NCBI GenBank assembly: GCA_024276935.1
Contig: JAJRWH010000043.1
Location: 5,416 to 69,415 of the forward strand
DNA length: 64,000 bases
Direction of reading: 5' to 3'
Source of the DNA: Deltaproteobacteria bacterium
GTDB lineage: Bacteria > Desulfobacterota > Desulfuromonadia > Desulfuromonadales > Geopsychrobacteraceae
The notes under the pieces were generated by a model. It saw nothing but the letters and a program-made list of their open reading frames with translations. It ran no database searches and was not told the origin of the DNA. Below are positions 1 to 64,000 of this stretch, in pieces; the stretch's first letter is position 1, and each line of letters opens with the position of its first letter. A program made the translations under genes and the position numbers.

Positions 1-292
1 TCCCTCTTTCGTCGAGGCTGACAGGAGGGCGCCCGTAATGAGGCGTCCGGCTGATGGAAGATGTGGAGCGACAGACCCGATTCTGTCGCCCCGATTGCGT
101 ATACACCCGTGCCGGTAGAATGTCAAGTGGCCTGACCAGGCGGGTGGTAAACCAGTGTTTTTTTGCGTTGGCAAATCCTGACTATATCGCTGATATTTCT
201 CCGGGCAAGAGAAGAAAGAGAAAAGCCGGGCGTCCCGGAACAAAAAAGGTGATCAATAAGGGTGAGGCAAATGAAATTTTGTGAACAGAACC

Positions 293-329
293 AATAAAAA
301 GGGCCCGTCACCTGAGATGTGACGGGCCC
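293..329 (-). terminator. Rho-independent terminator downstream of the transaldolase-like gene
   Basis: Perfect 11-bp inverted repeat GGGCCCGTCAC (301-311) / GTGACGGGCCC (319-329) with a 7-nt loop. On the minus strand it is followed by a T-run (plus-strand AAAAA 296-300), about 25 nt after the stop of the 355..993 gene. Confidence 0.8.
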
Positions 330-354
330 TTGAAAAAATATCAGGAGTGAAGAA

Positions 355-993
355 TCAGCGCTTTTTCCAGTCAGCCATAAATTTTTCGATACCGACATCA
401 GTCAAGGGATGACGGGTTAATTGCTGCATGACTGCATAAGGGATGGTGCAGATGTCAGCGCCGACCAATCCGGCATTCAGGACATGCAGAGGGCTGCGAA
501 TAGAAGCAACGATAATTTCAGTCGTATAGCCGTAGTTGTCGAACAGAGTGCGGATTTGCTCGACGCCTTCCATCCCTTCGTGGCCAATATCATCAAGACG
601 GCCGACAAAAGGCGATACGTAGGTTGCCCCTGCCTTGGCCGCCAGCAACGCCTGAACAGAACTGAATATCAGCGTGACATTGGTATGGATACCTTCCTGG
701 CTGAAAATCCGGGTGGCTTTCAGTCCCTCTTCGGTCATGGGGACCTTGATGACGATATTGGGATTGATTGCCGCGAGATCACGCCCTTCACTGACCATTC
801 CCGGTGCATCCAGGGCAATAACTTCAGCTGAAATCGGACCATCGACGATTTCGGTTATCTCGCTGATGACCTCTTTAAAATCACGCCCACTTTTGGCGAT
901 CAGAGAGGGATTTGTGGTGACGCCGTCGACCAGACCCAGGTCATGGGCAGCACGAATTTCTGTTACTTCAGCGGTGTCGATAAAAAACTTCAT
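355..993 (-). CDS. tal: Short transaldolase (type 3B) / fructose-6-phosphate aldolase family
   Basis: 212-aa ORF. N-terminus [16 protein letters not shown], segment IVIKVPMT (Schiff-base Lys region) and the size all fit the short Tal/FsaA family. A terminator follows. Confidence 0.9.
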
Positions 994-1032
994 GGTTGCT
1001 CCTTAAGCAAAAAGGGGAAAAACGGTAAGGGA

Positions 1033-1278
1033 TCACGTCTGTTTTTTGAATTGTTTACGACATTTACGTGAGCAGAAATAATACTGTCGGCCCTGAATAT
1101 TGGCACTGAGTGCATCACTGATGGGAAGGTAGGTGCCACATTGCGGGTCCTGAACCATCTGCTCGCCGTTTTGGCTGCGATTTGCGGGTGGTTTCTGGTC
1201 GCGTCGCCTGGGAAAAAGTGCCTGAAAAAAACTGTAACCAAGAAAAAAGAGCAGGGCCAGCAACAAAAGTTTGATCAT
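1033..1278 (-). CDS. Small membrane-anchored protein with C-terminal TRASH/YHS-like cysteine motif
   Basis: 81 aa. Hydrophobic N-terminus MIKLLLLALLFFLGYSFF, then C-x..YYFCSRKCRKQF. Sits 9 nt downstream of folK on the same strand. Confidence 0.5.
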   Translation of the reverse strand: MIKLLLLALLFFLGYSFFQALFPRRRDQKPPANRSQNGEQMVQDPQCGTYLPISDALSANIQGRQYYFCSRKCRKQFKKQT

Positions 1279-1286
1279 GGTTCATT

Positions 1287-1793
1287 TCACCAATTTTGGT
1301 TGAGAATACGAATATCTTTGGCCGCAGGAAGTTTGTTCAGTAATTCCCGCATACTCAGGCCCGTCAGAGGGTGACAAAAATCTGGAGCCAGAGTCACCAG
1401 GGGCAACAACACGAAGTGCCGCTCAGTCAAACGCGGGTGAGGAACCTCAATCCCGGTTTCGTTGATTTGCTGCTGGGCATAAAACAACAGATCGATATCG
1501 AGGGTTCGTGCGCCCCAGCGCTCTTTGCGTTTGCGTCCTTCGGCAAGTTCAAGCTCCTGGCAGAAGTGCAACAACGAATGCGGATCAAGAGTCGTTTCAA
1601 GCATCAATGCCGCATTCAGATAGTCCGGCTGTCCGGAAGGACCTCCAAGCGGTGGTGTCAGGTAAAGGGGAGACGATTGGCACAGGCTCGTTGCCGGATG
1701 ATCCATCAGCTGTTGTCTGCTGCGCCGAAAGGCCGCTTGGGGGTCACCCAGGTTCCCGCCCAATCCCAGAAAAACAGTTGCCTTTTGCTGCAT
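1287..1793 (-). CDS. folK: 2-amino-4-hydroxy-6-hydroxymethyldihydropteridine diphosphokinase (HPPK)
   Basis: Motifs VFLGLGGNLGDP, RWGARTLDIDLL and PHPRLTERHFVLLPL. The track ORF runs up to 2009, but the conserved domain starts at the internal ATG at 1793 (MQQKATVFLGLGGN), giving a typical length of about 168 aa. Confidence 0.85.
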   Translation of the reverse strand: MQQKATVFLGLGGNLGDPQAAFRRSRQQLMDHPATSLCQSSPLYLTPPLGGPSGQPDYLNAALMLETTLDPHSLLHFCQELELAEGRKRKERWGARTLDIDLLFYAQQQINETGIEVPHPRLTERHFVLLPLVTLAPDFCHPLTGLSMRELLNKLPAAKDIRILNQNW

Positions 1794-2097
1794 GTCATAA
1801 CTCGTGGCATTAGAACACAGGGGCTGAACTGAAATCAATTGATGGGCTACCGGTTCAGTTGTGAAACAGGCTGTCTGTGCCCTGTGCAGACAGGGGCGCG
1901 GGCAGTCCGAGAGAAAATTGACATGTCCGGCCCTTTTCCTGATCGCCCCGAGATGTATCACGCCCGGCTTTTTCATGTCAAAAAAACGACCGACCGTCCA
2001 TATCGGCAATCCTGTCCGATGGGAGAATTCTGTTTAGTCAAGAAGTGTACAAAAATAATTCTTTTAAAACAGTCACTTAAGGTTGATCTGCTCGGCT

Positions 2098-2112
2098 TGG
2101 CATGCTTTTGGC
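2098..2112 (+). promoter_or_regulatory. Candidate sigma54 (-24/-12) promoter for the TPR-flgB operon
   Basis: TGGCATGCTTTTGGC has GG and GC at canonical spacing (consensus TGGCAC-N5-TTGC). The -12 element reads TGGC instead of TTGC. It lies 43 nt upstream of the GGAGGA RBS and GTG start at 2155. Confidence 0.4.
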
Positions 2113-2154
2113 CATGAGGTGATACCGGACAGGTCTTTGTGGAGGATTATTTTT

Positions 2155-4545
2155 GTGGTGAAGAGACTGATATTTTTTTTGCTGGGACTGATGGTCTGCT
2201 TGCAGCCTGCGGGATATCTGTTTGCTGCAGATCCACCAAAGCTGCTTGAACTACAGAAACATGAGGGTCTCAGCAGTACCCGAATTACTCTGACTTTCGA
2301 CAGATTGCCCGAGTTCAGCTTTGATCATTCTGGTCAGCGGCTGGATGTTTTGCTCAGTAAATCGACTGTTTCTGCCGGGCTGATGAAATTACCTGAGGAT
2401 GAAACGGTCGTGAAAATTCTCCTGGCGGAAAAAAAGGGTGACCTGCTGGTCTCACTGTTATTACGGCGGCCACCCAAACAGATTGTCAGTGAAAGTCAGG
2501 ATAAACCTGCCCAGATCCGCTTCGACCTCTACTGGGACAGTGCTCGCGGCAGTCGTCCTGCCGTTGCTTTCAGAATCGAGGGTATTCCAGGGCGCAAGGG
2601 GGGCCGCAAGGTCAGGGATGAACGCCAATTTCCCCCCTGGCGTGAAAACTGGCGACCTTTATTTAAAGCAGATCTCAGCCCTTGGAAAATCGAACCAGAG
2701 GCTCACTTCAGTTTACCCAAGTTACCCGTTCTTACGTTTGATAAGCCGACAGCCGCCCTGAAGCAACGTCTTGATCTGGTTGCTGAAAATCGTTGGCTCA
2801 GTCTGCTGCGCTTTTTACCTGAGATGCCAGCTGTTGCCAAGGCAGAAAAACGGGTTGAAGAGTTGCTGGTCATTGAGGGTCTGTTGCGTACTGACGGGCT
2901 GGCTGCCGCAGACCGGCGCCTGCTTGCTCTTGAAGATTTACAAGGGCCTTATCGAACCCGTGTCGATTATTTGACAGATTTTGTCCTGGCATCAAACGGA
3001 CAGGCCTATGCGGCATTTCTCAAGTTGTCTGAACAGCTCAAAAAACTTCCTGTAGAGGACAACCTCTACCCGCTCATGACACTGCTTGCTGCCGAAACGG
3101 CCCTGGCCAGCCGGAACAACAAAGACGCCGCAACATTGCTGGAAAACAAGAAGATACGTTGGCCTGCCACCCTTCGTCCTCTGGTAACACTACGCCGTGC
3201 CGATGCTGCCAGCGAATTAAAATCATACGCTGATGCCCTGCGTGGTTATCGAAGTCTTTCCCCCGATTCTCGTATCTTTGATCAGTACCCCAGATCACGG
3301 GCCCGTGCAGCTCGTGCTGCTTTCGAAAAAGGGGACTATGCATTGGCGGCCCGTTTTTACAAAGCGCTGGCCCAGCAGATGGCGGATCAACCGCAGGAAG
3401 CCTTGGCCTATTATGCCGCCGCTGCATCCAGCTATGACGCCGGTGATACGGAGTGGGCCCAGATCGGGTTGCAAAAAATCTATCTGGAGATGCCGGGGAC
3501 CGAGGGTGCCGACCGTGCTGCCCTGAGATTGCAGGACCATCAGGTATTGATCGGTGGCGAACGTGCCCAGGCAACAGCTATTTATCAGTATGCCGACCTG
3601 GCAAAACACTCACGCACCAGAGCTTTACGTGAAGAAGCAATGTTCAAGCAGGCTCTGGTCCTCTATCTGCTGGGTGATTCCGCGGAAAGCGTCAAGGTGT
3701 TAATGACTTTTCGTCGCGTTTTTGCCCGGGGTTCCCTGCGGGCCGAGGCCGATTCTTTGTTACGAGAGCAGTTGCCTGCTGTCATCAGTCGTCTGATCAA
3801 AAAGGGAGAGGATATTCCTGCGGTCGTTCTGGTTGAACAAAATCGAAAATTACTTCTTAAGGGTCAGCTTGATAAAGAATTTCTTGATCAGATTGCCGGA
3901 GCCTTCACTCGGCTGGGTCTTTTCAAGCGAGCCGCTCGGGTTCTGCTGTTCCAGCTGGATCGGGCCCAGGGGAAGAAAGAACGTGAAGAACTGTACCTTC
4001 CCCTTGCTCAGCTGTATCTGATGCGGCGGGAATATCGGGCAGCGTCAGACTATGCCAGAACCTACCTCGACAAGTATCCCCAGGGGAGCCGCCGTGGAGA
4101 GGCCTATGGTCTGCTGCTTGATGCTCTGGAAAAGCAGAAGAGATTTAGCGAACTGTTACAGCAGCTCGAACGTAAGGACCGGCCACAAAGTGCAACCCTC
4201 GATATCCGGGCGGCCTGGATTTACTGGCAGCAGGAACGACTCACTGATGTTGCCGCCCGACTTGAGCATGCTCGTGCCCTGGGGGGTGTTTTTGCGGTCA
4301 AAGATATGGCACTGCTGGCTGAAACCCTTTACCAGTTGGGACGTAATACTGAATCAGCAGCCCTCTATAAAACCCTTATCCAAAATAAAAAGTTCGGGGC
4401 ACAAGCGAAGTACCGCAGCGCCCAACTCCTGTTGCGACAGGGGAAAAAGCGAGATGGACTTAAGCTTCTGCAGGACTTTGTCGAAAAAGATAAGGACGGT
4501 CCCTGGGTGATTTTGGCGCAGGATTTGCTCAAGGAAATTAAATGA
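2155..4545 (+). CDS. Secreted TPR-repeat protein with N-terminal beta-rich (AMIN-like) domain; first gene of the flgB operon
   Basis: GTG at 2155 lies 8 nt after GGAGGA (2141-2146). Signal-peptide-like KRLIFFLLGLMVCLQPAGYLFA|ADPP. About 100 aa of beta-type sequence (RITLTFDRLPEFSFDHSGQRLDVLL) is followed by about 650 aa of Ala/Leu/Tyr-rich helical repeats (e.g. AARFYKALAQ, ALAYYAAAASSY, AQLYLMRREYRAASDYARTYL). Stop is 37 nt before flgB. Confidence 0.6.
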   Translation: MVKRLIFFLLGLMVCLQPAGYLFAADPPKLLELQKHEGLSSTRITLTFDRLPEFSFDHSGQRLDVLLSKSTVSAGLMKLPEDETVVKILLAEKKGDLLVSLLLRRPPKQIVSESQDKPAQIRFDLYWDSARGSRPAVAFRIEGIPGRKGGRKVRDERQFPPWRENWRPLFKADLSPWKIEPEAHFSLPKLPVLTFDKPTAALKQRLDLVAENRWLSLLRFLPEMPAVAKAEKRVEELLVIEGLLRTDGLAAADRRLLALEDLQGPYRTRVDYLTDFVLASNGQAYAAFLKLSEQLKKLPVEDNLYPLMTLLAAETALASRNNKDAATLLENKKIRWPATLRPLVTLRRADAASELKSYADALRGYRSLSPDSRIFDQYPRSRARAARAAFEKGDYALAARFYKALAQQMADQPQEALAYYAAAASSYDAGDTEWAQIGLQKIYLEMPGTEGADRAALRLQDHQVLIGGERAQATAIYQYADLAKHSRTRALREEAMFKQALVLYLLGDSAESVKVLMTFRRVFARGSLRAEADSLLREQLPAVISRLIKKGEDIPAVVLVEQNRKLLLKGQLDKEFLDQIAGAFTRLGLFKRAARVLLFQLDRAQGKKEREELYLPLAQLYLMRREYRAASDYARTYLDKYPQGSRRGEAYGLLLDALEKQKRFSELLQQLERKDRPQSATLDIRAAWIYWQQERLTDVAARLEHARALGGVFAVKDMALLAETLYQLGRNTESAALYKTLIQNKKFGAQAKYRSAQLLLRQGKKRDGLKLLQDFVEKDKDGPWVILAQDLLKEIK

Positions 4546-4582
4546 TACAAATTTTGACAGTCAAGTGGCGGAGTATTGAACC

Positions 4583-4996
4583 ATGGCAAATTTCAATCTG
4601 ATTGATTCCACGACTAGGGTTTTACAGAAAAGTCTGGATTTACGTGAGCAGCGCCAGCAGGTCATTGCCGGGAATGTCGCAAATGCCGAAACCCCAGGCT
4701 ATGCAGGACGAACCTTTGAATTTGAGAAAAAATTGCAGGCGGTTCTCAAGCAACCGTCCCAGTCGATTCCTGTGACCAACCCGAAGCATTTCCCCCTGGG
4801 AGGCAAGAGTCTCAGTCAGCTTCAGGGTGAGGTTGTCAGGCATCCTGATCGCAGTGGTTTTGGCGATGGCAATACGGTGGTGGTTGAGGATGAAATGGTG
4901 GCCCTGGCTGAAAACGAAATTCTTTACGAAACTTCAGCCAAGCTGGCCAAGCGTAAGCTGCAATTACTCAAGTATGTCGCCAATGATGGCAGATAA
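4583..4996 (+). CDS. flgB: Flagellar basal-body rod protein FlgB
   Basis: 137 aa. Rod-family N-motif VIAGNVANAETPGY. Position immediately upstream of flgC-fliE. Confidence 0.95.
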   Translation: MANFNLIDSTTRVLQKSLDLREQRQQVIAGNVANAETPGYAGRTFEFEKKLQAVLKQPSQSIPVTNPKHFPLGGKSLSQLQGEVVRHPDRSGFGDGNTVVVEDEMVALAENEILYETSAKLAKRKLQLLKYVANDGR

Positions 4997-5027
4997 AAGA
5001 TCATCAAGGGAGTAGACAGGAGTCACT

Positions 5028-5459
5028 ATGGATATTCTGACCAGTATGAAAATCGGGGCTTCGGCCCTGAAGGCACAACGGACCCGCCTGAACACCATTG
5101 GGACCAACATTGCCAATATCGATACCACCAGGACACCCGAAGGGGGACCTTTTCGCAAGCGTGAGGTGGTGTTCCAAAGTACCAATAAGGGATTTGCCGA
5201 ACATTTAGGTGCCAGCCAGCGTGATGGAATCGCCGGAGTTGAAGTCGCCCAGATTCGGGCGAGCAACAGCCCCCCCAAAATGATTTACAACCCGGGTCAT
5301 CCCGATGCCGATTCGGACGGCATGGTTGCGATGCCCAACATTGATCTGATGGAAGAAGTGGCCGATATGATGAGTGCAACCCGGGCCTACGAAGCCAATG
5401 TCACCGTTGTGCGTTCAGCAAAACGGATGGCGATGAAAGCCCTGGAAATCGGGCAGTGA
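5028..5459 (+). CDS. flgC: Flagellar basal-body rod protein FlgC
   Basis: 143 aa. IGTNIANIDTTRTPEGGPFRKREVVF and C-terminal EEVADMMSATRAYEANVTVV. Confidence 0.95.
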   Translation: MDILTSMKIGASALKAQRTRLNTIGTNIANIDTTRTPEGGPFRKREVVFQSTNKGFAEHLGASQRDGIAGVEVAQIRASNSPPKMIYNPGHPDADSDGMVAMPNIDLMEEVADMMSATRAYEANVTVVRSAKRMAMKALEIGQ

Positions 5460-5464
5460 GGTAA

Positions 5465-5773
5465 ATGATGAATACAATCAACGATATTACTCTTGACAGT
5501 CATCTTCAGGGCCTTGCTGATACCGGAAAAAATTCGGACATCAATCAGGCCGGGGCCGATTTTGCCAACATGATCAAAGAATCGATTGCTTCAGTCAACC
5601 GCAAGCAGGTTGAGGCCGACCAGGCCGCAGTCGAGCTGGCCAGTGGTCAGAACAGCAATATTCACGAGGTAATGATCAAGATGGAAGAGGCTGAGATTTC
5701 GCTCCGTCTGATGGTGCAGATGCGTAACAAGGTTGTTGATGCCTATCAGGAAATCATGCGGATGCAGGTCTGA
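5465..5773 (+). CDS. fliE: Flagellar hook-basal body complex protein FliE
   Basis: 102 aa. C-terminal IHEVMIKMEEAEISLRLMVQMRNKVVDAYQEIMRMQV. Confidence 0.95.
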   Translation: MMNTINDITLDSHLQGLADTGKNSDINQAGADFANMIKESIASVNRKQVEADQAAVELASGQNSNIHEVMIKMEEAEISLRLMVQMRNKVVDAYQEIMRMQV

Positions 5774-5837
5774 TAACCCGTTCAGGTGTCGGGGGGAGGC
5801 AGAAGGTCAGCAACAGGATGAAATGAGGTTTTGATTT

Positions 5838-7397
5838 ATGGCGGACGAAGAAAAAAAGAATTTGTTCGATGTGATGAAGGAATGGTCGCTGGCCCGCAAA
5901 ATGAGCCTGATCGGCGTCGGGCTGGTGAGTATTTTGCTTTTTTCAGTCATTATCATGCAGAGCCGGGTGGCCGACTACAGCCTGTTGTTTGCCAATCTTC
6001 CCGGGCGTGATGCGGCGACAGTTGTCGAGTGGCTGAAGGATCGCAAGATCCCCTACCGTCTTGAAGATGGTGGCAAAGATATTATGATTCCCGCCGACAA
6101 GGTCTATGAAGCACGTCTCGAATTGGCCGGTGCCGGTCTGGCTGACAGCGGAGTCGGGTTTGAAATCTTTGACCGGCAAAGTTTCGGTTTGACCGATTTT
6201 GCCCAGAAGGTCAACTATCGCCGTGCCCTGCAAGGCGAATTGATGCGGACGATTTCATCCCTGGCTCCGGTCGAAACAGCCAGGGTTCATCTGGCCTTGC
6301 CTGAAAAACGTCTGTTTCGAGATCAGCAAAAAGCTGCGACAGCGTCCATTATTGTCAAACTCCATTCGGGGAGCAAACTCAAAGAATCACAATTGCAGGG
6401 GATTGTCTCGCTGGTTGCCGGGAGTGTCGAAGGGCTTGAAACGGAGAATGTCACCATTGTCGATGCGACAGGCAAGGTGTTGTCCAAAAGCCAGGGAGAG
6501 GGTCTTGCCGGGCCGATGACACCGGGCATGCTTGAGTACCAGCAAACCGTAGAACGGCGCCTGGAAGACCGTGCCCAGTCAATGCTAGATCGGGCTCTTG
6601 GGGCGGGTAATTCCATGGTCCGGGTGACCGCCGAGATCAACTTTGATCAGCGCGAACGGGTTGAACAGCTGGTTGATCCCAATGGGGCGGTTGTGGTCAG
6701 CGAGCAAAGCAGTAATGAGCGTGGTGCCACCGAAAATGCCGCTGGTGTTCCTGGGGTTGCCTCAAATCTCCAACCTACCCAGACAACAGTCACCGCATCG
6801 CCATCCAGCCAGACCCAGGAAACGATCAATTATGAAATGAGCCGGATCACCAACAAACTTGTTCAGTCGGTGGGCAGTGTTAAAGCCTTATCCGTTTCGG
6901 TATTGGTGGCCGACAAGATGACGACCGGTGCCGAAGGCAGCAAGCAGACGCCCACTCCGCGTGATGCCGCCGAGCTTCAGGAAATCGAAAAAATGGTGCG
7001 TAGCGCGTTGGGACTCAATGACAGTCGCGGAGATATTTTAACGGTTGTTTCGATGCCATTTGAAACCGGTTTTATCGATGAACCTTTGCCGACGCCTTCA
7101 CCGATCAGCAAAATCTACACCTATATGCCATTGATCAAGTATGGCTTGCTCAGTATTGCGGCGCTGATGGCCTACCTGCTTTTTTTACGGCCCTTACTCA
7201 AAACTTTGCGCAGTGCTGCCGATCAGGCAGAACCGATGAAAACAGTTCAGGAGCTTGAGGCCGAGCTGCAGTCCGGGGTGCCAATGCTGGGTGGTCCTGG
7301 CGACCCTCTGGCCCAGATCCGACAAGAAGTTCTCGGTGGCGATATGGCCCCGGTGCAGGTGGTTAAAACCTGGTTACGTGAAGAAGCCGTTGAATGA
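5838..7397 (+). CDS. fliF: Flagellar M-ring protein FliF
   Basis: 519 aa. N-terminal TM, YscJ/FliF motif NYRRALQGELMRTISSLAPVETARVHLALPEKRLF, and a second TM (LIKYGLLSIAALMAYLLFL) near the C-terminus. Confidence 0.95.
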   Translation: MADEEKKNLFDVMKEWSLARKMSLIGVGLVSILLFSVIIMQSRVADYSLLFANLPGRDAATVVEWLKDRKIPYRLEDGGKDIMIPADKVYEARLELAGAGLADSGVGFEIFDRQSFGLTDFAQKVNYRRALQGELMRTISSLAPVETARVHLALPEKRLFRDQQKAATASIIVKLHSGSKLKESQLQGIVSLVAGSVEGLETENVTIVDATGKVLSKSQGEGLAGPMTPGMLEYQQTVERRLEDRAQSMLDRALGAGNSMVRVTAEINFDQRERVEQLVDPNGAVVVSEQSSNERGATENAAGVPGVASNLQPTQTTVTASPSSQTQETINYEMSRITNKLVQSVGSVKALSVSVLVADKMTTGAEGSKQTPTPRDAAELQEIEKMVRSALGLNDSRGDILTVVSMPFETGFIDEPLPTPSPISKIYTYMPLIKYGLLSIAALMAYLLFLRPLLKTLRSAADQAEPMKTVQELEAELQSGVPMLGGPGDPLAQIRQEVLGGDMAPVQVVKTWLREEAVE

Positions 7398-7440
7398 TGT
7401 GTCGAGCATGTCCTGTTGATAAAAGCCGGGAGTACAAAAC

Positions 7441-8454
7441 GTGAAGGCCGCTGAAAGACTCTCAGGAGCCCAAAAAGCTGCAATCCTGATTCTCTGTCTG
7501 GGAGAAGACGCTGCGGCGCGGATTTTCGAAGCCCTCGATGACAGCGAAGTCAGAGATATCAGTCGCTGCATGATGGATGTTGAGCATGTCGATCCTGAAC
7601 TTGCCCGCGCCGTTCTTGAAGAGTACAAAAATGCCAAAAATCAGGATCTCGGGGTTTATATCAAGGGTGACAGCTTTGCCCGCAACGCCATTCTTGGGGG
7701 CGAAAATCATGAACGTGCCGAATATCTGATCGAACAGGTGACCGCCGGAATCGAAGGCCGTCCTCTTGAAACCATTTCAAAAATGCACCCGCGCATGGTC
7801 GCCAGCTTACTTGAAAGTGAACATCCGCAGACCGTCGCCCTGATTCTTTCAACCCAAAGAGAAGATCACGCCAGTCGGGTTCTCATGCAGATGCCAGAAG
7901 AGCTGCGTGGTGAAATCATGTACCGGATTGCCAAAATTGAAAATGTTTCCCCCGAAGTGATTGGCCGAATAGAAGATGCCCTGCAACGTGAGATTGGTGT
8001 GGTTGTCAGTCAGGATAAAAAGCAGGTCGGGGGTGTCGACAAGGTGGTTGAAATTCTCGGCAAGATGGAAAAAGGTTCTGATCAGGTAATCCTGACCGGT
8101 ATCGAGGCCGCAGATGCCGAAATGGCTGAAGAAATTCGTCGCCGTATGTTCACCTTCGAAGATTTGATCGTCCTAGATGGCCGTTCGATGCAGGCCGTGT
8201 TGCGTGAAGTGAGTACCGACAGCCTGACCCTGGCGCTGAAAACGGCCTCTGATGAGCTTAAAAACAAGATCTACTCGAATATTTCTCAACGTGCAGCCGA
8301 TATGATCGAAGAAGATCTCGATGCCATGGGCCCCCGTAAACTTTCCGAGGTCGAAGCGATGCAGATGGAAATTGTCAAAGTGGCCCTCAAGCTTGAAGAA
8401 GATGGAACCCTGGTGATACCAGGTCGCGGAGGTGGTGGCGATGAGCTTGTCTAA
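7441..8454 (+). CDS. fliG: Flagellar motor switch protein FliG
   Basis: 337 aa, GTG start. GAQKAAILILCLGEDAAARIFEAL, MFTFEDLIVLDGRSMQAVLREV, ISQRAADMIEEDL. Confidence 0.95.
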   Translation: MKAAERLSGAQKAAILILCLGEDAAARIFEALDDSEVRDISRCMMDVEHVDPELARAVLEEYKNAKNQDLGVYIKGDSFARNAILGGENHERAEYLIEQVTAGIEGRPLETISKMHPRMVASLLESEHPQTVALILSTQREDHASRVLMQMPEELRGEIMYRIAKIENVSPEVIGRIEDALQREIGVVVSQDKKQVGGVDKVVEILGKMEKGSDQVILTGIEAADAEMAEEIRRRMFTFEDLIVLDGRSMQAVLREVSTDSLTLALKTASDELKNKIYSNISQRAADMIEEDLDAMGPRKLSEVEAMQMEIVKVALKLEEDGTLVIPGRGGGGDELV

Positions 8455-9085
8455 GGTTTATCGTGGCCAGGAATTCAGTGAACTCGAAAGTTTTCAATTT
8501 CGCTCATTTACCGACCATGGGGTGCCGATTGCCAGTTCCGGAAATGAACCTTCCGCTGACAGCATCGCAGCCCTGCCCGATTCACAGCAGGAGATCAGTG
8601 AGGCCTTTACCCGTGGGCGACAAGAGGGGGCTGCTGACGTTGAATCAAAACTTGACAGCACCTTGCAGGCCCTGACTCAGGCTCTGGAAGAGGTCAACCG
8701 ACTTCGTGAGTCGGTCGCCCGCAACAGCAGTCAGGATATGCTCAGAATGGTGATGGCAATCAGTGAGCAGGTGATTCGGCGCTCGATTGAAGTTCAGCCG
8801 GATCTGGTTCTGTCTCTGATTGAAAATGCACTTCAGGCTTCGGTCCAGGCCGATTCCTACCGGATAAAGGTCAGCCCACAGGACCTGGAACTGGTCAAAC
8901 AGCAAAAACCCCTCTTTCTTGCCAGCATCAGTGGGTTGAAGAATATTTCCCTTGAGGCAGATGCCTCAATTACCCCCGGGGGATGTCGGGTCGAGTCAGA
9001 TTTTGGCGATGTTGATGCCACGATCGAAACCCAGCTGGAAAAAATTCGCACTGCTCTTGCCGGAGCCATAACGGAGTCAGGCTGA
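8432..9085 (+). CDS. fliH: Flagellar assembly protein FliH
   Basis: 217 aa between fliG and fliI. Coiled central region and C-terminal [23 protein letters not shown]. The start may be the ATG at 8441. The stop overlaps the fliI ATG (TGATG). Confidence 0.85.
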
Positions 9086-10395
9086 TGGATATTGTCGCCC
9101 GAATCCGTGAAATCAATCCACTGAAAGTCAGCGGTAAAGTCACCCAGATTGTCGGGCTGGTCGTTGAAGGTTTTTGTCCCGCATCAACCGTGGGGACTTT
9201 GTGTGAGCTGATTCCTCTTGGTGGCGGGGCGAAGATTCCTGCCGAAGTCGTCGGGTTTCGGGATTCAAAAGCCTTGTTGATGCCTTTGGGCGATCTGCGC
9301 GGGTTGGGGCCCGGCAGTTTGATCAGGGTGGTGCGTGACAGTGCGACCCTGCCGGTTGGAGATGAACTGCTGGGTCGGGTGATTGATGCTTTGGGAGAAC
9401 CGCTCGATAATCGGCCTCTGGCAAAGTTTAATCAGGAGTTTCCCCTCTATGCCCAGCCTGCTAGCCCGATGGATCGTGACCAGATCGTGCGAGCTCTCGA
9501 CTTGGGGGTGCGATCAATTAACGGACTTCTCACCTGCGGGCAGGGGCAGAGAATGGGGATCATGGCCGGTTCCGGGGTGGGTAAAAGTGTCCTGTTGGGG
9601 ATGATGGCCAAACATACCCGAGCCGATGTCAATGTGATTGCGCTGATCGGTGAACGTGGTCGCGAGGTTCGCGAATTTATTGAACGTGATCTTGGTGAAG
9701 AGGGCCTGGCACGGTCGGTGGTGGTCACAGCGACCTCGGATCAATCACCCCTGTTGCGGATGCGCGGTGCTTTTGTCGCGACGACGATTGCCGAATATTT
9801 TTGTGCCCAGGGCAAAAATGTATTGCTGCTGATGGATTCAGTCACCCGTTTTGCCATGGCGATGCGCGAAGTGGGATTGGCCATTGGCGAACCTCCGACA
9901 ACCAAAGGCTATACCCCCAGTGTTTTTGCCACCTTGCCCAAGCTCCTGGAGCGAGCCGGGTCGTTCAGTGGTAAAGGGAGTATTACCGGACTCTACACAG
10001 TGCTGGTTGAAGGGGATGACATGAATGAACCGGTCGCCGATTCGGTGCGCTCAATTCTTGACGGTCATATTGTTCTGTCGCGAGATCTGGCGGCACGTAA
10101 TCATTATCCCTCCATTGATATTCTCAACTCGGCCAGTCGGGTCATGCGCGATATTGTCAGCGCCGAGCATCAGCAGATGGCCGGCCAGATCCGCGAAATC
10201 CTTGCCACTTACAGAGAAGCGGAAGATCTGATCAATATCGGGGCCTATGCCGCCGGGAGCAATGCGCGGATTGACTATGCCATTTCACGAATTGAAGTGA
10301 TTATCGATTTTTTACGTCAGGGGATGGACGAAGCCTTTGACCTGGAGGAAACCCTTGCCGAGATGGAGTTACTTGTTCAGGACCGGCGAGGATAA
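9085..10395 (+). CDS. fliI: Flagellum-specific ATP synthase FliI
   Basis: 436 aa. Walker [14 protein letters not shown] and Walker B region [18 protein letters not shown]. Confidence 0.97.
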
Positions 10396-10439
10396 GACTG
10401 TGGTTGATGTCTGCCCGAGGCGTGAGGCGGTAAAAAACG

Positions 10440-10880
10440 ATGGCTGAAAAATTTAAACTGCAGACCGTTCTCAAGTATCGAAAAATTCTGGAAGATCAGG
10501 CCCAGCAACGGCTCTCTGAGCTTCTGGCCGCTGAGGTTCGTCTGCAACAGCAGATCGATGAAACCAGGGCGCGTCTGGGACAGCTTGGGGCTCAGTTGCA
10601 ACAGAAACAACAAGCCGGATTGACGATTCTTGAACTGCGTCTCTATGAAGACCAGATCGATCATTATCGTCAACAAAATGAGCATCTCCAGATACAACAG
10701 AAAGAATTGACCCAGCAATTGAATGAGCGGCGTCAGGAACTGTTGATTGCGGCTCGCGAACGTAAAATCATTGAAAAACTCAAAGAGAAACAACTGGCGG
10801 AATATCTGCGCAAAATGGACAGCAGAGAAAGGGTGATGCTCGATGAAATCAGCCTGCGCCAGAAGGGAGGTCAGCGATGA
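10440..10880 (+). CDS. fliJ: Flagellar export chaperone FliJ
   Basis: 146-aa all-coiled-coil protein directly after fliI. KFKLQTVLKYRKILEDQAQQRL. Confidence 0.8.
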   Translation: MAEKFKLQTVLKYRKILEDQAQQRLSELLAAEVRLQQQIDETRARLGQLGAQLQQKQQAGLTILELRLYEDQIDHYRQQNEHLQIQQKELTQQLNERRQELLIAARERKIIEKLKEKQLAEYLRKMDSRERVMLDEISLRQKGGQR

Positions 10881-11374
10881 AAATCTTGCCACTGATCCTG
10901 CTCATCCTGTTGTGTGGTGCTTCGGTCGAAGCGGCTGTTCCAAAAGAAAAGGCTCCGACTTCGGTTGAAGAACGACGCATTCGGTCGGCAATTGAAGAAC
11001 AGTACAACCAGATCCAAAAAGAGGGCGATCAGCTCAAGGTTGAAAAAATGCAGCTAAAGACTCTGCAACAGGAGGTCGATAAGAAGCTTGTTCGGATGCA
11101 GAACCTGCGGCAGGAACTGACGAAGCTGCTCAATCGCAAGCAGGCTGCTGAAGGTAAGAGGGTTACCGAACTGAGCAAGATATACGAAAAAATGAGTGCC
11201 AGAAAATCAGCAGAGCTGATTAAGAATCTGGACCCGAAACTGGCAATTGAATTGTTGGCGGCCATGAACAAAAAGAATGCCGGCAAGATTCTCGATAATC
11301 TTGATCAAAAAACAGCAACAAGGTTGAGCACCGGTTTTACGGAATTTCCGGTAGATCAATCGCCCAGTTATTGA
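10877..11374 (+). CDS. MotE-like / MgtE-N-like periplasmic flagellar protein
   Basis: 165 aa. Signal peptide MKILPLILLILLCGASVEA, a coiled coil, then SARKSAELIKNLDPKLAIELLAAMNKKNAGKILDNLDQKTATRL (MgtE-N-type repeat). ATGA overlap with fliJ. Confidence 0.6.
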   Translation: MKILPLILLILLCGASVEAAVPKEKAPTSVEERRIRSAIEEQYNQIQKEGDQLKVEKMQLKTLQQEVDKKLVRMQNLRQELTKLLNRKQAAEGKRVTELSKIYEKMSARKSAELIKNLDPKLAIELLAAMNKKNAGKILDNLDQKTATRLSTGFTEFPVDQSPSY

Positions 11375-11414
11375 CCGGATGAAAAGTACAAATATCGAGA
11401 GGCGGTGAAGTGAT

Positions 11415-12983
11415 ATGCAAGGAATGATGATTCAGAATTTTCAGCCAGTGTCAGAAACAAAGGGAGGGGCTGCTCCAACAGGATCAAAAGACCTTTCAGA
11501 CCAGCCATTCGGCAACGTCCTGACAAAAGAGGTGGATAAAACCGGCACGGTTGATGATCGCTCGCAGGTTGCCACAAGAGGCAGGACAAAGACCAGGAAA
11601 GAAGAAAAACCGGTCGTCAGCAATGAAGAGAAATCTGGCGACCAGGCTGAAGAAACGAAATCCGAATCCGATGCAGAGACTGTTGCTGCCCCATTTTTTA
11701 TGGCGTCACTTCTTGATCAGAGTGCAACCTTTGTCAATCCTTCCGAAAATAGTGAACGGGTTGCCGCTGCAGAAGAAGTTCAGAACCAGATTGGTCAGTG
11801 GTTGCAAAATTTACAGGCTGATCAGCCAACGGTCACACCTTTGGGTTCCGGAGAAGAAGATTCAGCTGATGTTGAGGATGTCTTGACGGCGGCGTTGGCC
11901 ATATTTGATCAACTGACCGCGACCAAACCCGAAGACAAGTCCGAGGTTGAGCCGGTCCAGACTGATTTGAGTGTCGATGAGATTACCGAACTGAAACAAT
12001 TGATGGCAGTCATGATGCAGACCGGAAAAGTCCCTGAGACCTTGCAGGATCAACCTCTGGCGACCGAACTGCAGCAACAGCTCAACAAGGTTCAGGACCT
12101 GGTTGCGGCAACAGCCCCCTCAGGGTTTAAACGTCACACAACGCAGTCTTCTGCAGTCACGCCATCGGTCTTGCAAGCTCCGGCAGCAGCAGAGTCTCTG
12201 GTAACAGAGCCTGTCGATGGCGAGTCTGGTGAGAGTCTGCAAGAAGGGCAGATCGCCAAAATTCTAAATCCACGGACAGAACAACCGTCTTTGCATGAAC
12301 AGAAAGGGACTAAACCAGGGGCAGAGCCCGTACCTTCTGTGGCCGTTCCAGGTGTTGAAGCTGAGGTGCAGGATGCCCCTGAAAAAAATCTGAAGTCAGA
12401 AGTCGCCAAGTTGAATGTTCAGGCTACGACCAATAATCACCAGCAGCCTCAACAAGCGGTCCAGGCTGTGCAGACCCATCATTCACGTGACGCTCTGGTT
12501 GAGGCGTCTGCGCCCAAAATGATGCAGCTGCCGTCCGGGCAACAGTTGGCCGAAAGCCAGCTTGTTGATCAGGTGGTGACACATCTGGCGGGCAGTGTTG
12601 ATGGTGAATCGGGACGAATGCGTCTGCGTTTACACCCCGCAGAACTGGGTTCATTGCGCCTCGATCTGATGGTTGAGGGTGATCGGGTTCGTGCTCATCT
12701 TCAGGCCCAGACTCACCAGGTTCAGCAGGTTCTTGATCGCTATCTGCCGCAGTTGCGAGATGCTCTTCAACAGCAGGGACTGAAGATTGACGAGTTTCGG
12801 GTTGATGTGCAGTCCCAGGCCGACCAGGGCCAACCCGGACAGGAATCTTCTGCCTGGCAGCAGCCTCAACATCAGAATTCGTCCCAGCCCCCCTGGCAGG
12901 CTGATGAGTGGCAGCAGGGTCTGGAAATCCCCCTTGAACAATTACTGGAACAGGCGAGCGGTGGTATCAGCCTGCGGGTTTAA
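11415..12983 (+). CDS. fliK: Flagellar hook-length control protein FliK
   Basis: 522 aa. Acidic, Gln/Pro-rich and disordered-looking N-terminal two thirds. C-terminal Flg_hook-type domain RMRLRLHPAELGSLRLDLMVEGDRVRAHLQAQ. Located upstream of flgD-flgE. Confidence 0.85.
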   Translation: MQGMMIQNFQPVSETKGGAAPTGSKDLSDQPFGNVLTKEVDKTGTVDDRSQVATRGRTKTRKEEKPVVSNEEKSGDQAEETKSESDAETVAAPFFMASLLDQSATFVNPSENSERVAAAEEVQNQIGQWLQNLQADQPTVTPLGSGEEDSADVEDVLTAALAIFDQLTATKPEDKSEVEPVQTDLSVDEITELKQLMAVMMQTGKVPETLQDQPLATELQQQLNKVQDLVAATAPSGFKRHTTQSSAVTPSVLQAPAAAESLVTEPVDGESGESLQEGQIAKILNPRTEQPSLHEQKGTKPGAEPVPSVAVPGVEAEVQDAPEKNLKSEVAKLNVQATTNNHQQPQQAVQAVQTHHSRDALVEASAPKMMQLPSGQQLAESQLVDQVVTHLAGSVDGESGRMRLRLHPAELGSLRLDLMVEGDRVRAHLQAQTHQVQQVLDRYLPQLRDALQQQGLKIDEFRVDVQSQADQGQPGQESSAWQQPQHQNSSQPPWQADEWQQGLEIPLEQLLEQASGGISLRV

Positions 12984-13025
12984 CTGAGGTGCTGGCTATT
13001 GTTGTCGTCAGGCAAGGAGAAAGTC

Positions 13026-13688
13026 ATGTCAACAGTTAGTGGTGTTACGGATACAAGCAGTCTTTTTCAGACGGCAGAGACCAAAGAAACCTCTATGGGC
13101 AAGGATGATTTTTTAACCTTGCTGGTCGCCCAGCTGGAAAATCAGGATCCGCTCAACCCGGCAGATGCAACGGAATTTACTTCCCAGCTTGCTCAGTTCA
13201 GTCAACTTGAACAATTAAGCAACATGAACACCAAGCTTGAATCTTTCGCAGGAATGGCTGATCAGGTAGAGCGGCAGTCGGCGTTGGGATTAATGGGGGA
13301 AGAGGTTGTTGTGCAGACCAGCCAGTTTGAGACAGATGGTGGTCCGCAGACCCTCGGTTATCGTATAGAGGTTCCCGCTGACAAGGTGAACCTTTATGTG
13401 CTCGATAGTCAGGGCAACAATGTTGCGACCCTGACAGGAAGCGGAACCTCGCCCGGCGAATATTTTGTCGATTGGGATGGAAACAGTGATGCGGGGCAAC
13501 CCGCAGGTCCCGGGACATATACCCTGGTAGTGCGGGCCCTGGATGAAGATGAAAAAGTTCTCGCAAGTACCAGTCTGGTTCGTGGCACTGTCTCCGGGGT
13601 TGAACTGGGCGCTAATGACACCAGCCTGACAACAACGGCCGGCACATTCAGTATGGCCAAGGTTGAAAAGGTTGGGGCTGTTCACTAA
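13026..13688 (+). CDS. flgD: Flagellar hook capping/assembly protein FlgD
   Basis: KDDFLTLLVAQLENQDPLNPADATEFTSQLAQFSQLEQL. ATG at 13026 is preceded by AAGGAG. The track ORF starts at TTG 12999. Confidence 0.93.
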   Translation: MSTVSGVTDTSSLFQTAETKETSMGKDDFLTLLVAQLENQDPLNPADATEFTSQLAQFSQLEQLSNMNTKLESFAGMADQVERQSALGLMGEEVVVQTSQFETDGGPQTLGYRIEVPADKVNLYVLDSQGNNVATLTGSGTSPGEYFVDWDGNSDAGQPAGPGTYTLVVRALDEDEKVLASTSLVRGTVSGVELGANDTSLTTTAGTFSMAKVEKVGAVH

Positions 13689-13813
13689 TTCAGAAATGCA
13701 ACCCGTTTATCAAGATTGACAGTGCAATTATAGTCTAGCCGAACCGGTCCTCATCGAGGAGGTTCGCGGGGTGCCGACCGACAGAGGCATCCCCAAGAAA
13801 GAAGGAGCAAGGC

Positions 13814-15088
13814 ATGGGAGTATCAAGTTCATTGTTCAGTGGTGTCAGCGGGCTCAACGCCAATGGCAATGCCATGAGTGTTATTGGGAACAATATTGCC
13901 AATGCCAACACTGTTGGTTTCAAATCGAGCCGAACCGTGTTTGGTGATCTGCTTTCCAGCCAGATTTCCGGATCGGGTGGAACCTCGCAGGTTGGCCGAG
14001 GTGTTGGGCTGTCGGTGGTTGACAATATTTTCAGTCAGGGGACATTTGAGACGACCGAACAGAATACCGACCTGGCCATCGAGGGTCCCGGCTTTTTTAT
14101 CGTCAGTGATCCGGCGACCGGTAATGCCAGTAACAATTACACCAGTGCGGGGGCTTTTCGTTTTGATGCCAACGGTTTTTTTGTAAATCCCGAAGGTTTC
14201 AACGTCATGGGGTACAATCTTGATACCAACGGCAATACGGTTGGTGACCTGGTGCCGATTCGCGCCAATACCCAGTCCTTTACCCAGTCAGGACCAACCG
14301 CCAACGTTACATTGAATACCAATCTCGATTCCGATTCGGTGGCAATACCTGCCGGTTTCGATCCTCTCAATCCGTCAACAACGTCGAACTATGCAACCTC
14401 GATTCGTCTGTTCGACAGTCTGGGCAGTACTCATCTGCTGACAACCTATTTCACCAAGACCGCTGACCAGACCTGGTCATGGAATGCGGTTGTTGATGCC
14501 GGAGAAGTCGGTGGGACGGCAGGAACACTACAAGTTGTTGGCAGCGGTGTTCTTAACTTTGATACCAGCGGTAACCTGGCGTCTTTGGTTCCGGACCCGG
14601 CGACCACGACTGCCAATGCACTGACCTGGAGCAACGGCTCGGTTCAGACCCAACAGATCACCTATGACATGCAGACGACCCAGTATGCCAGCCCATCAGT
14701 AGTTGTCAGTCAGCAACAGGATGGTTTTGGCACGGGGACTCTGGTCAAGCTGAATGTTGACGAATTTGGCAATATCATAGGCAATTTCAGTAATGGCCAA
14801 CCTCGGAAACTGATGAAGCTTGCCCTGGCCAAGTTTACCAATCCCGGCGCTTTGGAGAAAATTGGTAACAACATGTGGGCTGAAAGCTCGAAATCGGGTG
14901 TTTCAGTTATCGGAACTGTCGGTTCGGGGGTCGGAAATATTTTCACCAATGCGCTTGAACAGTCAAATGTTGATCTGGCACAAGAGTTCGTCAAAATGAT
15001 CATCACCCAGCGTGGTTTTTCCGCCAATTCAAAAACGATAACCACAACGGATGAAATGCTCGCTGAAGTCATAAATCTGAAGCGTTAA
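13814..15088 (+). CDS. flgE: Flagellar hook protein FlgE
   Basis: 424 aa. N-terminal SLFSGVSGLNANGNAMSVIGNNIANANTVGFK and C-terminal LEQSNVDLAQEFVKMIITQRGFSANSK. Confidence 0.95.
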   Translation: MGVSSSLFSGVSGLNANGNAMSVIGNNIANANTVGFKSSRTVFGDLLSSQISGSGGTSQVGRGVGLSVVDNIFSQGTFETTEQNTDLAIEGPGFFIVSDPATGNASNNYTSAGAFRFDANGFFVNPEGFNVMGYNLDTNGNTVGDLVPIRANTQSFTQSGPTANVTLNTNLDSDSVAIPAGFDPLNPSTTSNYATSIRLFDSLGSTHLLTTYFTKTADQTWSWNAVVDAGEVGGTAGTLQVVGSGVLNFDTSGNLASLVPDPATTTANALTWSNGSVQTQQITYDMQTTQYASPSVVVSQQQDGFGTGTLVKLNVDEFGNIIGNFSNGQPRKLMKLALAKFTNPGALEKIGNNMWAESSKSGVSVIGTVGSGVGNIFTNALEQSNVDLAQEFVKMIITQRGFSANSKTITTTDEMLAEVINLKR

Positions 15089-15119
15089 AATTGCAGTCAA
15101 AATCATGACAACTTTATGG

Positions 15120-15149
15120 GCCGCTCTGAAAAATGAGCGGCTTTTTTTT
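15120..15149 (+). terminator. Rho-independent terminator after flgE
   Basis: GCCGCTC (15120-15126) / GAGCGGC (15135-15141) stem with an 8-nt loop, followed by TTTTTTTT (15142-15149). Confidence 0.8.
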
Positions 15150-15152
15150 GTG

Positions 15153-15179
15153 CACGATAAATGTGGTGGGTTTATTGTG
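15153..15179. promoter_or_regulatory. Imperfect palindrome, possible enhancer-binding-protein site upstream of the motA sigma54 promoter
   Basis: CACGATAAA-N9-TTTATTGTG (8/9 complementary), centred about 70 bp upstream of the -24 element at 15235. Confidence 0.25.
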
Positions 15180-15234
15180 ATGCAACATACTGAAAATAAA
15201 GAAGAAAAATACATTTTATAAGTTTTTCATGAAG

Positions 15235-15249
15235 TGGCATATTCCTTGC
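15235..15249 (+). promoter_or_regulatory. Sigma54 (-24/-12) promoter upstream of motA
   Basis: TGGCATATTCCTTGC matches TGGCAC-N5-TTGC with exact GG/GC spacing. It lies in an AT-rich 190-bp intergenic region, about 90 nt upstream of the motA ATG. Confidence 0.65.
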
Positions 15250-15338
15250 CAATCGAGAAGGTACTGACAAGTCCGCAGCAGGATTACAAAGATTCTGATT
15301 CGCAGACAACCTGCTGATAACCGTAATGGGGATTGTTC

Positions 15339-16103
15339 ATGGATCTAGCAACACTACTTGGTCTGATCGGCTGTTTTGGCCTTTTGGTTGGTGCCATCCT
15401 TCAGGGCAGCTCGCTATTGATCTTTATCGATGTGCCCTCGACCCTGATTGTACTGGGCGGAACCTTTGGCGTGACCCTGGTGGCCTATCCTTTTGGAGAG
15501 GTTTTTGGGGCGGTTGGTGTCGCCCGCAAGGCCTTTTTCGTCAAAGAATTGCCCCCGGAGGAGACAATTGAAAAGCTGATCACCTATGCAGGCAAAGCTC
15601 GTAAAGAAGGGATTCTCAGTTTGCAGTCGGTAATGAACGAAATCGACGATGATTTCTTTCTCAAAGGGCTGCAGATGGCGGTCGATGGGCAGGAGCCGGA
15701 AGCTCTCAAGGAAATGCTCGAGATGGAGATCGAGTACATCATGGAGCGTCATGACAAAGGTGCCGAGATTTTCTCCTCGATCGGTGGTTATGCCCCGGCC
15801 ATGGGGATGATTGGTACCCTGATCGGTCTGGTCCAGATGCTCCAGACCATGAGTGACCCCTCTTCAATTGGACCGGCGATGGCGGTTGCCCTGCTGACCA
15901 CCTTTTATGGTGCTTTGCTGGCCAACATTATCTGTCTGCCGATTGCCGCCAAGCTTAAACTGCGTTCGCAGAGTGAGGTTCTGGTCAAAACCCTGATTAC
16001 TGAAGGGATGAAAGCCATTTTAGGTGGCGAAAACCCCCGCCTGATGGAACAGCGGTTACATGCCTTTGTGGCCCCCAAACTGCGGCAGAGTAACTTCGGA
16101 TAA
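15339..16103 (+). CDS. motA: Flagellar stator protein MotA
   Basis: N-terminus MDLATLLGLIG (ATG 15339; the track ORF starts at TTG 15333). GGYAPAMGMIGTLIGLVQML. Four predicted TM segments. Confidence 0.93.
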   Translation: MDLATLLGLIGCFGLLVGAILQGSSLLIFIDVPSTLIVLGGTFGVTLVAYPFGEVFGAVGVARKAFFVKELPPEETIEKLITYAGKARKEGILSLQSVMNEIDDDFFLKGLQMAVDGQEPEALKEMLEMEIEYIMERHDKGAEIFSSIGGYAPAMGMIGTLIGLVQMLQTMSDPSSIGPAMAVALLTTFYGALLANIICLPIAAKLKLRSQSEVLVKTLITEGMKAILGGENPRLMEQRLHAFVAPKLRQSNFG

Positions 16104-16115
16104 GAGAGGTAACAC

Positions 16116-16847
16116 GTGGCGAAGAAGGAGAAAAAAGCACCAGCCGGAGCGCCCATGTGGATGGTCACTTTCAGTGACATGGTGACCCTGCTGCTTACTT
16201 TCTTTGTATTACTGTTGTCGATGGCTTCAATGGATAAGGTGAAGTTCAGCCAGGCCAGTGATTCGCTGGCCGGTGCCTTTGGCGTTCTGGCCAGCAGCAG
16301 TTCGACCACAGTAACAGCACCACGGATAGTGACCTACGCCCCGGTGGATGATGATCTGATCTCACGGGTCTATCGGCGGCTGCGCTCAAAAATTCATGAA
16401 TTGAAAATCGAAAAAGATATCACCCTGGTTAAGGATCGTGGTGCCGTCATTTTACGGGTTGATGATTCGGTGCTTTTTAAATCAGGTCAACGGGTGGTCA
16501 GTCCCGAAGCTTATCCCATCCTGCGCAAGGTTGCCGAGCTGGTCAGGCCGTTGCCATTTAATATGAAAATTGAAGGACATACCGATAATCAGGGGGATGA
16601 AATGGCTAATTGGGATTTGTCAGTGACGCGTGCCGTTTCGGTGTTGCGTTATCTGGCCAGCAACAAGCTGCTGCCATTGAGTCGTCTGGCAGCAACCGGG
16701 TATGGCTCACAGAAGCCACTTTTTCCCAATGACAGTGAAGCAGAGCGTGCATTGAACCGTCGGGTCGAATTTGTCCTTGAAAGTCAGGGCGGTCCCAGCG
16801 ACGAACTTCCCTATTTGATTGATGCTACGGAGCAGGCACCCTTTTAG
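16116..16847 (+). CDS. motB: Flagellar stator protein MotB (OmpA-like C-terminal domain)
   Basis: GTG start. WMVTFSDMVTLLLTFFVLL (conserved Asp in the TM). OmpA-like IEGHTDNQGD..NWDLSVTRAVSVLRYL..NRRVEFVL. Confidence 0.93.
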   Translation: MAKKEKKAPAGAPMWMVTFSDMVTLLLTFFVLLLSMASMDKVKFSQASDSLAGAFGVLASSSSTTVTAPRIVTYAPVDDDLISRVYRRLRSKIHELKIEKDITLVKDRGAVILRVDDSVLFKSGQRVVSPEAYPILRKVAELVRPLPFNMKIEGHTDNQGDEMANWDLSVTRAVSVLRYLASNKLLPLSRLAATGYGSQKPLFPNDSEAERALNRRVEFVLESQGGPSDELPYLIDATEQAPF

Positions 16848-16876
16848 GATGTCCAGAGAACAACAAAGGATGAGAC

Positions 16877-17371
16877 ATGGCAAAAAAAGAAGCAGCAGCC
16901 CCCGCAGAGGAAGCAGGTGGCTCAAAAAAGAAATTGATCATTATTATCGTGGCGGTTGTTCTGCTGGCCGCTATTGGTGGTGGAGCCGCTTTTTTCATGT
17001 TGGGTGGCAAAGAAGAAAAGCCCGACCCTGAGGCAGAAGCCGCCGCCATGGCCAAGCAGGCTAAAGCGGTTGGGCCAATGGTCAATATCGATACTTTTAT
17101 TGTCAATATTCTTGACGATGAAGAGAGTCGTTATCTGAAAGCGGCCATCACAATCGAGGTTGATGTTCCGGCTGCCGCCGATGAAATCAACAGCCGATTG
17201 CCCCAGATAAAGGACGCAATTCTGCTGTTGATCGGAAACAAAACCTTCAGTGAGCTCAGTGATATGCAGGGCAAGATGCAACTTCGTGCCGAGTTGATCA
17301 ATCGTCTGAACGAGATTCTCAGCAAGGGAAAAGTCAAACGGATTTATTTTACCGATTTTGTTGTTCAGTAG
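16877..17371 (+). CDS. fliL: Flagellar basal body-associated protein FliL
   Basis: 164 aa. Single TM (LIIIIVAVVLLAAIGGGAAFF), FIVNILDDEESRYLKAAITIEV, C-terminal IYFTDFVVQ. Confidence 0.9.
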   Translation: MAKKEAAAPAEEAGGSKKKLIIIIVAVVLLAAIGGGAAFFMLGGKEEKPDPEAEAAAMAKQAKAVGPMVNIDTFIVNILDDEESRYLKAAITIEVDVPAAADEINSRLPQIKDAILLLIGNKTFSELSDMQGKMQLRAELINRLNEILSKGKVKRIYFTDFVVQ

Positions 17372-17380
17372 AGAGCGCCT

Positions 17381-18364
17381 GTGGAACGGATACTCAGTAA
17401 AGAAGAAATTGCCGATCTGCTTTCGGCAGTCAGGCACGGTGAAGTTGAGATCGAAGCCTCGTTGGATGAGACTCCCGGCGCGGCAGATGTCAGTCGGGTT
17501 GATCTGTTCCGTTCGCAGGGCCCTGAAAATTGGAAACTACCCAATTTTGATCTGGTGCTCGAAGCCTTTGCCCGGAACTATGCAGTTTCTCTTGCCAATC
17601 GCTTGCAACGCTCTGCAACGGTTAAATTGGCCGGGTTCGAGTCGATGTATTTTGATTCGCTGCTGCAAAAGCTAACGGGACGAGGTGCCATTGGTATCGT
17701 CGAACTCGACCCTTTGCGTGGCAGTGGCATGGTGATTTTTGATGAGACGATTTCCTACGCGTTGGTAGAACTGGTGCTCGGTGGTTCCTCCGAGGCAAAA
17801 ACTATCCCTGAACGGGCCATGACCGCGATTGAACTGAATGTTATCCGCGACGTCATTGCCGACAGTTGTCCCGATCTTAATAAAAGCTTTATTCAGTTGC
17901 AGGAGATATCAGCCCAGCTGGTCAAGGTTGAAAGTAATCTGAGACTGCTCAGTCATATTGCAACCGACGCCGGAGTCCTGGTGGCCCATTATCAGGTGAC
18001 GCTTGATTCCACCGAGGGAGAGATCACCCTAGTGCTGTCTCACTCTGCTCTGGAACCACTGGTTGAGAAACAGCGCGAAAGAGCAATGCCCATGTCGGCG
18101 GTACGGGCCAGCCAGTGGCATCAGTCGATCCTGGGTGAACTCGACATGATGGAGGTTGAGGTCGAAGCCCAGCTGGCCCAGATCACTCTGCGAGTTCGCG
18201 ATATTCTCAATTTTCAGGTCGGCGATGTGATTGACCTGAACTGTGGCCCCGATAGTCCATTTAAACTGCTGGTTGAAGGGCGTCCCAAGTTCAAGGGGAT
18301 TGCCGGAGTCCAGGCACGTAAAAAAGCCATACTTGTAACCGGGTCGATTCCCGATGGAGGTTGA
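17381..18364 (+). CDS. fliM: Flagellar motor switch protein FliM
   Basis: 327 aa, GTG start. N-terminal LSKEEIADLL (CheY-P-binding-type motif) and a C-terminal SpoA-like segment. Located upstream of fliN. Confidence 0.93.
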   Translation: MERILSKEEIADLLSAVRHGEVEIEASLDETPGAADVSRVDLFRSQGPENWKLPNFDLVLEAFARNYAVSLANRLQRSATVKLAGFESMYFDSLLQKLTGRGAIGIVELDPLRGSGMVIFDETISYALVELVLGGSSEAKTIPERAMTAIELNVIRDVIADSCPDLNKSFIQLQEISAQLVKVESNLRLLSHIATDAGVLVAHYQVTLDSTEGEITLVLSHSALEPLVEKQRERAMPMSAVRASQWHQSILGELDMMEVEVEAQLAQITLRVRDILNFQVGDVIDLNCGPDSPFKLLVEGRPKFKGIAGVQARKKAILVTGSIPDGG

Positions 18365-18366
18365 AC

Positions 18367-18702
18367 ATGGTTGAAAATAATGACATTGCTGCTGAGGAAG
18401 CCCCTTCTTCGTCCCAACAGCTGGCTGCCCCTCACAATGAAAAAGGGGTCGATCTGTTACTGGATATTCCGTTGCAGGTTTCTGTTGAGGTCGGCAGAGC
18501 ACGGATTCTGGTTCGGGATCTGTTGCAGATGCAGGAAGGAACCTTGATTGAACTCGAAAAGCTTGCCGGAGAGCCCCTTGATCTGTATGTGAACTCGCGC
18601 CTGATAGCGCGAGGAGAGGCGGTGGTCGTCAACGAAAAGTTTGGTTTACGCCTGACCGATGTGGTTAGTCCCTCTGAGCGGATTGAGAATCTGGGGTCAT
18701 GA
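18367..18702 (+). CDS. fliN: Flagellar motor switch protein FliN
   Basis: SpoA domain LLLDIPLQVSVEVGRARILVRDLLQMQEGTLIELEKLAGEPLDLYVNSRLIARGEAVVVNEKFGLRLTDV. ATG 18367 follows GGAGG. Confidence 0.95.
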   Translation: MVENNDIAAEEAPSSSQQLAAPHNEKGVDLLLDIPLQVSVEVGRARILVRDLLQMQEGTLIELEKLAGEPLDLYVNSRLIARGEAVVVNEKFGLRLTDVVSPSERIENLGS

Positions 18703-19106
18703 AAAAAATTCTTTTATTCAATTGGTTGTTGCTTGTTCCCCAGCTGAGTCTTGCCGCAGGCAAAGCAGCCGGTTCTGAAAATATCTGGATTCCGATCCTT
18801 AAGATGTTTGGTGCTCTGGCCGTTGTTGTCGGTTTGTTGTTGCTGTTTTATGCCGCCAGCCGCAAGGGGTTCGGTTTTTTGCCTCGGACCCGTGATGGTC
18901 AGATTCAGATGATCGAGATCCGTTCACTGGGTGGTAAAAAATTTCTGTGTCTGGTTCAGGTGCGGGGCCAGGAGCTTCTGCTCGGAGTCAGCAATGAACG
19001 GATCGAATGTCTGACCGAGCTTCCGGCGGCAAAAAATAATTTTGCCAAGACCCTTGATCAGGTCGACAAGGTCGAAAAACTGAGTTTACGAAAGGTCGCT
19101 CGATGA
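18699..19106 (+). CDS. fliO: Flagellar biosynthesis protein FliO
   Basis: 135 aa. Signal/TM segment plus a second TM (MFGALAVVVGLLLLFYAA). Lies between fliN and fliP with ATGA overlaps on both sides. Confidence 0.75.
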   Translation: MKKILLFNWLLLVPQLSLAAGKAAGSENIWIPILKMFGALAVVVGLLLLFYAASRKGFGFLPRTRDGQIQMIEIRSLGGKKFLCLVQVRGQELLLGVSNERIECLTELPAAKNNFAKTLDQVDKVEKLSLRKVAR

Positions 19107-19843
19107 AACGGTGGTTTCCTCTTGCACTGATGGTTTTATTGTTACTCCCTGCCTTTGCTGCAGCCCAGGGGCTGCCAACCATAACCCTTGGGGTTCAGGA
19201 ATCGACAGAGCCAGGCCAGGTGTCAACGACTCTTCAGGTCATCGTTCTGCTGACCGTTTTGTCCATGGCCCCGGCCATTCTGTTGATGACCACCGGTTTC
19301 ACACGGATTGTTATCGTGCTGTCCTTTGTTCGGCAGGCCATGGGAACCCAGCAGGCACCCTCCAACCAGATTGTTGTAGGTCTGGCGATGTTTCTGACCT
19401 TTTTTGTTATGGCCCCGGTATTCAATCAGATCAATGATAATGCTCTGCAACCCTATCTGGCAAAAAAAATTAATCAGGAACAAGCGTTGAAAAAGGCGCT
19501 GGAGCCGGTCCGTGAATTCATGTTCGCCCAGGTGGGTGAAAAGGATCTACAGTTACTGGTCGACATCTCACATGCCAAACAGCCTGAAACCAAAAAAGAT
19601 CTGTCTCTGCTTACCCTGATCCCCGCATTTATGCTGTCAGAGATCAAACGTGCGTTCGAGATGGGTTTTTTGATTTTTGTTCCCTTTCTGGTGATCGATA
19701 TGGTGGTTGCATCCATCCTGATGGCGATGGGAATGATGATGCTGCCGCCCATTATTATTTCGCTGCCTTTCAAAATTCTGCTTTTTATTCTGGTTGATGG
19801 CTGGAGCCTGGTGATTGGATCACTGGTTCAGAGTTTTGGCTGA
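19103..19843 (+). CDS. fliP: Flagellar export apparatus protein FliP
   Basis: 246 aa. GTQQAPSNQIVVGLAMFLTFFVMAPV and FLIFVPFLVIDMVVASILMAMGMMMLPP. Confidence 0.96.
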   Translation: MKRWFPLALMVLLLLPAFAAAQGLPTITLGVQESTEPGQVSTTLQVIVLLTVLSMAPAILLMTTGFTRIVIVLSFVRQAMGTQQAPSNQIVVGLAMFLTFFVMAPVFNQINDNALQPYLAKKINQEQALKKALEPVREFMFAQVGEKDLQLLVDISHAKQPETKKDLSLLTLIPAFMLSEIKRAFEMGFLIFVPFLVIDMVVASILMAMGMMMLPPIIISLPFKILLFILVDGWSLVIGSLVQSFG

Positions 19844-19867
19844 CAGGCCGGTGGGAGGTAAGAACAG

Positions 19868-20140
19868 GTGTTAACCCCCGAACTTGTGATCGATGTTGGA
19901 CGACGTGCCGTTGAGACTGCATTGATGGTTGCTGCTCCCATGCTGGTTGCCGCTCTGGTCATCGGATTGGTGATCAGTATTTTTCAGGCAGCAACCCAGA
20001 TCAATGAACAGACCATGACCTTTATTCCCAAAATTGTTGGAGTCTTTGTCACCCTGCTCCTCTTTGCGCCCTGGATCCTTCAGAAACTGCTTTCTTTCTT
20101 TCACTTCATTTTTAATCTTGTCCCGACGATCGGTGGCTGA
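19868..20140 (+). CDS. fliQ: Flagellar export apparatus protein FliQ
   Basis: 90 aa, GTG start. MVAAPMLVAALVIGLVISIFQAATQINEQTMTFIPKI. Confidence 0.95.
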   Translation: MLTPELVIDVGRRAVETALMVAAPMLVAALVIGLVISIFQAATQINEQTMTFIPKIVGVFVTLLLFAPWILQKLLSFFHFIFNLVPTIGG

Positions 20141-20155
20141 TCCGGGGAATTGACC

Positions 20156-20932
20156 ATGGAAATACCTCAGTTCTCGCTGATTGTTCTGCAAGGATTTCTG
20201 ATCTGTCTGGTCCGGGTGGGTTCAATGATTGCGACCATTCCGATTTTCAGTGGTGGCCAGGTCCCGGCCCAGCTGCGGATTGCGATTGCCTTTATTTTTT
20301 CTCTGCTGATCTTTCCGGCCGTTCAGGAAAATTTGCCCCATGTGACCTATGAACCTGTCAGTCTGCTGCTGCTGGTTGGTGGCGAACTGTTGCTGGGTAC
20401 CATGGTCGGGTTTATGGCCCAGCTGGTTTTTATGGCCGCAGAGTTTGGCGGATCGATTATCGGTTATCAGATGGGTTTTGCCGCCGCCAATGTTTTTGAT
20501 CCAGCCAACCAGCGCCAGGTTGCGTTGATTTCTCAGTTTCAAAGTGTTTTTGCCATTCTGCTGTTTCTGGTTCTGAATGTTCATCATCTGTTTTTCGAGG
20601 CGATAGTTGCTTCTTTTCAGATGTTGCCCCCCGGAAAGCTCAATCTGGGTGGTGGGGCGATCATGATGATCATGGAGATAGCCAACCACTCGTTAATCCT
20701 TGGTCTTCGGTTGGGGGCTCCCATTCTGGCCCTGTTGATTCTTTCCAATCTGACCCTGGGAGTTATGTCACGGGTCTTTCCGCAGCTCAACGCCTTCTTG
20801 TTATCCTTCCCCCTCAACATCGGTATCTCATTTGTCCTGATCGGGCTGACCTTCGAAATGGTTGCCAGCCTGCTTCAGCAGGAGTTCTCCCTGCTGGCGG
20901 ACCGCTTCTTGCAATTATTCAGTTTGCTTTGA
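20156..20932 (+). CDS. fliR: Flagellar export apparatus protein FliR
   Basis: About 258-aa polytopic membrane protein between fliQ and flhB. ATG 20156 (the track ORF starts at TTG 20150). Confidence 0.9.
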   Translation: MEIPQFSLIVLQGFLICLVRVGSMIATIPIFSGGQVPAQLRIAIAFIFSLLIFPAVQENLPHVTYEPVSLLLLVGGELLLGTMVGFMAQLVFMAAEFGGSIIGYQMGFAAANVFDPANQRQVALISQFQSVFAILLFLVLNVHHLFFEAIVASFQMLPPGKLNLGGGAIMMIMEIANHSLILGLRLGAPILALLILSNLTLGVMSRVFPQLNAFLLSFPLNIGISFVLIGLTFEMVASLLQQEFSLLADRFLQLFSLL

Positions 20933-20997
20933 ATTTATTAACCTGAAAATGCCAATATTTTGTCTTGCCCCCTCCAGCGGCAGGACGGGCGGTGCTG

Positions 20998-22068
20998 ATG
21001 GCTCAAGATTCCGATCAGGAACGGACAGAACAGGCGACATCGAAACGGCGGCAGGATTTTCGCAATCGTGGTCAGGTGGCCCAGAGCAAAGAGGTTGCGA
21101 CGGCTGCATTGATGACCATGTCGTTGCTCTTGTGGGTCTTTTATGCGGGGCACTTTTGGCGCAATCTGATGCAGATGGTTGACGATGATCTGAGTCATCT
21201 TGCTCAGGTGCCGGTCACCTTTCTGGGAATTCTGATGCTGGCTGACAAAACCGGGCTGTTGATGGCCCGGTTACTCTGGCCGATCTTTCTTCTGACGTTG
21301 GTGGTTGGTTTTTTTGCCTCCTTTTTGCAGGTTGGCCCTCTCTTCACCACCAAGCCGTTCACACCCGAACTGAGTAAATTCAATCCCATCAAGGGCATCG
21401 GGCGAATGTTGTCCAAACGTTCGCTGGTTGAGCTGATCAAATCTCTCGCCAAGGTTGGCCTGGTGGGGGCGATCACCTTCAGCACCCTGGCCGACAATCT
21501 GCCTGCCGCGATTGGTTTGCTCAATGTTGAATTGTCACAAACCGTTATTTTTCTGGGCAATACGGCCTTTCTGATTCTGGCCAAAGCCTGTGCCATCCTG
21601 CTGGTTCTGGGAGCAATTGATTATCTGTTCACCCGCTGGGAGATGGAACAGAAGATGAAAATGACCAAACAGGAGGTCAAGGAAGAATACAAGGAAACAG
21701 AAGGTGATCCGCAGATCAAGGCCCGGGTGCGGTCTATGCAGCAACAGATGGCACGTAAACGGATGATGGCTGACGTTCCCCAGGCCGATGTGATTATTAC
21801 CAATCCGACCCATTTATCGATTGCCGTGTCCTATGTGCGTGACGAAATGGATGCGCCCCGGATCATCGCCAAGGGAGCTGATCACATGGCATTTAAAATT
21901 CGTGAAATTGCCCGTGAAAATCAGATTCCGGTGATCGAAAACAAGCCGGTGGCACGGGCCTTGTACAGACTGGATGTCGGGGAGTCGATTCCCGAAGAAA
22001 TGTTCAAGGCCGTGGCCGAGATTCTGGCCTATGTTTACGGTCTTAAAAAAGGTAACAACTTGAAATAA
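20998..22068 (+). CDS. flhB: Flagellar export switch protein FlhB
   Basis: Start MAQDSDQERTEQATSKRRQDFRNRGQVAQSKE (ATG 20998). Autocleavage motif NPTH in VIITNPTHLSIAV. Confidence 0.95.
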   Translation: MAQDSDQERTEQATSKRRQDFRNRGQVAQSKEVATAALMTMSLLLWVFYAGHFWRNLMQMVDDDLSHLAQVPVTFLGILMLADKTGLLMARLLWPIFLLTLVVGFFASFLQVGPLFTTKPFTPELSKFNPIKGIGRMLSKRSLVELIKSLAKVGLVGAITFSTLADNLPAAIGLLNVELSQTVIFLGNTAFLILAKACAILLVLGAIDYLFTRWEMEQKMKMTKQEVKEEYKETEGDPQIKARVRSMQQQMARKRMMADVPQADVIITNPTHLSIAVSYVRDEMDAPRIIAKGADHMAFKIREIARENQIPVIENKPVARALYRLDVGESIPEEMFKAVAEILAYVYGLKKGNNLK

Positions 22069-22168
22069 CAGTTAAAAAAGCTTGGCAGAGGGTTTTGAAA
22101 CAGTTCGCCGGAATATTGACGGACCGCGACGGAATCTTGGCCCGCAACAGAAATTCGCAAGGAACACA

Positions 22169-24250
22169 ATGCTCGAAGCTGCTATTCAAAATCGTTGGCG
22201 CGAACTTATTTTACGCTCAGATGTGATGGTTGCGTTTGGTCTGGTCCTGATTCTGATGTTGATGATTCTGCCAGTCCCTCCCATGTTGCTCGACCTCTTC
22301 CTTTCGCTCAACATCACCATGGCGTTGATGATTCTGATTATCTCGCTCTATACCGTCAAGGCGCTCGACTTTACGATTTTTCCTTCGGTGCTGCTGGTGA
22401 CGACTCTGTTTCGTCTTTCACTCAACGTGGCCTCCACCCGGTTGATCCTGCTTCATGGCGACGAAGGGGTGGGTGCCGCCGGAACCGTTATCGAATCATT
22501 CGGCCAGTTTGTTGTCGGCGGTAACTATGTGGTTGGCATCGTTATTTTCATCATTCTGGTCATTATCAACTTCATGGTTATTACCAAAGGTGCCGGTCGC
22601 GTTGCCGAAGTTGCCGCCCGTTTTACCCTGGATGCCATGCCCGGTAAACAGATGGCGATCGATGCCGACCTGAATGCCGGACTGATCAATGAAAATGATG
22701 CCCGTACCCGCCGGGAAGAGATTGCCCAGGAAGCTGATCTCTACGGTGCGATGGATGGTGCCAGCAAGTTTGTTAAAGGTGACGCCATTGCCGGAATCAT
22801 TATTACCCTGATCAATATCGGGGCCGGTTTTGTAATCGGGGTCCTGCAAAAAGGGATGCCCATGTCGGATGCGGCCGCCAACTACACCATCTTGACTGTA
22901 GGGGATGGGCTGGTCGGCCAGATCCCGGCGCTGATTATTTCGACCGGGGCAGGCATCATGGTGACCCGGACCGCCAGTGGTGAAGATTTTGGTTCCGAGG
23001 TCAAGCGTCAGTTCAGTATTCATCCCCGGGCGATCTGGGTGGTATCCGGCATTCTCGGTGCTTTTGCACTGATTCCAGGTTTGCCACAGATCCCCTTTGT
23101 TCTGATGGCTATGACTCTGGGGGGAATCGCCTGGCGGGTGCAGAAAAATCATACTGAAAAGGCCCTTGAAATTGAGGAGCAAAAGGCGCTTCCGGCAGCT
23201 CCGGTCGAAGAGAACTACGAATCGATGCTGACGGTCGACATGCTGGAGATGGAGGTTGGCTACGGGTTGATTCCTCTGGTTGACGCGGGCCAGAGCGGAG
23301 AACTGTTGCCGCGCATCAAATCAATTCGCAAACAGTTTGCCCTGGATATGGGCTTTATTGTGCCTCCGGTTCATATCAAGGATAACCTGCAACTCAAGCC
23401 CAACGAGTACGCCATTATTCTGAAAGGGGTCAAGATCGGTGGTGGTGAGTTGCTGCCCGATCATTACCTGGCGATGAATCCGGGTACGGCAACAGAAACT
23501 CTCAAGGGAATTGAGACGACCGAACCCGCCTTTGGCCTGCCCGCCGTCTGGATCAGCGACGATAAAAAAGAACGGGCCCAGATTGCCGGGTATACCGTGG
23601 TGGATAATACGACGGTGATCGCAACCCATGTGAGCGAACTGATTCGTCGTCATGCCCACGAATTGCTGGGGCGTCAGGAAACCCAGAATCTGCTCGACAA
23701 CCTGGCTCAGGAATGTCCGAAGCTGGTCGAGGAGCTGGTTCCCAACCTGCTCAGTCTTGGGGTGGTGATGCGGGTGTTGCAGAATCTGCTGCGTGAGCAG
23801 GTTTCGATTCGGGATTTGCGCACCATTCTTGAAACCCTGGCCGATTGGGCTCCCACCGTTAATGATGCCGACCAGCTGGTTGAACAGGTGCGTCAGGTCA
23901 TGGCTCGTTCGATCAGCAGCCAGCTGAGCAGCGACGGTCAGCTGCTCGAAACCATGACGTTGGAGCGCAGCGTTGAAAATCGCCTGCAAGAAGCATTGCA
24001 TGTCGGTGATCAGGGCGCTTATCTGGCTGTCGAACCCGGTTTTGCCCAAGCCCTGATAACCAGCCTCAAAGAAGCGGTCGATTCATTTCCGGGGGGCAAT
24101 CCGGTTTTACTTTGTACTCCGGCAATTCGTCTTCATCTCAGACGTCTGACGGAGCGTTATCTTCCTTCTCTGGCCATTATTTCCCATAACGAGATTGCAC
24201 CCCACCTGAAGGTGCGATCGGTAGGAACGGTGACTGTCAATGCTAGTTAG
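22169..24250 (+). CDS. flhA: Flagellar export gate protein FlhA
   Basis: FTLDAMPGKQMAIDADLNAGLI and FVKGDAIAGIIITLINI. Start chosen at ATG 22169 (MLEAAIQNRWRE..); the track ORF begins at 22082. Confidence 0.96.
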   Translation: MLEAAIQNRWRELILRSDVMVAFGLVLILMLMILPVPPMLLDLFLSLNITMALMILIISLYTVKALDFTIFPSVLLVTTLFRLSLNVASTRLILLHGDEGVGAAGTVIESFGQFVVGGNYVVGIVIFIILVIINFMVITKGAGRVAEVAARFTLDAMPGKQMAIDADLNAGLINENDARTRREEIAQEADLYGAMDGASKFVKGDAIAGIIITLINIGAGFVIGVLQKGMPMSDAAANYTILTVGDGLVGQIPALIISTGAGIMVTRTASGEDFGSEVKRQFSIHPRAIWVVSGILGAFALIPGLPQIPFVLMAMTLGGIAWRVQKNHTEKALEIEEQKALPAAPVEENYESMLTVDMLEMEVGYGLIPLVDAGQSGELLPRIKSIRKQFALDMGFIVPPVHIKDNLQLKPNEYAIILKGVKIGGGELLPDHYLAMNPGTATETLKGIETTEPAFGLPAVWISDDKKERAQIAGYTVVDNTTVIATHVSELIRRHAHELLGRQETQNLLDNLAQECPKLVEELVPNLLSLGVVMRVLQNLLREQVSIRDLRTILETLADWAPTVNDADQLVEQVRQVMARSISSQLSSDGQLLETMTLERSVENRLQEALHVGDQGAYLAVEPGFAQALITSLKEAVDSFPGGNPVLLCTPAIRLHLRRLTERYLPSLAIISHNEIAPHLKVRSVGTVTVNAS

Positions 24251-25523
24251 AACCTTTACCGCCGAAGATATGCCGACGGCCCTGCAAAAGGTCAAACAGA
24301 CCCTGGGCCCGGATGCTCTTATTCTGTCGACCCGGACTCAGCGCAAAAAAGGGCTGGGGCTGCTGGCCAAGCCGATGATTGAAGTGACTGCGGCCATTGA
24401 ATCTCCGGCCATGGTCAATCCGGATAAAACCAATGAAGAGAAAAAAACGGTTTCACGCAAGATGGCCGTTGCTGCCTATCAGGCGGCAAAAAGCCAACCC
24501 GCAGAGCGGAAACAGAGCGGTTCTCAGCCGGTGATTGATCCGCTTGAGGTTGAATTGAGTCAATTGCGTCAGGTGGTTGCCGAACAGAATATCGGTGGGC
24601 TGGAGCAAGGGCTCGAAGAATTGAAAGCCATGGTTCAGGAACTGGCTGAAACACGCAGCCAGGCGCCCCAGATATTACCCGCCGCGCAAAGAACTGTAGT
24701 CGAAAAGGTGGTTGACTCTCCCTCATCTCCGGTTGCCGAGAGACTCTGTCAGTGCGGAGTTGATGCTGAAGCAGCAGAGACCATTGCCCGTTTTGCCGCC
24801 AGCCGAATGAGTGCCGAACAGCGTACTGATCCCCAACGGCAATCCCGGTTTTTGCGTGACACAATCGCCGATCTGGTTCAGGTCAGTGCGCCGGTGTGGG
24901 GTGCCGAACAACAGGGGCAGCGGCGGGTTGCCCTGATCGGCCCGACCGGGGTTGGCAAGACCACGACGATTGCCAAGTTGGCAGCGGCAGCAATCGCCGC
25001 AGGGTCGCGGGTGGCCCTGGTGACGATTGACACCTTTCGGATTGCCGCAGTTGAGCAACTCAAAGTATATGGCGAAATCATGAATCTGCCGGTCGATGTG
25101 ATTTTTCGCCCCGATCAGTTATCTCCGGTTCTCGAACAGCACCGCGACAAGGATTTGATTCTGATTGATACTGCCGGTCGCAGCCCGCGTGATCGGAGCC
25201 GGATTGAAGAGCTGGGAGAGTTTCTTGGTGGAGATCTGGGGATAGAAAACTGGCTGGTTCTCTCAGCTCACAGCCAGGAAAAACAACTCCGACAAGTGGT
25301 CGAAAATTTCTCGCAGGTGCCGATTTCAAGTCTCGTTTTTACCAAACTTGACGAATGCGAAAGTTGGGGCATTTTGCTCAACCTGCCAACCCGGACCGCT
25401 TTACCTCTGGCCTGTCTGACCAATGGTCAGCAGGTTCCCGAAGATTTGCTCCTGGCAGAGCCCCACCTGGTCGCCGACTGGGTTATGGGCAGCGAACCGC
25501 AAGCACAGAAGGATGTCGTATGA
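24240..25523 (+). CDS. flhF: Flagellar placement SRP-type GTPase FlhF
   Basis: N-terminus MLVRTFTAEDMPTALQKVKQTLGPDALILSTR. G1 motif IGPTGVGKTTTIAKLA, DTAGR and TKLDE. Confidence 0.93.
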   Translation: MLVRTFTAEDMPTALQKVKQTLGPDALILSTRTQRKKGLGLLAKPMIEVTAAIESPAMVNPDKTNEEKKTVSRKMAVAAYQAAKSQPAERKQSGSQPVIDPLEVELSQLRQVVAEQNIGGLEQGLEELKAMVQELAETRSQAPQILPAAQRTVVEKVVDSPSSPVAERLCQCGVDAEAAETIARFAASRMSAEQRTDPQRQSRFLRDTIADLVQVSAPVWGAEQQGQRRVALIGPTGVGKTTTIAKLAAAAIAAGSRVALVTIDTFRIAAVEQLKVYGEIMNLPVDVIFRPDQLSPVLEQHRDKDLILIDTAGRSPRDRSRIEELGEFLGGDLGIENWLVLSAHSQEKQLRQVVENFSQVPISSLVFTKLDECESWGILLNLPTRTALPLACLTNGQQVPEDLLLAEPHLVADWVMGSEPQAQKDVV

Positions 25524-26407
25524 ACCCAGCAATAGATCAGGCTGAAACCTTGCGCCAACAGCAAAATGAAGATTCACTTCCGACCAGTGAGGGCCGGATG
25601 ACACGCGTTGTCGCGGTGACCAGTGGTAAAGGCGGGGTTGGCAAGACAGCGGTTGTTGCCAATGTGGCTATCGCTCTGGCCAGGCAGGGGAAAAAGGTCC
25701 TGGTGATTGATGCGGACCTGGGTCTTGCCAATATCGATGTCATTCTCGGGCTGGCTCCGGGCTACAATCTGAACCATTTTTTCAAGGGAGAACGCAGCCT
25801 CGAAGAGATTATGGTGGAAGGTCCCCACGGGCTTAAAATATTACCCGCCGGATCAGGGGTTCAACAGTACACCCGTCTTGATGCCCAACTCAAAATGCGC
25901 TTTATCGAAGCGATCGACAATCTACAGGAAGATTTTGATCTGGTGATGATCGATACCGAAGCAGGCATTTCAGATAATGTCACCTATTTCAATGTCGCCG
26001 CACAGGATATTCTGGTTGTAACAACCCCCGAGCCAACAGCTATAACCGATGCCTATGCCCTGATGAAACTGCTTTCGAGCCAGTATCATCAGAAGGATTT
26101 TCTCCTGTGTGTCAATTCAGTTCGCAACAACAACGAAGGGCTTGACGTTTTCGAAAAACTGACCATGGTTTCGGGGCGCTATCTTGATATCAGCATCGAT
26201 TATCTGGGTGCGGTTCCCTTTGATCGTAAAATGCATGAAGCCGTTCGGGCGCAGCAGATTATCCAGGATCTCTACCCCGATCATAAGGTTTCCAGGGCCT
26301 TTGTCGCTTTGGCAGACAGTCTGATTGAAACCCCGATCCATGATCGCCCCAAGGGGACCCTGCAATTTTTCTTCAAACGTTTTCTCGGTGTTGAAGCGGA
26401 GCAATAG
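25520..26407 (+). CDS. flhG: MinD/ParA-type flagellar number regulator FlhG (FleN/YlxH)
   Basis: Deviant Walker A VTSGKGGVGKT. ATG 25520 overlaps the flhF stop (ATGA). The track ORF extension to 25355 lies inside flhF. Confidence 0.9.
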   Translation: MNPAIDQAETLRQQQNEDSLPTSEGRMTRVVAVTSGKGGVGKTAVVANVAIALARQGKKVLVIDADLGLANIDVILGLAPGYNLNHFFKGERSLEEIMVEGPHGLKILPAGSGVQQYTRLDAQLKMRFIEAIDNLQEDFDLVMIDTEAGISDNVTYFNVAAQDILVVTTPEPTAITDAYALMKLLSSQYHQKDFLLCVNSVRNNNEGLDVFEKLTMVSGRYLDISIDYLGAVPFDRKMHEAVRAQQIIQDLYPDHKVSRAFVALADSLIETPIHDRPKGTLQFFFKRFLGVEAEQ

Positions 26408-26409
26408 GG

Positions 26410-27162
26410 ATGACAACGGTTGATCGTTACGGACCGCCCGGTGCCGCAGAACGTGAGCGGATGGTCGAGGCGAATATGCCGCTGGTCAATTTTCTGGTTG
26501 AGCGGATGAAAACGCAGGTTCCTGCGTTTGTCAGCCGTGATGACCTGCGCAGTGCGGCCATGGTTGGCCTGATTGACGCGGCCAGCCGTTTTGACCCCAA
26601 ACGTGGTGTGCTGTTCAAGACCTTTGCCGAACGCAGAATCCGTGGGGCCATCTATGACGAGGTGCGCCGCATGGACTGGTTTTCGCGCTCAATGCGGGAA
26701 AAACAGTCGCGGATGTCAAAGGCGATTGACCGGCTCGAAAAAAAACTGCACCGCCAACCGGAAGAACATGAGATTGCCACGGAACTCGAAATTTCTTTGG
26801 AGGACTATCACGAAATGTTGATGCAGGTCAGCCATCTGGGGTGTGTCAGTCTGCATGAAACCCTTGATGACAGCGAAGGTGGCAGGACCTTTCTTGACAA
26901 CCTCGAAGACACAGAACAGGAGTCGGTCCAGGAACGGCTTGAAGCTCTGGAGTTGACCCAGGAGCTAGCGGGGTATCTCGGGGCTCTTTCTGAAAAAGAA
27001 CAACTGGTGTTGTCGCTCTATTACTACGAGGAGTTGTCCCAGAAAGAAATTGCCGAAGTGCTTGAGCTTTCCGAGGGGAGAATTTCCCAGCTGCACAGTC
27101 AGGCGCTGTTGAAAATGAAGGTCAAGATGTCGCGCAGTTTGCGTGAACGGGCCAGGCGGTAA
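26410..27162 (+). CDS. fliA: Flagellar sigma factor FliA (sigma28)
   Basis: 250 aa. Region 2 DLRSAAMVGLIDAASRFDP..FKTFAERRIRGAIYDEVR. Region 4 LSEKEQLVLSLYYYEELSQKEIAEVLELSEGRISQLHSQALLKMK. Confidence 0.93.
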   Translation: MTTVDRYGPPGAAERERMVEANMPLVNFLVERMKTQVPAFVSRDDLRSAAMVGLIDAASRFDPKRGVLFKTFAERRIRGAIYDEVRRMDWFSRSMREKQSRMSKAIDRLEKKLHRQPEEHEIATELEISLEDYHEMLMQVSHLGCVSLHETLDDSEGGRTFLDNLEDTEQESVQERLEALELTQELAGYLGALSEKEQLVLSLYYYEELSQKEIAEVLELSEGRISQLHSQALLKMKVKMSRSLRERARR

Positions 27163-27185
27163 GGGGAGAAAGGGCAGAAGCAGTC

Positions 27186-27560
27186 ATGAGTGAACAGACA
27201 CTGGTTATTATTTTTGCGGGAACCGCGGTGATGTCGATGCTGCTGGCTCTGATTCTTCAGCGTCGTTCCTGCCGCCGTTTGAAGCAGTTGCTGGCGCAGT
27301 ATGAAGAGCAACCGCAACCGGCGAAGGTCAACGAAAGTTTTTCGCAGAACCTGGCACGGGCCGAAAGCCAGAACCCGTTACCCACATCGCCCCCGGTACC
27401 AGGTCCCCACCAGATTGCCGAAGCACCAGATCGTTATCGTTATATCAGTGCCATGGCGCGTCAGGGGATGCAGGCCGCACAAATTGCCGCAGCGTTGCAG
27501 ATCAGTGAGATTGAGGCCGCGCAGATTGTTCGTTTGACCCGTCTTGAACAGGCCGGTTGA
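27186..27560 (+). CDS. Small membrane-anchored protein with C-terminal HTH-like tail (DUF2802-like)
   Basis: 124 aa. N-terminal TM (LVIIFAGTAVMSMLLALIL). C-terminal YRYISAMARQGMQAAQIAAALQISEIEAAQIVRL. Family assignment is from memory only. Confidence 0.45.
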   Translation: MSEQTLVIIFAGTAVMSMLLALILQRRSCRRLKQLLAQYEEQPQPAKVNESFSQNLARAESQNPLPTSPPVPGPHQIAEAPDRYRYISAMARQGMQAAQIAAALQISEIEAAQIVRLTRLEQAG

Positions 27561-27653
27561 GGCCGCGATCAGTGAGGAAAAAACAGATTGAGGGTAAACA
27601 AAAATTGCCGGATGGTCGAAGAGTTGGATAACTGACAATAACGGAGCAAAACG

Positions 27654-28379
27654 ATGGGATCAGGGAAATATGGTGCCCTAACCGGGACAATTTCGAGGAT
27701 GAAAATGCTCGAAAATATCAACACCAACCTCGCCAATGTCAATACCTCTGGCTACAAGAAGGGGATCGCAGTTTTTGAGGCTCAACTTGATGAGGCCAAA
27801 GCTACCCGTGACAAACTGCCAACCAACTACGCTCTGGTCAGTCGTGAGGTGATCGATTTCACCCCGGGGCAGATCAACAAGACCGGCAATCCTCTCCACC
27901 TGGCAATCAATGGCAAGGGTTTTTTTCGGGTTCAACAGCAAGATGGCGAAATCGTCTATGCCCGTCGCGGCAGTTTTCAGCGTAGTGCCAAAGGGGAAAT
28001 GCTGACTCCGAGTGGCGGCAAACTGCTGGGCAGTGGTGACACCCCGGTTGTTCTTCCCCCAGGCAGTTTTGATGTCACCCGCGATGGCAGCATTCTTTCT
28101 GACCATCAACTGATTGGTGCAATTCCTCTTTATGTCTTTGAGGACACTTCAGGCTTTAAGCGTGGTAATGACGGAGTTTTTGTCGCTCCCCAGGACGCCC
28201 AGGCAACTCAAAGCCAAAAACCGGAAATCCTTCAGGGATATCTGGAGAGTTCAAACGTTAATGTCATGCATGAGATGGGCAGAATGGTGTCGACTCTGCG
28301 GACGTTTGAAGCCGCACAAAAAGCACTGACTGCCTACGATGAGATGGATCGCAAACTGGCAGAATTGGGCGCACTTTAG
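27654..28379 (+). CDS. flgF: Flagellar proximal rod protein FlgF
   Basis: 241 aa. LENINTNLANVNTSGYKK and C-terminal GYLESSNVNVMHEMGRMVSTLRTFEAAQK. Confidence 0.9.
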   Translation: MGSGKYGALTGTISRMKMLENINTNLANVNTSGYKKGIAVFEAQLDEAKATRDKLPTNYALVSREVIDFTPGQINKTGNPLHLAINGKGFFRVQQQDGEIVYARRGSFQRSAKGEMLTPSGGKLLGSGDTPVVLPPGSFDVTRDGSILSDHQLIGAIPLYVFEDTSGFKRGNDGVFVAPQDAQATQSQKPEILQGYLESSNVNVMHEMGRMVSTLRTFEAAQKALTAYDEMDRKLAELGAL

Positions 28380-28423
28380 TCGTCGGTGAATGCCTGTACG
28401 ACCAAATAACAAGGAGAAACTAA

Positions 28424-29209
28424 ATGATCAGGGCACTCTGGACAGCATCAACCGGCATGGAAGCCCAGCAATTGAACATGGATGTTATTGCCAACAATCT
28501 GGCCAACGTCAACAGTACCGGATTCAAGAAAAGTCGGGCTGATTTTCAGGACATCCTTTATCAGACCGAAAAAATGACCGGCGCCACCTCGGGGGGGACC
28601 GAAGTCCCAACAGGGATTCAAGTTGGACTCGGTGCTCGGGTGGCTGCGGTACAAAAGGTTTTTACGGTCGGTGATTTTCGCCAGACTGGTAACGAGCTTG
28701 ATGTTGCCATCGAGGGAATCGGTTTTTTTGGTGTGACCCTGCCCGATGGCAGTGAGGGTTATACCAGAGCCGGTGCATTTAAAAAGGACAGTACCGGCAG
28801 GCTGGTCAGCTCAGATGGTTATCCTTTGTTTCCCGAAGTTGTGATTCCCGACAATATCACCAAAATATCGATCAGCCAGAACGGGACAGTTGAGGTGTTG
28901 CAGGATGGCAGCAGTTCTCCGACTGAAGTTGGCACCATTAACCTGGTTCGTTTTGCCAACCCCGCCGGGCTCAATTCAATGGGGCGCAATATCTTTGCCG
29001 AAACCAGCACCAGCGGGACTCCGGTCACCGGGACCCCGGGGTCTGAGGGGTATGGCACCCTGTCGCAGGGATATCTCGAAGGCTCAAACGTCAATATCAT
29101 GGAAGAAATGGTCAACATGATTGCCGGGCAACGGGCCTACGAAGTCAATTCAAAAGCGATCAAGACCGCGGATGAGATGTTGCAGATGACCAACCAGCTG
29201 GTGCGCTGA
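28424..29209 (+). CDS. flgG: Flagellar distal rod protein FlgG
   Basis: 261 aa. [36 protein letters not shown] and C-terminal [38 protein letters not shown]. Confidence 0.96.
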
Positions 29210-29221
29210 GGATTTAATCTG

Positions 29222-30163
29222 ATGAGAATTGCCCTTGCCTGTCTTATTTGTCTGTTTGTGACGCTGCCTGCGTTGGCCATCGACCTGCCGCTGAAAGCCA
29301 GGGTTCAGGTTGAAGGAACCCAGGTTGGGTTGCGCGATCTGCTTTCAGCTTCTGACAGGGCCAGACTGGATAAGCTGGCCGGGCCGATTCGTCTGTTCAC
29401 CGCCCCGGAACCGGGGATGAAACGTCAGGTCAGCCGTCAGACTCTGGCCCGGTTGGTGGGGCGTCAGATTGATACCGATCAACTGCGCCTGACCGGAGCC
29501 GACAAGGTGACGATTATCCGCAAAGGGATCTGGATCGAACCGGCAGAGGTTCAAACGGTTCTCGAAGATTATCTGCATTCTGCGGCAGCCAAAATGCCCG
29601 GAGTCGATCTGCGGTTTGAAAAACTCTATCTGCCCCCACGATTTATGGTGGCCGTCGGCAAGGTTGAATACCAGGTTATTCCGGCCAACCCGCAGGTTAT
29701 TGGCAGTCGCAGCCTGACCTTGATTACCCGGGTCAACGGCAAGGTGGTTGCCAATCGCAATATTCGCGCGTCCATCAAGGCCAGTGCGCAGGTTGTGGTT
29801 ACCGTTACAGACATGAAGCGTGGGAAAAGACTTGCGGCCTCGGATCTGGTGCTGCAGCAGGTCGATATTTCACATCTGGAAAAACCATTTTTTACCATTG
29901 ATCAACTCCTGGGCAAACGTCTTAAACAGTCATTGCGGTCCGGCCAACCTTTACAGCGACGCCAGGTTGAGTTTCCGCCTCTGATCAAGCGGGGTGAGCT
30001 GGTAACGATTGAGGTCCGTGGTCGGGGGCTGCGCTTAACCGCCAGTGGTGAAGCACGTCAAAACGGTGAATTGGGTGAAACCATCCGGGTCCGAAACAGT
30101 CGGAGTCAACGGATTGTTTTGTGCCGGGTGAAAGCTTCAGGCCTGGTGAGTGTGGGGTTTTAG
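29222..30163 (+). CDS. flgA: Flagellar P-ring assembly chaperone FlgA
   Basis: 313 aa. Signal peptide, SAF-like segment, and C-terminal GEARQNGELGETIRVRNSRSQRIVLCRV. Lies between flgG and flgH. Confidence 0.85.
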   Translation: MRIALACLICLFVTLPALAIDLPLKARVQVEGTQVGLRDLLSASDRARLDKLAGPIRLFTAPEPGMKRQVSRQTLARLVGRQIDTDQLRLTGADKVTIIRKGIWIEPAEVQTVLEDYLHSAAAKMPGVDLRFEKLYLPPRFMVAVGKVEYQVIPANPQVIGSRSLTLITRVNGKVVANRNIRASIKASAQVVVTVTDMKRGKRLAASDLVLQQVDISHLEKPFFTIDQLLGKRLKQSLRSGQPLQRRQVEFPPLIKRGELVTIEVRGRGLRLTASGEARQNGELGETIRVRNSRSQRIVLCRVKASGLVSVGF

Positions 30164-30164
30164 G

Positions 30165-30857
30165 ATGAAAAGAATTGAAACCGTATTTCTGATGGGGATG
30201 TTGCTGATGGCTGGCTGTGCCATGCCGGTTGAAAAAATAGCCGTTCCCGAAGTCGAACCCTCTGAGCAGCTGGCCCTGTTGCCCGCTCAGCCGCAGAGTC
30301 CGGGCTCGCTCTGGACAGGATCGCGGCCAGCGCTGGTTGCTGATCGCAAGGGACGAACCGTTGGCGATATTGTGACCGTTGCTATTTTTGAGAAGGCCAG
30401 TGCCAGTAAAGAGGCCAGTACCTCCACTGGCCGTGACAGCAAGGTCTCGGCGGATATCACCAAGCTTCTCGGGATCGAAAAGAAATTGCCCGGAATGTTC
30501 AATCTGGGGATGGATCCGACCGATCTGCTGAATGCCAAGGCCTCCAACAGTTTCTCAGGGAGCGGCAAAACCTCTCGCACGGAAGATCTGGTGGCTTCGT
30601 TGACGACCCAGATTGTTCAGATCTACCCCAATGGCAACCTGCGCATCGCGGGGAATAAAACCGTGACCGTCAATAACGAGATGCAAATTGTCAAACTGAG
30701 CGGGATTGTTCGCGAGACCGATATCTCGCCCGCAAATGTTGTTGATTCGAAGAATATTCTGAATGCCCGGATTACCTACAACGGTCAGGGAGTGATCAGC
30801 GACAAGCAGAAACCAGGTTGGTTGGTGCGTTCGCTGGACGCCGTCTGGCCCTTTTAG
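30165..30857 (+). CDS. flgH: Flagellar L-ring lipoprotein FlgH
   Basis: Lipobox LLMAGC after MKRIETVFLMGM (ATG 30165). SLWTGSRPALVADRKGRTVGDIVTV. Confidence 0.94.
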   Translation: MKRIETVFLMGMLLMAGCAMPVEKIAVPEVEPSEQLALLPAQPQSPGSLWTGSRPALVADRKGRTVGDIVTVAIFEKASASKEASTSTGRDSKVSADITKLLGIEKKLPGMFNLGMDPTDLLNAKASNSFSGSGKTSRTEDLVASLTTQIVQIYPNGNLRIAGNKTVTVNNEMQIVKLSGIVRETDISPANVVDSKNILNARITYNGQGVISDKQKPGWLVRSLDAVWPF

Positions 30858-30886
30858 GCCTGGCCGCTATTGCAAGAGGACAAAAG

Positions 30887-31984
30887 ATGATGCCCAAACG
30901 GATATTCCTGTTGGTCCTGAGCCTGTTCCTGTTACCCCTGACAGCCAATGCAGTGCGGATCAAGGATCTGACAGATATCGAAGGTGTTCGTTCAAACCAG
31001 CTGGTTGGCTATGGTCTGGTGGTCGGTTTGAATGGTACCGGCGACAGCAAAAATACCAGTTTTACCATTCAGTCGTTACTCAACATGATGGAACGGATGG
31101 GCCTGACTGTCGACCCGACCAAGGTTGATGTCAATAACGTAGCCGCAGTTATGGTGACCGCCGAACTGCCTGCTTTTGTCCGGGTTGGCAGCCGGATTGA
31201 CGTTTCGGTCGCCTCGGTGGGTGATGCGACCAATCTGGCCGGCGGTACCCTGATGATGGTTCCACTCAAGGCTGCGGACGGTCAGTATTATGCTGTTGCC
31301 CAGGGGCCGCTGGTTGTGGGTTCACTGGCTTTTGGCGGCAAGGCGGCCAAGGTACAGAAAAATCATCCGACCAGTGGCCGGATTCCTGATGGCGCGATTG
31401 TCGAGCGTGAGGTTTATAATGATTTCGAAAGCCTGAGTCAGTTGAATTATCGTCTCAAAGAGGCTGACTTTACCACGTTGACGCGCATGACCAAAGTGAT
31501 CAACGAATATTTCGGGGCTGAAATTGCCCATGCCATAGATTCTGTTGCCATGCAGGTGACACCACCCAAGTCGTATCAGGGCAAACTGGCCGATTTTGTC
31601 GCTGAGATTGAAGTGCTTGATGTTGTTCCGGATATCCCGGCACGGATTGTTGTCAATGAGAAAACCGGAACCATTGTCATGGGTGACAATGTGCGGATTT
31701 CGACCGTGGCGGTTTCCCATGGCAACCTCAATCTGGTTATTGGGGAATCAGCAGATGTCTCCCAGCCCAATCCGCTGGCTCAGGGGCAGACGGTGGTGGT
31801 GCCACAGACCACGGTTGACGTCAATGAAGAAAAGGGCAATCTGGTTGTCATGTCGATGGGCGTAAGTATTGGTGATGTTGCCAGTGCCCTGAATGCCATT
31901 GGTGCCAGTCCGCGGGATCTGATCGCCATCTTCCAGGCGATCAAGGCTTCAGGGGCGCTGCATGCAGACCTGGTGGTGCTCTGA
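30887..31984 (+). CDS. flgI: Flagellar P-ring protein FlgI
   Basis: Signal peptide MMPKRIFLLVLSLFLLPLTANA, then RIKDLTDIEGVRSNQLVGYGLVVGLNGTGD. C-terminal LIAIFQAIKASGALHADLVVL. Confidence 0.96.
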   Translation: MMPKRIFLLVLSLFLLPLTANAVRIKDLTDIEGVRSNQLVGYGLVVGLNGTGDSKNTSFTIQSLLNMMERMGLTVDPTKVDVNNVAAVMVTAELPAFVRVGSRIDVSVASVGDATNLAGGTLMMVPLKAADGQYYAVAQGPLVVGSLAFGGKAAKVQKNHPTSGRIPDGAIVEREVYNDFESLSQLNYRLKEADFTTLTRMTKVINEYFGAEIAHAIDSVAMQVTPPKSYQGKLADFVAEIEVLDVVPDIPARIVVNEKTGTIVMGDNVRISTVAVSHGNLNLVIGESADVSQPNPLAQGQTVVVPQTTVDVNEEKGNLVVMSMGVSIGDVASALNAIGASPRDLIAIFQAIKASGALHADLVVL

Positions 31985-32283
31985 TGAAGATCGATGCCCA
32001 GGCCAGATTGCTGGCAACGCAGGCCCTGCAAAATCCCACGACAAAGCCCGGTGGAGGCAAAGAAATTGTCGAAACAGCCAGAGAATTCGAAGCCATCTTT
32101 GTTCAGCAGGTCTTTAAAGGGATGCGCCGGACGATTCCCGACAGTGGTTTACTGCCACGGGGGAATGCCGAAGAGATCTTTTATGACATGCAGGATGTGG
32201 AAGCCGCCAAACAGTTGACCCGGCATGGGGGGATCGGCCTCAGTGAGATGTTGATTGAACAAATGACGAAAGACGGAGGCTGA
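31984..32283 (+). CDS. flgJ: Rod-binding protein (FlgJ N-terminal domain only; no muramidase domain)
   Basis: 99 aa. AREFEAIFVQQVFKGMRRTIP. The ORF ends right after the rod-binding domain. Confidence 0.8.
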   Translation: MKIDAQARLLATQALQNPTTKPGGGKEIVETAREFEAIFVQQVFKGMRRTIPDSGLLPRGNAEEIFYDMQDVEAAKQLTRHGGIGLSEMLIEQMTKDGG

Positions 32284-32351
32284 CTGGGAAAGCTCTTTCA
32301 GGTGGTTCCTCCCTTTTTGCCAAATAGAGGCAGATTTTCCCGCAAAAAAGC

Positions 32352-32379
32352 TAAAGCTTTTCCTTTCTTCTGTCGATAA
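32352..32379 (+). promoter_or_regulatory. Sigma28 (FliA) promoter
   Basis: TAAA-N16-GTCGATAA (consensus TAAA-N15-GCCGATAA), located 62 nt upstream of the ATG at 32442. Confidence 0.6.
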
Positions 32380-32441
32380 CAAGTTATAAGAGCTGAAAAC
32401 AGCAAGGTTGCACGAGGCGATCGAAACTGATCCTTCCATGG

Positions 32442-33017
32442 ATGGAGGAGACAATGGTCGACAAATTATCACCGGTTAAACCGGTTCAGAATGCAGCAGA
32501 AAAGCATCAGGGGTTATCCCGCAAGCCTGAAAAAGAGACCCGGGAGAAAATCTTCACCGGGGATGATCGGGTGACTGTTGATCCGGAAACGTCGCCAGCG
32601 ACCTACGGCAAACTGGCAGGGGTCGAAGTCGGGTCAGCTTATCAGCTGTTACAGCAGCTGGTGGTTAAAACCCTGAACGATCAGGGGGTTACCAGCCAGA
32701 TCAGTATTGGAGAAAAAACCATCGATCTGGGAACCCTGTCGCCGGAGGCGGCTAAGGAGCTGGTCAGTGATGAGGGTTATTTCGGGGTTGAAAAAACTTC
32801 GCAACGGATCGTCGATTTTGCGATCAATGCCTTTGGCAATGATCCAACCAGGCTGACTCAGATGAAAGATGCGATCGAAAAAGGTTTCAAGGAAGCAGCG
32901 GACGTCTTTGGTGGCATGTTGCCAGAGATTTCGCATCAAACCTACGCCGCGGTGATGGACAAACTGGACGATTTTGCCCGCGGAACAGGTGACATAAGAG
33001 GAGATGATCATGGTTGA
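32442..33017 (+). CDS. Conserved-looking hypothetical protein, first gene of the sigma28-driven flgM operon
   Basis: 191 aa. Hydrophilic N-terminus, then a helical domain with EGYFGVEKTSQRIVDFAINAF. The 3' end overlaps the flgM start by 14 nt. Confidence 0.45.
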   Translation: MEETMVDKLSPVKPVQNAAEKHQGLSRKPEKETREKIFTGDDRVTVDPETSPATYGKLAGVEVGSAYQLLQQLVVKTLNDQGVTSQISIGEKTIDLGTLSPEAAKELVSDEGYFGVEKTSQRIVDFAINAFGNDPTRLTQMKDAIEKGFKEAADVFGGMLPEISHQTYAAVMDKLDDFARGTGDIRGDDHG

Positions 33018-33303
33018 TCGAATAATCGGAGGCAAAGGGGTTGGCCCCTTGAGCGAGACCAGAGGCAGCCGCAAGGCAGAGCCAAAGAAACAGGCAGAAA
33101 AAGGATCACGGGGTGACCGGGTCGAGTTTTCTGATGTCTTGCAGAGTGTCAGCCGGGCAACCGGTCCTGAGTCGACAACCGAAACGGCACGTAACGAAAA
33201 AGTCCAACAGCTCAAACAACAGATTGCCAGTGGTCAGTATCGACCTGATCTTGAAAAGGTTGCGGCCAGTCTGCTCAAATTTATCGTTGAGGATCAATCC
33301 TGA
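33004..33303 (+). CDS. flgM: Anti-sigma28 factor FlgM
   Basis: 99 aa. DRVEFSD..., C-terminal KVQQLKQQIASGQYRPDLEKVAASLLKFI. Confidence 0.85.
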   Translation: MIMVDRIIGGKGVGPLSETRGSRKAEPKKQAEKGSRGDRVEFSDVLQSVSRATGPESTTETARNEKVQQLKQQIASGQYRPDLEKVAASLLKFIVEDQS

Positions 33304-33656
33304 TGAAGGTTGAACAGGTTCAGGAAAAATTGGACAAACTGCTTGAGCTTCTGCATCAGGAGCGTCAAGCGGCGATTGCCCTCGATATGCAGGAACTGGA
33401 GCGGGTCGTAACTTGCAAGCAACAACTGTTACATGGTTTTGATCCTCAACCCCAGGAAACAGAAGGTCTCGAAGATCTGTTGCGGCAGGTCGACAACGAA
33501 AACCGTCGCAATGCCTATCTGATCTGGGCGGGGCTTGGCTGGGTACGTGAAATGATGGTTTTTTTCGGGCGCTCGACTGCCCAGTCAACCTATGGTGTCA
33601 AGGGACAGCAGTGTTCCCACCAGGTTGAAGGACGACTTCTTTCGGGAAAGGTCTGA
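33303..33656 (+). CDS. flgN: FlgN-like export chaperone for FlgK/FlgL
   Basis: 117-aa helical protein (LDKLLELLHQERQAAIALDMQELERVVTCKQQLL) between flgM and flgK. Confidence 0.65.
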   Translation: MKVEQVQEKLDKLLELLHQERQAAIALDMQELERVVTCKQQLLHGFDPQPQETEGLEDLLRQVDNENRRNAYLIWAGLGWVREMMVFFGRSTAQSTYGVKGQQCSHQVEGRLLSGKV

Positions 33657-33660
33657 AGCC

Positions 33661-35037
33661 ATGGGCGGCCTGAATGCAGCACTCAACTCAGGAAAAACAT
33701 CCCTGCTGACCAATCAGAAGGCGATTGAGATCACGGGTCTCAACGTTGCCAACGTCAATACCCCGGGTTATTCGCGCCAGAATCCTTACCTGACACCCTA
33801 TCCGGCCCTGGCATTCGGGGATTATTTTATCGGTACCGGAGTAACGGTAGGGTCTGTTCAGCGTGCCCATGACAATTTTCTGGCGGGTCAGATCAATGAC
33901 AAGGGTGCCGAGTTCGGTTTCGAAAATTCGCAAATCAATACCCTTGCCGAGGTCGAGCGCGAGATCGGGATTGGTGACGGTAGTCTGTCGGATGAGATTG
34001 ATCAGTTCTTTGATGCCTGGCGGCAGCTCAGCACCAATCCTGGTGGAGAAGTTGAACGCCAGCAGGTTTTACAACGCGGTGGATTGCTGGCCGACAAGTT
34101 TCACAATATCGATACTGGTTTGCAGCAGATTCGCAAGAATATCAATATCGACCTGACCGGCAAGATCGACGGGATCAACCAGAAGCTGTACGAAATTGCT
34201 GATCTCAACAATCGGATTTCTGCCATTGAACTGGCAGGACAAGATGCCAACAGTGATCGTGATCGGCGCGACATGCTGCTCAAGGGGCTTTCTGAAACTC
34301 TGGGCGTTACTGGGTTTGAAACCTCGACCAGCACCCTGTCGGTCCAACTTCCCAATGGGATGCCTCTGGTTGAGGGGGATATCGTCACTCCGTTGGAAGG
34401 CTATGTTTCTGGTGTGGATCTGCAGCTGCGGCTCAAATTCGGCGATACCAATATCAACCTTGATCGTACCGATGTCGGGGGTGAAATCGGGGGGTTGTAT
34501 CAGGTCCGCGATGTCATGATCCCTGATGTTGTTAACCGTCTTGACACCCTGGCCTACGAAGTGAGTTCCCGGATCAACACGCAGCACCAGTTGGGCACAG
34601 GTCTGGACGGGGTCAGTGGACGTGACTTTTTTGTTCCTCTGGCAGGGGTTGCCGGTGCGGCGTCATCCATCGACATGAATATCACCCAGACCCGTGAGGT
34701 TGCTGCCGGGACCACCAGTGCGCCTGGTGACAATACCAATTCGTTGTCCATTCTGGGGCTTGAAACGGCCCAGACAATCGGCAATGACAACTTTGTTTCC
34801 TATTACGGAAAAATTGCAGCAAAAGTGGGGGTTGAGACCGCTCGCAACCGTCAGGCCAAAGAGGGGCTGCGTGATTCTCTTGATTCACTCAACAACCTGC
34901 GTGACAGTGTCGATGGTGTTTCCCTCGAAGAAGAAATGATCAATCTGATGCAGTACCAGAAAGGCTACGAGGCTTCGGCCAAGTTCCTGTCAACGGTTGA
35001 TGAAATGTTGGACACTCTTCTGTCCCTGAAAAGGTAG
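33661..35037 (+). CDS. flgK: Hook-filament junction protein FlgK (HAP1)
   Basis: Start MGGLNAALNSGKTSLLTNQKAIEITGLNVANVNTPGYSRQ (ATG 33661). C-terminal GVSLEEEMINLMQYQKGYEASAKFL. Confidence 0.94.
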   Translation: MGGLNAALNSGKTSLLTNQKAIEITGLNVANVNTPGYSRQNPYLTPYPALAFGDYFIGTGVTVGSVQRAHDNFLAGQINDKGAEFGFENSQINTLAEVEREIGIGDGSLSDEIDQFFDAWRQLSTNPGGEVERQQVLQRGGLLADKFHNIDTGLQQIRKNINIDLTGKIDGINQKLYEIADLNNRISAIELAGQDANSDRDRRDMLLKGLSETLGVTGFETSTSTLSVQLPNGMPLVEGDIVTPLEGYVSGVDLQLRLKFGDTNINLDRTDVGGEIGGLYQVRDVMIPDVVNRLDTLAYEVSSRINTQHQLGTGLDGVSGRDFFVPLAGVAGAASSIDMNITQTREVAAGTTSAPGDNTNSLSILGLETAQTIGNDNFVSYYGKIAAKVGVETARNRQAKEGLRDSLDSLNNLRDSVDGVSLEEEMINLMQYQKGYEASAKFLSTVDEMLDTLLSLKR

Positions 35038-35043
35038 GCTGAT

Positions 35044-35979
35044 ATGAGAGCAACCCAGACCACCACCTTTCGCAGTTTGCAGAATTACCTGGATAAGGCA
35101 AGTACCCGCCTGCAGTCTTTGCAGTTGGCGGCGGCTACCGGTAAGCGGCTCAATCGCCCCTCAGATGATGCGACAGCGATCAGCCCGGTCCTGTCGGCTC
35201 GGACCCAGATCAAGAATTCAGACCGTTATCTTGAAACCATCGCTTCGGGGCTTGATCGGATCAACAATATGGATGGCAATCTCAATAATATTGAAAATGT
35301 CATGCAACGAATTCGTGAAATCAGTCTGGCTGCAGTCAACGATACGCTCAGTGCCAATGACCGACTGACCTATGCCAATGAGGTAGGTCAACTCAAGCAG
35401 GCCCTGCTCGATACCGGTAATGCCCAGGTTGACGGCAAGTTCCTGTTTGCCGGGTTTGCCGAAAAGACCAAACCCTTTACGGTGAATCCCAATTATCCGG
35501 CAACCCAGCCGAATCCGGTTGTCTACAATGGTGACCAGGGTGTGGTGCAGTATGAAATCGGTCCGGGTGAAAAAATAGCGGTCAATATCACCGGGAGTGC
35601 CTTGTTACTGGGTGATGCGGACAATGACGGGACGACCGACCCGGGGGCGGTTGATATCTTTGCCGTCATTACCTCGATCGAAGAAGCACTGCGTGCAGAC
35701 AATCCTGCCGGGGTTGAGGCCCAGCTGACCAATCTTGAGACCGGGGCCGATCAGGTCCGGACCCAACGCAGCCTCAAGGGAAATATCGGGGCCAGGCTGA
35801 CTCTGGCCAGCGATCATATGGAGCAGGTAAAGATCGACATGGAAACCATGAGGTCAAGGTTTGAAGATGCCGATATTCTCGAAACCATCACGAATCTTGA
35901 ACAACAGCAGCAGGGATTTCAGGCCGCACTCAGTGTTACCGGCAAAGTGAATGACCTGTCGATTCTCAACTATATTTAG
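35044..35979 (+). CDS. flgL: Hook-filament junction protein FlgL (HAP3)
   Basis: 311 aa. Flagellin-like N- and C-termini (MRATQTTTFRSLQNYLDKASTRLQSLQ; DADILETITNLEQQQQGFQAALSV). Confidence 0.9.
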   Translation: MRATQTTTFRSLQNYLDKASTRLQSLQLAAATGKRLNRPSDDATAISPVLSARTQIKNSDRYLETIASGLDRINNMDGNLNNIENVMQRIREISLAAVNDTLSANDRLTYANEVGQLKQALLDTGNAQVDGKFLFAGFAEKTKPFTVNPNYPATQPNPVVYNGDQGVVQYEIGPGEKIAVNITGSALLLGDADNDGTTDPGAVDIFAVITSIEEALRADNPAGVEAQLTNLETGADQVRTQRSLKGNIGARLTLASDHMEQVKIDMETMRSRFEDADILETITNLEQQQQGFQAALSVTGKVNDLSILNYI

Positions 35980-36058
35980 CAACTGACGCGGCCCAGGAGC
36001 TGCTGATCCTCTAGCCGGACTGTGGAGCAGATCCGGACCTTCAGCCAGGGAGGGCGAA

Positions 36059-36298
36059 ATGCTGGTATTGACACGCAAGGCAGGTGAAGGGATCGTCATT
36101 GGTGACGATATCCGGATTACGATTGTCGAACTGAAAGGCGGTGGGGCGCGGATTGGAATTGATGCCCCGCGTTCGACCAAGGTCCATCGGCTCGAAGTTT
36201 ACGAACGGATCATTCAAGAGAACAAGGAAGCGGCTCAGTGGGATATCGCTGATCTCGATGCCTTGAGCCAGAGTATCGTCCAGGAGAAAAAATCATGA
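36059..36298 (+). CDS. csrA: Carbon storage regulator CsrA (flagellar FliW-partnered type)
   Basis: [51 protein letters not shown]. 79 aa. ATGA overlap with fliW. Confidence 0.96.
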
Positions 36299-36759
36299 AA
36301 AAGATCATGTCCCGTTTCGGTGAGATTGAATATGATCCGCAAAAAACCATCCACTTTCCTGAGGGGCTGATCGGTTTTGATGGCCTGCGCAATTTTGTGG
36401 TCGTTCCCAGCAAGAAAGAGGGTCCATTGTTCTGGATCCAGAGTGTTGACGATTCTCAGGTTGCCTTTGTGTTGACCGATCCAACCAACTTTTTTCTTGA
36501 TTATAAGGTGGTGCCTGATCAGACCGAATGCACCAAGCTTGGGATAGAAGATCCTGCTGAGTGTGTGGCTCTGTCTGTTGTAACCGTTCATCCCGATAAA
36601 AGTATAACGCTTAACTTGCAGGCTCCGGTGCTTTACGCGCCGCAGAAAAGCCGGGCGTTGCAGGTGATTCTCGAAAAAACCAAATACGAAAGTCGGACTC
36701 CCTTGCCTGCGGTATCCTCTGCGCCTGCAAATGGGCAGGGAGCTGCGGCAGCAGGGTAG
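36295..36759 (+). CDS. fliW: Flagellar assembly factor FliW (CsrA antagonist)
   Basis: [58 protein letters not shown]. Confidence 0.93.
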
Positions 36760-36791
36760 CAAGCTGCTTGCCATTGCCACAGAGTCAAAGA

Positions 36792-36829
36792 AAACGGCTC
36801 TTTCATTTCTGGATGAGAGGGCCGTTTTT
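36792..36829 (+). terminator. Rho-independent terminator after fliW
   Basis: AAACGGCTCTTTCAT / ATGAGAGGGCCGTTT form a long stem (two G-U pairs) with loop TTCTGG, followed by a T-run. Confidence 0.75.
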
Positions 36830-36872
36830 GTGGTTGTCCCATCAGGTAAAATATCCCCCCCCATTTCTGTTT

Positions 36873-36887
36873 TGGCACGATTAATGA
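36873..36887 (+). promoter_or_regulatory. Weak sigma54-like element upstream of maf1
   Basis: TGGCACGATTAATGA has a perfect -24 (TGGCACG) but a poor -12 (ATGA instead of TTGC). It lies 79 nt upstream of the GTG at 36966. Confidence 0.25.
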
Positions 36888-36965
36888 TCTTTCACTGTTC
36901 TGCGTGGTTTGGAAGGCCCTTCAGGGATGATATTAGCCGATATTTTGACGCGCGGAGATCTATAA

Positions 36966-38249
36966 GTGTTCGAACAAAACCTCCAGATAATCAAACAACG
37001 CTGGCCGCAACTCGCCTTGCAACTCGCCGATATTTCCAGCTTGCCGGACGTCGAATTGATTCGCAGAAGCGAGACCAGTTTGCGGGTGCAGGGACTGCAG
37101 CTGACCAGTTGCTTTGATCGGCGTAGTGAGGCGCATTTGCAGGCTTCTCTGGTTCCGAAGGAGAGTGGCAGGGTGCAGGTCTATGGTCTGGCTCTGGGCG
37201 ACTTGCAGGAGGTTTTGCTCGAACGAGCCGAACTGGAACAACTGAACGTTGTAATCATGAATCTTGCCCTGGCAAGGAGCTGTCTTGAGCATTTTGATCA
37301 GCGTGGCTGGCTTGAGGACCCAAGGGTCAATCTTTTGACTGCCCAGGGTCTTAAACTGCCTCTTCCCCCCTTTGCTGCCGCGCCGGTTTGTTTGCAGCTG
37401 GCCGATGAATCAGCCTGTGAGTTGCGTGACCGAATTGTCCTTGAGCTGGCGACACCAGAAATAAGACGCCGCTGTGGAGCAGGTAATCTCAGGTTACAGC
37501 GGCGGTTGATCGAGAACAAACCTTATATCGAGCAGGATGAGGATGTTGCCCTGTTTTTTGGTCGAATTGGTGACAAGCGCGCAGTTGTTGCAGCTGCCGG
37601 TCCCAGTCTGGAGATGCATTACGATTTCTTGCATCGAGAACGGGATAACATCTGGCTCATTACCGTTGATGCGGCACTTAAACCCTTACTTGCTGCGGGG
37701 ATCACCCCTGACGTCGTGCTGACAATCGATCCCCATGAAACAAGAATTTTGCCATTTTTCTCTGAGATCGAACCCGCAGTGTTAAAGGAAACGGTGCTGG
37801 TTTATTTCCCTCTGGTCCACCACAGGGTTCTGGATGCCTGGCCCGGTGTCAGGTTCTGTGCCTATGCCCGTCATCCTTTGTACGCTGAACTGGCCTTGCA
37901 ACATCCACGCGGCAGTCTTTTTTCTTCCGGTAGCGTTATTCACCCGGCAGTTGATCTGGCCGTCCAGGCGGGAGCTGCCGAGGTGGTGTTGCTGGGTGCT
38001 GATTTCTGTTATCCGCAGCATAAAAGTCATGTTGACGGGTGTGTGGTTCAGGTTGAGCTTCCGGCAACAAAGCATGAGCACTGGGTTCTCAATGGCAGAA
38101 AAGAACGGGTACCGACTCACCTGAACATGCGTGGTTTTCTGCGTGATCTCGAATGCTATATCGAAAGTCATTCTCAGGTGAAATTTATCAATGGCAGTCG
38201 GAGCGGAGCGCTGATTGCGGGGACTTGTTATTTACAGGAGGCCTCATGA
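36966..38249 (+). CDS. Motility-associated factor (Maf, DUF115/MptE-like) putative flagellin glycosyltransferase
   Basis: 427 aa, GTG start. VVAAAGPSLEMHYDFL, ITVDAALKPLLAAGITPDVVLTIDPHE, GSVIHPAVDLAVQAGAAEVVLLGADFCY. Confidence 0.8.
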   Translation: MFEQNLQIIKQRWPQLALQLADISSLPDVELIRRSETSLRVQGLQLTSCFDRRSEAHLQASLVPKESGRVQVYGLALGDLQEVLLERAELEQLNVVIMNLALARSCLEHFDQRGWLEDPRVNLLTAQGLKLPLPPFAAAPVCLQLADESACELRDRIVLELATPEIRRRCGAGNLRLQRRLIENKPYIEQDEDVALFFGRIGDKRAVVAAAGPSLEMHYDFLHRERDNIWLITVDAALKPLLAAGITPDVVLTIDPHETRILPFFSEIEPAVLKETVLVYFPLVHHRVLDAWPGVRFCAYARHPLYAELALQHPRGSLFSSGSVIHPAVDLAVQAGAAEVVLLGADFCYPQHKSHVDGCVVQVELPATKHEHWVLNGRKERVPTHLNMRGFLRDLECYIESHSQVKFINGSRSGALIAGTCYLQEAS

Positions 38250-38503
38250 GTCTTCAGCTCTGCCGGATGCATCTGGATGCAGCAGTCCGGAGCTTTCGAC
38301 TTGGGATCGAAGGTGAGGGCAGTCACCACTTGCTGGCCTTTATCGATGTTGTTGAACCTTTGTTGGCCAATGCTTCTGTGACGGAACTTCAGCGGATAAC
38401 GCCGCTACTCAACCAGATTGTTGCTGCCCAGAGTCGGATGGATTTTTTGTGTGTGGCTGACCTGCTCGAATATGAAAATCTGCTCCCCGGATTGCCGGGC
38501 TAA
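38246..38503 (+). CDS. Small helical hypothetical protein between the two maf genes
   Basis: 85 aa (MSLQLCRMHLDAAVRSFRLG...). The ATG overlaps the maf1 stop (ATGA). It ends 13 nt before the maf2 ATG. No recognisable motif. Confidence 0.4.
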   Translation: MSLQLCRMHLDAAVRSFRLGIEGEGSHHLLAFIDVVEPLLANASVTELQRITPLLNQIVAAQSRMDFLCVADLLEYENLLPGLPG

Positions 38504-38516
38504 AAAGGGATATCTG

Positions 38517-41054
38517 ATGCTTAACGAACAGCAGTCAAATGAATTCGTTCAAAACTCTTTTGGGGATCGTTATCTGTTTCGTGTCAATGGCACTGCTTTT
38601 GACAAGATCGGTTCGGCGGCTGTTTATCAGAAACAGTTTGCAGACAAACTCTTCGAAGAGAATCATCTCTACATCATTCTGGGGACCGATTCGGGCCTTC
38701 TGCCGAAGTATCTGCTGCAAAAAGGCCTGCCAAGCGGAAGTACCTATCTGTTTGTTGAGCTTCCCGAAGTCATAGATGTTGTGCGTGCCGAACTCGATCT
38801 GGAGGACTCGGCCAAAAAGTTGTTGCTGACAACATTTGATTGCTGGCAGGAAGAGGCCGTGGCCTTTGAGTTTCAGAATTATGTCTATCTGAACAACATG
38901 GAATTTCATCGTTCCATTGCCGCTGAAGATCTGCATGTCGATGCCTACCAGGGAATAGGCCGTGAGTTACAGGAAGAACTGGAACAGATTCGCTGGATGC
39001 TTCAGGCCGAGATGGGCAGTGAGCTTTTCACCTTGCGCCAGCTGGAAAACCTGGCGGAGAACCGGTTGTCAGCGGCCTGTTTGCGCGGCAGTTTTACCGG
39101 TCGAACGGCTGTGGTTTTAGGGGGAGGGCCATCGCTCGATGACAGTATTTCATGGGTCATTGAGAACCGTGACAGCATGTTGGTGATTGCTGTATCGCGG
39201 ATCTGCCGTCGGCTGCTTGAGGTTGGTCTGATTCCCGATATCGTCGTCTCGATCGATCCCAATCAGATCAGTTATGACATCAGTAAAGAGATGCTGCTGT
39301 TGCATGAGCGGACCATATTTATCAATCAGTATCATGTTTCATCGCGCCTGCTTGGTCAGTGGCGCGGACGAAATTTTTATATGGGGCAGCGTCTTGAATG
39401 GGTTGCCGAAGATCCCGACCAGGCCTTCATCGCCCGGGGGCCGACGGTGACCAACTGTGCGATTGATCTGGCCGTTCAGATCGGGGTTGAACGAATCCTG
39501 CTTGCCGGGGTTGATCTCTGTTTCAGCCGTAAAGGCTTTACCCACGCCCAGGGAAGTAACGAATACGGAATCGGTCCACAACTGGGGACAGGACAGCTTT
39601 GGGTCGAAACCAACAGTGGTGAGATGGCTGAAACAACGGCTGATTTTCATTTTGCAATTTCGACGATTGCCGCACAGGCCACCCAGGCGGCTGAGTCGGG
39701 GTGTCAGTTGATCAATCTGGGTGACTGGTCGGCGCGAATTGATGGTGTCGCCTATGCCGATTGGCGTGATCTGGCCCTAAGCCCACTGCCGCAACCTGCC
39801 TTTGACATGTTGATGGAGTGGTTACCACCCGACAACAGTGAACTGAGGATTGCCCACCAGCAGGCCATGTTGGCAGAACTGGATGTCGCGGCCGGAACCT
39901 TCCGGGAAATCAAAAAACTGGCCCAGGAGGGAATCCGGGCCAATGATGGATTTTTTGGCCGGGTCGCAGGGGGCAAGGGAGAGAAGAAATACAAGGCAAA
40001 ACTGGATCGCATCGAGAAGAAGCTGAAAAAGGGATTCGATGTTTTTACCCCGATGCTCAAAAAGGCCGGAATTCGTGATTTTCTCAAGCTGACTCAGGGC
40101 GAAGGCGCTGACAGCTGGACCTCAGAAGACATTGATCGCCTGGGACGGATCTATTTTGAGGCCTATCGAGACACAGCCGCCAGATTGTTGAAGATGGTCG
40201 AAGCAGCGCAAAAGCGCCTTGAGTCACGGCTGGAAGAAGAGTCTGAATCGCCTGATCTGGCGCAGTGCTTCAGCCAGTGGCAACAAGATCAGCAGCCCGG
40301 TCGTTTCTATCTGTGGCGGCAGCGCAATCCAGACCTGGAAATCCCCCCGGAGCTGTTACCGCAGGTGGCAGAATTTGAGGCGGCATTCAAAAAAGACCTG
40401 GATGATCGCCAGACGATGCATATGGCCCGAGCACAAGCCTGGTCTGAGCTGGGCCCGGTATGTGGCAAGTTGAAGATGATGTATCGGCGGGGCGAGCGGG
40501 AAAATCTGGGTCATCTGGTGGATTGTCTTGACCCCGAGCGCAGTATCGATGAAAAGGCCCTGTTTCATCTGGGCAAAGGTCTGATTGCCGAATTTGATGA
40601 AAAAATTGATACGGCATTGGAGGAATATCGAAACTTGATCGATGCTCTTGCCGAAGAGAAGAAGGGGAGTGTTCTTGAAGAGGGTTTGCTGCGGGTGTTC
40701 TCAATCTCACTGGAGCGGACCGATGCGGAATCTGCCTTGCTGGCCGCCGAGTGCCTGGCTTCGATAGCACCGACCTATCTGCCCTATTACGCAGATATGC
40801 TCAAACTGACTGGCGACAGGGGCAAGGCCCTGGATGTTTATACGGACTATCTTGAGGAGGTTCGCGAAGATTTACCGGTCATGCTGAAGATGGGTTGCCT
40901 TTATATGGAAGCGGGAGTTACCGAAGGCGCAAAGTTGATGTTCGACATGGTGTTGGAACGTGAACCCTGGAATCAGGCCGCGCTGCATTTTTTGGAGACT
41001 CTGGAGCAGAATCAGACCAAAGAAACAGATCTGCAAGAACAGATCGATAACTGA
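38517..41054 (+). CDS. Long Maf (DUF115/MptE-like) protein with C-terminal TPR-like helical region
   Basis: 845 aa. TAVVLGGGPSLDDSISWV, IAVSRICRRLLEVGLIPDIVVSIDPNQ, GPTVTNCAIDLAVQIGVERILLAGVDLCF. The C-terminal roughly 250 aa are helical-repeat-like (ALDVYTDYLEE.., MGCLYMEAGVTEGAKLMFDMVLEREPWNQAAL). Confidence 0.8.
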   Translation: MLNEQQSNEFVQNSFGDRYLFRVNGTAFDKIGSAAVYQKQFADKLFEENHLYIILGTDSGLLPKYLLQKGLPSGSTYLFVELPEVIDVVRAELDLEDSAKKLLLTTFDCWQEEAVAFEFQNYVYLNNMEFHRSIAAEDLHVDAYQGIGRELQEELEQIRWMLQAEMGSELFTLRQLENLAENRLSAACLRGSFTGRTAVVLGGGPSLDDSISWVIENRDSMLVIAVSRICRRLLEVGLIPDIVVSIDPNQISYDISKEMLLLHERTIFINQYHVSSRLLGQWRGRNFYMGQRLEWVAEDPDQAFIARGPTVTNCAIDLAVQIGVERILLAGVDLCFSRKGFTHAQGSNEYGIGPQLGTGQLWVETNSGEMAETTADFHFAISTIAAQATQAAESGCQLINLGDWSARIDGVAYADWRDLALSPLPQPAFDMLMEWLPPDNSELRIAHQQAMLAELDVAAGTFREIKKLAQEGIRANDGFFGRVAGGKGEKKYKAKLDRIEKKLKKGFDVFTPMLKKAGIRDFLKLTQGEGADSWTSEDIDRLGRIYFEAYRDTAARLLKMVEAAQKRLESRLEEESESPDLAQCFSQWQQDQQPGRFYLWRQRNPDLEIPPELLPQVAEFEAAFKKDLDDRQTMHMARAQAWSELGPVCGKLKMMYRRGERENLGHLVDCLDPERSIDEKALFHLGKGLIAEFDEKIDTALEEYRNLIDALAEEKKGSVLEEGLLRVFSISLERTDAESALLAAECLASIAPTYLPYYADMLKLTGDRGKALDVYTDYLEEVREDLPVMLKMGCLYMEAGVTEGAKLMFDMVLEREPWNQAALHFLETLEQNQTKETDLQEQIDN

Positions 41055-41067
41055 AACGGGGTTGCTC

Positions 41068-42582
41068 GTGTGTAAAATCAAAACCATTGAAGAGATCAAG
41101 CCACTGCTCGATGAAGCCCGCAAAGAAGGACGTAAGATTATCCACTGTCACGGGGTTTTCGATCTGCTGCATATCGGGCATATCCGCTATTTTGAACAGG
41201 CGCGGGAGATGGGCGATCTGTTACTGGTCACCCTGACACCTGACCGCTTTGTTGACAAAGGACCGGGGCGTCCGGCCTTTACCGAAGATTTGCGGGCCGA
41301 AAGTATTGCTTCGCTCGATCCGGTCGATTTCGTGGTTATCAACCAGTGGCCGACGGCAGAAGAAACCTTGCGTGTCTTGCGGCCGGATATCTACGTCAAG
41401 GGCTGGGAATTCAAGGAGATTGTCAATGACCCTACCGGCAAGATGGCACTTGAGGCTGAAGTTGTTCGTGAGGTCGGTGCCGAGCTGGCTTTTGCCGGTG
41501 ATATTGTTTTCAGTTCTTCAAACCTGATCAACCGATATTTTTCTCAGCAGCCTGAAGAACTTAAAAGTTATCTCGACCTGTTACGGACCCGGGCCAGTAT
41601 CGAGGGGATCAGCGCGCTGTTTGAGCGCATGGAAAAACTGAAAGTTCTGGTGGTCGGTGATGCCATTCTGGATGCCTACCAGTATTGCGATACGATTGGG
41701 AAATCTTCCAAAGATCCAACCCTGGCCATGAAATATCGTTCAGAAGATCTGTTTGCCGGTGGGGTTTTTGCGGTGGCTAACCATGTGGCCGGATTTGCCC
41801 GTCAGGTCGACCTGTTGACCGTCATCGGTGAGCAGAACTCGCAGGAAGAATTTATTCGCCAGCATCTTCAGCCCAACATTACCCCGACCTTTTTTACTCT
41901 GCCGCAGGCTCCGACTTTGACCAAGCGTCGTTTTATCGATGCCTATTCCCTGAACAAGTTGCTCGAAATCTACGAAATGGACGATTCGGGCCTGCCACCA
42001 GAGCAGACCGAACGCTTCAATGACTGGTTGCGCCAGAGGATTCGTGACTACGATCTGGTTATCGTCGCCGATTTCGGTCATGGCACGATTGCTGACGAAA
42101 CAGTGCGATTGCTGCAAAAGGCCCCCTTTCTGGCGGTCAATACCCAGGCCAATGCCGGAAACCGCGGTTTCAATACCATTGGACGTTATCCAGGGGCCGA
42201 TTTTGGCTGTCTGGCCGAGCATGAACTGCGGCTTGAATACCGTGACATGCGCGGAGATGTGCGTCCCTACCTGCATCATCTGGTCAGACGTTTGGGGGCC
42301 GGGCGTTTCGTCGTCACTCTCGGTCGCCGGGGTTGTGAGGTCTGTAACGCGCGGGGTGAATTTATCAAGGTGCCAACCTTTGCCCGTAACGCTGTAGACC
42401 GGGTCGGAGCCGGTGATGCATTTTTCTCGATCGCTTCGTTGGCCGCCGCTCTGGATGCACCGGATGAAATGATCGCCTTTACCGGCAGTGTTGCCGGTTC
42501 GCTGGCGGTTGAAATTATCGGTAATGAAAAGTCGATTGATCGGATGTCAGCACAGAAATTTGTCACGGCATTGCTGAAATAG
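41068..42582 (+). CDS. Bifunctional sugar-phosphate nucleotidyltransferase (N-term, cytidylyl/adenylyl-transferase fold) / PfkB sugar kinase (C-term); HldE-like with inverted domain order
   Basis: N-terminal IIHCHGVFDLLHIGHIRYFEQA (GxFDxxHxGH nucleotidyltransferase motif). C-terminal VLVVGDAILDAYQYCDTIGKSSKDP...GGVFAVANHVAGF...DRVGAGDAFFS (PfkB/RfaE-I type). Start is GTG 41068 or TTG 41062. Confidence 0.75.
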   Translation: MCKIKTIEEIKPLLDEARKEGRKIIHCHGVFDLLHIGHIRYFEQAREMGDLLLVTLTPDRFVDKGPGRPAFTEDLRAESIASLDPVDFVVINQWPTAEETLRVLRPDIYVKGWEFKEIVNDPTGKMALEAEVVREVGAELAFAGDIVFSSSNLINRYFSQQPEELKSYLDLLRTRASIEGISALFERMEKLKVLVVGDAILDAYQYCDTIGKSSKDPTLAMKYRSEDLFAGGVFAVANHVAGFARQVDLLTVIGEQNSQEEFIRQHLQPNITPTFFTLPQAPTLTKRRFIDAYSLNKLLEIYEMDDSGLPPEQTERFNDWLRQRIRDYDLVIVADFGHGTIADETVRLLQKAPFLAVNTQANAGNRGFNTIGRYPGADFGCLAEHELRLEYRDMRGDVRPYLHHLVRRLGAGRFVVTLGRRGCEVCNARGEFIKVPTFARNAVDRVGAGDAFFSIASLAAALDAPDEMIAFTGSVAGSLAVEIIGNEKSIDRMSAQKFVTALLK

Positions 42583-42599
42583 AGGGTGGAGAATCAGGG

Positions 42600-43631
42600 A
42601 TGATCAACAAACCCGTTTATCGTGAATTTGACCGGAGTCGCCTGCAACTGCAACCTCTGGCGCAACGGCAGCACAAGCTTGATCTGTCGATCCTGTTGCC
42701 GCTTGAGAGGCGCCATTATTTTGGTCCTGACTATCAGGTGCTGGCTGAACGGTTGTTGAGCGCCCGCGAAAATCGGCGGGCCGCAATTTTGATGATGGGG
42801 GCCCATGTGATTCGCTCCGGGGTGCAAACCTATCTGATCGATCTGATGGAGCGGGGGCTGATCAGTGCGCTGGCGATGAATGGTGCCGGGATCATCCATG
42901 ACTATGAACTGGCCCTGATCGGAGCGACAACCGAGTGTGTCGAACGCTACATCAGCAATGGTCAGTTCGGTTTCTGGCAGGAAACCGGGCGTCTCAACTC
43001 TCTTGTCAGCGAAGCGGCCCGAGCCGAAAAAGGACTGGGGGAGGCGGTTGGTGAAATGATTGAAACCGGTGATTTTCCCCATCGCCAGATCAGTCTGGCG
43101 GCTGCGGCCTGGCGGCTGGGTATCCCTTTGACGGTTCATGTCGGGATCGGTCAGGACATTATCCATCAGCATCCAGATTGTGATGGAGCCGCTTTCGGGG
43201 CTTGCAGTTACCGGGATTTCTTGCGGTTTGCGGCCGAACTTGAACGCCTTGAAAAAGGGGTGGTGATGAATTTCGGCAGTGCGGTGATGGCTCCCGAAGT
43301 CTATCTGAAGGCCCTGGCCATGGTGCGAAATGTTGCCCATCAACGTCAGGAGCAGGTGGCCGACTTTACGACCCTGGTTGCCGATCTGCCGCAGTTGCCG
43401 GGCGATTATCACAGTGAACCACGTACTGACGACCCCGCCTACTATTTTCGTCCCTGGAAAACCATGCTGGTACGCACTGTCAAAGATGGCGGGCGCAGCA
43501 TTTATTTACAGGGCCGCCATGCTGAAACAATACCGACCCTCTGGAGCGCCATCGGCGCACTGGAGGACCAGATGAAGGGAGAGTCCCATGACCTGGCAGG
43601 ATCACAGCCGTCTGCTTCAACGTCAGCTTGA
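42600..43631 (+). CDS. Uncharacterised 343-aa protein; N-terminal part resembles the deoxyhypusine-synthase-like NAD-binding fold (tentative)
   Basis: ILMMGAHVIRSGVQTYLIDLMERGLISALAMNGAGIIHDYELALIG is reminiscent of the DHS G-A..G..-I-DL-I..G-vd-l-tGAn-HD layout. The assignment is from memory and is weak. Confidence 0.3.
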   Translation: MINKPVYREFDRSRLQLQPLAQRQHKLDLSILLPLERRHYFGPDYQVLAERLLSARENRRAAILMMGAHVIRSGVQTYLIDLMERGLISALAMNGAGIIHDYELALIGATTECVERYISNGQFGFWQETGRLNSLVSEAARAEKGLGEAVGEMIETGDFPHRQISLAAAAWRLGIPLTVHVGIGQDIIHQHPDCDGAAFGACSYRDFLRFAAELERLEKGVVMNFGSAVMAPEVYLKALAMVRNVAHQRQEQVADFTTLVADLPQLPGDYHSEPRTDDPAYYFRPWKTMLVRTVKDGGRSIYLQGRHAETIPTLWSAIGALEDQMKGESHDLAGSQPSASTSA

Positions 43632-44196
43632 TGCACTACAGATCAGTAAAGGACAGCGTAAATTTATTTTGCCCACGGACGAAGGTTTTGCCCATTGGAC
43701 CGACCGGACCTGTCGGACTGCTCTGACCGGACGTACCGTTTATCTGATCGGTAATGGTGCCAGTGCCTCGATGGCCAGTCACATGGCCGCAGATCTGGCC
43801 AAAAATGCCTATGTTCATACTGAAGTTTTCAGCGATCTGTCGCTGTTGACCGCTATTGCCAATGATATCAGCTACGACGAGGTTTTTGCCGAGCCGCTGC
43901 GCCGCCGTATGGTCCAGGGCGACATGCTGGTTGCCATCAGCAGCAGTGGCAGTTCACCCAATGTTCTGCGGGCTGCCGAAACCGCGCGCAGTATGGGGGG
44001 GTACGTGGTGACTCTGTCGGCAATGCGGGACGACAATCCATTACGTCAGGCGGGCCAGCTTAACCTGTACCTTCCGGCAGACACCTATGGTACAGCCGAA
44101 AGCGGGCATGCTTCTATTTTGCATTTTTGGATGGATCAGGTTGCCGAACGACGAGCCCATCTGGCGGATTCACCGGCGGAAGGAACCCATGGATAA
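43588..44196 (+). CDS. SIS-domain sugar-phosphate isomerase, GmhA (sedoheptulose-7-phosphate isomerase)-like
   Basis: 202 aa. VYLIGNGASASMASHMAADL, DMLVAISSSGSSPNVLRAAETARSMGGYVVTLS, and a His-containing C-terminal segment AESGHASILHFW. Confidence 0.75.
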   Translation: MTWQDHSRLLQRQLDALQISKGQRKFILPTDEGFAHWTDRTCRTALTGRTVYLIGNGASASMASHMAADLAKNAYVHTEVFSDLSLLTAIANDISYDEVFAEPLRRRMVQGDMLVAISSSGSSPNVLRAAETARSMGGYVVTLSAMRDDNPLRQAGQLNLYLPADTYGTAESGHASILHFWMDQVAERRAHLADSPAEGTHG

Positions 44197-45256
44197 GTAT
44201 CGGATCGACAGTCATAAATTGATGTTTCATGTTCCGCGGGTCAATGCCTGGTTGCAGGGAGAGCAGGTTTATCCGCTCTATGCCGAGATCAGTCCGACCG
44301 GAGCCTGCAACCATCGTTGTACTTTCTGCGCTCTTGATTACATGGAGTATCAACCGCGTTATCTGGATGCCGATCTGCTGGCAGAGAGGTTGAAGGAGCT
44401 GGGGCAATTGGGACTGAAGTCGGTGATGTTTGCCGGTGAAGGTGAACCCTTTCTCCATCCCCAGTTGGCGCAGATGGTTGGTGCCGCCAAAACTGCCGGT
44501 ATTGATGTTGCTCTGACCAGTAACGGGGTGTTGATGGATGAAGAGCGGGCCCGCTGGATTCTGCCACAACTCAGCTGGATCAAGGTGAGTATCAACGCTG
44601 GTCGTGCGGCAACCTACAGTGCCATCCACCGCACCAAGGAAAGTGACTTTGCCAAAGTGATCGAGAATTTTCGTCGCGCCGTGAAGTTGCGGACAGAAAA
44701 CAACTGGGATTGCACCATCGGTTTTCAGATGTTGTTGCTGCCGGAAAATCGGGACGAAGCCGCTGATCTGGCTGCGATAGGCCGCGAAATCGGCATCGAT
44801 TATCTGGTGATCAAACCCTATTCACAACACCTGCACAGCCAGACCGAGCAGTACCGCGACACCGATTATTCGGATATTGAAGATCTGCAACAGCAGTTGG
44901 CAGGCTACAGCAATGACCGCTTCAAAGTGCTGGTGCGAGCAGGAACCATGGCCAAATTGAAAGCCGAAAATCCGGCCTATCCGCGCTGTCTGGCCCTGCC
45001 TTTCTGGTCTTACATTGATGCCGGTGGCGGAGTCTGGGGATGCAGTGCTCATCTCGGTGACGAACGGTTTCTGTACGGCAATATCAATCAACAGAGTTTT
45101 GCGCAGATCTGGTCAGGTGAAGCGCGCCAAAAATCATTGGCCTGGGTGGCAGACGAACTTGATACCAGTGGCTGCCGGGTTAACTGCCGGATGGATGAAA
45201 TCAACCGCTACCTGCATGAGCTGAAACACCCCGGTGCTCATGTGAACTTTATTTAG
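44189..45256 (+). CDS. Radical SAM enzyme, paralog 1 of 3
   Basis: CNHRCTFC (CxxxCxxC) at about residue 45, GEGEP glycine-rich motif, C-terminal Cys cluster (CSAHLG..GCRVNCRMDE), tail HVNFI. ATG 44189 overlaps the stop of the SIS gene. Confidence 0.8.
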   Translation: MDKYRIDSHKLMFHVPRVNAWLQGEQVYPLYAEISPTGACNHRCTFCALDYMEYQPRYLDADLLAERLKELGQLGLKSVMFAGEGEPFLHPQLAQMVGAAKTAGIDVALTSNGVLMDEERARWILPQLSWIKVSINAGRAATYSAIHRTKESDFAKVIENFRRAVKLRTENNWDCTIGFQMLLLPENRDEAADLAAIGREIGIDYLVIKPYSQHLHSQTEQYRDTDYSDIEDLQQQLAGYSNDRFKVLVRAGTMAKLKAENPAYPRCLALPFWSYIDAGGGVWGCSAHLGDERFLYGNINQQSFAQIWSGEARQKSLAWVADELDTSGCRVNCRMDEINRYLHELKHPGAHVNFI

Positions 45257-45266
45257 GATCTCATCG

Positions 45267-45869
45267 ATGGCACGTCGTATCGGGATCGATTTTGACAATA
45301 CTCTGGTCTGTTACGACCGGTTGTTCCTTCAGTTGGCACAGGAGGAGGGCCACGCCCTGCCAACCAACCTGGGGGGGAAAACCGCCCTGCGTGACTGGTT
45401 GCGGTTGCAGCCAGCAGGAGAAATCGCCTGGCAACGCTTGCAGGCTCAGGCCTATGGCCCGCGAATAACCGAGGCCAGCCTGTTTGAGGGGGTGGAAGAG
45501 ATTCTGAGTGTCTGGCACCAGCGCGGCGATCAGTTGTTTGTGGTCAGTCACAAATCACTTTATGCCGCCCAGGATCAGGAAGGGGTCAATCTTCAGCAGG
45601 CGGCGCGAAACTTTTTGGAACAGAGCGGCCTGTTTGAACGTCAGTTGCTGAATGTGGAACAGGTTTATTTTGAACAAAGCCGTCAGGCAAAGGTTGCACG
45701 AATTGCCGAGCTTGGTTGCGAGATATTTATTGATGATCTGGTGGAAACGTTTGCCGAGCAAGGCTTTCCACAAGGGGTTCGACAAATCCTTTTCGGTGAG
45801 TGTTTATCGCCGCCTGATGGTATCGAATGCTGCCGCAGCTGGCAGGAGATCGGGCGGGTTCTGGAATAA
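45267..45869 (+). CDS. HAD-superfamily phosphatase
   Basis: N-terminal IGIDFDNTL (DxDxT motif I), VVSHKS (motif II-like), and a late IFIDD acidic motif. 200 aa. Confidence 0.7.
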   Translation: MARRIGIDFDNTLVCYDRLFLQLAQEEGHALPTNLGGKTALRDWLRLQPAGEIAWQRLQAQAYGPRITEASLFEGVEEILSVWHQRGDQLFVVSHKSLYAAQDQEGVNLQQAARNFLEQSGLFERQLLNVEQVYFEQSRQAKVARIAELGCEIFIDDLVETFAEQGFPQGVRQILFGECLSPPDGIECCRSWQEIGRVLE

Positions 45870-45874
45870 ATGGA

Positions 45875-46864
45875 ATGGAAAAAGAATTGAACCAGGTGCT
45901 GCAAAAAGAACTGCAAGATCCTCTCTTGCGTTGTTCAGTCGTCGAACAGGGGGGAAACAGTCAGGCTGTGCTGGTCAGCAGTCCGCGGCATGGTGAATTG
46001 CTGGTCAAGCGATATATCGCTGATGGTCGTAAACGGCTCGAAACCGAATATGCTGCGCTGAAATTTCTGTCTCAAAATGGTTTGCCGGTTGCCCGGCCCC
46101 TGTTGGCGCGCCCCGCAGAAAACTATGCAGTTTACAGCCGTCTGCCGGGGACTCTTCCTGACCCGGAAAAGGTCGACCAGCATCTTGTGCAACTGCTCGA
46201 TTTTCTGCGTCGGTTACATGGTTTCAGGAAGGAACTGCGCGATTTCCCTCCAGCGGCTGAGGCCTGCTTGTGTGCCGGGGAGACCCTGGCACTGGTGAAG
46301 AAACGGCGGCAACAATTGAACGCCGTAGCGGATGATGCCTTGCAGAATTTTTTAACCCGCAAGTTCGACCCCTGTTGCCAGCGATTATGCGAGGTTTTTC
46401 AGACTGCGGCAGCTTCAACCCTGGACGTCGAACTTTCTGATGGGCAGCAGACTCTGAGCCCCTCGGATTTTGGTTTACACAATGCACTCTGTTGTCCTGA
46501 GGGGCAGCTTGCGTTTGTTGATTTCGAATATTTCGGACGTGATGATCCGGCCAAGCTGGTCAGTGATTTTCTCTGGCATCCTGCAATGCAATTGTCCGCC
46601 AGATTCAAGACTGATTTTCTTCAGGGTTGCCGCAGGATTTATGGAGAGGAGTTTTATCAGCGTTTCCAGCAGGCCCACCCGCTCCATGGCCTGAAATGGG
46701 TTCTGCTGCTCCTGAATGAGTTTTTGCCGCACCATTGGCAGCGACGGCGTTTTGCCGGAGAGAAAATGTCTCGGCAACAACGCCAGCAAAACCAACTTGA
46801 AAAAGCGCAGAGTTTGCTGGCGCGAATTGAATTGCTGGAGAAAGGAACCACCGATGCAAATTGA
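45875..46864 (+). CDS. APH/choline-kinase-fold phosphotransferase (possible sugar kinase)
   Basis: 329 aa. Catalytic-loop type SPSDFGLHNALCCPEGQLAFVDFEYFGRDDP (D..N ... DFE). ATG 45875. Confidence 0.65.
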   Translation: MEKELNQVLQKELQDPLLRCSVVEQGGNSQAVLVSSPRHGELLVKRYIADGRKRLETEYAALKFLSQNGLPVARPLLARPAENYAVYSRLPGTLPDPEKVDQHLVQLLDFLRRLHGFRKELRDFPPAAEACLCAGETLALVKKRRQQLNAVADDALQNFLTRKFDPCCQRLCEVFQTAAASTLDVELSDGQQTLSPSDFGLHNALCCPEGQLAFVDFEYFGRDDPAKLVSDFLWHPAMQLSARFKTDFLQGCRRIYGEEFYQRFQQAHPLHGLKWVLLLLNEFLPHHWQRRRFAGEKMSRQQRQQNQLEKAQSLLARIELLEKGTTDAN

Positions 46865-47675
46865 TCCGCTCAAAACGCCCCTCGATCGCAGATCGCGTGA
46901 ACTGAGGCACCAGATGGTGCGGATGATGGAAGAAGCCGGGCGTGGCCATCTGGCTTCGGCATTTTCGCTGGTCGAGATTCTACGGGTTCTCTATGACGAT
47001 ATTTTACGCATAGATCCGTCCCGGCCTGATTGGCCGCAGCGTGACCGCTTGATTCTCAGCAAGGGACACGGCTGTATGGCCCTTTATGTGATGTTGGCCG
47101 AACGGGGGTTTTTCCCCGAATCGGCGTTGTGGGATTTCTGTAAACCGGGCGGTTTGCTCGGGGGACATCCCGAACACAAGGTGCCGGGGGTTGAGGCCTC
47201 GACCGGCAGTCTGGGACATGGCCTTTCTTTTGGGGTTGGTTTTGCCCTTAATGCCCGGATGGATGACAGCCCGGCTCGTACTTATGTGGTTGTTGGCGAT
47301 GGGGAATGCAATGAAGGTTCAGTGTGGGAGGCGGCGATGGCGGCGGCCAAACACCAGCTGGCAAATCTCTGTGTGCTGGTTGACTGCAACAAACTGCAAT
47401 CCTACGGGCCGACAGCCGATATCCAGAATCTTGATCCCTTCGCCGACAAGTGGCGGGCCTTCGGTTTTGAGGTCAACGAAGTCGATGGTCATGATCTGGT
47501 GGCGTTGCGACAGCTGCTGGAGCGCCCGCCGGGGAGACAGCCGCGGACGATCATCTGCCACACCGTCAAAGGCAAGGGGATTCCCGAGGTTGAAAATAAT
47601 CTGGCCTGGCATCACAAGAGTAAATTGCCGACCGAAAAACTGGCTGAACTTTATCAGGCGCTGGAGGAGAACTGA
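46854..47675 (+). CDS. Transketolase, N-terminal (TPP-binding) subunit
   Basis: GHLASAFSLVEIL, LSKGHGCMALY, TGSLGHGLSFGVGFAL, VVVGDGECNEGSVWEAAMAA. The start overlaps the kinase stop by 11 nt. Confidence 0.9.
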   Translation: MQIDPLKTPLDRRSRELRHQMVRMMEEAGRGHLASAFSLVEILRVLYDDILRIDPSRPDWPQRDRLILSKGHGCMALYVMLAERGFFPESALWDFCKPGGLLGGHPEHKVPGVEASTGSLGHGLSFGVGFALNARMDDSPARTYVVVGDGECNEGSVWEAAMAAAKHQLANLCVLVDCNKLQSYGPTADIQNLDPFADKWRAFGFEVNEVDGHDLVALRQLLERPPGRQPRTIICHTVKGKGIPEVENNLAWHHKSKLPTEKLAELYQALEEN

Positions 47676-48595
47676 TGCGACAGACCTGTCTTGATACGGT
47701 TTATCAACTGGCCCGGCAGGACGAACGGGTGGTCTTTATCGGTTCTGATCTTGGTGAAGGAACTTTGGCAGATTTCCGGCGTGAGATCCCTCAGCGGTTC
47801 TTCATGGAGGGGATCAGCGAGGCCAATATTCTGACCATGGCGGCAGGGCTGGCCATGAATGGCAAAATCCCCTACGTCAATACCATCGCGCCTTTTCTGA
47901 CCCGACGGGCCTACGAGCAGATTCTGCTCGATCTTTGTCTGCACCGGGTCAATGTGAGGCTCCTCGGCAATGGCGGTGGCATGGTCTACGCCCCGCTCGG
48001 CCCGACTCATATGGTGATTGAGGATCTGGCGGCACTGCGCGCAATCCCCGGAATGACAATTCTTGCGCCTGCCGATGCTGAAGAGATGCAGCGGCTGATG
48101 CGATTGACGACCGATTATCAGGGGCCGATCTATGTGCGTTTCGGTAAAGGGTTTGATCCGGTGGTCAGCCAGGCCGAACAGCCGGTTGTCATTGGCAAAG
48201 CCGTCACCTACGCCAGCGGGAACGATCTGTTGCTGATTTCGACCGGAATCACTTTGAAACTGGTTCTTGAAGCCGCCGAGAACCTGCAAAATCAAGGTGT
48301 TTCGACCGCGATTCTGCATTACCACAGTATCAAGCCCTTCGATACAGAAAGTCTTCTTGCCCGGGCCGCGCAGGTTCGGGCGGTGATTACGGTCGAAGAG
48401 CATTCGGTGATTGGCGGGTTGGGCGGCGCGGTTGCCGAAACATTACTCGAAGCGGATCTGGCCAGGGTGCCAAAATTCAGGCGGATCGGGGTGCCAGATC
48501 AATTCCCGGAGGATTATGGTTCGCAGGCCCATTTGATGAACAGCTTCGGGATCTGTAGTGAAAACATTATTGCCCAGGCACAGGCCATGCTCTGA
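47675..48595 (+). CDS. Transketolase, C-terminal (pyrimidine-binding) subunit
   Basis: FFMEGISEANILTMAAGLAMNGKIPYVNTIAPFLT, IRAIPGMTILAPADAEE. ATG overlaps the upstream stop (TGATG). Confidence 0.9.
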   Translation: MRQTCLDTVYQLARQDERVVFIGSDLGEGTLADFRREIPQRFFMEGISEANILTMAAGLAMNGKIPYVNTIAPFLTRRAYEQILLDLCLHRVNVRLLGNGGGMVYAPLGPTHMVIEDLAALRAIPGMTILAPADAEEMQRLMRLTTDYQGPIYVRFGKGFDPVVSQAEQPVVIGKAVTYASGNDLLLISTGITLKLVLEAAENLQNQGVSTAILHYHSIKPFDTESLLARAAQVRAVITVEEHSVIGGLGGAVAETLLEADLARVPKFRRIGVPDQFPEDYGSQAHLMNSFGICSENIIAQAQAML

Positions 48596-48621
48596 GATAT
48601 TTGGGATAAAGGATTTCAGTG

Positions 48622-49488
48622 ATGAAAAAATTACTGCTACTCGGTGGTAGCGGCAAGCTGGGAACAGCGATTAATCAGGTTTTCTCCCCGCAGTGGACGA
48701 TAAAATCCCTGACTTCACAGGATTTTGATGCGGCAAATCCTGAATCACTGCTGCCGCAGTTGAGTGATTTTCACCCTGATCTGATCGTCAACTGTGTGGC
48801 TTACCTGGGGATCGATCCCAGTGAGGCCGACCCCCAGGCAGCATTTCGGCTCAATGCTCTGCTGCCGCGTTACCTGGCGGAACTGGCCGAGAAATACAGC
48901 TGTCCGCTGGTCCATTTCAGCAGTGATGCGGTGTTCAGCGGTGCGAAGAAAACCATTTTGAGCGAGCAGGATTGTCCTGATCCGGTCAACCTTTACGGCA
49001 TCACCAAGCTGGCCGGAGACCATCTGGTTGCTGCCGTGACACCCCGGCACTATATCCTTCGTATTTCGCTTCTGTTTGGTGCCAGCAGCAAGCAGAACCA
49101 GTTTGTCGAAAAGATGCTCGAACGGGTTCGCAAGGGGCAGGCAGAATTGCAGATTGCCGCTGATATTGTTGCTTCACCCAGTTATGCCCCAGATATTGCG
49201 CGACAATTATTCAATATCATTGAAGAAAAACGACCCTGGGGACTTTACCATGTTGCGAATGATGGCCAGGCGTCGTTGTTTGACCTGATGAAGGAACTTT
49301 GTCGGCTCTGTGCTCCGCAGGTCAGGGTTCAGGCCGCGTCCCACCATGACTTTGCCGCAGTTGGGCGTAAAAATGATTTTACCCCGCTTTGTTCAGTCAA
49401 ACTGAATGCCTTGCGCCCCTGGCAGGAGGCCCTGGTCGATTATGTGGCAACCCTCGATATGAGCCCTCAGACAGGGGGAAAGGATTAA
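48622..49488 (+). CDS. RmlD-like NAD(P)-dependent sugar reductase (dTDP-4-dehydrorhamnose reductase family)
   Basis: MKKLLLLGGSGKLGTAI, HFSSDAVFSG, YGITKLAGDHLV (YxxxK). 288 aa. Confidence 0.7.
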   Translation: MKKLLLLGGSGKLGTAINQVFSPQWTIKSLTSQDFDAANPESLLPQLSDFHPDLIVNCVAYLGIDPSEADPQAAFRLNALLPRYLAELAEKYSCPLVHFSSDAVFSGAKKTILSEQDCPDPVNLYGITKLAGDHLVAAVTPRHYILRISLLFGASSKQNQFVEKMLERVRKGQAELQIAADIVASPSYAPDIARQLFNIIEEKRPWGLYHVANDGQASLFDLMKELCRLCAPQVRVQAASHHDFAAVGRKNDFTPLCSVKLNALRPWQEALVDYVATLDMSPQTGGKD

Positions 49489-49489
49489 T

Positions 49490-50578
49490 ATGAAGAACGG
49501 CAAATTACAGATGGAAGGTTCGAAACTTCTTTGGCACCTTGACCGTGTGACCCAATGGCAAGAGGGAGAACGGGTTGCGCCACTGCATATCGATGTCGGT
49601 TTGAGCAAAAGTTGCAATATCCGTTGTGAATACTGTTTCGGTTCGATGCAGGGCAATCGTTTTGTTACCAAAGATCCCCGCGCTTTTCCCCGCGAGGCGC
49701 TGCTGCGTTATGTCGAAGATGCCGGTGCGATCGGGGTGCGTTCGATGGCCTTTATCGGTGAAGCCGAACCTTTGCTGAACCCGGCGGTTTACGAGGCAAT
49801 TGTCGCCGGGAAAAAAGCCGGGGTCGACATTGCCCTGGGAAGCAACGGGATTCTGTATGAGATGTCACCTGCTGGTGAAGAGGCACTCGAATATTTGACC
49901 TGGCTGCGTTTCAATATCAGTGCCGCCAGTGCCGAAGGCTACAAGAGGATTCACAACAGTGATGATTTTGAAACAGCACTGCAAAAGATTCGCTACTGTG
50001 TCGGTATCAAGCGGCAGAAAAATCTCGATGTGACCATCGGTTTACAGATGGTTCTGACGCCGAGCAATCGTGATCAGGTGGTGGGGTTGGCGAAGCTGGG
50101 CCGTGAACTCGGGGTTGATTACCTGGTGGTCAAACAGTGCAGCGATACCCCGGACAGCACTCTTGGAATTTATGATCACTTGAAGGAATACCGTGATTTT
50201 AACGAGTTGTTACAGGAAGCCGAGGCCCAGGCGACCGATGACTACAAGGTTATCATCAAATGGAACATGATCGAAAACGAGGGTGCTCGTCATTACGATG
50301 TCTGCTATGCACCACCTTTTCTGCTCTATTCGAGCGGTGACGGCAAGCTTTTCCCCTGTGGGGCCTTTTTCGATCATCGGGCCGATGAATTCTGCATGGG
50401 TGATCTGGTCGAACAATCTTTTCGTCAGATTATCGAGAGCGACCGCTATTGGGACGTCGTTGAGCGGGTCAAGCAGCTCGACGTTCATTGCGACTGTTAT
50501 TCGAACTGCCGTTCGCACTTCGTTAATGATTTTCTGTGGCAGGTCAAACATCCGCCGCAGCATGTCAATTTTATCTGA
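49490..50578 (+). CDS. Radical SAM enzyme, paralog 2 of 3
   Basis: CNIRCEYC, GEAEP, FNISAASAEGYKRIH, C-terminal Cys cluster (CGAFFDH..HCDCYSNCRSHF), tail HVNFI. The N-terminal SKLLWHLDRV is shared with paralog 3. Confidence 0.8.
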   Translation: MKNGKLQMEGSKLLWHLDRVTQWQEGERVAPLHIDVGLSKSCNIRCEYCFGSMQGNRFVTKDPRAFPREALLRYVEDAGAIGVRSMAFIGEAEPLLNPAVYEAIVAGKKAGVDIALGSNGILYEMSPAGEEALEYLTWLRFNISAASAEGYKRIHNSDDFETALQKIRYCVGIKRQKNLDVTIGLQMVLTPSNRDQVVGLAKLGRELGVDYLVVKQCSDTPDSTLGIYDHLKEYRDFNELLQEAEAQATDDYKVIIKWNMIENEGARHYDVCYAPPFLLYSSGDGKLFPCGAFFDHRADEFCMGDLVEQSFRQIIESDRYWDVVERVKQLDVHCDCYSNCRSHFVNDFLWQVKHPPQHVNFI

Positions 50579-50598
50579 AAAGACAAAGGATTGCTGTA

Positions 50599-51663
50599 AT
50601 GGATGACAGCTATAAAATGTCCGGCCACAAACTTTTATGGCACCTTGACCGGGTTCACGACTGGGCCGAAGGCAAGCAGATCGCACCGCTCTATCTCGAT
50701 ATGGGGATCACCCAGTCGTGTAATGTTGCCTGCAAGTACTGTTATTATGCGACACCTGAAAATCGCACCGACAAGATTATTCCGACCCCTGCTCTGATCC
50801 GCTTTCTCGGCGACTGTGCCGACATGGGAGTCAAGGCGATCGGGTTTCTTGGTGATGGTGAACCGATGCTTCATCCCGGGGTTTATGAGGCGGTCACTGC
50901 CGGGGCTGATTGCGGGCTGGATATGGCGATCTCGACCAACGGTGTGGTGATGAAAGAAGAGGGCCTGCTTGAATTTCTGCGTGCCCTGACCTGGATCCGG
51001 TTCAATATCAGTGCCGCTGACGCCAGCAAGTATGAGCAGATCATGGGAGTGCCGCCGTCGGTTTTCGACAAGGTGGTCGCCCATATCAAAGCCTGTGTCG
51101 AATTGAAAAAGCGCTTCAAACTGGAGGTAACCATCGGTATGCAGATGGTTCTGATCGCTGACTGTGTTGATCAGATTGTCGACTATGCCAGGTTGGGCAA
51201 GGAGCTGGGTGTTGATTATGTGGTGATCAAGCAGTGCTCGGAAAGTGGTGAGGTTGGCCGGGGCAATGCGGTGACCGATATTGCCCCCCTGGAAGAGGTG
51301 ATGCAAAAAGCGGAATCCCTCGCCAATGAGAACTATCGGGTGATCATTAAGCGCCGCAAGATGGAGTACAATCAGCGGACCTATGACCATTGTTACGGGT
51401 GCGAATTTTTACCGCAGATCAACGGAGCCGGTGAGGTTTACTGCTGCGGAAATTTCTTCGGCAACCCGGAGTTTTATATCGGCAACCTCTGCGAGGAATC
51501 GTTCCGGGATATTGTCTTTGGCGAACGTTACCGGCAGGTGATGGACCAGGTCAAGCAGCAGGTCGATGTGCAAACCATGTGCGGTGAGAAGTGCCGTCAG
51601 AACGAAATCAACGAATTTCTCTGGTCGTTGAAAAATCCTCCAGACCATCTCAACTTCATCTGA
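50599..51663 (+). CDS. Radical SAM enzyme, paralog 3 of 3
   Basis: CNVACKYC, GDGEP, FNISAADASKYEQIM, C-terminal Cys cluster (CCGNFFGN..MCGEKCRQNE), tail HLNFI. ATG 50599. Confidence 0.8.
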   Translation: MDDSYKMSGHKLLWHLDRVHDWAEGKQIAPLYLDMGITQSCNVACKYCYYATPENRTDKIIPTPALIRFLGDCADMGVKAIGFLGDGEPMLHPGVYEAVTAGADCGLDMAISTNGVVMKEEGLLEFLRALTWIRFNISAADASKYEQIMGVPPSVFDKVVAHIKACVELKKRFKLEVTIGMQMVLIADCVDQIVDYARLGKELGVDYVVIKQCSESGEVGRGNAVTDIAPLEEVMQKAESLANENYRVIIKRRKMEYNQRTYDHCYGCEFLPQINGAGEVYCCGNFFGNPEFYIGNLCEESFRDIVFGERYRQVMDQVKQQVDVQTMCGEKCRQNEINEFLWSLKNPPDHLNFI

Positions 51664-51707
51664 AAAAACAGCTGACAGGGCGCGTGAAAGTCGCGCTCTG
51701 TCGGCTG
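51663..51707 (-). terminator. Terminator between convergent operons (canonical on the minus strand)
   Basis: 16-bp stem 51669-51684 / 51692-51707 (two G-U pairs) with a 7-nt loop. On the minus strand it is followed by TTTTTT (plus-strand AAAAAA 51663-51668). It begins 1 nt after the stop of the 51709..54291 gene. Confidence 0.75.
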
Positions 51708-51708
51708 G

Positions 51709-54291
51709 TCAGCAAGATCTCAACAACAGATCCGCCGCTGTTTTTATGGTGTATTTTTCGCGGATGGCTGTCCCTGCTTTTTCCACATGCGCCTCCCGTT
51801 CTTCCGGGTGCTCCAGAAAATAGTGCAGTTTCTCTTCCAGATCGGCCATGTCGTTAAAGCTGGGATAATCAGGATCGTCCAGGACCTCAAGCAGTCCTCC
51901 TGGCTGGTTGTCGGTCACATTGGTTCGTGGCAGGACGAAAGCACCACAGGCCAGACATTCCATCACCCGGGGGTGGACGTTGGTGTCACCATTGATATGC
52001 AGATTGATGCGGCTTCTCTGGTAGAAACGAGCCAGTTCTTTGCCGGGTGTAATGTGACGATGGCGATAGGGTTCACTGGCGGGGAAAAGGTGCCAGCCTT
52101 CACCGGCGATGGCCAGAGACCAGTTGTGCTTTTTACTGAGGTTGATCAACTGTGCGGCCAGGTCGGCACGCTGTACCCGGCGGACCAGACTTTGAATAAT
52201 GTAGTGAACAACTTCCTGGCGTAATTCCTTGCCCTGCAGATAGATGCCAGTTTCCATTTCTGCCCGGAAGAGTAGCGCCTCACCTGTTGCCCAGATACAG
52301 GCAAAGATTTTTTCGCGGCGGATTTTCGCGCAGATGAGGTTGAAAAGGGTTTCAATCTGCTGGTCCTGTTGTGGGTCACCCGATGGTGGCCAGTGCAGTC
52401 TGGGCAGGTAGCCGGCAAATGAGATATCGACATCATAATCATTGTTCGGGGGCTGATAGTAGTTGGCGTAATCGGTAAAGGGCGGGAAAAATTCTGAGCC
52501 CTCATACAGATGGGTCCAGTTGTTGGTGAAGGGCAGAATCCGTTCATCGCTGACCTCACCTTCAAACAGCTGTGGCAAGTCCTGCATCCAGACATGAACC
52601 CGAAGTTCTTTGGGAAAGTTAAAAACATTGCGATAAAAATTAATGGTAAAAATATCTGTAGCCCCGGAATGTTTGATTTCACTGGCCAGGTTGAGAATGT
52701 CCTGTTTTTTAAAGGCTTTGGGATAAGCGCCGCGGGCAGCGATATAGGTGGTTTCAATCCCGCGTGATTCCATTTCGGCCTGGAGAGCATTGCCAAACTG
52801 GGCGTAAATTCCTTTGACGGGCAGAATTAGAGCAAATTTTCGACTGTCCTTATGGTTGGCTGTTGGTGCTGCGGGGCGAATCTGACGCAGGATTTCGCGC
52901 GCAAAATGATCGTAGCTGTAGAGTTCACTGAAATGCTGTGGAGATGTTTCTCGGACCTGCCGACAAGCCTCTGCAAGCTGGTTTGCTGTTTGAAAAAAAA
53001 GGCTTTGATCTTCAAAAAAAGGTGGTTCGGAAAGTTCACGGCAGTCGTAGATGATCGGAATGCAGCCACAGGCACGAACTTCGCGCAGACGTTGCGACTG
53101 ACAATCGAACGGATGGCAGACCAGAGCATATTTGCTGCTGCGGTAGATATTGGCAACCGCATTGCCGTGAGGTACCGCTCCTTTGAAAAAGGGCATGACC
53201 GTCTGGTTGTATTCCCAGTAGCGACCATAGATTTCGACCTCAAGTTCCTGTTGTTGGCAAAGCCAGGTCACCGTGCGGTCACGCAGGGCCGCGTGGAGAA
53301 ATCGCCAGAAAACGGTGTCTGCGGTGTAGTCATATTTACGGGCAATTTCATCGGTCATTTTTTTGGTGACCAACAATCCGTTATCGATCAGGGTTGTCAG
53401 TTCGGCAAAAATGGCTCGACTGATTTCGGTTTCAAATATCTGCGGAGAGGGACCTGAGCCAATAAAAACGATCTTGTTCTGGCGATGGTCTGTTTTGTCG
53501 CCATGGAAAATAGTCTTGTCGATGCAGAAAGACTGGCGCTGAATCTTTTGTGCCCCGGCTGCGTACAGATAATCATCGAGAACGTCAGAAAAAGAATAAA
53601 CCAGATCGCGTGCGCGCCATTTCAGGCGATGCTGCGAGATAATTTCAGGCATGGGGTCCTGCCACCAGGTCAGATTGTAAACATCGGGGTGCAGGTAGGC
53701 ATTATTCAGATGGTTGATGTTGATGACCAGATGTGGATTGAACTTCAGATGGTCATCAAGGGTTTTTTGCTGGTCATACTCTTCCATTTCGTTCTGCTCG
53801 ATGGTCAGCAGGGTGGTATGGCCCATTTCGGCAAAAGCATCCATCAGGCTTTTGGCACTGTACTGCATGACTGTTGTCAGGCGGCTGGCAACACAAAAAA
53901 TTCGCAACGGACCCGAGGTGGGGATTTCCGGATGGAGTTTGAGAATTTCCTGGGCATAGAGTTGAGCCGTTTGTTGACGCTTATGGCGGATGGACTCCAT
54001 CATCTGATGAAAGTTTTTTGTCTGCTTGATGATCAGGTCCTGGCGGGTCCCCTCTTTAAAGACCACCTTGGTTGGCAGGCGCAGGTTGGTATTGGTGAAA
54101 AAATTGAGAGTCTCCTTGCGGGGGATCTGAATCAGATTGGGGGGGGCATCCGCTCGTGGATTTTCGGTTCCCAGATAGCAGATCTGCAGACCGTCAACAG
54201 CCATGGTTCGTTGAACCCGATTTTGTTGCATGGCAGTTTCGTAGGCCAGGTCGGCATCAAAAAAGTAACTGTCCTGACAGGAGTTGTTCAT
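51709..54291 (-). CDS. Large internally duplicated CgeB-like (Glyco_trans_1_2 type) glycosyltransferase
   Basis: 860 aa. Two modules of similar layout (RIFCVASRLTTVMQYSAKSLMDAFAEMGH.. vs KFALILPVKGIYAQFGNALQAEMESRGI..). Each ends in a CgeB-type segment (QRLREVRACGCIPIIYD; PRVMECLACGAFVLPRT..LEEKLHYFLEHPEEREAHVEKAGTAIREKYT). Confidence 0.6.
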   Translation of the reverse strand: MNNSCQDSYFFDADLAYETAMQQNRVQRTMAVDGLQICYLGTENPRADAPPNLIQIPRKETLNFFTNTNLRLPTKVVFKEGTRQDLIIKQTKNFHQMMESIRHKRQQTAQLYAQEILKLHPEIPTSGPLRIFCVASRLTTVMQYSAKSLMDAFAEMGHTTLLTIEQNEMEEYDQQKTLDDHLKFNPHLVININHLNNAYLHPDVYNLTWWQDPMPEIISQHRLKWRARDLVYSFSDVLDDYLYAAGAQKIQRQSFCIDKTIFHGDKTDHRQNKIVFIGSGPSPQIFETEISRAIFAELTTLIDNGLLVTKKMTDEIARKYDYTADTVFWRFLHAALRDRTVTWLCQQQELEVEIYGRYWEYNQTVMPFFKGAVPHGNAVANIYRSSKYALVCHPFDCQSQRLREVRACGCIPIIYDCRELSEPPFFEDQSLFFQTANQLAEACRQVRETSPQHFSELYSYDHFAREILRQIRPAAPTANHKDSRKFALILPVKGIYAQFGNALQAEMESRGIETTYIAARGAYPKAFKKQDILNLASEIKHSGATDIFTINFYRNVFNFPKELRVHVWMQDLPQLFEGEVSDERILPFTNNWTHLYEGSEFFPPFTDYANYYQPPNNDYDVDISFAGYLPRLHWPPSGDPQQDQQIETLFNLICAKIRREKIFACIWATGEALLFRAEMETGIYLQGKELRQEVVHYIIQSLVRRVQRADLAAQLINLSKKHNWSLAIAGEGWHLFPASEPYRHRHITPGKELARFYQRSRINLHINGDTNVHPRVMECLACGAFVLPRTNVTDNQPGGLLEVLDDPDYPSFNDMADLEEKLHYFLEHPEEREAHVEKAGTAIREKYTIKTAADLLLRSC

Positions 54292-54314
54292 GGTGGTTTC
54301 CCCGGTATTTTACT

Positions 54315-55028
54315 TTAACTCTGTTGGTTGATGAGTAGTTCGGCCAGTTGAAAATCGAGCAGGCTGTCGATATCGACCGAACGTTCAGCAGGCATGATCA
54401 GGGCGTGGGTGCGGGGGCCGATAAAGCCTTGCTGTTGTTGCAATGACGAGATTTCTGCCAGGTAGATAGCACCGTTCAAACGATAATAGGGTGGTAGTTG
54501 CTGGCGATTGCAGTTTCGGACTTCGGGACGTAAAAAATCAGCCATGTTGCCATTTTCAGGAAGACCGTTGCTCCACCAGGGGTGATGATCGCAAGTTGTC
54601 ACCGAAACGATGGCTTCGGCATTCCGGTTTTGCATGAGCTGAAACGCAGCAGCAATGTCTGTGGCACAGCGTAACGGAGATGTTGGTTGTAGTAGCAGAA
54701 TCTGCTCATATTCTTCTCCCCGGTCAGTAGCTTGCTGAAGGCAGTGTTGAATCACCTCAAAACTGCTTGCCGTGTCTCTGGCCAGTTCGGTTGGGCGCAA
54801 TGCCGGCACCCGTGCACCGTGGGAACGTGCAATAGCCGCAATTTCCTCCGAGTCAGTGCTGACCTCGATCTGGGTCAGGCCAGCCTTACGCGCCGCGTCA
54901 ATACTCCAGGCCAGCAGTGGTTTTCCTGCCAGGGGGCGGGTATTTTTTCCTGGCAGTCCCTTACTGCCCGCCCGAGCTGGAATCAGGACCAGAGTTTTTT
55001 TGGATTCAGAAATCGAAAGCATCGTCAT
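54315..55028 (-). CDS. neuA: CMP-nonulosonate synthetase (acylneuraminate cytidylyltransferase family; LegF-like)
   Basis: LIPARAGSKGLPGKNTRPLAGKPLLAWSI. 237 aa. Confidence 0.85.
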   Translation of the reverse strand: MTMLSISESKKTLVLIPARAGSKGLPGKNTRPLAGKPLLAWSIDAARKAGLTQIEVSTDSEEIAAIARSHGARVPALRPTELARDTASSFEVIQHCLQQATDRGEEYEQILLLQPTSPLRCATDIAAAFQLMQNRNAEAIVSVTTCDHHPWWSNGLPENGNMADFLRPEVRNCNRQQLPPYYRLNGAIYLAEISSLQQQQGFIGPRTHALIMPAERSVDIDSLLDFQLAELLINQQS

Positions 55029-56055
55029 ATTCGGAATTGGCCTGCTCGAAATCTGTCGGCTGGCCTATATCCATCCAGTAATCCTTGATTGGAAAGGAGC
55101 AGACTTTTTTCTTGTCGTCGATCAGTTGCTGGTAAAGTTGAGGCATGTCGAAAAAGGTCTGTTGTGGAATACGCTGCAATATTTCGGGTTCCAGGACATA
55201 GATGCCAGCGTTGACAAAAAATTTCTGGGTTGGTTTTTCACGGATTTCACTGATGATCGCGCCGTCAGTATAAACCACCCCGTAGGGAACCTGGAGTTGG
55301 TATTCGCGGACACACATAGTGGCATTGCTCTTGGCCAGACGGTGGTAATTGAGCAGGTGTTCAAAATTGACGTTGGTCAGCAGGTCCCCATTCATGACAA
55401 TCAACGATTGATCAATTTTTTCAGGCAACAGGCTGAGGGCTCCGGCTGTTCCGAGCCGTTCGGTTTCGTTCAGATAGCGAATCTGTACGCCAAAGCGTTC
55501 TCCCTGGCCAAAGTATTCACGGATTTTTTCTGATTTGTAGTTGACGCTGAAATAAAAATTCTCGAAGCCATAACGGATGAAACTTTCCAGAATTGTTTCG
55601 AGAATCGGTTTGGACCCGACGGTCAGCATCGGTTTGGGAATATCACTGGTCAGTGGGCGCAGGCGGGTGCCGAGGCCACCGGCCATCAGGACCACCGGGT
55701 TGTTTTTTTTAGGGCTGAGAAGGCAATCGTCAAGGTATTCGATCCCAACCAGGCGGTCGTTGTCATCGAGCATTGGCAACTGTTTGACTCCATGGGCCAG
55801 GGCCAGCTGAACCAGATCCTCTTTGGGCTGATTGATATGTCCGACCAGTGGTTTTGAGTTGAACAGGCTATCGACCGGATCTTCAAGCCCTTTGCCCTGA
55901 AGAAAGGCTCGCCGAATATCACCATCGGTGATTGTGCCGAGCAATTTGTCCCCATCTACCACCAGGGCAATCTGCATGACTCCCTTGTCAATGGCTTCGA
56001 TCGCTTCACGAATTCTGGCATCACGGCAGATTGAAATTTTACTGGCTTTGCGCAT
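55006..56055 (-). CDS. CBS-domain sugar-1-phosphate nucleotidyltransferase (PtmE-like GlcN-1-P guanylyltransferase type)
   Basis: Two CBS-type repeats (LLGTITDGDIRRAF; LPMLDDNDRLVGIEYLDD), then VVLMAGGLGTRLRPLTSDIPKPML (GGxGTRL). Start is ATG 56055 or 56088. Confidence 0.75.
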   Translation of the reverse strand: MRKASKISICRDARIREAIEAIDKGVMQIALVVDGDKLLGTITDGDIRRAFLQGKGLEDPVDSLFNSKPLVGHINQPKEDLVQLALAHGVKQLPMLDDNDRLVGIEYLDDCLLSPKKNNPVVLMAGGLGTRLRPLTSDIPKPMLTVGSKPILETILESFIRYGFENFYFSVNYKSEKIREYFGQGERFGVQIRYLNETERLGTAGALSLLPEKIDQSLIVMNGDLLTNVNFEHLLNYHRLAKSNATMCVREYQLQVPYGVVYTDGAIISEIREKPTQKFFVNAGIYVLEPEILQRIPQQTFFDMPQLYQQLIDDKKKVCSFPIKDYWMDIGQPTDFEQANSEYDDAFDF

Positions 56056-57226
56056 TTTCTTTCCTCCGGGTTGTCGGTGGCAGGTCATAGAACCCTTTGG
56101 GTGTTCCGCCGAGACGGTAGTTGAATAAAATTTCGAGAATTCTTTTCACCGTATTCTTTTGTCGGTAGGGATTGGGCAGATCTTTAATTTTGTGTCGAAA
56201 AGATTCAGAAAGAGCTTTACGACAGGCAGCAACAATGGCCTCACGTTCAGGGGGACAATTGATCACGCTGGCACTGTACAGTCGGCCTGCCTGACGCTGG
56301 CCGATGTTGATGGTCGGGATCCCGAAACTCGGTGCTTCAATGATGCCGCTGCTGCTGTTGCCGATGACGGCGGCGACATAACGCATGGCGCTGAGATAGC
56401 GTTGCTGGCCGAGCGAGGGAAAAACAACGCAGGACTGGCGATTTTTGCTTTGGTAGTCGGCAATCATGCGGTTGATGGTGGTTCCTTCAGCATCGGTATT
56501 GGCTCCGGTAAAAATAACCTGCAACTGTAGCTGATCGAGGGCCAGCAGCAGTTCCTTGACCTGGCCACTGGCTGAACCGGGTTCACGGGTTGCGGGATGA
56601 AAGGTCAGCAACAGGGTTGGTTTACTCAGGTCGAGACCGATCTCGGCTTCAAGTTCCTTGCAGTCGAGCAGGGGGCGGGTTTCCAGACCATCGAGACCGA
56701 TGGCCCCGACATTAAAAACCCGAGCCGGATCTTCACCGAGCTGAATAACACGGCGGCGATAGGTATCGGTGGCGGTGAAGTGCAGCAGGCTTAACTTGCT
56801 GATTGCGTGCCGCAGGGCATCATCAACAGCCCCACAGGTGATTTCGCCACCATGCAGGTGGGCAATCGGCAGATTGCACAGGGTTGCAGCGGCGGCGGCG
56901 GCGAAAGCTTCGTAACGGTCGCCAAGGAGTACGAGCAGATCGGGTTGCAGGCGTTCAAAGGCCTGGGCATAGCCACTGAGGCCGAGTCCCATGGCACGAC
57001 AGCTATCGACCGGACTCTCCCCGCCGGGTTGAATATCAACTTTTTCATCGATGGTGAAACCGTCAGCGACGATCTGTCGCCAGGTTTCACCCTGCTCCTG
57101 TGAAAGGTGGGCACCCGAAACCAGGAGTTGCAACTGGAGGTGAGGATGTTTCTCAATGGCATGCAGCAGTGGTTGCAACAGACCATACTCGGCACGGGTG
57201 CCGGTGAAACAACAGATTTTTCTCAT
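56039..57226 (-). CDS. neuC: Hydrolysing nucleotide-sugar 2-epimerase (NeuC/LegG family)
   Basis: MRKICCFTGTRAEYGLLQPLL, VLLGDRYEAFAAAAAATLCNLPIAHLHGGE. 395 aa. Confidence 0.88.
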   Translation of the reverse strand: MRKICCFTGTRAEYGLLQPLLHAIEKHPHLQLQLLVSGAHLSQEQGETWRQIVADGFTIDEKVDIQPGGESPVDSCRAMGLGLSGYAQAFERLQPDLLVLLGDRYEAFAAAAAATLCNLPIAHLHGGEITCGAVDDALRHAISKLSLLHFTATDTYRRRVIQLGEDPARVFNVGAIGLDGLETRPLLDCKELEAEIGLDLSKPTLLLTFHPATREPGSASGQVKELLLALDQLQLQVIFTGANTDAEGTTINRMIADYQSKNRQSCVVFPSLGQQRYLSAMRYVAAVIGNSSSGIIEAPSFGIPTINIGQRQAGRLYSASVINCPPEREAIVAACRKALSESFRHKIKDLPNPYRQKNTVKRILEILFNYRLGGTPKGFYDLPPTTRRKENAQSQ

Positions 57227-58230
57227 CCGTCAATCTCCTCATCAACCGTATAGTCACGTTTAGCCAACTGGCCGAGCAGGCGATCCCAGGCCATGGGGCT
57301 GAGGCCGGTGGCTGGTCTCTTGACGGTAAGATTCTGGGTCGAGAAGCACTCCCCCCGCTGAATTCTGGTGGCAGCGACAATGCTGCGTCGAGCGACTTCA
57401 CGATTTTTTAACTCTGAACGACTTGGAGTTTTGATGCCGTTGCCGAGTGCCAGTTCGATGTTGCGGATGGCCTGTACCATAGCGGCCAGTTCTTCTGGTT
57501 CGAGAGAGGCCTGGTGGTCGGGACCGGGCAGGTTGCGATCCAGGGTGAAGTGTTTTTCAATGATTTCTGCGCCCAGGGCAACGGCGGCGATTGCGACTTC
57601 AATGCCGGTAGTGTGATCAGAGTAGCCGGTACGAACCTGAAGCTCACGTGCAATTGTTTGCATGGCATGCAGATTGACATCAATCATCGGAGTCGGGTAC
57701 TCGGTATTGCAATGCAGCACACAGATTTGTTCGCGGGGAGTTCCCGCAGTTGTCAGAATTTTGAGTGCAGCGTCGATTTCATTCATCTCGGCCATACCGG
57801 TAGACAGGACAACCTGCTTTTTCAGTTCGCCAATTTTACGCAGATAGGGCAGGTTGGTGATTTCCCCAGAGGGTATCTTGAAGGTCTCCATTCCCATCTG
57901 TGCCAGAAGGTCGACGCTTGGCAGATCGAAGGCTGAGGAAAGAAAGGTGATCCCCCGTTTTTGACAGTGTCGGTTGAGTCTCTGGTGGGCTTCCAGGTCA
58001 AGTTCAAGGCGCTTGATCATCTCGAACTGACTTTCGTCACTTGCGGTGACCTTTTGCTGATATTCTGCTTTGGCGGCGTCCCGGCGAAGCAGGGTTTGGG
58101 CGGTAAAGGTCTGGAATTTGACCGCATCAGCCCCGGCATCTGCTGCGATATCAACCAGTTGCAGAGCCAGGTCCAGGTTGCCGTTATGGTTGACACCGGC
58201 TTCGGCAATAATAAAAACCTGCTTTGCCAT
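57223..58230 (-). CDS. neuB: Nonulosonic acid synthase (NeuB/LegI family)
   Basis: VFIIAEAGVNHNGNLDLALQLVDIAADAGADAVKFQTF. C-terminal SAF-type IVAATRIQRGECFSTQNLTVKRP. Confidence 0.92.
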   Translation of the reverse strand: MAKQVFIIAEAGVNHNGNLDLALQLVDIAADAGADAVKFQTFTAQTLLRRDAAKAEYQQKVTASDESQFEMIKRLELDLEAHQRLNRHCQKRGITFLSSAFDLPSVDLLAQMGMETFKIPSGEITNLPYLRKIGELKKQVVLSTGMAEMNEIDAALKILTTAGTPREQICVLHCNTEYPTPMIDVNLHAMQTIARELQVRTGYSDHTTGIEVAIAAVALGAEIIEKHFTLDRNLPGPDHQASLEPEELAAMVQAIRNIELALGNGIKTPSRSELKNREVARRSIVAATRIQRGECFSTQNLTVKRPATGLSPMAWDRLLGQLAKRDYTVDEEIDG

Positions 58231-58235
58231 CGCGG

Positions 58236-58859
58236 TTACCTCGCCTTTTTACCCAGATAGACACAGGCATCAGGGATGTCTTCTCTAATGGTCACTCCCG
58301 CGCCAACAATCACTTTTTTACCGATGTGTATTTCCTGGCATGTCACACTGTTGCTGCCGATAAAGGTTTGGTTCCCGATCCGGACCCCGCCATTAATTGT
58401 TGCCGAGGTCGAGATATGGCAGTGGTCACCAACCTGGGTGTCATGTTCAATCAGGGCACAACTGTTGATTATGCAGTTGGCACCGATCTGTGCACCTGCG
58501 TTGACCAGGGCGTTGTGCATGACAATCGTTCCGGGTGCGATCCGGCTATGGGGTGAAACGTAAGCCCGGGGTGAAACGATGCTGGCCGCTTTGCCTCCCG
58601 CTTCAAGCAGGCGATTGAAAAGAACGATCCTTCGTTCCGGGCTTTTGATCTGGCCAAGAGTAATCAGGAAATGGGATGTCTGACCGATGATTTCTTCCAG
58701 ATCATCATCGCTGCCGATGACCGGATAGCCAAGGACCCGGGTGCCGACCTGCTGCGGCAGATCAACAATGCCGACGATGCGGTATATCTTTTGTTGCTCG
58801 ATGACATCAATACAGGAGCGACAATGGCCGCCACCACCGATCAGAACCAGATCTTTCAT
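58236..58859 (-). CDS. Left-handed beta-helix sugar N-acetyltransferase (NeuD/PglD/LegH family)
   Basis: MKDLVLIGGGGHCRSCIDVI plus hexapeptide repeats IGANCIINSCALIEHDTQVGDHCHISTSATINGGVRIGNQTFIGSNSV. ATG 58859 overlaps the upstream gene. Confidence 0.85.
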   Translation of the reverse strand: MKDLVLIGGGGHCRSCIDVIEQQKIYRIVGIVDLPQQVGTRVLGYPVIGSDDDLEEIIGQTSHFLITLGQIKSPERRIVLFNRLLEAGGKAASIVSPRAYVSPHSRIAPGTIVMHNALVNAGAQIGANCIINSCALIEHDTQVGDHCHISTSATINGGVRIGNQTFIGSNSVTCQEIHIGKKVIVGAGVTIREDIPDACVYLGKKAR

Positions 58860-59998
58860 GAGGTTATCCTGACACTGCTGGGGATGCTGGCCGCCCGCTG
58901 GTAAATATTCTCGGTGACCGGCAACGCTTCTTGCGGACAATTGCGGTAGATTTTAAGCTGGTGCATCGGACGCCACAACGAGCGGGCAAAGATTCCGCGC
59001 TGGTTGGCCTGCTCAAGAAAAGAGGTTTTTTGTTGTGCTGAATCGAAGAGCAGGGTGTTGAGCCAGAAATTTGACTGGCAATCAGGTGGTTCGTCGACGA
59101 AGGTGACCGGAAGGGCTGCCAGGGCCTGGCGGTAGTTAGTGGCCAGTTGGCGTTTTTGCCGGACAAAGTCGGGGAGCCGCTCGATCTGGGCCAGGCCGAG
59201 GGCCGCGTTGATATTCGGCATCCGAAAGTTGTAGCCAATTTCGTCGTGAATAAATTCATAGGGGTGTGCTTGCTTGGCGGTGGTGGTCAAATGTCGGGCG
59301 GCAGTGGCCAACTCCTGGTTGTCGGTCAGAATCATGCCGCCACCCCCGGTGGTAATAATCTTGTTGCCATTGAAGCTGAGAGTTCCGAGCAGACCGAAGG
59401 TGCCGGTATGCTGCCCCTGTAAAAAACTGCCAAGACTTTCAGCGGCATCCTCAACCAGGGGTATCTCGTAAGTGCGGCAGATCTCGGCCAGTTCGGCGAT
59501 CCGGCAGGGGTGCCCGCAGGTATGCATCGGCAGACAGGCGCTGATCGGACGTCCACTGGTACGGTTTATTCGTTGTCCGTTTGAGATTTCTGTCTGTTCA
59601 TCCAGATACTTTTTCAAGGCGAGGGGTGACAGTCCCAGGGTTTCAGGGTCAACGTCCAGAAAGTGTGGAATCGCACCACAGTATGAAATTGCATTTGCCG
59701 TTGCGACGAAGGTCAGTGATTGGGTCAGGACTTCAGATCCGGGGCTGACACCCGCCAGTTTGAGCGCCAGAAAGAGAGCCTGGGTTCCATTGACCATGGC
59801 GATGGCGTATTGACTGCCCGTATAAGAAGCAACAGCCTCTTCGAATTGGTCGACAAAAGAACCGACACTCGACACCATGGTGCTTGCAATGCATTCGGCC
59901 AGATAGGCCTGCTCATTGCCAACAAAACGAGGTTCGTGCAGCGGGATCTTGTCTTGTGGAAACTGGTTACGAATCAGGGCAAAGATTGTTTCAAACAT
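58856..59998 (-). CDS. DegT/DnrJ/EryC1 PLP-dependent sugar aminotransferase (LegC/PglE-like)
   Basis: 380 aa. IPLHEPRF, ..SFNGNKIITTGGGGMIL (PLP-Lys region). Confidence 0.88.
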   Translation of the reverse strand: MFETIFALIRNQFPQDKIPLHEPRFVGNEQAYLAECIASTMVSSVGSFVDQFEEAVASYTGSQYAIAMVNGTQALFLALKLAGVSPGSEVLTQSLTFVATANAISYCGAIPHFLDVDPETLGLSPLALKKYLDEQTEISNGQRINRTSGRPISACLPMHTCGHPCRIAELAEICRTYEIPLVEDAAESLGSFLQGQHTGTFGLLGTLSFNGNKIITTGGGGMILTDNQELATAARHLTTTAKQAHPYEFIHDEIGYNFRMPNINAALGLAQIERLPDFVRQKRQLATNYRQALAALPVTFVDEPPDCQSNFWLNTLLFDSAQQKTSFLEQANQRGIFARSLWRPMHQLKIYRNCPQEALPVTENIYQRAASIPSSVRITS

Positions 59999-60983
59999 TG
60001 TAAATATCGGTTTTGTACCGCGCCAGATTGGCGGGGTCGGTGAACCAGTCGATGGTCTTTTGCAGACCTTCGCGCAGGCTGATCTGTGGTTTGAAGCTGG
60101 TTAGTTCTGCGATGAGGTGGTTGTCACACCAGAGCCTTTGAACTTCAGAATCCTTGGGGCGCAAGCGCTGGGAATCGGTAACAAATTCGACTTTGCTGTG
60201 CATTAATTCGCGGATCAGATCAAGAGTATCGGCGACTGAAATTTCATAGTTTGAGCCAATGTTGACTGTTTTGCCAATTGTGGCTGAACTTTCGGCCAGA
60301 GCAAGAAATCCACGACAGGTATCCTCGACATAATTGAAGTCACGGGTCGGGCTGACATCTCCCAATTGAATGGTTTTTTTGCCTGCAGCAATCTGGCTGA
60401 TGATGGTCGGAATAACGGCACGTGCCGACTGGCGCGGGCCGTAGGTGTTGAAAGGACGGGCAATGGTTAACGGAAGTTCAAAGCTGTTGTGAAAACTCAT
60501 CGCCATGGCATCCGCACCAATCTTGCTGGCACTGTAGGGGGATTGTGGTTGCAGGGGGTGTTTCTCATCGATCGGGACATATTGTGCGGTCCCGTAAACT
60601 TCACTGGTTGAAGTATGGATCACGCGCTGGCACCCATTGTCGAGTGCGGCCTGACAGATGTTGAGTGTTCCCAGGATATTGGTATCGACGTAGCTTTGAG
60701 GAGCCTGATAGCTGTAGGGAATGGCGATCAGAGCGGCAAGGTGAAAAACGATATCGATCTCTTCGGTGATTTTATGACAGAAATGTGGATCACGCACATC
60801 TCCACTGACCACCTCGATCTGATTGAGTCCATCGATCGTTTCAAGCCAGCCCCAATCGTTGAAAGAATTGTAACAGGACAACGCCCTGATGTCGGCTCCG
60901 GTTTTTGCCAGCATTTCTGTCAGGTGTGAGCCGATGAAACCGTCGGCACCTGTGATCAGAATTTTTGATCTGTTACTTGTCAC
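59991..60983 (-). CDS. NAD-dependent nucleotide-sugar 4,6-dehydratase (SDR; LegB-like)
   Basis: KILITGADGFIGSHL, YNSFNDWGWLE, STSEVYG, YSASKIGAD (YxxxK). Preferred start is GTG 60983, 6 nt after AGGAG. Alternative ATGs at 61004 and 61010 lack an RBS. Confidence 0.8.
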   Translation of the reverse strand: MTSNRSKILITGADGFIGSHLTEMLAKTGADIRALSCYNSFNDWGWLETIDGLNQIEVVSGDVRDPHFCHKITEEIDIVFHLAALIAIPYSYQAPQSYVDTNILGTLNICQAALDNGCQRVIHTSTSEVYGTAQYVPIDEKHPLQPQSPYSASKIGADAMAMSFHNSFELPLTIARPFNTYGPRQSARAVIPTIISQIAAGKKTIQLGDVSPTRDFNYVEDTCRGFLALAESSATIGKTVNIGSNYEISVADTLDLIRELMHSKVEFVTDSQRLRPKDSEVQRLWCDNHLIAELTSFKPQISLREGLQKTIDWFTDPANLARYKTDIYNV

Positions 60984-61032
60984 AGAGTTCTCCTGTTGGA
61001 TCATAGTCATTTGAGAAGACAAGGGCGGGACA

Positions 61033-61061
61033 ATAATATGACACACTCTACATCCTGCCAA
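61033..61061 (-). promoter_or_regulatory. Sigma70-like promoter for the minus-strand nonulosonate operon
   Basis: Minus strand reads TTGGCA-N17-TATTAT (plus-strand TGCCAA 61056-61061 and ATAATA 61033-61038). Confidence 0.45.
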
Positions 61062-61143
61062 GTCGATTAGAGCAGATAATAGACCAATTTGTGTTCCTGC
61101 TGCGAAAAATTGGGTGATTTAAATAAAAAAACACTCCTTGGCC

Positions 61144-61170
61144 TAAACTATGCAGACTTTGCTCCGATGA
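61144..61170 (+). promoter_or_regulatory. Sigma28 promoter of flagellin gene 1
   Basis: TAAA-N15-TCCGATGA versus consensus TAAA-N15-GCCGATAA. Located about 100 nt upstream of the ATG at 61269. Confidence 0.6.
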
Positions 61171-61268
61171 GTAATAACGAGAGAAGCAAAGATGAAACCT
61201 GCACGGTGAACAAACAACAAATCAGATATTTGAACGAAAATCGATAGCTTCAGGGAGGAACTAAGATT

Positions 61269-62090
61269 ATGGCTTTGACCATTAATACCAATGTCGCTTC
61301 ATTGAATGCCCAGCGCAACATGGGTAAGTCACAGGCGAATCTCAATCGCTCATTACAGCGGCTATCTTCAGGTCTGCGCATCAACAGCGCAAAGGATGAT
61401 GCCGCTGGTCTGGCAATTTCCGACCGTATGACATCTCAAATCCGTGGTTTGAACCAGGCGGCCCGCAATGCGCTGGACGGTATTTCTTTATCGCAAACAG
61501 CTGAAGGGGCTTTGCAGGAGAGCACCAATGCTCTGCAAAGGATGCGTGAGTTGGCGGTACAATCTTCTAACGGGACCAACAGCAGTGCTGACCGGGCCTC
61601 ATTGCAACGTGAATTTATTCAGCTGCAGGAGGAGGTTCAGCGGATTGCGACAACCACCCAGTTTAATGGCAAAAATGTTCTGAACGGGTCGATGAAATCG
61701 GCAACTTTCCAGATTGGGGCCAACAAGGGACAGACGATCACCTTCAGTATCGGGACTGCCAGTCTCGCGGCTCTCGGAGTTAACTCAACCGTCAGTATTG
61801 GCTCTTTTGGAGTGGCTCAATTGGCACTGTCGGCAATTGATGGGGCCATCGGCTGTATCGACAAGCTGCGCGGGAAGCTGGGGGCGGTCCAGAATCGTTT
61901 CGAGTCGACCATCTCGAACCTGAAGAACATCTCGGAGAACCTCTCTGCGGCACGCAGCCGGATTCTTGATGCCGACATTGCCCAGGAAACATCGAATATG
62001 ACAAAAAACAATATTCTGCAACAAGCCGGAGTTTCGATTCTGTCCCAGGCGAATCAGGCGCCCAATTTGGCCCTGTCACTTCTGCAATAG
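61269..62090 (+). CDS. fliC: Flagellin (short, D0/D1-only type), copy 1
   Basis: 273 aa. [42 protein letters not shown]-terminal [45 protein letters not shown]. Confidence 0.96.
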
Positions 62091-62120
62091 AATCATCCAG
62101 CGCACAAAATATAGTTTTGC

Positions 62121-62155
62121 GGCAGGAGCAATAAGTTGTTCCTGCCGTTTTTTTA
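62121..62155 (+). terminator. Rho-independent terminator after flagellin gene 1
   Basis: CGGCAGGA (62121-62128) / TCCTGCCG (62141-62148) stem followed by TTTTTTT. Confidence 0.8.
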
Positions 62156-62174
62156 TGAAAAATAAATTTTTTCT

Positions 62175-62202
62175 TAAAGAAGGATGTTTCGAAAGCCGAT
62201 AA
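62175..62202 (+). promoter_or_regulatory. Sigma28 promoter of flagellin gene 2
   Basis: TAAA-N16-GCCGATAA (perfect -10), located about 125 nt upstream of the ATG at 62329. Confidence 0.7.
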
Positions 62203-62328
62203 GAGACTAGGCGGCTGAATGTCAGATGGAGAAAGAGAGGTGAAAACAGGGATTTAACCATCCAGTTGCTAGCCGGGAAGGAGCATGGAAGCTCTTTCCG
62301 AATATCACTTTTCATGGAGGAAAAGATT

Positions 62329-63153
62329 ATGGCATTAGTTATCAACACAAACGTAGCTTCTCTCAACGCTCAGAGAAATCTTGGTAAATCGCAGAACGCT
62401 CTCAATCGTTCAATGAAGCGACTTTCTTCAGGTCTGCGCATCAACAGCGCCAAAGATGATGCTGCCGGGTTGGCGATCTCGGATCGTATGACCTCGCAGA
62501 TTCGTGGCCTGAACCAGGCCGTCAGAAATGCCAATGACGGAATCTCTCTGGCACAAACGGCTGAAGGTGCATTGCAGGAGAGTACCAACTCTCTGCAACG
62601 GATGCGTGAACTGGCCGTTCAGTCATCCAATGGCACCAACAGTACGGCTGACCGTGCTTCTCTGCAGCAGGAGTTCAATCAACTGCAGCAGGAAATTCAG
62701 CGGGTCGCAACAACAACGCAGTTTAACGGTAAGAACATTCTTAATGGCTCAATGAAGTCAGCCATTTTCCAGGTTGGTGCCAACAAAGGTCAGACGGTTA
62801 CTTTCAGTATTGCTGCTGTCAGTGTCCAGAAACTTGGTGTCAACTCGGCAACCATCAGTATCGGTACTTTTGCAGATGCACAGAAAGCAATTTCTGCTGT
62901 TGATACTGCAATTGGCTGTATTGACAAACTGCGTGGAAAACTGGGTGCGGTTCAAAACCGCTTCGAGTCGACCATCTCGAACCTGGCGAATATTTCCGAG
63001 AACCTCTCCTCAGCACGTAGCCGGATTCTGGATGCTGATATCGCCCAGGAAACGTCAGACATGACGAAGATGAACATTCTGCAACAGGCTGGGGTCTCCA
63101 TTTTGTCTCAGGCTAATCAGTCGCCGAACCTGGCGTTGTCTCTGCTGCAGTAG
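62329..63153 (+). CDS. fliC: Flagellin (short, D0/D1-only type), copy 2
   Basis: 274 aa. [34 protein letters not shown]-terminal [25 protein letters not shown]. The track ORF extension to 62266 is leader sequence. Confidence 0.96.
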   Translation: MALVINTNVASLNAQRNLGKSQNALNRSMKRLSSGLRINSAKDDAAGLAISDRMTSQIRGLNQAVRNANDGISLAQTAEGALQESTNSLQRMRELAVQSSNGTNSTADRASLQQEFNQLQQEIQRVATTTQFNGKNILNGSMKSAIFQVGANKGQTVTFSIAAVSVQKLGVNSATISIGTFADAQKAISAVDTAIGCIDKLRGKLGAVQNRFESTISNLANISENLSSARSRILDADIAQETSDMTKMNILQQAGVSILSQANQSPNLALSLLQ

Positions 63154-63168
63154 GGCATCGACACTCTG

Positions 63169-63196
63169 CCGGAGGGCGGCATCCGTCGCCCTCCGG
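63169..63196 (+). other. GC-rich hairpin without U-tract between flagellin 2 and flaG
   Basis: CCGGAGGGCG (63169-63178) / CGCCCTCCGG (63187-63196), 10-bp perfect stem with an 8-nt loop, followed by TCAAGTG (no T-run). Confidence 0.5.
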
Positions 63197-63228
63197 TCAA
63201 GTGACCCCAACCGGGGGAGGAGAGAATC

Positions 63229-63576
63229 ATGGGAGTTGAAGCAGTAGGTAATATCGGAGCAGGAGTTCCAACGACCGCAAGTACCAGTCAGCAGGTTGAT
63301 CAGGATCGACGTCGTGCTGCTGACAATGTTGATGAAACGAGCGTCCAGAAAAATATGGTCGCTCCGGAAGAGGTTCTCAACAAGATCAAGGGGCTGACCG
63401 ATGGGGGGCAGCATTCGGTACGTTTCGAAATGAATTCTGATCTCGACAAGTTGATTATCTCGGTTGTTGATCGGGAATCAGGTGAAACGATCCGCCAGAT
63501 TCCCCCGGAAAGCCTGATCGATTCGAGTGTGTATCTAAAGGAATTACGTGGCTCGTTGCTTGATACACAGAGTTGA
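63229..63576 (+). CDS. flaG: FlaG family flagellar protein
   Basis: 115 aa. VRFEMNSDLDKLIISVVDRESGETIRQIPPESLID. Confidence 0.85.
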   Translation: MGVEAVGNIGAGVPTTASTSQQVDQDRRRAADNVDETSVQKNMVAPEEVLNKIKGLTDGGQHSVRFEMNSDLDKLIISVVDRESGETIRQIPPESLIDSSVYLKELRGSLLDTQS

Positions 63577-63605
63577 CGTAGCGATAAAACGACGGGAGAA
63601 GGATC

Positions 63606-64000
63606 ATGTCCATCACTTTTGGTGGCCTGGCGACTGGTCTTGATACAAACGCGATTATCAGTGAATTGATGACGATAGAACGTCAGCCAATCACACGATT
63701 GGAGACCGATAAGAGCTTTTTCAGCAGTCGGTTGCAGGCATTCAAGGATCTTGACGGACTTCTTGGCAGTTTGCAGACCAAGGCTGAAGCAATTGATACG
63801 GCAGCTGAGATCGATTCACCAGGACTCAAGCAGAGTTCAGATCTTTACTACTCTGCAAGTGCGACCGATACGGCCGGACTTGGTTCTTACCAGATCGAAG
63901 TGATGTCTCTGGCCCAGGTACAAAAGGATGTCAGTGGCGGCTATGCTGATAAAACCACCAGTACTTTCGGGACGGGAAACATGACCCTGACTGTCGGTGG
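63606..64000 (+). CDS. fliD: Flagellar filament cap protein FliD (5' partial; runs off the window)
   Basis: My own translation from ATG 63606 gives MSITFGGLATGLDTNAIISELMTIERQPITRLETDKSFFSSRLQAFKDLDGLL.., a typical FliD N-terminus. No stop before 64000, so it is absent from the ORF track. Confidence 0.85.
   Translation, partial: MSITFGGLATGLDTNAIISELMTIERQPITRLETDKSFFSSRLQAFKDLDGLLGSLQTKAEAIDTAAEIDSPGLKQSSDLYYSASATDTAGLGSYQIEVMSLAQVQKDVSGGYADKTTSTFGTGNMTLTVG

Follow-up and report, generated by a model that had tools for sequence, protein, structure and literature searches.

In Geobacter sulfurreducens, gmhB (GSU2084), hldE (GSU2085), GSU2086, and gmhA (GSU2087) form one gene row (PMC5585712; PMC3495685). 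The Tn-seq phenotypes of GSU2085, GSU2086, and GSU2087 resemble one another, and the table listing them also contains lptA and other cell-envelope genes (PMC5585712; PMC3495685). The window, a 64,000-nucleotide stretch of DNA from a deltaproteobacterium, has at positions 41068-51663 (+) a block of 11 ORFs, all in the same direction and spaced or overlapping by no more than a few tens of bases, whose first three genes mirror this heptose operon. As the preliminary description had it, all 11 lie tightly packed between maf genes and a nonulosonate operon. Most likely, the block encodes an uncharacterized route to a nucleotide-activated, heavily tailored heptose-type sugar; our literature search found no account of this pathway. 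The enzyme families assigned earlier all held in the Pfam and NCBIfam profile searches, from which the following domain calls derive:

36966..38249 (+): Maf1, an MptE-like (Maf-type) putative flagellin glycosyltransferase of 427 aa (Pfam MptE-like, 4.5e-34)
38418..41054 (+): Maf2, a long (878-aa) MptE-like protein (Pfam MptE-like, 5.2e-44)
41068..42582 (+): HldE-like bifunctional nucleotidyltransferase/kinase (CTP_transf_like, aa 28-117; PfkB, aa 192-485)
42600..43631 (+): GSU2086-family protein (NF052581), NAD-binding fold resembling deoxyhypusine synthase
43588..44196 (+): GmhA-like SIS sugar-phosphate isomerase (SIS_2, 1.9e-15)
44189..45256 (+): rSAM1, a radical SAM protein (Radical_SAM, 3.6e-21, plus SPASM)
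45267..45869 (+): HAD-superfamily phosphatase outside the GmhB family (weak Pfam HAD match)
45875..46864 (+): APH-fold small-molecule kinase of an uncharacterized subfamily (Pfam APH, 1.6e-13)
46854..47675 (+): transketolase-like N-terminal (ThDP/PP-domain) subunit (Transketolase_N, 4.4e-42)
47675..48595 (+): transketolase-like C-terminal (Pyr + C) subunit (Transket_pyr and Transketolase_C)
48622..49488 (+): RmlD-like NAD(P)H-dependent sugar-nucleotide ketoreductase (RmlD_sub_bind, 8.5e-60)
49490..50578 (+): rSAM2, a radical SAM/SPASM protein (Pfam Radical_SAM and SPASM)
50599..51663 (+): rSAM3, the rSAM2 paralogue and final gene of the block (Pfam Radical_SAM and SPASM)
51709..54291 (-): protein of 860 aa, two stretches of which match Glyco_trans_1_2 (GT-B-like; Pfam, 5.3e-29)
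54315..61061 (-): legionaminic-acid operon (Pfam and NCBIfam)
61269..63153 (+): two short flagellin genes of 273 aa and 295 aa (Flagellin_N and Flagellin_C)

The starts of rSAM1 and rSAM3 are likely 44189 and 50599. The block consists of two nested units, genes 1 to 3 and a cassette of HAD phosphatase, APH kinase, and split transketolase. Gene 1 was described as an HldE-like fusion of kinase and nucleotidyltransferase; both activities were confirmed at the domain level, but the nucleotidyltransferase (a cytidylyltransferase-like domain with a HIGH motif) precedes the PfkB kinase (with a GAGD motif), whereas E. coli HldE has the opposite order. The reversed fusion belongs to a family of at least 7000 proteins, and the order was the same in 119 of 119 full-length proteins (120 family members listed). 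In NCBIfam, its domains scored 98 bits (rfaE_dom_I) and 94 bits (rfaE_dom_II), both below cut-off, with all families other than HldE domains I and II at 46 bits or less, and the nearest solved structure of the kinase part is the heptose-7-P kinase HldA of Burkholderia (4e84). The product of gene 2, formerly listed as unknown, belongs to the recognized GSU2086 family (NF052581, 381 bits; cut-off, 250), with at least 7972 homologues and ~60% identity in the sampled set; its AlphaFold model (mean pLDDT 85.5) matched DHS, LOR/SDH, and the ArgZ C-domain at a TM of ~0.5 in Foldseek. The SIS protein scored 68 to 69 bits with GmhA models (NCBIfam, below cut-off), keeps the SxSGxSxN and LTAIxND motifs, and has phosphoheptose isomerases as all of its nearest solved structures. 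With HldE domains I/II and GmhA as best scores and the gene order of G. sulfurreducens, the heptose-type logic suggested before is upheld, and genes 1 to 3 are, judged by sequence, a putative ADP-heptose starter operon in the version seen in Geobacter-like and Thermodesulfobacteriota bacteria.

The second unit is a core cassette without known product in hundreds of bacterial species; it occurs at no fewer than 562 sites, spread over many phyla, in a one-genome-per-species collection, and the reversed HldE-like fusion accompanies it almost always. Partners were counted in 47 full-length genome loci centered on the APH kinase: HAD was present in all 47, the transketolase in 46, an SDR in 41, the reversed HldE-like fusion in 39, and SIS in 29; in L007, a gene of the GT9 heptosyltransferase family adjoins the cassette. 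The HAD protein had no NCBIfam match, but 32 homologues share its DxDxT, Ser, Lys, and DD motifs without exception, and the nearest solved structures, both weak matches, are phosphoserine phosphatase and MtnX. It goes along with the APH kinase, with which it is fused in L011, L023, L030, and L132, and not with the HldE-like gene; since, in addition, no GmhB-family phosphatase was found in the block by NCBIfam searches, the pathway can no longer be called self-contained with any certainty. The APH kinase likewise had no NCBIfam match; none of its 3277 homologues carries a specific functional name.

The split transketolase was also correctly recognized, and it is a distinct subfamily with two replaced substrate-pocket residues. 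The N subunit (5.5e-74 to the split transketolase N chain 6yak) is canonical, with equivalents of H26, H66, H100, the GDG motif, and H261 conserved. The C subunit (6e-57 to 6yaj) retains R358, S385, E411, H473, and R520 (E. coli numbering), but Gly replaces H461 and Leu replaces D469. This His and this Asp of canonical transketolases are missing in all 52 cassette C-subunit sequences, 49 of which have the motif GNGGGxVYAPLGPTH; the ThDP-activating Glu and an N-terminal MRK motif are conserved. ThDP chemistry is integral to GSU2086-type clusters: when the GSU2086 protein was used to sample loci, all 11 had a ThDP enzyme, namely a transketolase in nine cases, E1 alpha/beta in L003, and an ALS-like one in L085. 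This favors a C2 transfer onto a keto intermediate derived from ADP-heptose over a transketolase that supplies the precursor, and together with the altered pocket it speaks against the earlier idea of a private transketolase delivering the ketose phosphate.

All three radical SAM proteins have CxxxCxxC and are paralogues with 32 to 44% identity. rSAM1 (CNHRCTFC) has a short, Cys-poor, SPASM/twitch-like C-terminus with just 4 Cys, whereas rSAM2 (CNIRCEYC) is Cys-rich at its C-terminus and rSAM3 (CNVACKYC; 44% identical to rSAM2) has 7 C-terminal Cys and matched no NCBIfam family at or above cut-off. rSAM1 occupies the slot of an SDR in related clusters (compared with L002, L084, and L085), including those of aerobic lineages, and therefore it is probably keto-forming or epimerizing. 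The adjacent pair of RmlD-like and radical SAM genes is conserved in L002, L028, L050, L081, L087, L130, and L132.

From the genes present, their families and motif states, and their synteny and recurrence, we infer the substrates and products as follows. Unit 1 (41068-44196) would most likely, by homology, convert sedoheptulose 7-phosphate to an ADP-activated heptose. rSAM1 probably forms a keto intermediate or epimerizes it without NAD. In unit 2 (45267-48595), the transketolase-like enzyme would move a two-carbon ketol (glycolaldehyde) from a ketose phosphate to the carbonyl of a sugar intermediate, giving a chain-extended or C-branched heptose, with an uncertain order of steps. Kinase and phosphatase may add and strip a phosphate, or else provide the donor and clear a by-product, neither of which explains them convincingly. 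By analogy, rSAM2 or rSAM3 and the RmlD-like enzyme probably catalyze a deoxygenation by radical dehydration and subsequent ketoreduction. The sugar would then decorate both flagellins alongside legionaminic acid, with Maf2, Maf1, and the 860-aa protein as candidate transferases. That heptose starter, C2-transfer cassette, and anaerobic tailoring add up to a nucleotide-sugar factory for flagellin is put forward tentatively. Several points count against it: the HldE-, GmhA-, and RmlD-type proteins (the last with 196.5 bits to TIGR01214; cut-off, 224) score below the equivalog cut-offs, and their specificity may therefore differ from that of heptose enzymes; the block lacks both a GmhB-family phosphatase and the methyltransferase that is a constant companion of the cassette (at 46 of 84 loci, the window included); and we know of no transketolase that accepts a nucleotide-linked keto-sugar. 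Precedents for C2 branching such as YerE and AviB1/B2 are members of different ThDP families.

The genomic surroundings bear on the flagellar part of this proposal. Maf1 lies upstream of the block and is co-directional with it, has a weak PseD match (NCBIfam), and is 80% and 44% identical to the copies in L001 and L002; in L001, L002, and L132, too, the module is preceded by Maf2 homologues of 830 to 845 aa, and FlgK and FlgL are among the genes around the block. The 860-aa gene is convergent on the block; its product had no NCBIfam match and, among 84 loci (L001-L083 and the window), a homologue in L001 only, which counts against the proposal, and as a candidate transferase it is speculative. 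The legionaminic-acid operon comprises CMP-synthetase, PtmE-like CBS-nucleotidyltransferase, NeuC-type 2-epimerase (462 bits; cut-off, 236), NeuB-type synthase (NeuB_NnaB, 503; 400), NeuD-type acetyltransferase, LegC (527; 420), and LegB (506; 475), and the two flagellins are the presumed targets of glycosylation. The gene order of the block recurs in L001 (~90% amino acid identity), in the independent metagenome contigs L002 and L132 (34 to 67%), and in part across many phyla, and thus the arrangement is not due to chance. Maf genes border the module in the window and in L001, L002, and L132, with Pse genes in addition in L002 and L132; L132 also has a GDP-heptose set (an HddC::GmhB fusion and HddA), which casts doubt on what the HldE-like fusion activates there. 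FliD/FliS (L129), flagellin (L130), and fliF-I (L082) are near the module, and a rod gene is ~5 kb away in L131. The flagellin link claimed before is thus seen in several independent loci, but most copies are elsewhere: within 10 kb of 80 APH-anchored genome loci, Maf was found in none and flagellar genes in 4. Homologous blocks away from flagellar genes had been named in the preliminary description as an outcome that would speak against it, and in part this is what was found; the cassette serves glycans in general and is not flagellum specific.

An alternative that we consider rather unlikely is the linear pathway favored by the preliminary description, with the logic of GDP-octose formation in lincosamide biosynthesis, for which LmbR/N/P/K/O is the precedent. 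Here, the kinase would phosphorylate a free aldose, the transketolase-like enzyme would add two carbons to give an unusual C7/C8 ketose phosphate, SIS would convert it to the aldose phosphate, PfkB would phosphorylate C1, HAD would take off the terminal phosphate, and the nucleotidyltransferase would activate the sugar for tailoring by radical SAM and RmlD-like enzymes. All seven enzymes would have a role. The reversed HldE-like fusion is a paralogue and goes with the cassette in 39 of the 47 loci. All ThDP/donor residues are retained; the phosphate-binding R358, S385, and R520, together with a kinase and a phosphatase, fit free sugar phosphates; the HAD::APH fusions suit a pair adding and removing one same phosphate; and the change of D469 to Leu, as known from E. 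coli transketolase D469 variants, suits an acceptor without a D-configured 2-OH. However, L003 and L085 share the starter triad but have neither APH nor HAD, and their E1-like and ALS-like enzymes cannot yield an isomerizable ketose phosphate. Whether or not a transketolase is present, the starter genes resemble those of the window to the same degree (L084 versus L085: fusion, 62% versus 61%; SIS, 55% versus 55%), and the G. sulfurreducens triad works without one. Furthermore, SIS is missing in 18 of the 47 cassette loci and SIS plus the HldE-like fusion in 6, and elsewhere the order SDR-HAD-APH-TK (transketolase) is found amid NDP-keto-sugar tailoring genes (C-methyltransferases, WbuC cupin, RmlD).

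It is less probable still that the block makes a substituent on legionaminic acid or the glycan and not a separate sugar donor, either a sugar-derived acyl or alkyl group or a Kennedy-type phospho-alcohol activated as CDP-alcohol by the choline-kinase-like APH protein and the nucleotidyltransferase domain. The module is directly beside a NeuB-type synthase or a full Pse/Leg operon in ten loci (window, L002, L028, L050, L051, L059, L081, L087, L130, and L132), and Maf proteins are the sole recognizable glycosyltransferases in L002 and L132, save for a faint GT1 match on the PseF-like fusion of L132. The nucleotidyltransferase domain has ethanolamine-phosphate cytidylyltransferase as its top solved-sequence match, yet in profile searches HldE domain II (94 bits) is by far the better match, with glycerol-3-P cytidylyltransferase at 34 bits. 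Similarly, choline and ethanolamine kinases (LicA; TM 0.63-0.73 for the choline kinases) top the matches of the APH model (mean pLDDT 94.9), but aminoglycoside kinases score close to choline kinases in Foldseek. A NeuB homologue is present in only 7 of the 47 loci, the cassettes of L013, L017, and L024 lie beside flagellin and a TPR-GT41 protein without nonulosonate genes, and PfkB and SIS would be left without a role. Very improbable is that genes 1 to 3 are housekeeping ADP-heptose genes for the LPS core that are in the flagellar region by accident, next to an unrelated polysaccharide cassette. The G. sulfurreducens homologues, whose operon also includes gmhB and a GT2 gene and whose phenotypes are alike in the table with lptA, and the very large, conserved GSU2086 family would fit, but triad and cassette form one tight co-directional string beginning 14 bp after Maf2, such a string also comes after Maf and Pse genes in L002 (57 to 67% identity) and L132, tailoring genes accompany the ThDP enzyme in all 11 sampled triad loci, and ORF domain searches found no LPS core genes in the window.

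In sum, we tentatively prefer a heptose starter extended by C2 transfer.

Window positions 41068-51663 hold eleven co-directional genes on the plus strand (ORF listing and greedy gene call), packed as tightly as the preliminary description had it, and searches against Pfam and NCBIfam recovered every family that had been named there for these open reading frames. Inspection of start codons and ribosome-binding sites supported the coordinates, with rSAM1 starting at 44189 and rSAM3 at 50599. This block and its surroundings comprise the following features.

Features of the block and its surroundings
upstream surroundings of the block: flagellar structural genes FlgK and FlgL
directly before the block: Maf1 and Maf2 (MptE-like)
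41068, plus strand: HldE-like fusion
42600-43631, plus strand: GSU2086-family protein
43588, plus strand: GmhA-like SIS protein
44189, plus strand: radical SAM protein rSAM1
45267, plus strand: HAD protein
45875, plus strand: APH kinase
46854, plus strand: N-terminal subunit of the split transketolase (TK-N)
47675, plus strand: C-terminal subunit of the split transketolase (TK-C)
48622, plus strand: RmlD-like protein
49490, plus strand: radical SAM protein rSAM2
50599, plus strand: radical SAM protein rSAM3
51709-54291, minus strand: 860-aa glycosyltransferase (GT)-like protein
complete legionaminic-acid operon: LegB and LegC (above NCBIfam cut-offs), NeuB/NeuC/NeuD-type enzymes, PtmE-like CBS-nucleotidyltransferase, CMP-synthetase
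61269-63153: two tandem flagellin genes (273 and 295 aa)

The two Maf genes lie upstream, and the 860-aa minus-strand gene converges on the far end of the block. The location between maf genes and a nonulosonate operon is borne out. One locus unites MptE-like genes, flagellins and a nonulosonate pathway, as in Maf-type flagellin glycosylation islands, and it is a genuine island of the Maf/Leg type. The nearest named homologues come from Thermodesulfobacteriota or "Deltaproteobacteria" MAGs. Both flagellins consist of N- and C-terminal helical domains with almost no variable middle domain, and therefore any glycosylation sites would be confined to a very short linker. Comparison with L001 (L001 to L132 denote related loci from genome and metagenome scans) placed csrA and fliW on the plus strand at 36000-36900, between flgL and maf1; an antisense ORF at 36235-36864, longer than either, is probably spurious. 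A small ORF between the two Maf genes (38153-38503) has a longest reading of 116 aa, is called with 85 aa in L001 and has a 92-aa counterpart with a weak DUF8042 match in L002. The 860-aa protein has two Glyco_trans_1_2 stretches, no NCBIfam match and no internal repeat between its halves detectable by BLASTP. When L001-L083 and the window were tested, a homologue was found only in L001, and the idea of a general partner of the module was dropped. No Rfam family matched anywhere in the window, and predictions from a promoter/terminator scan of 35900-52000 did not exceed chance level and defined no operon boundaries.

The first three genes of the block form a putative starter unit. In the HldE-like fusion, the nucleotidyltransferase part (CTP_transf_like, 5e-14, aa 28-117, with "LLHIGH" as the HxGH motif) precedes the kinase part (PfkB, 2.1e-14, aa 192-485), whose "DRVGAGDAF" aligns to the GAGD anion-hole motif of HldA (4e84). 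This order is opposite to that of E. coli HldE and of the NF008454 model, of which positions 324-437 are matched by residues 6-117, and it is shared by the family: PF01467 stands before PF00294 in 119 of 119 full-length proteins (120 homologues listed). The family has at least 7000 members, to which NCBI gives generic names, not HldE. Both domains score far higher with HldE-domain models than with any other family in NCBIfam, and the solved kinase nearest to the PfkB domain is the heptose-7-phosphate kinase of Burkholderia; the equivalog cut-offs were missed for NF008454 (152.7 versus 521), TIGR02198 (98.4 versus 345) and TIGR02199 (94.2 versus 181.5). The SIS protein (SIS_2, 1.9e-15) has the fold with the phosphate loop and substrate motifs of GmhA, to which "SSSGSSPN" and "LLTAIANDISYDEVF" could be aligned. 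Phosphoheptose isomerases account for 13 of its 15 best solved matches and the related DiaA for two, and it also stays below the GmhA equivalog cut-offs (best score 69.1 versus 320; TIGR00441, 68 versus 209). We take the triad to be a putative ADP-heptose-type starter unit; all equivalog cut-offs were missed, so that its specificity may differ.

The product of the second gene had been listed as an unknown protein. It can now be given a family, GSU2086 (NF052581, 381.1 bits versus a cut-off of 250, positions 1-300 of 301), for which the label of unknown function stands. Although no solved structure was matched significantly by sequence, the AlphaFold model (mean pLDDT, 85.5) resembles deoxyhypusine synthase, LOR/SDH and the C-terminal domain of ArgZ (TM ~0.5), and the protein is, judged from this model, probably an NAD-binding enzyme. 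At least 7972 homologues exist, with ~60% identity among those sampled; when 29 diverse sequences were aligned, ~80 residues proved invariant. A more distant branch (35-44% identity) shows no link to HldE-like genes. The metagenome scan with this protein was limited by peptide patterns and returned mostly short contigs and the distant branch. In Geobacter sulfurreducens, GSU2086 is annotated as "hypothetical protein in sugar biosynthesis operon" amid GSU2084 (gmhB), GSU2085 (hldE), GSU2087 (gmhA) and GSU2088 (family-2 glycosyltransferase), and the transposon-fitness phenotypes of GSU2085, GSU2086 and GSU2087 resemble one another, in a table that also holds lptA and other envelope genes (PMC5585712, PMC3495685).

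The HAD protein, the APH kinase and the split transketolase constitute a cassette. All four HAD catalytic motifs are present in the HAD protein, which gave only a weak generic Pfam match (PF12710), no NCBIfam family at E ≤ 1e-3, GmhB and histidinol-phosphatase-type models included, and nothing significant among solved structures by sequence; with its profile, phosphoserine phosphatase and MtnX were the nearest, weakly matching structures. For the APH kinase, too, sequence searches against solved structures returned nothing significant and the profile search only weak matches, and its high-confidence model (mean pLDDT, 94.9) has choline kinases as the predicted nearest folds, with aminoglycoside kinases close behind. 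A single fused protein (520-575 aa) combines HAD and APH in L011, L023, L030 and L132 (10001-11590 in L132), and such fusions in several lineages argue that the two act on the same molecule.

The N-terminal transketolase subunit is canonical, with equivalents of H26, H66, H100, the GDG...N motif and H261 (alignment to 6yak and human transketolase). The nearest relative of the C-terminal subunit is the split transketolase of Carboxydothermus hydrogenoformans, whose THAGLTVGEDGASHQ is replaced by GNGGGxVYAPLGPTH in the window and in 48 of 51 other cassette homologues. All 52 cassette TK-C proteins lack the canonical His and Asp (His461 to Gly and Asp469 to Leu in E. coli numbering, transferred by the H461...D469...H473 spacing of the E. 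coli enzyme); the catalytic Glu411 of the Pyr domain, His473 and the phosphate binders Ser385, Arg520 and an N-terminal Arg (the Arg358 equivalent) are kept. Asp469 of E. coli transketolase reads the 2-hydroxyl of the acceptor, that is, the 4-hydroxyl of the donor, and acts as stereo-selector for the C2 hydroxyl. On that basis, the enzyme would be ThDP-competent with a changed substrate pocket, as its His461 and Asp469 are replaced, and not a spare transketolase of the pentose phosphate pathway. A second subtype with the motif GVGxGLSYAxLGATHH, also devoid of the canonical His461 and Asp469, was found in L084 (11411-12355), L088 and L129 (15107-16075), where the gene order is TK-N, TK-C, HAD, APH and the same starter triad lies alongside.

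The remaining genes are potential tailoring genes. The three radical SAM proteins are paralogues (32-44% identity) with CxxxCxxC, SPASM scores of 24-27 bits (cut-off, 21.5) and Cys-rich C-termini, and all their NCBIfam matches lie far below the family cut-offs. With only four C-terminal Cys, rSAM1 may bind a single auxiliary cluster. It is encoded between SIS and HAD, as are its homologues (44-60% identity) from Chlorobi, Desulfovibrio-type and other loci, in a slot that is held by an SDR in L002, L084 and L085; for the SDR subtype in related clusters, the GalE, 4,6-dehydratase and heptose-epimerase models were all below cut-off. The 48622 protein (Pfam RmlD substrate-binding domain, 202.7 bits; TIGR01214, 196.5 versus an equivalog cut-off of 224) is a predicted RmlD-like ketoreductase, and a radical SAM gene beside such a reductase is a recurrent pair across the related loci. 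A RiPP reading of the rSAM/SPASM genes was rejected: there is no evident precursor-like gene, the operon encodes sugar enzymes and the homologues pair with RmlD-like reductases. By analogy to BtrN and AprD4/AprD3, rSAM1 might catalyze an NAD-independent oxidation or an epimerisation, and rSAM2 or rSAM3 together with the reductase a dehydration-reduction, i.e., a deoxygenation. Radical SAM enzymes in slots that are held elsewhere by SDRs or dioxygenases offer a test case for anaerobic/aerobic enzyme substitution in sugar tailoring.

A near-identical block is present in L001, which stems from an NCBI assembly (GCA_024276905.1). In two independent metagenome contigs (L002 and L132), Maf and Pse genes are followed by the string HldE-like, GSU2086, SIS, SDR or rSAM, HAD, APH, TK-N, TK-C, methyltransferase, rSAM, RmlD, and in loci reached via the GSU2086 protein the module adjoins FliD/FliS (L129) or flagellin (L130) or lies ~5 kb from a rod gene (L131). 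The cassette itself is far more widespread. With the APH kinase as anchor, a scan of a collection with one genome per species found the cassette at no fewer than 562 places, in Verrucomicrobiota, Acidobacteriota, Alpha-, Beta- and Gammaproteobacteria, Chlorobi, Leptospira, Planctomycetes, cyanobacteria, Omnitrophota and a Woesearchaeote. Components were counted in the 47 cassette loci that have full 10-kb flanks: HAD was found in 47/47, TK in 46/47, SDR in 41/47, the reversed HldE-like fusion in 39/47 and SIS in 29/47, and, as to the surroundings, a NeuB homologue in 7/47, flagellin in 3/47 and Maf in 0/47; one more cassette locus adjoins fliF-I. The neighborhood of maf and flagellin genes, for which the preliminary description had proposed a synteny check, thus recurs in several module loci but does not hold for the cassette at large. 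Elsewhere the cassette is often accompanied by several methyltransferases, some of them C-methyltransferases, and by a PhyH-type dioxygenase, a Zn-alcohol dehydrogenase and a WbuC cupin, and one locus has a gene of the GT9 heptosyltransferase family. The cassette is thus a glycan-tailoring unit of general use, drawn into flagellin glycosylation in several lineages. As long as it has no assigned product at these many places, one solved example would annotate thousands of genes.

The three flagellin-adjacent cassette loci come from alphaproteobacterial MAGs and are devoid of nonulosonate genes; each encodes a TPR plus GT41 (OGT-like) protein of 915-996 aa (L013, 16192-19182; L017, 16244-18991; L024, 17358-20210). 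They may represent a flagellin glycosylation system of neither the Maf nor the FlmG type that uses the cassette product, and a heptose-type pathway there would widen flagellar glycan chemistry just as one in Maf islands would.

Some of the related loci have peculiarities of their own. A NeuB-type synthase fused to AP_endonuc_2 (xylose-isomerase-like TIM barrel; 627-631 aa) lies upstream of the module in L087 (534-2429) and L130 (4732-6615), with a C2185-like_N protein before the fusion. In the Desulfovibrio-type loci L028, L050 and L051, a lone NeuB homologue directly precedes the HldE-like gene, and no other Pse or Leg genes were found within 10 kb. Downstream of the module in L132 (16336-18611), an NTP_transferase::GmhB-like (HddC::GmhB) fusion and a GHMP (HddA-type) kinase make up a GDP-heptose set, which shows how central heptose chemistry is to these islands but complicates the role of the HldE-like fusion. 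In L129, sulfotransferase-domain genes (11204-11902 and 5373-6611) are interleaved with the starter triad beside fliD and fliS, which hints at a sulfated glycan in this lineage.

The ThDP enzyme could act at either of two points. The preliminary description had the private transketolase act first and supply a C7 or C8 ketose phosphate within the cluster, but we lean, with a confidence a little short of even, toward an ADP-heptose-type start with the ThDP step thereafter. A ThDP enzyme is encoded in 11 of the 11 loci sampled via the GSU2086 protein, but its type varies: instead of a transketolase, an E1 alpha/beta pair is found in L003 and an ALS-type enzyme of 856 aa, together with two aminotransferases, in L085. 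Enzymes of the ALS and E1 types put pyruvate-derived C2 units on nucleotide-linked keto-sugars (YerE, AviB1/B2), and those of L003 and L085 could not form a ketose phosphate that is isomerisable to an aldose. Furthermore, L084 with and L085 without a transketolase are equally similar to the window in the HldE-like protein (62 versus 61% identity) and in SIS (55 versus 55%), which argues that the starter substrate is independent of the transketolase. The operon of G. sulfurreducens functions without a transketolase, and in other phyla an SDR precedes the cassette and typical NDP-keto-sugar tailoring genes follow it.

However, to our knowledge transketolases act only on free sugar phosphates, which counts against a late ThDP step. 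Phosphate-binding residues are kept in the transketolase (although they also serve the donor), sugar-phosphate chemistry is a good fit for a kinase plus a phosphatase (one fused protein in L011, L023, L030 and L132), and the cassette is closely accompanied by the reversed HldE-like paralogue. Weighing both sides, we consider supply of the ketose phosphate by the transketolase unlikely and retain a tentative preference for C2 transfer after the ADP-heptose-type start. A more far-reaching reading, which we hold to be rather doubtful as a whole, is that the widespread and hitherto unrecognised cassette (Gly461/Leu469 transketolase, choline-kinase-fold kinase and HAD) adds a C2 glycolaldehyde unit to an activated heptose. 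It would imply a new class of bacterial sugars, either higher-carbon (C9) or C-glycolyl-branched; in this organism, legionaminic acid would be joined by such a sugar as a second component of the flagellin glycan, and the GSU2086 protein would be a new enzyme of heptose metabolism.

The Pse- or Leg-type Maf islands of Campylobacter, Aeromonas, Magnetospirillum and Geobacillus are associated with nonulosonates and N-acyl variants of these, and flagellin glycosylation by Maf is understood almost wholly in terms of pseudaminic and legionaminic acids. The window resembles these islands in that Maf (MptE-like) and flagellin genes adjoin a complete legionaminic-acid operon, and a heptose-type pathway in such a place would broaden the known chemistry of flagellar glycans. 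In the literature available to our search, descriptions were found neither of the block module or cassette nor of the Gly461/Leu469 transketolases as a subfamily, nor of a Maf island that contains a heptose-type pathway with TK, APH, HAD and rSAM; only the G. sulfurreducens gene names were of use.

The likeness to GDP-octose synthesis in lincosamide producers, also proposed at the outset, extends to the logic of chain extender, isomerase, anomeric kinase, phosphatase and nucleotidyltransferase, but not to the enzyme families. The lincomycin route to GDP-D-erythro-alpha-D-gluco-octose (LmbR, LmbN, LmbP, LmbK, LmbO) employs a transaldolase (C3) as extender, a GHMP kinase and an NTP_transferase, whereas the block has a transketolase-like (C2) extender, PfkB, CTP_transf_like and an extra APH kinase, and an extender-first order is not favored here. 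Also comparable are the systems for ThDP-dependent C2 branching of nucleotide keto-sugars, YerE (yersiniose) and AviB1/AviB2 (avilamycin eurekanate), where the ThDP enzyme is likewise part of a sugar-nucleotide tailoring cluster beside dehydratase/oxidase and ketoreductase genes. Sister clusters of the block have an ALS-like (YerE-type) or E1 alpha/beta (AviB-type) enzyme in place of the transketolase. In contrast to these, the split transketolase would move a dihydroxyethyl (glycolaldehyde) unit from a ketose and not hydroxyethyl from pyruvate, and we know of no transketolase that performs such a transfer onto an NDP-sugar. With the C. hydrogenoformans enzyme (PDB 6yaj/6yak), its closest solved relative (N chain, 5.5e-74; C chain, 6e-57), the cassette transketolase shares the two-subunit architecture and the ThDP- and donor-binding residues, but the former has the canonical THAG...GEDG and the latter GNGGG...APLG. 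The radical SAM genes recall AprD4/AprD3, a radical SAM dehydratase and a reductase in the C3' deoxygenation of apramycin, and the radical SAM dehydrogenase BtrN, in that a radical SAM enzyme is combined with an NAD(P)H reductase on a sugar or replaces an NAD-dependent SDR in an anaerobe; the kinship seen by sequence is at the superfamily level.

Among the closest known systems is the ADP-L-glycero-beta-D-manno-heptose pathway (GmhA, HldE, GmhB, HldD). An isomerase, a PfkB kinase and a cytidylyltransferase-like nucleotidyltransferase are common to both, GmhA, HldA and HldE domains are the best profile and structure matches of the block enzymes, and in GSU2084-GSU2087 of G. sulfurreducens the GSU2086-family gene lies between hldE-like and gmhA-like genes, as it does here. 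The block differs from that pathway by the reversed fusion, scores below the equivalog cut-offs and the lack of a GmhB-family phosphatase and an HldD-type SDR, and from an ADP-heptose operon by its place in a flagellin glycosylation island, joined to TK, APH, HAD and three rSAM genes. In sum, these tests place it outside the HldE, GmhA and GmhB equivalog families and outside the canonical transketolases, and it would work like an ADP-heptose pathway coupled to a ThDP-dependent C2 step and anaerobic tailoring.

Follow-up and report, generated by a model that had tools for sequence, protein, structure and literature searches.

Three twitch-type radical SAM paralogs in a sugar operon of a flagellar region: candidate tailoring enzymes of a nucleotide-activated higher-carbon sugar

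Gene content of the locus

The window, that is, the whole stretch of 64,000 nucleotides that was analysed, holds a co-directional operon running from an HldE-like gene to RS3, the last of three radical SAM genes (RS1, RS2 and RS3), in which the genes overlap or nearly abut. This operon is set in a flagellar region that also holds Maf genes, flagellins and a legionaminic-acid-type cluster. The original prediction had described a single sugar operon, and the tight packing of the genes within a flagellar and flagellin-glycosylation region agrees with it. The features are as follows.

36966-38249 and 38418-41054, + strand: two Maf-type (MptE-like) putative flagellin glycosyltransferases (Pfam MptE-like, 118 and 150 bits)
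40960..42582, + strand: HldE-like bifunctional enzyme (Pfam CTP_transf_like and PfkB)
42600..43631, + strand: GSU2086-family protein, function not assigned (NCBIfam NF052581, 381 bits vs a cut-off of 250)
43588..44196, + strand: SIS-domain sugar-phosphate isomerase, GmhA-like (Pfam SIS_2), overlapping the start of RS1
44189..45256, + strand: RS1, twitch-type radical SAM protein of 355 aa; cluster cysteines C40-x3-C44-x2-C47; auxiliary cysteines 267/285/329/333; Tyr211; C-terminus HVNFI
45267..45869, + strand: putative phosphatase of 200 aa, with an N-terminal DFDNT motif (HAD-type DxDxT) read from the translation
45827..46864, + strand: APH-family kinase-like protein (Pfam APH, 51 bits)
46854..47675, + strand: split transketolase, N-terminal (ThDP-binding) subunit (Pfam Transketolase_N, 145 bits; NCBIfam NF004559, 272 bits)
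47675..48595, + strand: split transketolase, C-terminal (pyrimidine-binding + C) subunit (Pfam Transket_pyr and Transketolase_C)
48619..49488, + strand: RmlD-like NAD(P)H-dependent sugar-nucleotide ketoreductase (Pfam RmlD_sub_bind, 203 bits), directly upstream of RS2
49490..50578, + strand: RS2, paralog of RS1 and RS3, 362 aa; cluster cysteines 42/46/49; auxiliary cysteines 272/290/336/340; extra clade-invariant Cys217; C-terminus HVNFI
50599..51663, + strand: RS3, paralog of RS1 and RS2, 354 aa; cluster cysteines 41/45/48; auxiliary cysteines 265/283/328/332; extra clade-conserved Cys166, 189, 213 and 268; C-terminus HLNFI
51709..54291, - strand: 860-aa protein with two Glyco_trans_1_2 domains (Pfam), convergent with RS3
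54315..61061, - strand: legionaminic-acid-type nonulosonate pathway (Pfam), with CMP-transferase, CBS-nucleotidyltransferase, 2-epimerase, NeuB, PglD-like acetyltransferase, DegT aminotransferase and dehydratase genes
61269-62090 and 62266-63153, + strand: two flagellins (Pfam Flagellin_N and Flagellin_C), the likely targets of glycosylation

In the HldE-like enzyme, whose translation probably begins downstream of 41054, the usual domain order is reversed, with the nucleotidyltransferase N-terminal and the PfkB kinase C-terminal. It scores 153 bits with the NCBIfam HldE model, the cut-off being 521, and is therefore a relative of HldE rather than an equivalog; the SIS protein reaches 54-69 bits with GmhA models (cut-offs 209-320). 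Scores so far under the GmhA and HldE cut-offs do not establish a heptose substrate. The GSU2086-family gene, for whose product no PDB sequence match was found, is conserved beside HldE-like and SIS genes; in G. sulfurreducens, hldE and gmhA flank GSU2086, and insertion mutants show an electrode-growth defect (PMC5585712). No Pfam, NCBIfam or PDB match was obtained for the 45267..45869 protein; this type of gene co-occurs with the APH-like kinase and a 60%-type transketolase in four other loci (L008, L014, L075 and L086). The APH-like kinase likely starts near 45875, and the gene order APH, transketolase N- and C-subunits, RmlD and radical SAM is repeated in L088, L089 and L091. In the PDB, the transketolase C-subunit is best matched by 6yaj (E=6e-57), the C-terminal chain of a split transketolase from Carboxydothermus hydrogenoformans, and the RmlD-like protein scores 196.5 bits vs the 224-bit cut-off of TIGR01214 (rmlD).

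Three homologous proteins with a one-cluster auxiliary domain

The three predicted radical SAM reading frames are present in the ORF list at the positions given above, all on the + strand. Longer mechanical ORFs begin at 44087 and 50536, while orthologs measure 354-362 aa, which supports the shorter start codons originally chosen. Identity in BLASTP is 34% between RS1 and RS2 (E=4e-70), 33% between RS1 and RS3 (E=1e-71) and 43% between RS2 and RS3 (E=8e-105); the homology is full-length and well above chance. Every shared feature that had been listed was recovered in each paralog: (i) the CxxxCxxC motif, (ii) the N-terminal element K-L-x-x-H-x-x-R-V-x-x-W (K10, L11, H14, R17, V18 and W21; RS1 numbering here and below), (iii) a G-E/D-G/A-E-P motif at 83-87, (iv) four C-terminal cysteines (C267, C285, C329 and C333), and (v) the HxNFI end. 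The third of these is nothing special: it is the canonical 'GGE' motif with which all radical SAM enzymes bind SAM, and it matches G187-E190 of DesII (PMC11434129).

All three proteins pass the Pfam gathering scores for both Radical_SAM and SPASM (76.7 and 27.3 bits, respectively, for RS1). The exclusion of class B methylases holds, as the Pfam search found no B12-binding domain in any of them and the first strand of the core begins after only about 30 residues in the AF2 models of RS1 and RS2 (pLDDT 94.5 and 93.7). A SPASM/twitch-like auxiliary domain had been suggested. RS1 has only four cysteines beyond residue 250, and the auxiliary spacing C-x12-G-x4-C ... C-x3-C is found in 317/355 sequences; since only these four auxiliary cysteines are conserved, the domain is of the one-cluster twitch type and not a full two-cluster SPASM. 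Each paralog would accordingly be expected, on its cysteine pattern, to bind one [4Fe-4S] cluster that cleaves SAM and a second, auxiliary [4Fe-4S] cluster whose ligands are all Cys.

An ancient and widespread family

At E<=1e-30 the family comprises 1,778 representatives of 50%-identity clusters, which come from numerous phyla of anaerobic bacteria and from some archaea. Conservation across about 345 homologs exceeds 98% for the seven cysteines and the C-terminal tail; in a 344-sequence alignment the seven cysteines, K10, P29, E86, Y205, K209 and H351 are 100% conserved, and among 140 diverse representatives the cysteines are likewise invariant, with twitch spacing. Of the fetched homologs, 350/352 end in HxNF[IV]. 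The N-terminus and tail that had been called unusual characterise a very large family rather than this locus.

RS2 and RS3 had also been taken for a recent duplication, which does not agree with their 43% identity. Orthologs of RS1 (355 aa) are found across phyla at about 60% identity, those of RS2 in other phyla at 60-70%, and those of RS3 at 55-70%, including 60-70% in distant phyla; the tandem of RS2 and RS3 is also found in Thermodesulfovibrionales and on one metagenome contig (L021, L088). Judged from these sequences, the three are ancient subfamilies. Position 211 separates them: Tyr is invariant there (100%) in the RS1 clade, and Cys takes its place in 100% of RS2-clade and 90% of RS3-clade sequences.

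All curated NCBIfam models stay below their cut-offs for RS1, RS2 and RS3, so that the profile search places them in no characterised subfamily, and our literature search found no paper on the family, which is large, widespread and so far uncharacterised. The best NCBIfam match, TIGR04317, and the MoaA models, together with the automatic JGI label 'GTP 3',8-cyclase' of some homologs, would suit a cofactor enzyme, either a MoaA-like GTP 3',8-cyclase or a maturase of tungsten-cofactor oxidoreductases. We regard this as extremely improbable, given 60-95 bits vs 380 for TIGR04317 and 42-61 bits vs 284 for MoaA, three paralogs in one operon, and about 90 loci in which no molybdopterin or tungsten-enzyme neighbours were found.

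Structural relatives

The nearest solved folds are those of sugar-nucleotide and nucleoside-sugar enzymes. DesII is the best PDB match of the AF2 models of both RS1 (TM 0.71, 17-19% identity) and RS2 (TM 0.62-0.64), with BlsE also high and BtrN and anSME among the further matches. Sequence identity to DesII is only 13-19% overall, and the sequence alignment spans the radical SAM core only. DesII and the RS models share a three-part build: a helical N-terminal part, the radical SAM core, and a beta-hairpin with helices at the C-terminus. The auxiliary cluster predicted in RS1, RS2 and RS3 is absent from DesII, which acts on a TDP-sugar, forms a 3-keto sugar and is also capable of dehydrogenating TDP-quinovose (PMC11434129). 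Position 211 is the fold equivalent of the SAM-adenine motif on beta6 of DesII (D323/Y324; PMC11434129), and for this reason the Tyr/Cys switch may concern SAM binding and not H-atom donation.

Peptide maturases of the SPASM/twitch type (sactipeptide, ranthipeptide, anSME or epimerase-like), acting on flagellin or a small precursor peptide, also have relatives among these matches: CteB, SuiB, SkfB, anSME and EpeE appeared in profile and fold searches, the Pfam SPASM match fits them, and the locus is flagellar. Such a role is nonetheless very unlikely. The residues ahead of the core are too few for a RiPP recognition element, the conserved cysteines suffice for one auxiliary cluster only, and every NCBIfam peptide-maturase model stays far under its cut-off. 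Furthermore, orthologs lie in polysaccharide clusters without flagellin (flagellin and Maf homologs each occur in 1/83 loci), and the family's fusions join sugar enzymes.

Gene neighbourhoods of orthologs

A ThDP enzyme gene lies within 3 kb downstream of RS1 orthologs, on the same strand, in 61/66 loci, and belongs to one of three non-orthologous types: split transketolase (39), E1 alpha/beta (19) or ALS-like (3). HldE-like and/or SIS genes are upstream in 36/64 loci (HldE-like in 35/64), and GT9 (heptosyltransferase-family) genes occur in 25/87. All eight RS2-ortholog loci, which include Acetivibrio cellulolyticus, one archaeon and Geobacter sp. OR-1, have the transketolase-RmlD-RS2 block, with the RmlD-like gene directly upstream of RS2; in A. 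cellulolyticus the RS2 ortholog is flanked by 700-730-aa proteins with a Glyco_trans_1_2 domain. Family members are naturally fused to an ALS-like ThDP enzyme, SIS (P0365), a cytidylyltransferase-like domain, a methyltransferase and a DegT sugar aminotransferase.

The substrate might instead be the legionaminic-acid-type sugar, or its non-sugar substituent, and not a separate higher sugar. NeuB and other nonulosonate genes adjoin the module here, in A. cellulolyticus, in a Hydrothermarchaeota MAG and in several Nitrospirota loci, and a CMP-transferase-type gene is nearby in 6/83 loci. We consider this unlikely, as a NeuB homolog is within 10 kb in only 8/83 RS1 loci, many cassettes of the type RS1-E1-GT2-B12 radical SAM-GT9 lack NeuB, and the domains fused to family members are of the SIS, HldE-type nucleotidyltransferase, ThDP and DegT kinds, with no nonulosonate enzymes among them.

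Proposed role

Taken together, RS1, RS2 and RS3 probably tailor a carbohydrate or sugar nucleotide. The almost constant association of the family with ThDP enzymes that form C-C bonds and with sugar-nucleotide genes makes radical remodelling of an activated higher sugar the most likely function, and on balance we favour ancient twitch-type paralogs that tailor a nucleotide-activated higher-carbon sugar, a substrate and a chemistry that we infer. Assembly of the sugar would fall to the GmhA-like isomerase, HldE-like kinase/nucleotidyltransferase, GSU2086-family protein, HAD-like protein, APH-like kinase and split transketolase, and all three paralogs might act on this one scaffold.

The division of labour among them can be proposed only tentatively. 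Each enzyme would reductively cleave SAM, and the 5'-deoxyadenosyl radical would take a hydrogen from a sugar C-H; the conserved basic side of the N-terminal helix (K10, H14 and R17) and the HxNF[IV] motif, which is strictly C-terminal, probably cover the nucleotide-diphosphate substrate and so close the active site. RS1, with Tyr211 and without a free Cys, would oxidise or dehydrate the alpha-hydroxyalkyl radical to a carbonyl, as in DesII, BtrN and AprD4, its auxiliary cluster handling the electron. This carbonyl could then accept the ThDP-bound C2 unit of the transketolase, to give a branched or chain-extended sugar; YerE and AviB1/B2 are ThDP enzymes that attach C2 branches to NDP-keto-sugars. 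The RmlD-like reductase would reduce a keto group. In RS2 and RS3 the extra clade-conserved Cys sits directly after strand beta6, and the two might epimerise by returning an H atom from it, as in HygY and NeoN, or else deoxygenate together with the reductase, in the manner of AprD4/AprD3, a pair of radical dehydratase and reductase. According to a title cited in PMC10991966, HygY is a twitch epimerase that one Cys mutation turns into a dehydrogenase.

The usual substrates of transketolases are sugar phosphates that have a free aldehyde, so the ThDP enzyme may build a ketose phosphate before nucleotide activation instead of acting on an RS1 product. Developed fully, and modelled on ADP-heptose synthesis or the lincosamide GDP-octose route (for which LmbR/N/P/K/O set the precedent), this order would have the ThDP enzyme make a C7-C9 ketose phosphate from an aldose phosphate, then the SIS, kinase, phosphatase and nucleotidyltransferase proteins yield an NDP-sugar, with RS1, RS2 and RS3 as late epimerase, deoxygenase or dehydrogenase and no direct hand-over to the ThDP enzyme. 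The operon holds the full set (isomerase, kinase, HAD-like protein, nucleotidyltransferase and transketolase), a genuine split transketolase is the closest relative of the C-subunit, and L089 carries a separate TAL, SIS, kinase, HAD and NTP-transferase cassette of the same logic. We nevertheless hold it rather doubtful: RS1 adjoins ThDP genes much more tightly than SIS/HldE genes, this adjacency is kept where a pyruvate-type E1 or ALS-like enzyme, neither of which makes isomerisable ketose phosphates, replaces the transketolase, and a direct ALS-like::radical SAM fusion was found. Under the favoured reading, radical tailoring of a nucleotide-activated higher sugar, the finished sugar would be placed on flagellin alongside the legionaminic-acid-type sugar.

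Family signatures of three radical SAM paralogs

The sugar operon of the window encodes three paralogous radical SAM enzymes, here designated RS1, RS2 and RS3, in the following ORFs:

RS1: 44189-45256, + strand, 355 aa
RS2: 49490-50578, + strand, 362 aa
RS3: 50599-51663, + strand, 354 aa

Every element that the original prediction had listed as shared by these ORFs was seen in a three-way alignment, which confirms the observation itself; its interpretation was borne out in part. Mechanical ORFs start further upstream for RS1 (44087) and RS3 (50536); the start codons used here are supported because the orthologs are uniformly 354-362 aa long. All three proteins belong to the radical SAM superfamily, with PF04055 scores of 44-77 bits (gathering score 29.5) and with the cluster motif CxxxCxxC, 100% conserved in homologs, at C40/44/47 in RS1 (to which residue numbers refer unless stated otherwise), C42/46/49 in RS2 and C41/45/48 in RS3. 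The G83-E-G-E86-P87 motif, of which G83 and E86 are invariant, is indeed common to the three paralogs but is nothing special, as it corresponds to the canonical GGE SAM-binding motif (G187-E190 in DesII; PMC11434129). They had also been judged not to be class B (cobalamin-dependent) methylases, and rightly so, since PF02310 gave no match and only about 30 residues lie ahead of strand 1.

Approximately 350 homologs were fetched, of which 344 were aligned. Residues C40, C44, C47, C267, C285, C329, C333, K10, P29, E86, Y205, K209 and H351 are 100% conserved in this alignment, and L11, H14, R17, W21, N353 and F354 are conserved at 96-99%. The last residues of the protein are HxNF[IV] in 350 of 352 homologs, with RS1, RS2 and RS3 all ending in H-x-N-F-I; of the 147 sequences examined as representatives of 50%-identity clusters, 111 carry a C-terminal H-x-N-F-[IVLA], while most of the others retain the terminal aromatic-aliphatic pair. 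The N-terminal element and the tail, at first regarded as unusual, are thus not oddities of this locus but, being conserved across the homologs, signatures of the family.

A single predicted auxiliary cluster

For the C-terminal cysteines, we defined a SPASM domain by two auxiliary [4Fe-4S] clusters and the seven-cysteine motif CX9-15GX4C ... CX2CX5CX3C ... C, and a twitch domain as a truncated SPASM, namely a beta-hairpin bearing CX9-15GX4C plus further cysteines, enough for one [4Fe-4S] cluster. Only four C-terminal cysteines are conserved, with the spacing C-x12-G-x4-C ... C-x3-C in 317 of 355 sequences; after residue 250, RS1 contains exactly four cysteines. The Pfam SPASM HMM nevertheless still scores above its gathering value (24-27 bits vs 21.5), and all seven family cysteines are retained by 137 of 140 diverse members. 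The predicted hairpin strands 273-276 and 281-283 of RS1 are followed by helices, in keeping with the twitch definition. Since four conserved cysteines suffice for one auxiliary [4Fe-4S] cluster, we predict a twitch domain: the auxiliary domain initially proposed as SPASM/twitch-like does exist as a conserved unit, but a full two-cluster SPASM domain is rejected for the family.

AlphaFold2 models of RS1 (pLDDT 94.5) and RS2 (pLDDT 93.7) comprise an N-terminal helix (residues 11-22 in RS1), the beta/alpha core, a beta-hairpin and C-terminal helices. The first two auxiliary cysteines lie on the beta-hairpin and the CxxxC pair on the C-terminal helices. K10, H14 and R17, spaced i, i+4 and i+7, are predicted to lie on the same side of the N-terminal helix and to form a basic stripe that could bind a diphosphate.

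Comparison with known radical SAM enzymes

No NCBIfam model reached its cut-off for RS1, RS2 or RS3. The best match was TIGR04317, the tungsten cofactor oxidoreductase maturase (95, 60 and 76 bits, respectively, vs a cut-off of 380), and scores were likewise far below the cut-offs for MoaA (TIGR02666; 42-61 bits vs 284), DesII (TIGR04426; 47 bits for RS1 vs 450) and BlsE (TIGR04466; about 37 bits vs 400). We therefore rejected assignment to any curated equivalog, including the tungsten cofactor maturase, MoaA, viperin, DesII, NirJ, PqqE, BlsE and others. The C-terminal Gly-Gly tail of MoaA type is also absent, the paralogs ending instead in H-x-N-F-I. Public names of the homologs are either generic ("radical SAM protein") or transferred ("GTP 3',8-cyclase"), and we found neither a description of the family in a full-text literature search nor a curated model for it.

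DesII, which acts as TDP-4-amino-4,6-dideoxy-D-glucose deaminase and TDP-quinovose dehydrogenase (PDB 8HZV/8HZY), ranked first for both models in a Foldseek search of the PDB (TM 0.71 and 0.62-0.64, 13-19% identity), followed by SuiB, BlsE, SkfB, anSME, CteB, BtrN, viperin and MoaA. It converts a TDP-amino-sugar into a 3-keto sugar, also dehydrogenates TDP-quinovose, and has a similar layout, in which an N-terminal helical part precedes the radical SAM core and two helices accompany a C-terminal beta-hairpin (PMC11434129). In contrast to the single N-terminal helix, four invariant auxiliary cysteines and HxNF[IV] end of the RS1-RS3 family, however, the N-terminal domain of DesII comprises six helices, and the enzyme carries only one [4Fe-4S] cluster (PMC11434129). 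BlsE (cytosylglucuronate decarboxylase, PDB 7VOB), a radical SAM enzyme acting on a nucleoside-linked sugar, came high in both sequence and fold searches, but at 14-18% identity. BtrN and HygY/NeoN have a twitch domain with a single auxiliary cluster and act on carbohydrates, as predicted for the family; the match to BtrN is weak, with a profile E of 1e-9 across the core and a TM of 0.38-0.43 relative to the query, and HygY/NeoN, compared by description only, act on aminoglycoside pseudo-oligosaccharides and not in ThDP-associated sugar-nucleotide cassettes (ThDP, thiamine diphosphate).

The SPASM peptide maturases CteB, SuiB, SkfB and anSME share with the family a beta-hairpin bearing C-x12-G-x4-C, the first half of the SPASM motif, and CteB was the best sequence-profile match in the PDB (E=1.4e-14). 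The family differs from them in having neither the second auxiliary cluster (CX2CX5CX3C) nor a peptide-recognition domain; the N-terminal extension is the single helix 11-22, with no RRE domain. Among some 90 loci compared, moreover, the neighbours with recognisable homology are sugar-pathway genes, with no peptide-gene context among them. Family members are naturally fused to an ALS-like ThDP enzyme, a SIS (GmhA-like isomerase) domain, a methyltransferase or a DegT sugar aminotransferase, and three examples are fused to an HldE-type nucleotidyltransferase domain. On context, fusions and architecture, the readings as RiPP maturases or as cofactor-biosynthesis enzymes are both poorly supported, and we rejected them.

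Separate observations concern other domain combinations. P0454, a metagenomic family member of 631 aa, contains an intein splicing domain (PF14890) at residues 90-323, the match to which stops where that to the radical SAM core starts. P0192, P0207 and P0217 (462-465 aa) are RS2 orthologs, 64-65% identical, fused to a PF01883 Fe-S cluster assembly domain.

Age and distribution of the paralogs

Pairwise BLASTP gave identities of 34% for RS1-RS2 (E=4e-70), 33% for RS1-RS3 (E=1e-71) and 43% for RS2-RS3 (E=8e-105). RS2 and RS3 had been taken for a recent duplication, which we reject because of this low identity and because each has closer orthologs in other phyla; the tandem also recurs elsewhere (loci L021 and L088). 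As judged from the sequences, the three paralogs are ancient. RS1 orthologs (355 aa, 57-65% identity) occur in Nitrospirota, Thermodesulfobacteriota, Planctomycetota (including anammox bacteria), Omnitrophota, Elusimicrobiota, Peribacteria and several archaeal MAGs; RS2 orthologs (60-68%) in Scalindua, Acetivibrio cellulolyticus, Nitrospinota, Denitrovibrio and others; and RS3 orthologs show 55-70% identity. The closest named relative is a Deltaproteobacteria MAG, Dive96_bin2.157 (92% identity).

A profile search of 1.84 billion cluster representatives returned 1,778 family representatives (50%-identity clusters) at E<=1e-30, and a single peptide pattern matched 315 times in species-representative genomes. 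Average-linkage clustering at about 42% identity divided 140 diverse members into more than 70 groups.

The archaeal orthologs of RS1 in L015, L047 and L072 (an uncultured archaeon, Undinarchaeota and Hydrothermarchaeota, respectively) are 55-60% identical and stand in the same HldE-RS1-transketolase order, with a SIS gene also in L015 and L072, and with RmlD, RS2 and a NeuB set additionally in L072. This gene order suggests inter-domain transfer of the whole module.

The operon and its surroundings

Flagellar genes (FliF, FliI, FliK, FlgE, FlhB, FlhA, FlhF, FlgK and FlgL) extend across 5.8-36 kb and are followed by two genes for Maf proteins (MptE-like putative flagellin glycosyltransferases). 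Next comes one co-directional, tightly packed operon, from the HldE-like enzyme to RS3, and convergent with it lie the gene for an 860-aa Glyco_trans_1_2 protein and a legionaminic-acid-type pathway, then two flagellin genes.

Order of the operon and the convergent 860-aa protein
1: 40960-42582, HldE-like enzyme
2: 42600-43631, GSU2086-family protein (NF052581)
3: GmhA-like SIS isomerase
4: RS1
5: 200-aa protein with N-terminal DxDxT
6: APH-like kinase
7: split transketolase
8: RmlD-like reductase
9: RS2
10: RS3
Convergent: 51709-54291, - strand, 860-aa protein with two Glyco_trans_1_2 domain matches

The HldE-like enzyme has a nucleotidyltransferase followed by a PfkB kinase, the reverse of canonical HldE, and scores 153 bits vs a cut-off of 521; the reversed order was also observed in Scalindua and in L089. 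The GSU2086-family protein shows only faint similarity to a deoxyhypusine-synthase/ArgZ-like Rossmann fold, and its gene is conserved beside HldE-like and SIS genes in many phyla. In Geobacter sulfurreducens, GSU2086 lies between hldE and gmhA, and insertions in the three genes cause similar electrode-growth defects (PMC5585712). This protein may be the missing step, perhaps a phosphatase, of a heptose-like pathway. No PDB sequence match was obtained for the GSU2086-family protein, the 200-aa HAD-like protein or the APH-like kinase.

The 860-aa Glyco_trans_1_2 protein matched no NCBIfam family and is a candidate transferase for the product of the operon. Similar proteins of 700-730 aa flank the RS2 ortholog in Acetivibrio cellulolyticus. 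A promoter and terminator scan over 36-55 kb was uninformative. Just upstream of the fliF region, an 820-aa ORF at 2083-4545 matched nothing in Pfam at E<=1e-5.

Association with ThDP enzymes at homologous loci

To count ThDP partners, we used the 66 RS1-ortholog loci with at least 3 kb of downstream sequence. A ThDP-enzyme gene lies on the same strand within 3 kb downstream in 61 of them, and this slot is occupied by three non-orthologous types, a split transketolase (n = 39), E1 alpha/beta (n = 19) or an ALS-like enzyme (n = 3). HldE-like and/or SIS genes are immediately upstream of the RS1 ortholog in 36 of 64 loci. Also frequent nearby are a small GT2 (40/87), a B12-radical SAM protein (31/87), a GT9 heptosyltransferase-family protein (25/87) and another family member, which shares about 41% identity with RS2. 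For RS2, the order TKN-TKC-RmlD-RS2 (TKN and TKC, split transketolase subunits) is kept in all eight loci (L006, L008, L021, L031, L072, L088, L090 and L091), one of which also has a Maf gene. Acetivibrio cellulolyticus combines three family members with a split transketolase, RmlD-like genes, Glyco_trans_1_2 proteins and a NeuB set. In our first survey of 83 non-redundant loci, Maf genes occurred in a single locus and a flagellin homolog in a different one, which indicates a general glycan module that was recruited to flagellin glycosylation in the window.

Two other gene arrangements were observed. A highly conserved eight-gene cassette of Thermodesulfobacteriota MAGs (L004, L012, L017, L024, L041, L042, L057 and L068; approximately 10001-17700 in each) consists of an RS1 ortholog, E1 alpha, E1 beta, a small GT2, a B12-radical SAM protein, a 162-aa protein of unknown type, a GT9 and a 289-aa radical SAM protein; it thus contains three different radical SAM types, and has no HldE/SIS genes nearby. 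In L089 (17456-21000), genes for a GHMP kinase, an NTP transferase, a SIS isomerase, a HAD protein and a transaldolase (TAL_FSA) stand in a row, resembling the logic of GDP-heptose or lincosamide GDP-octose synthesis; an RS3 ortholog and an APH-TK-RmlD-rSAM block (TK, transketolase; rSAM, radical SAM) lie 6 kb away.

Overall, it is well supported that RS1-RS3 are sugar-pathway radical SAM enzymes with one predicted auxiliary cluster, functionally coupled to ThDP carboligases and an RmlD-like reductase.

Proposed chemistry

YerE and AviB1/B2 carry out ThDP-dependent C2 branching of NDP-keto-sugars; in the branched-sugar pathways known so far, NAD-dependent 4,6-dehydratases supply the keto sugar, and no radical SAM enzyme is known to do so. 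AprD4/AprD3 consists of a radical SAM diol dehydratase and an NAD(P)H reductase. Compared by description only, the pairing of RS1 with a ThDP enzyme (61/66 loci) follows the YerE or AviB1/B2 logic of a keto-sugar generator beside a ThDP carboligase, and that of RS2 with the RmlD-like protein (8/8 loci) the AprD4/AprD3 logic of a radical SAM enzyme beside an SDR reductase. By analogy, RS1 would install a carbonyl on a nucleotide-activated higher sugar through DesII/BtrN/AprD4-like chemistry, and this carbonyl would accept a ThDP-bound C2 unit, as with YerE and AviB1/B2. The RmlD-like enzyme would reduce a ketone, and RS2 and RS3 might perform epimerisation or, together with the reductase, deoxygenation. 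The main rival keeps the family assignment but places the ThDP enzyme first, where it would build a ketose phosphate that is then activated by the SIS and HldE-like enzymes.

In its fullest form, the carbonyl-first scheme would be an undescribed radical-plus-ThDP route of the RS1 clade and its obligate ThDP partner, in which a carbonyl formed by the radical SAM enzyme on a nucleotide-activated heptose-like sugar is followed by C2 addition of the transketolase, E1 or ALS type, so that no condensation of NeuB type would be needed to obtain a sugar that is branched or has nine carbons. Anaerobic bacteria, and some archaea, would share this route widely, and here it would serve flagellin glycosylation, with HxNF[IV] as an active-site plug or gate like the C-terminal tail of MoaA. 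We put this complete scheme forward as a possibility, and rather doubt that it holds in all its parts.

The residue directly after strand beta6 (position 211) is Tyr in 100% of the RS1 clade, and Cys in 100% of the RS2 clade (Cys217) and 90% of the RS3 clade (Cys213), which at the level of sequence is a sharp clade discriminator. By fold, position 211 also corresponds to the adenine-stacking residue of beta6 (Y324 in DesII). The difference parallels the Cys-dependent switch of HygY: according to a title cited in PMC10991966, mutation of one Cys turns this twitch epimerase into a dehydrogenase. As putative H-atom donors, the non-ligand Cys217 of RS2 and Cys213 of RS3 would recall epimerases of the HygY/NeoN type.

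Significance of the family

RS1-RS3 represent an uncharacterised clade of twitch radical SAM carbohydrate enzymes that is large, rich in signatures and strikingly partnered with ThDP enzymes. To our knowledge, the radical SAM enzymes so far known to remodel sugars (DesII, BtrN, AprD4, HygY, NeoN and BlsE) belong to a small number of antibiotic pathways. The present finding points to a very large and phylogenetically broad family in the primary cell-surface glycan pathways of anaerobes. Its signatures are crisp: seven cysteines are invariant, the N-terminal helix is basic, HxNF[IV] stands at the C-terminus, and the partnership with ThDP carboligases is near-obligate. The Tyr/Cys switch at one position provides a directly testable hypothesis for the division of chemistry among the paralogs. 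Characterising the family would assign a function to thousands of "radical SAM protein" annotations, would define an unknown component of a flagellin glycan, and could reveal how anaerobes, using neither O2- nor NAD-dependent routes, make higher sugars that are deoxy, epimeric, branched or chain-extended.
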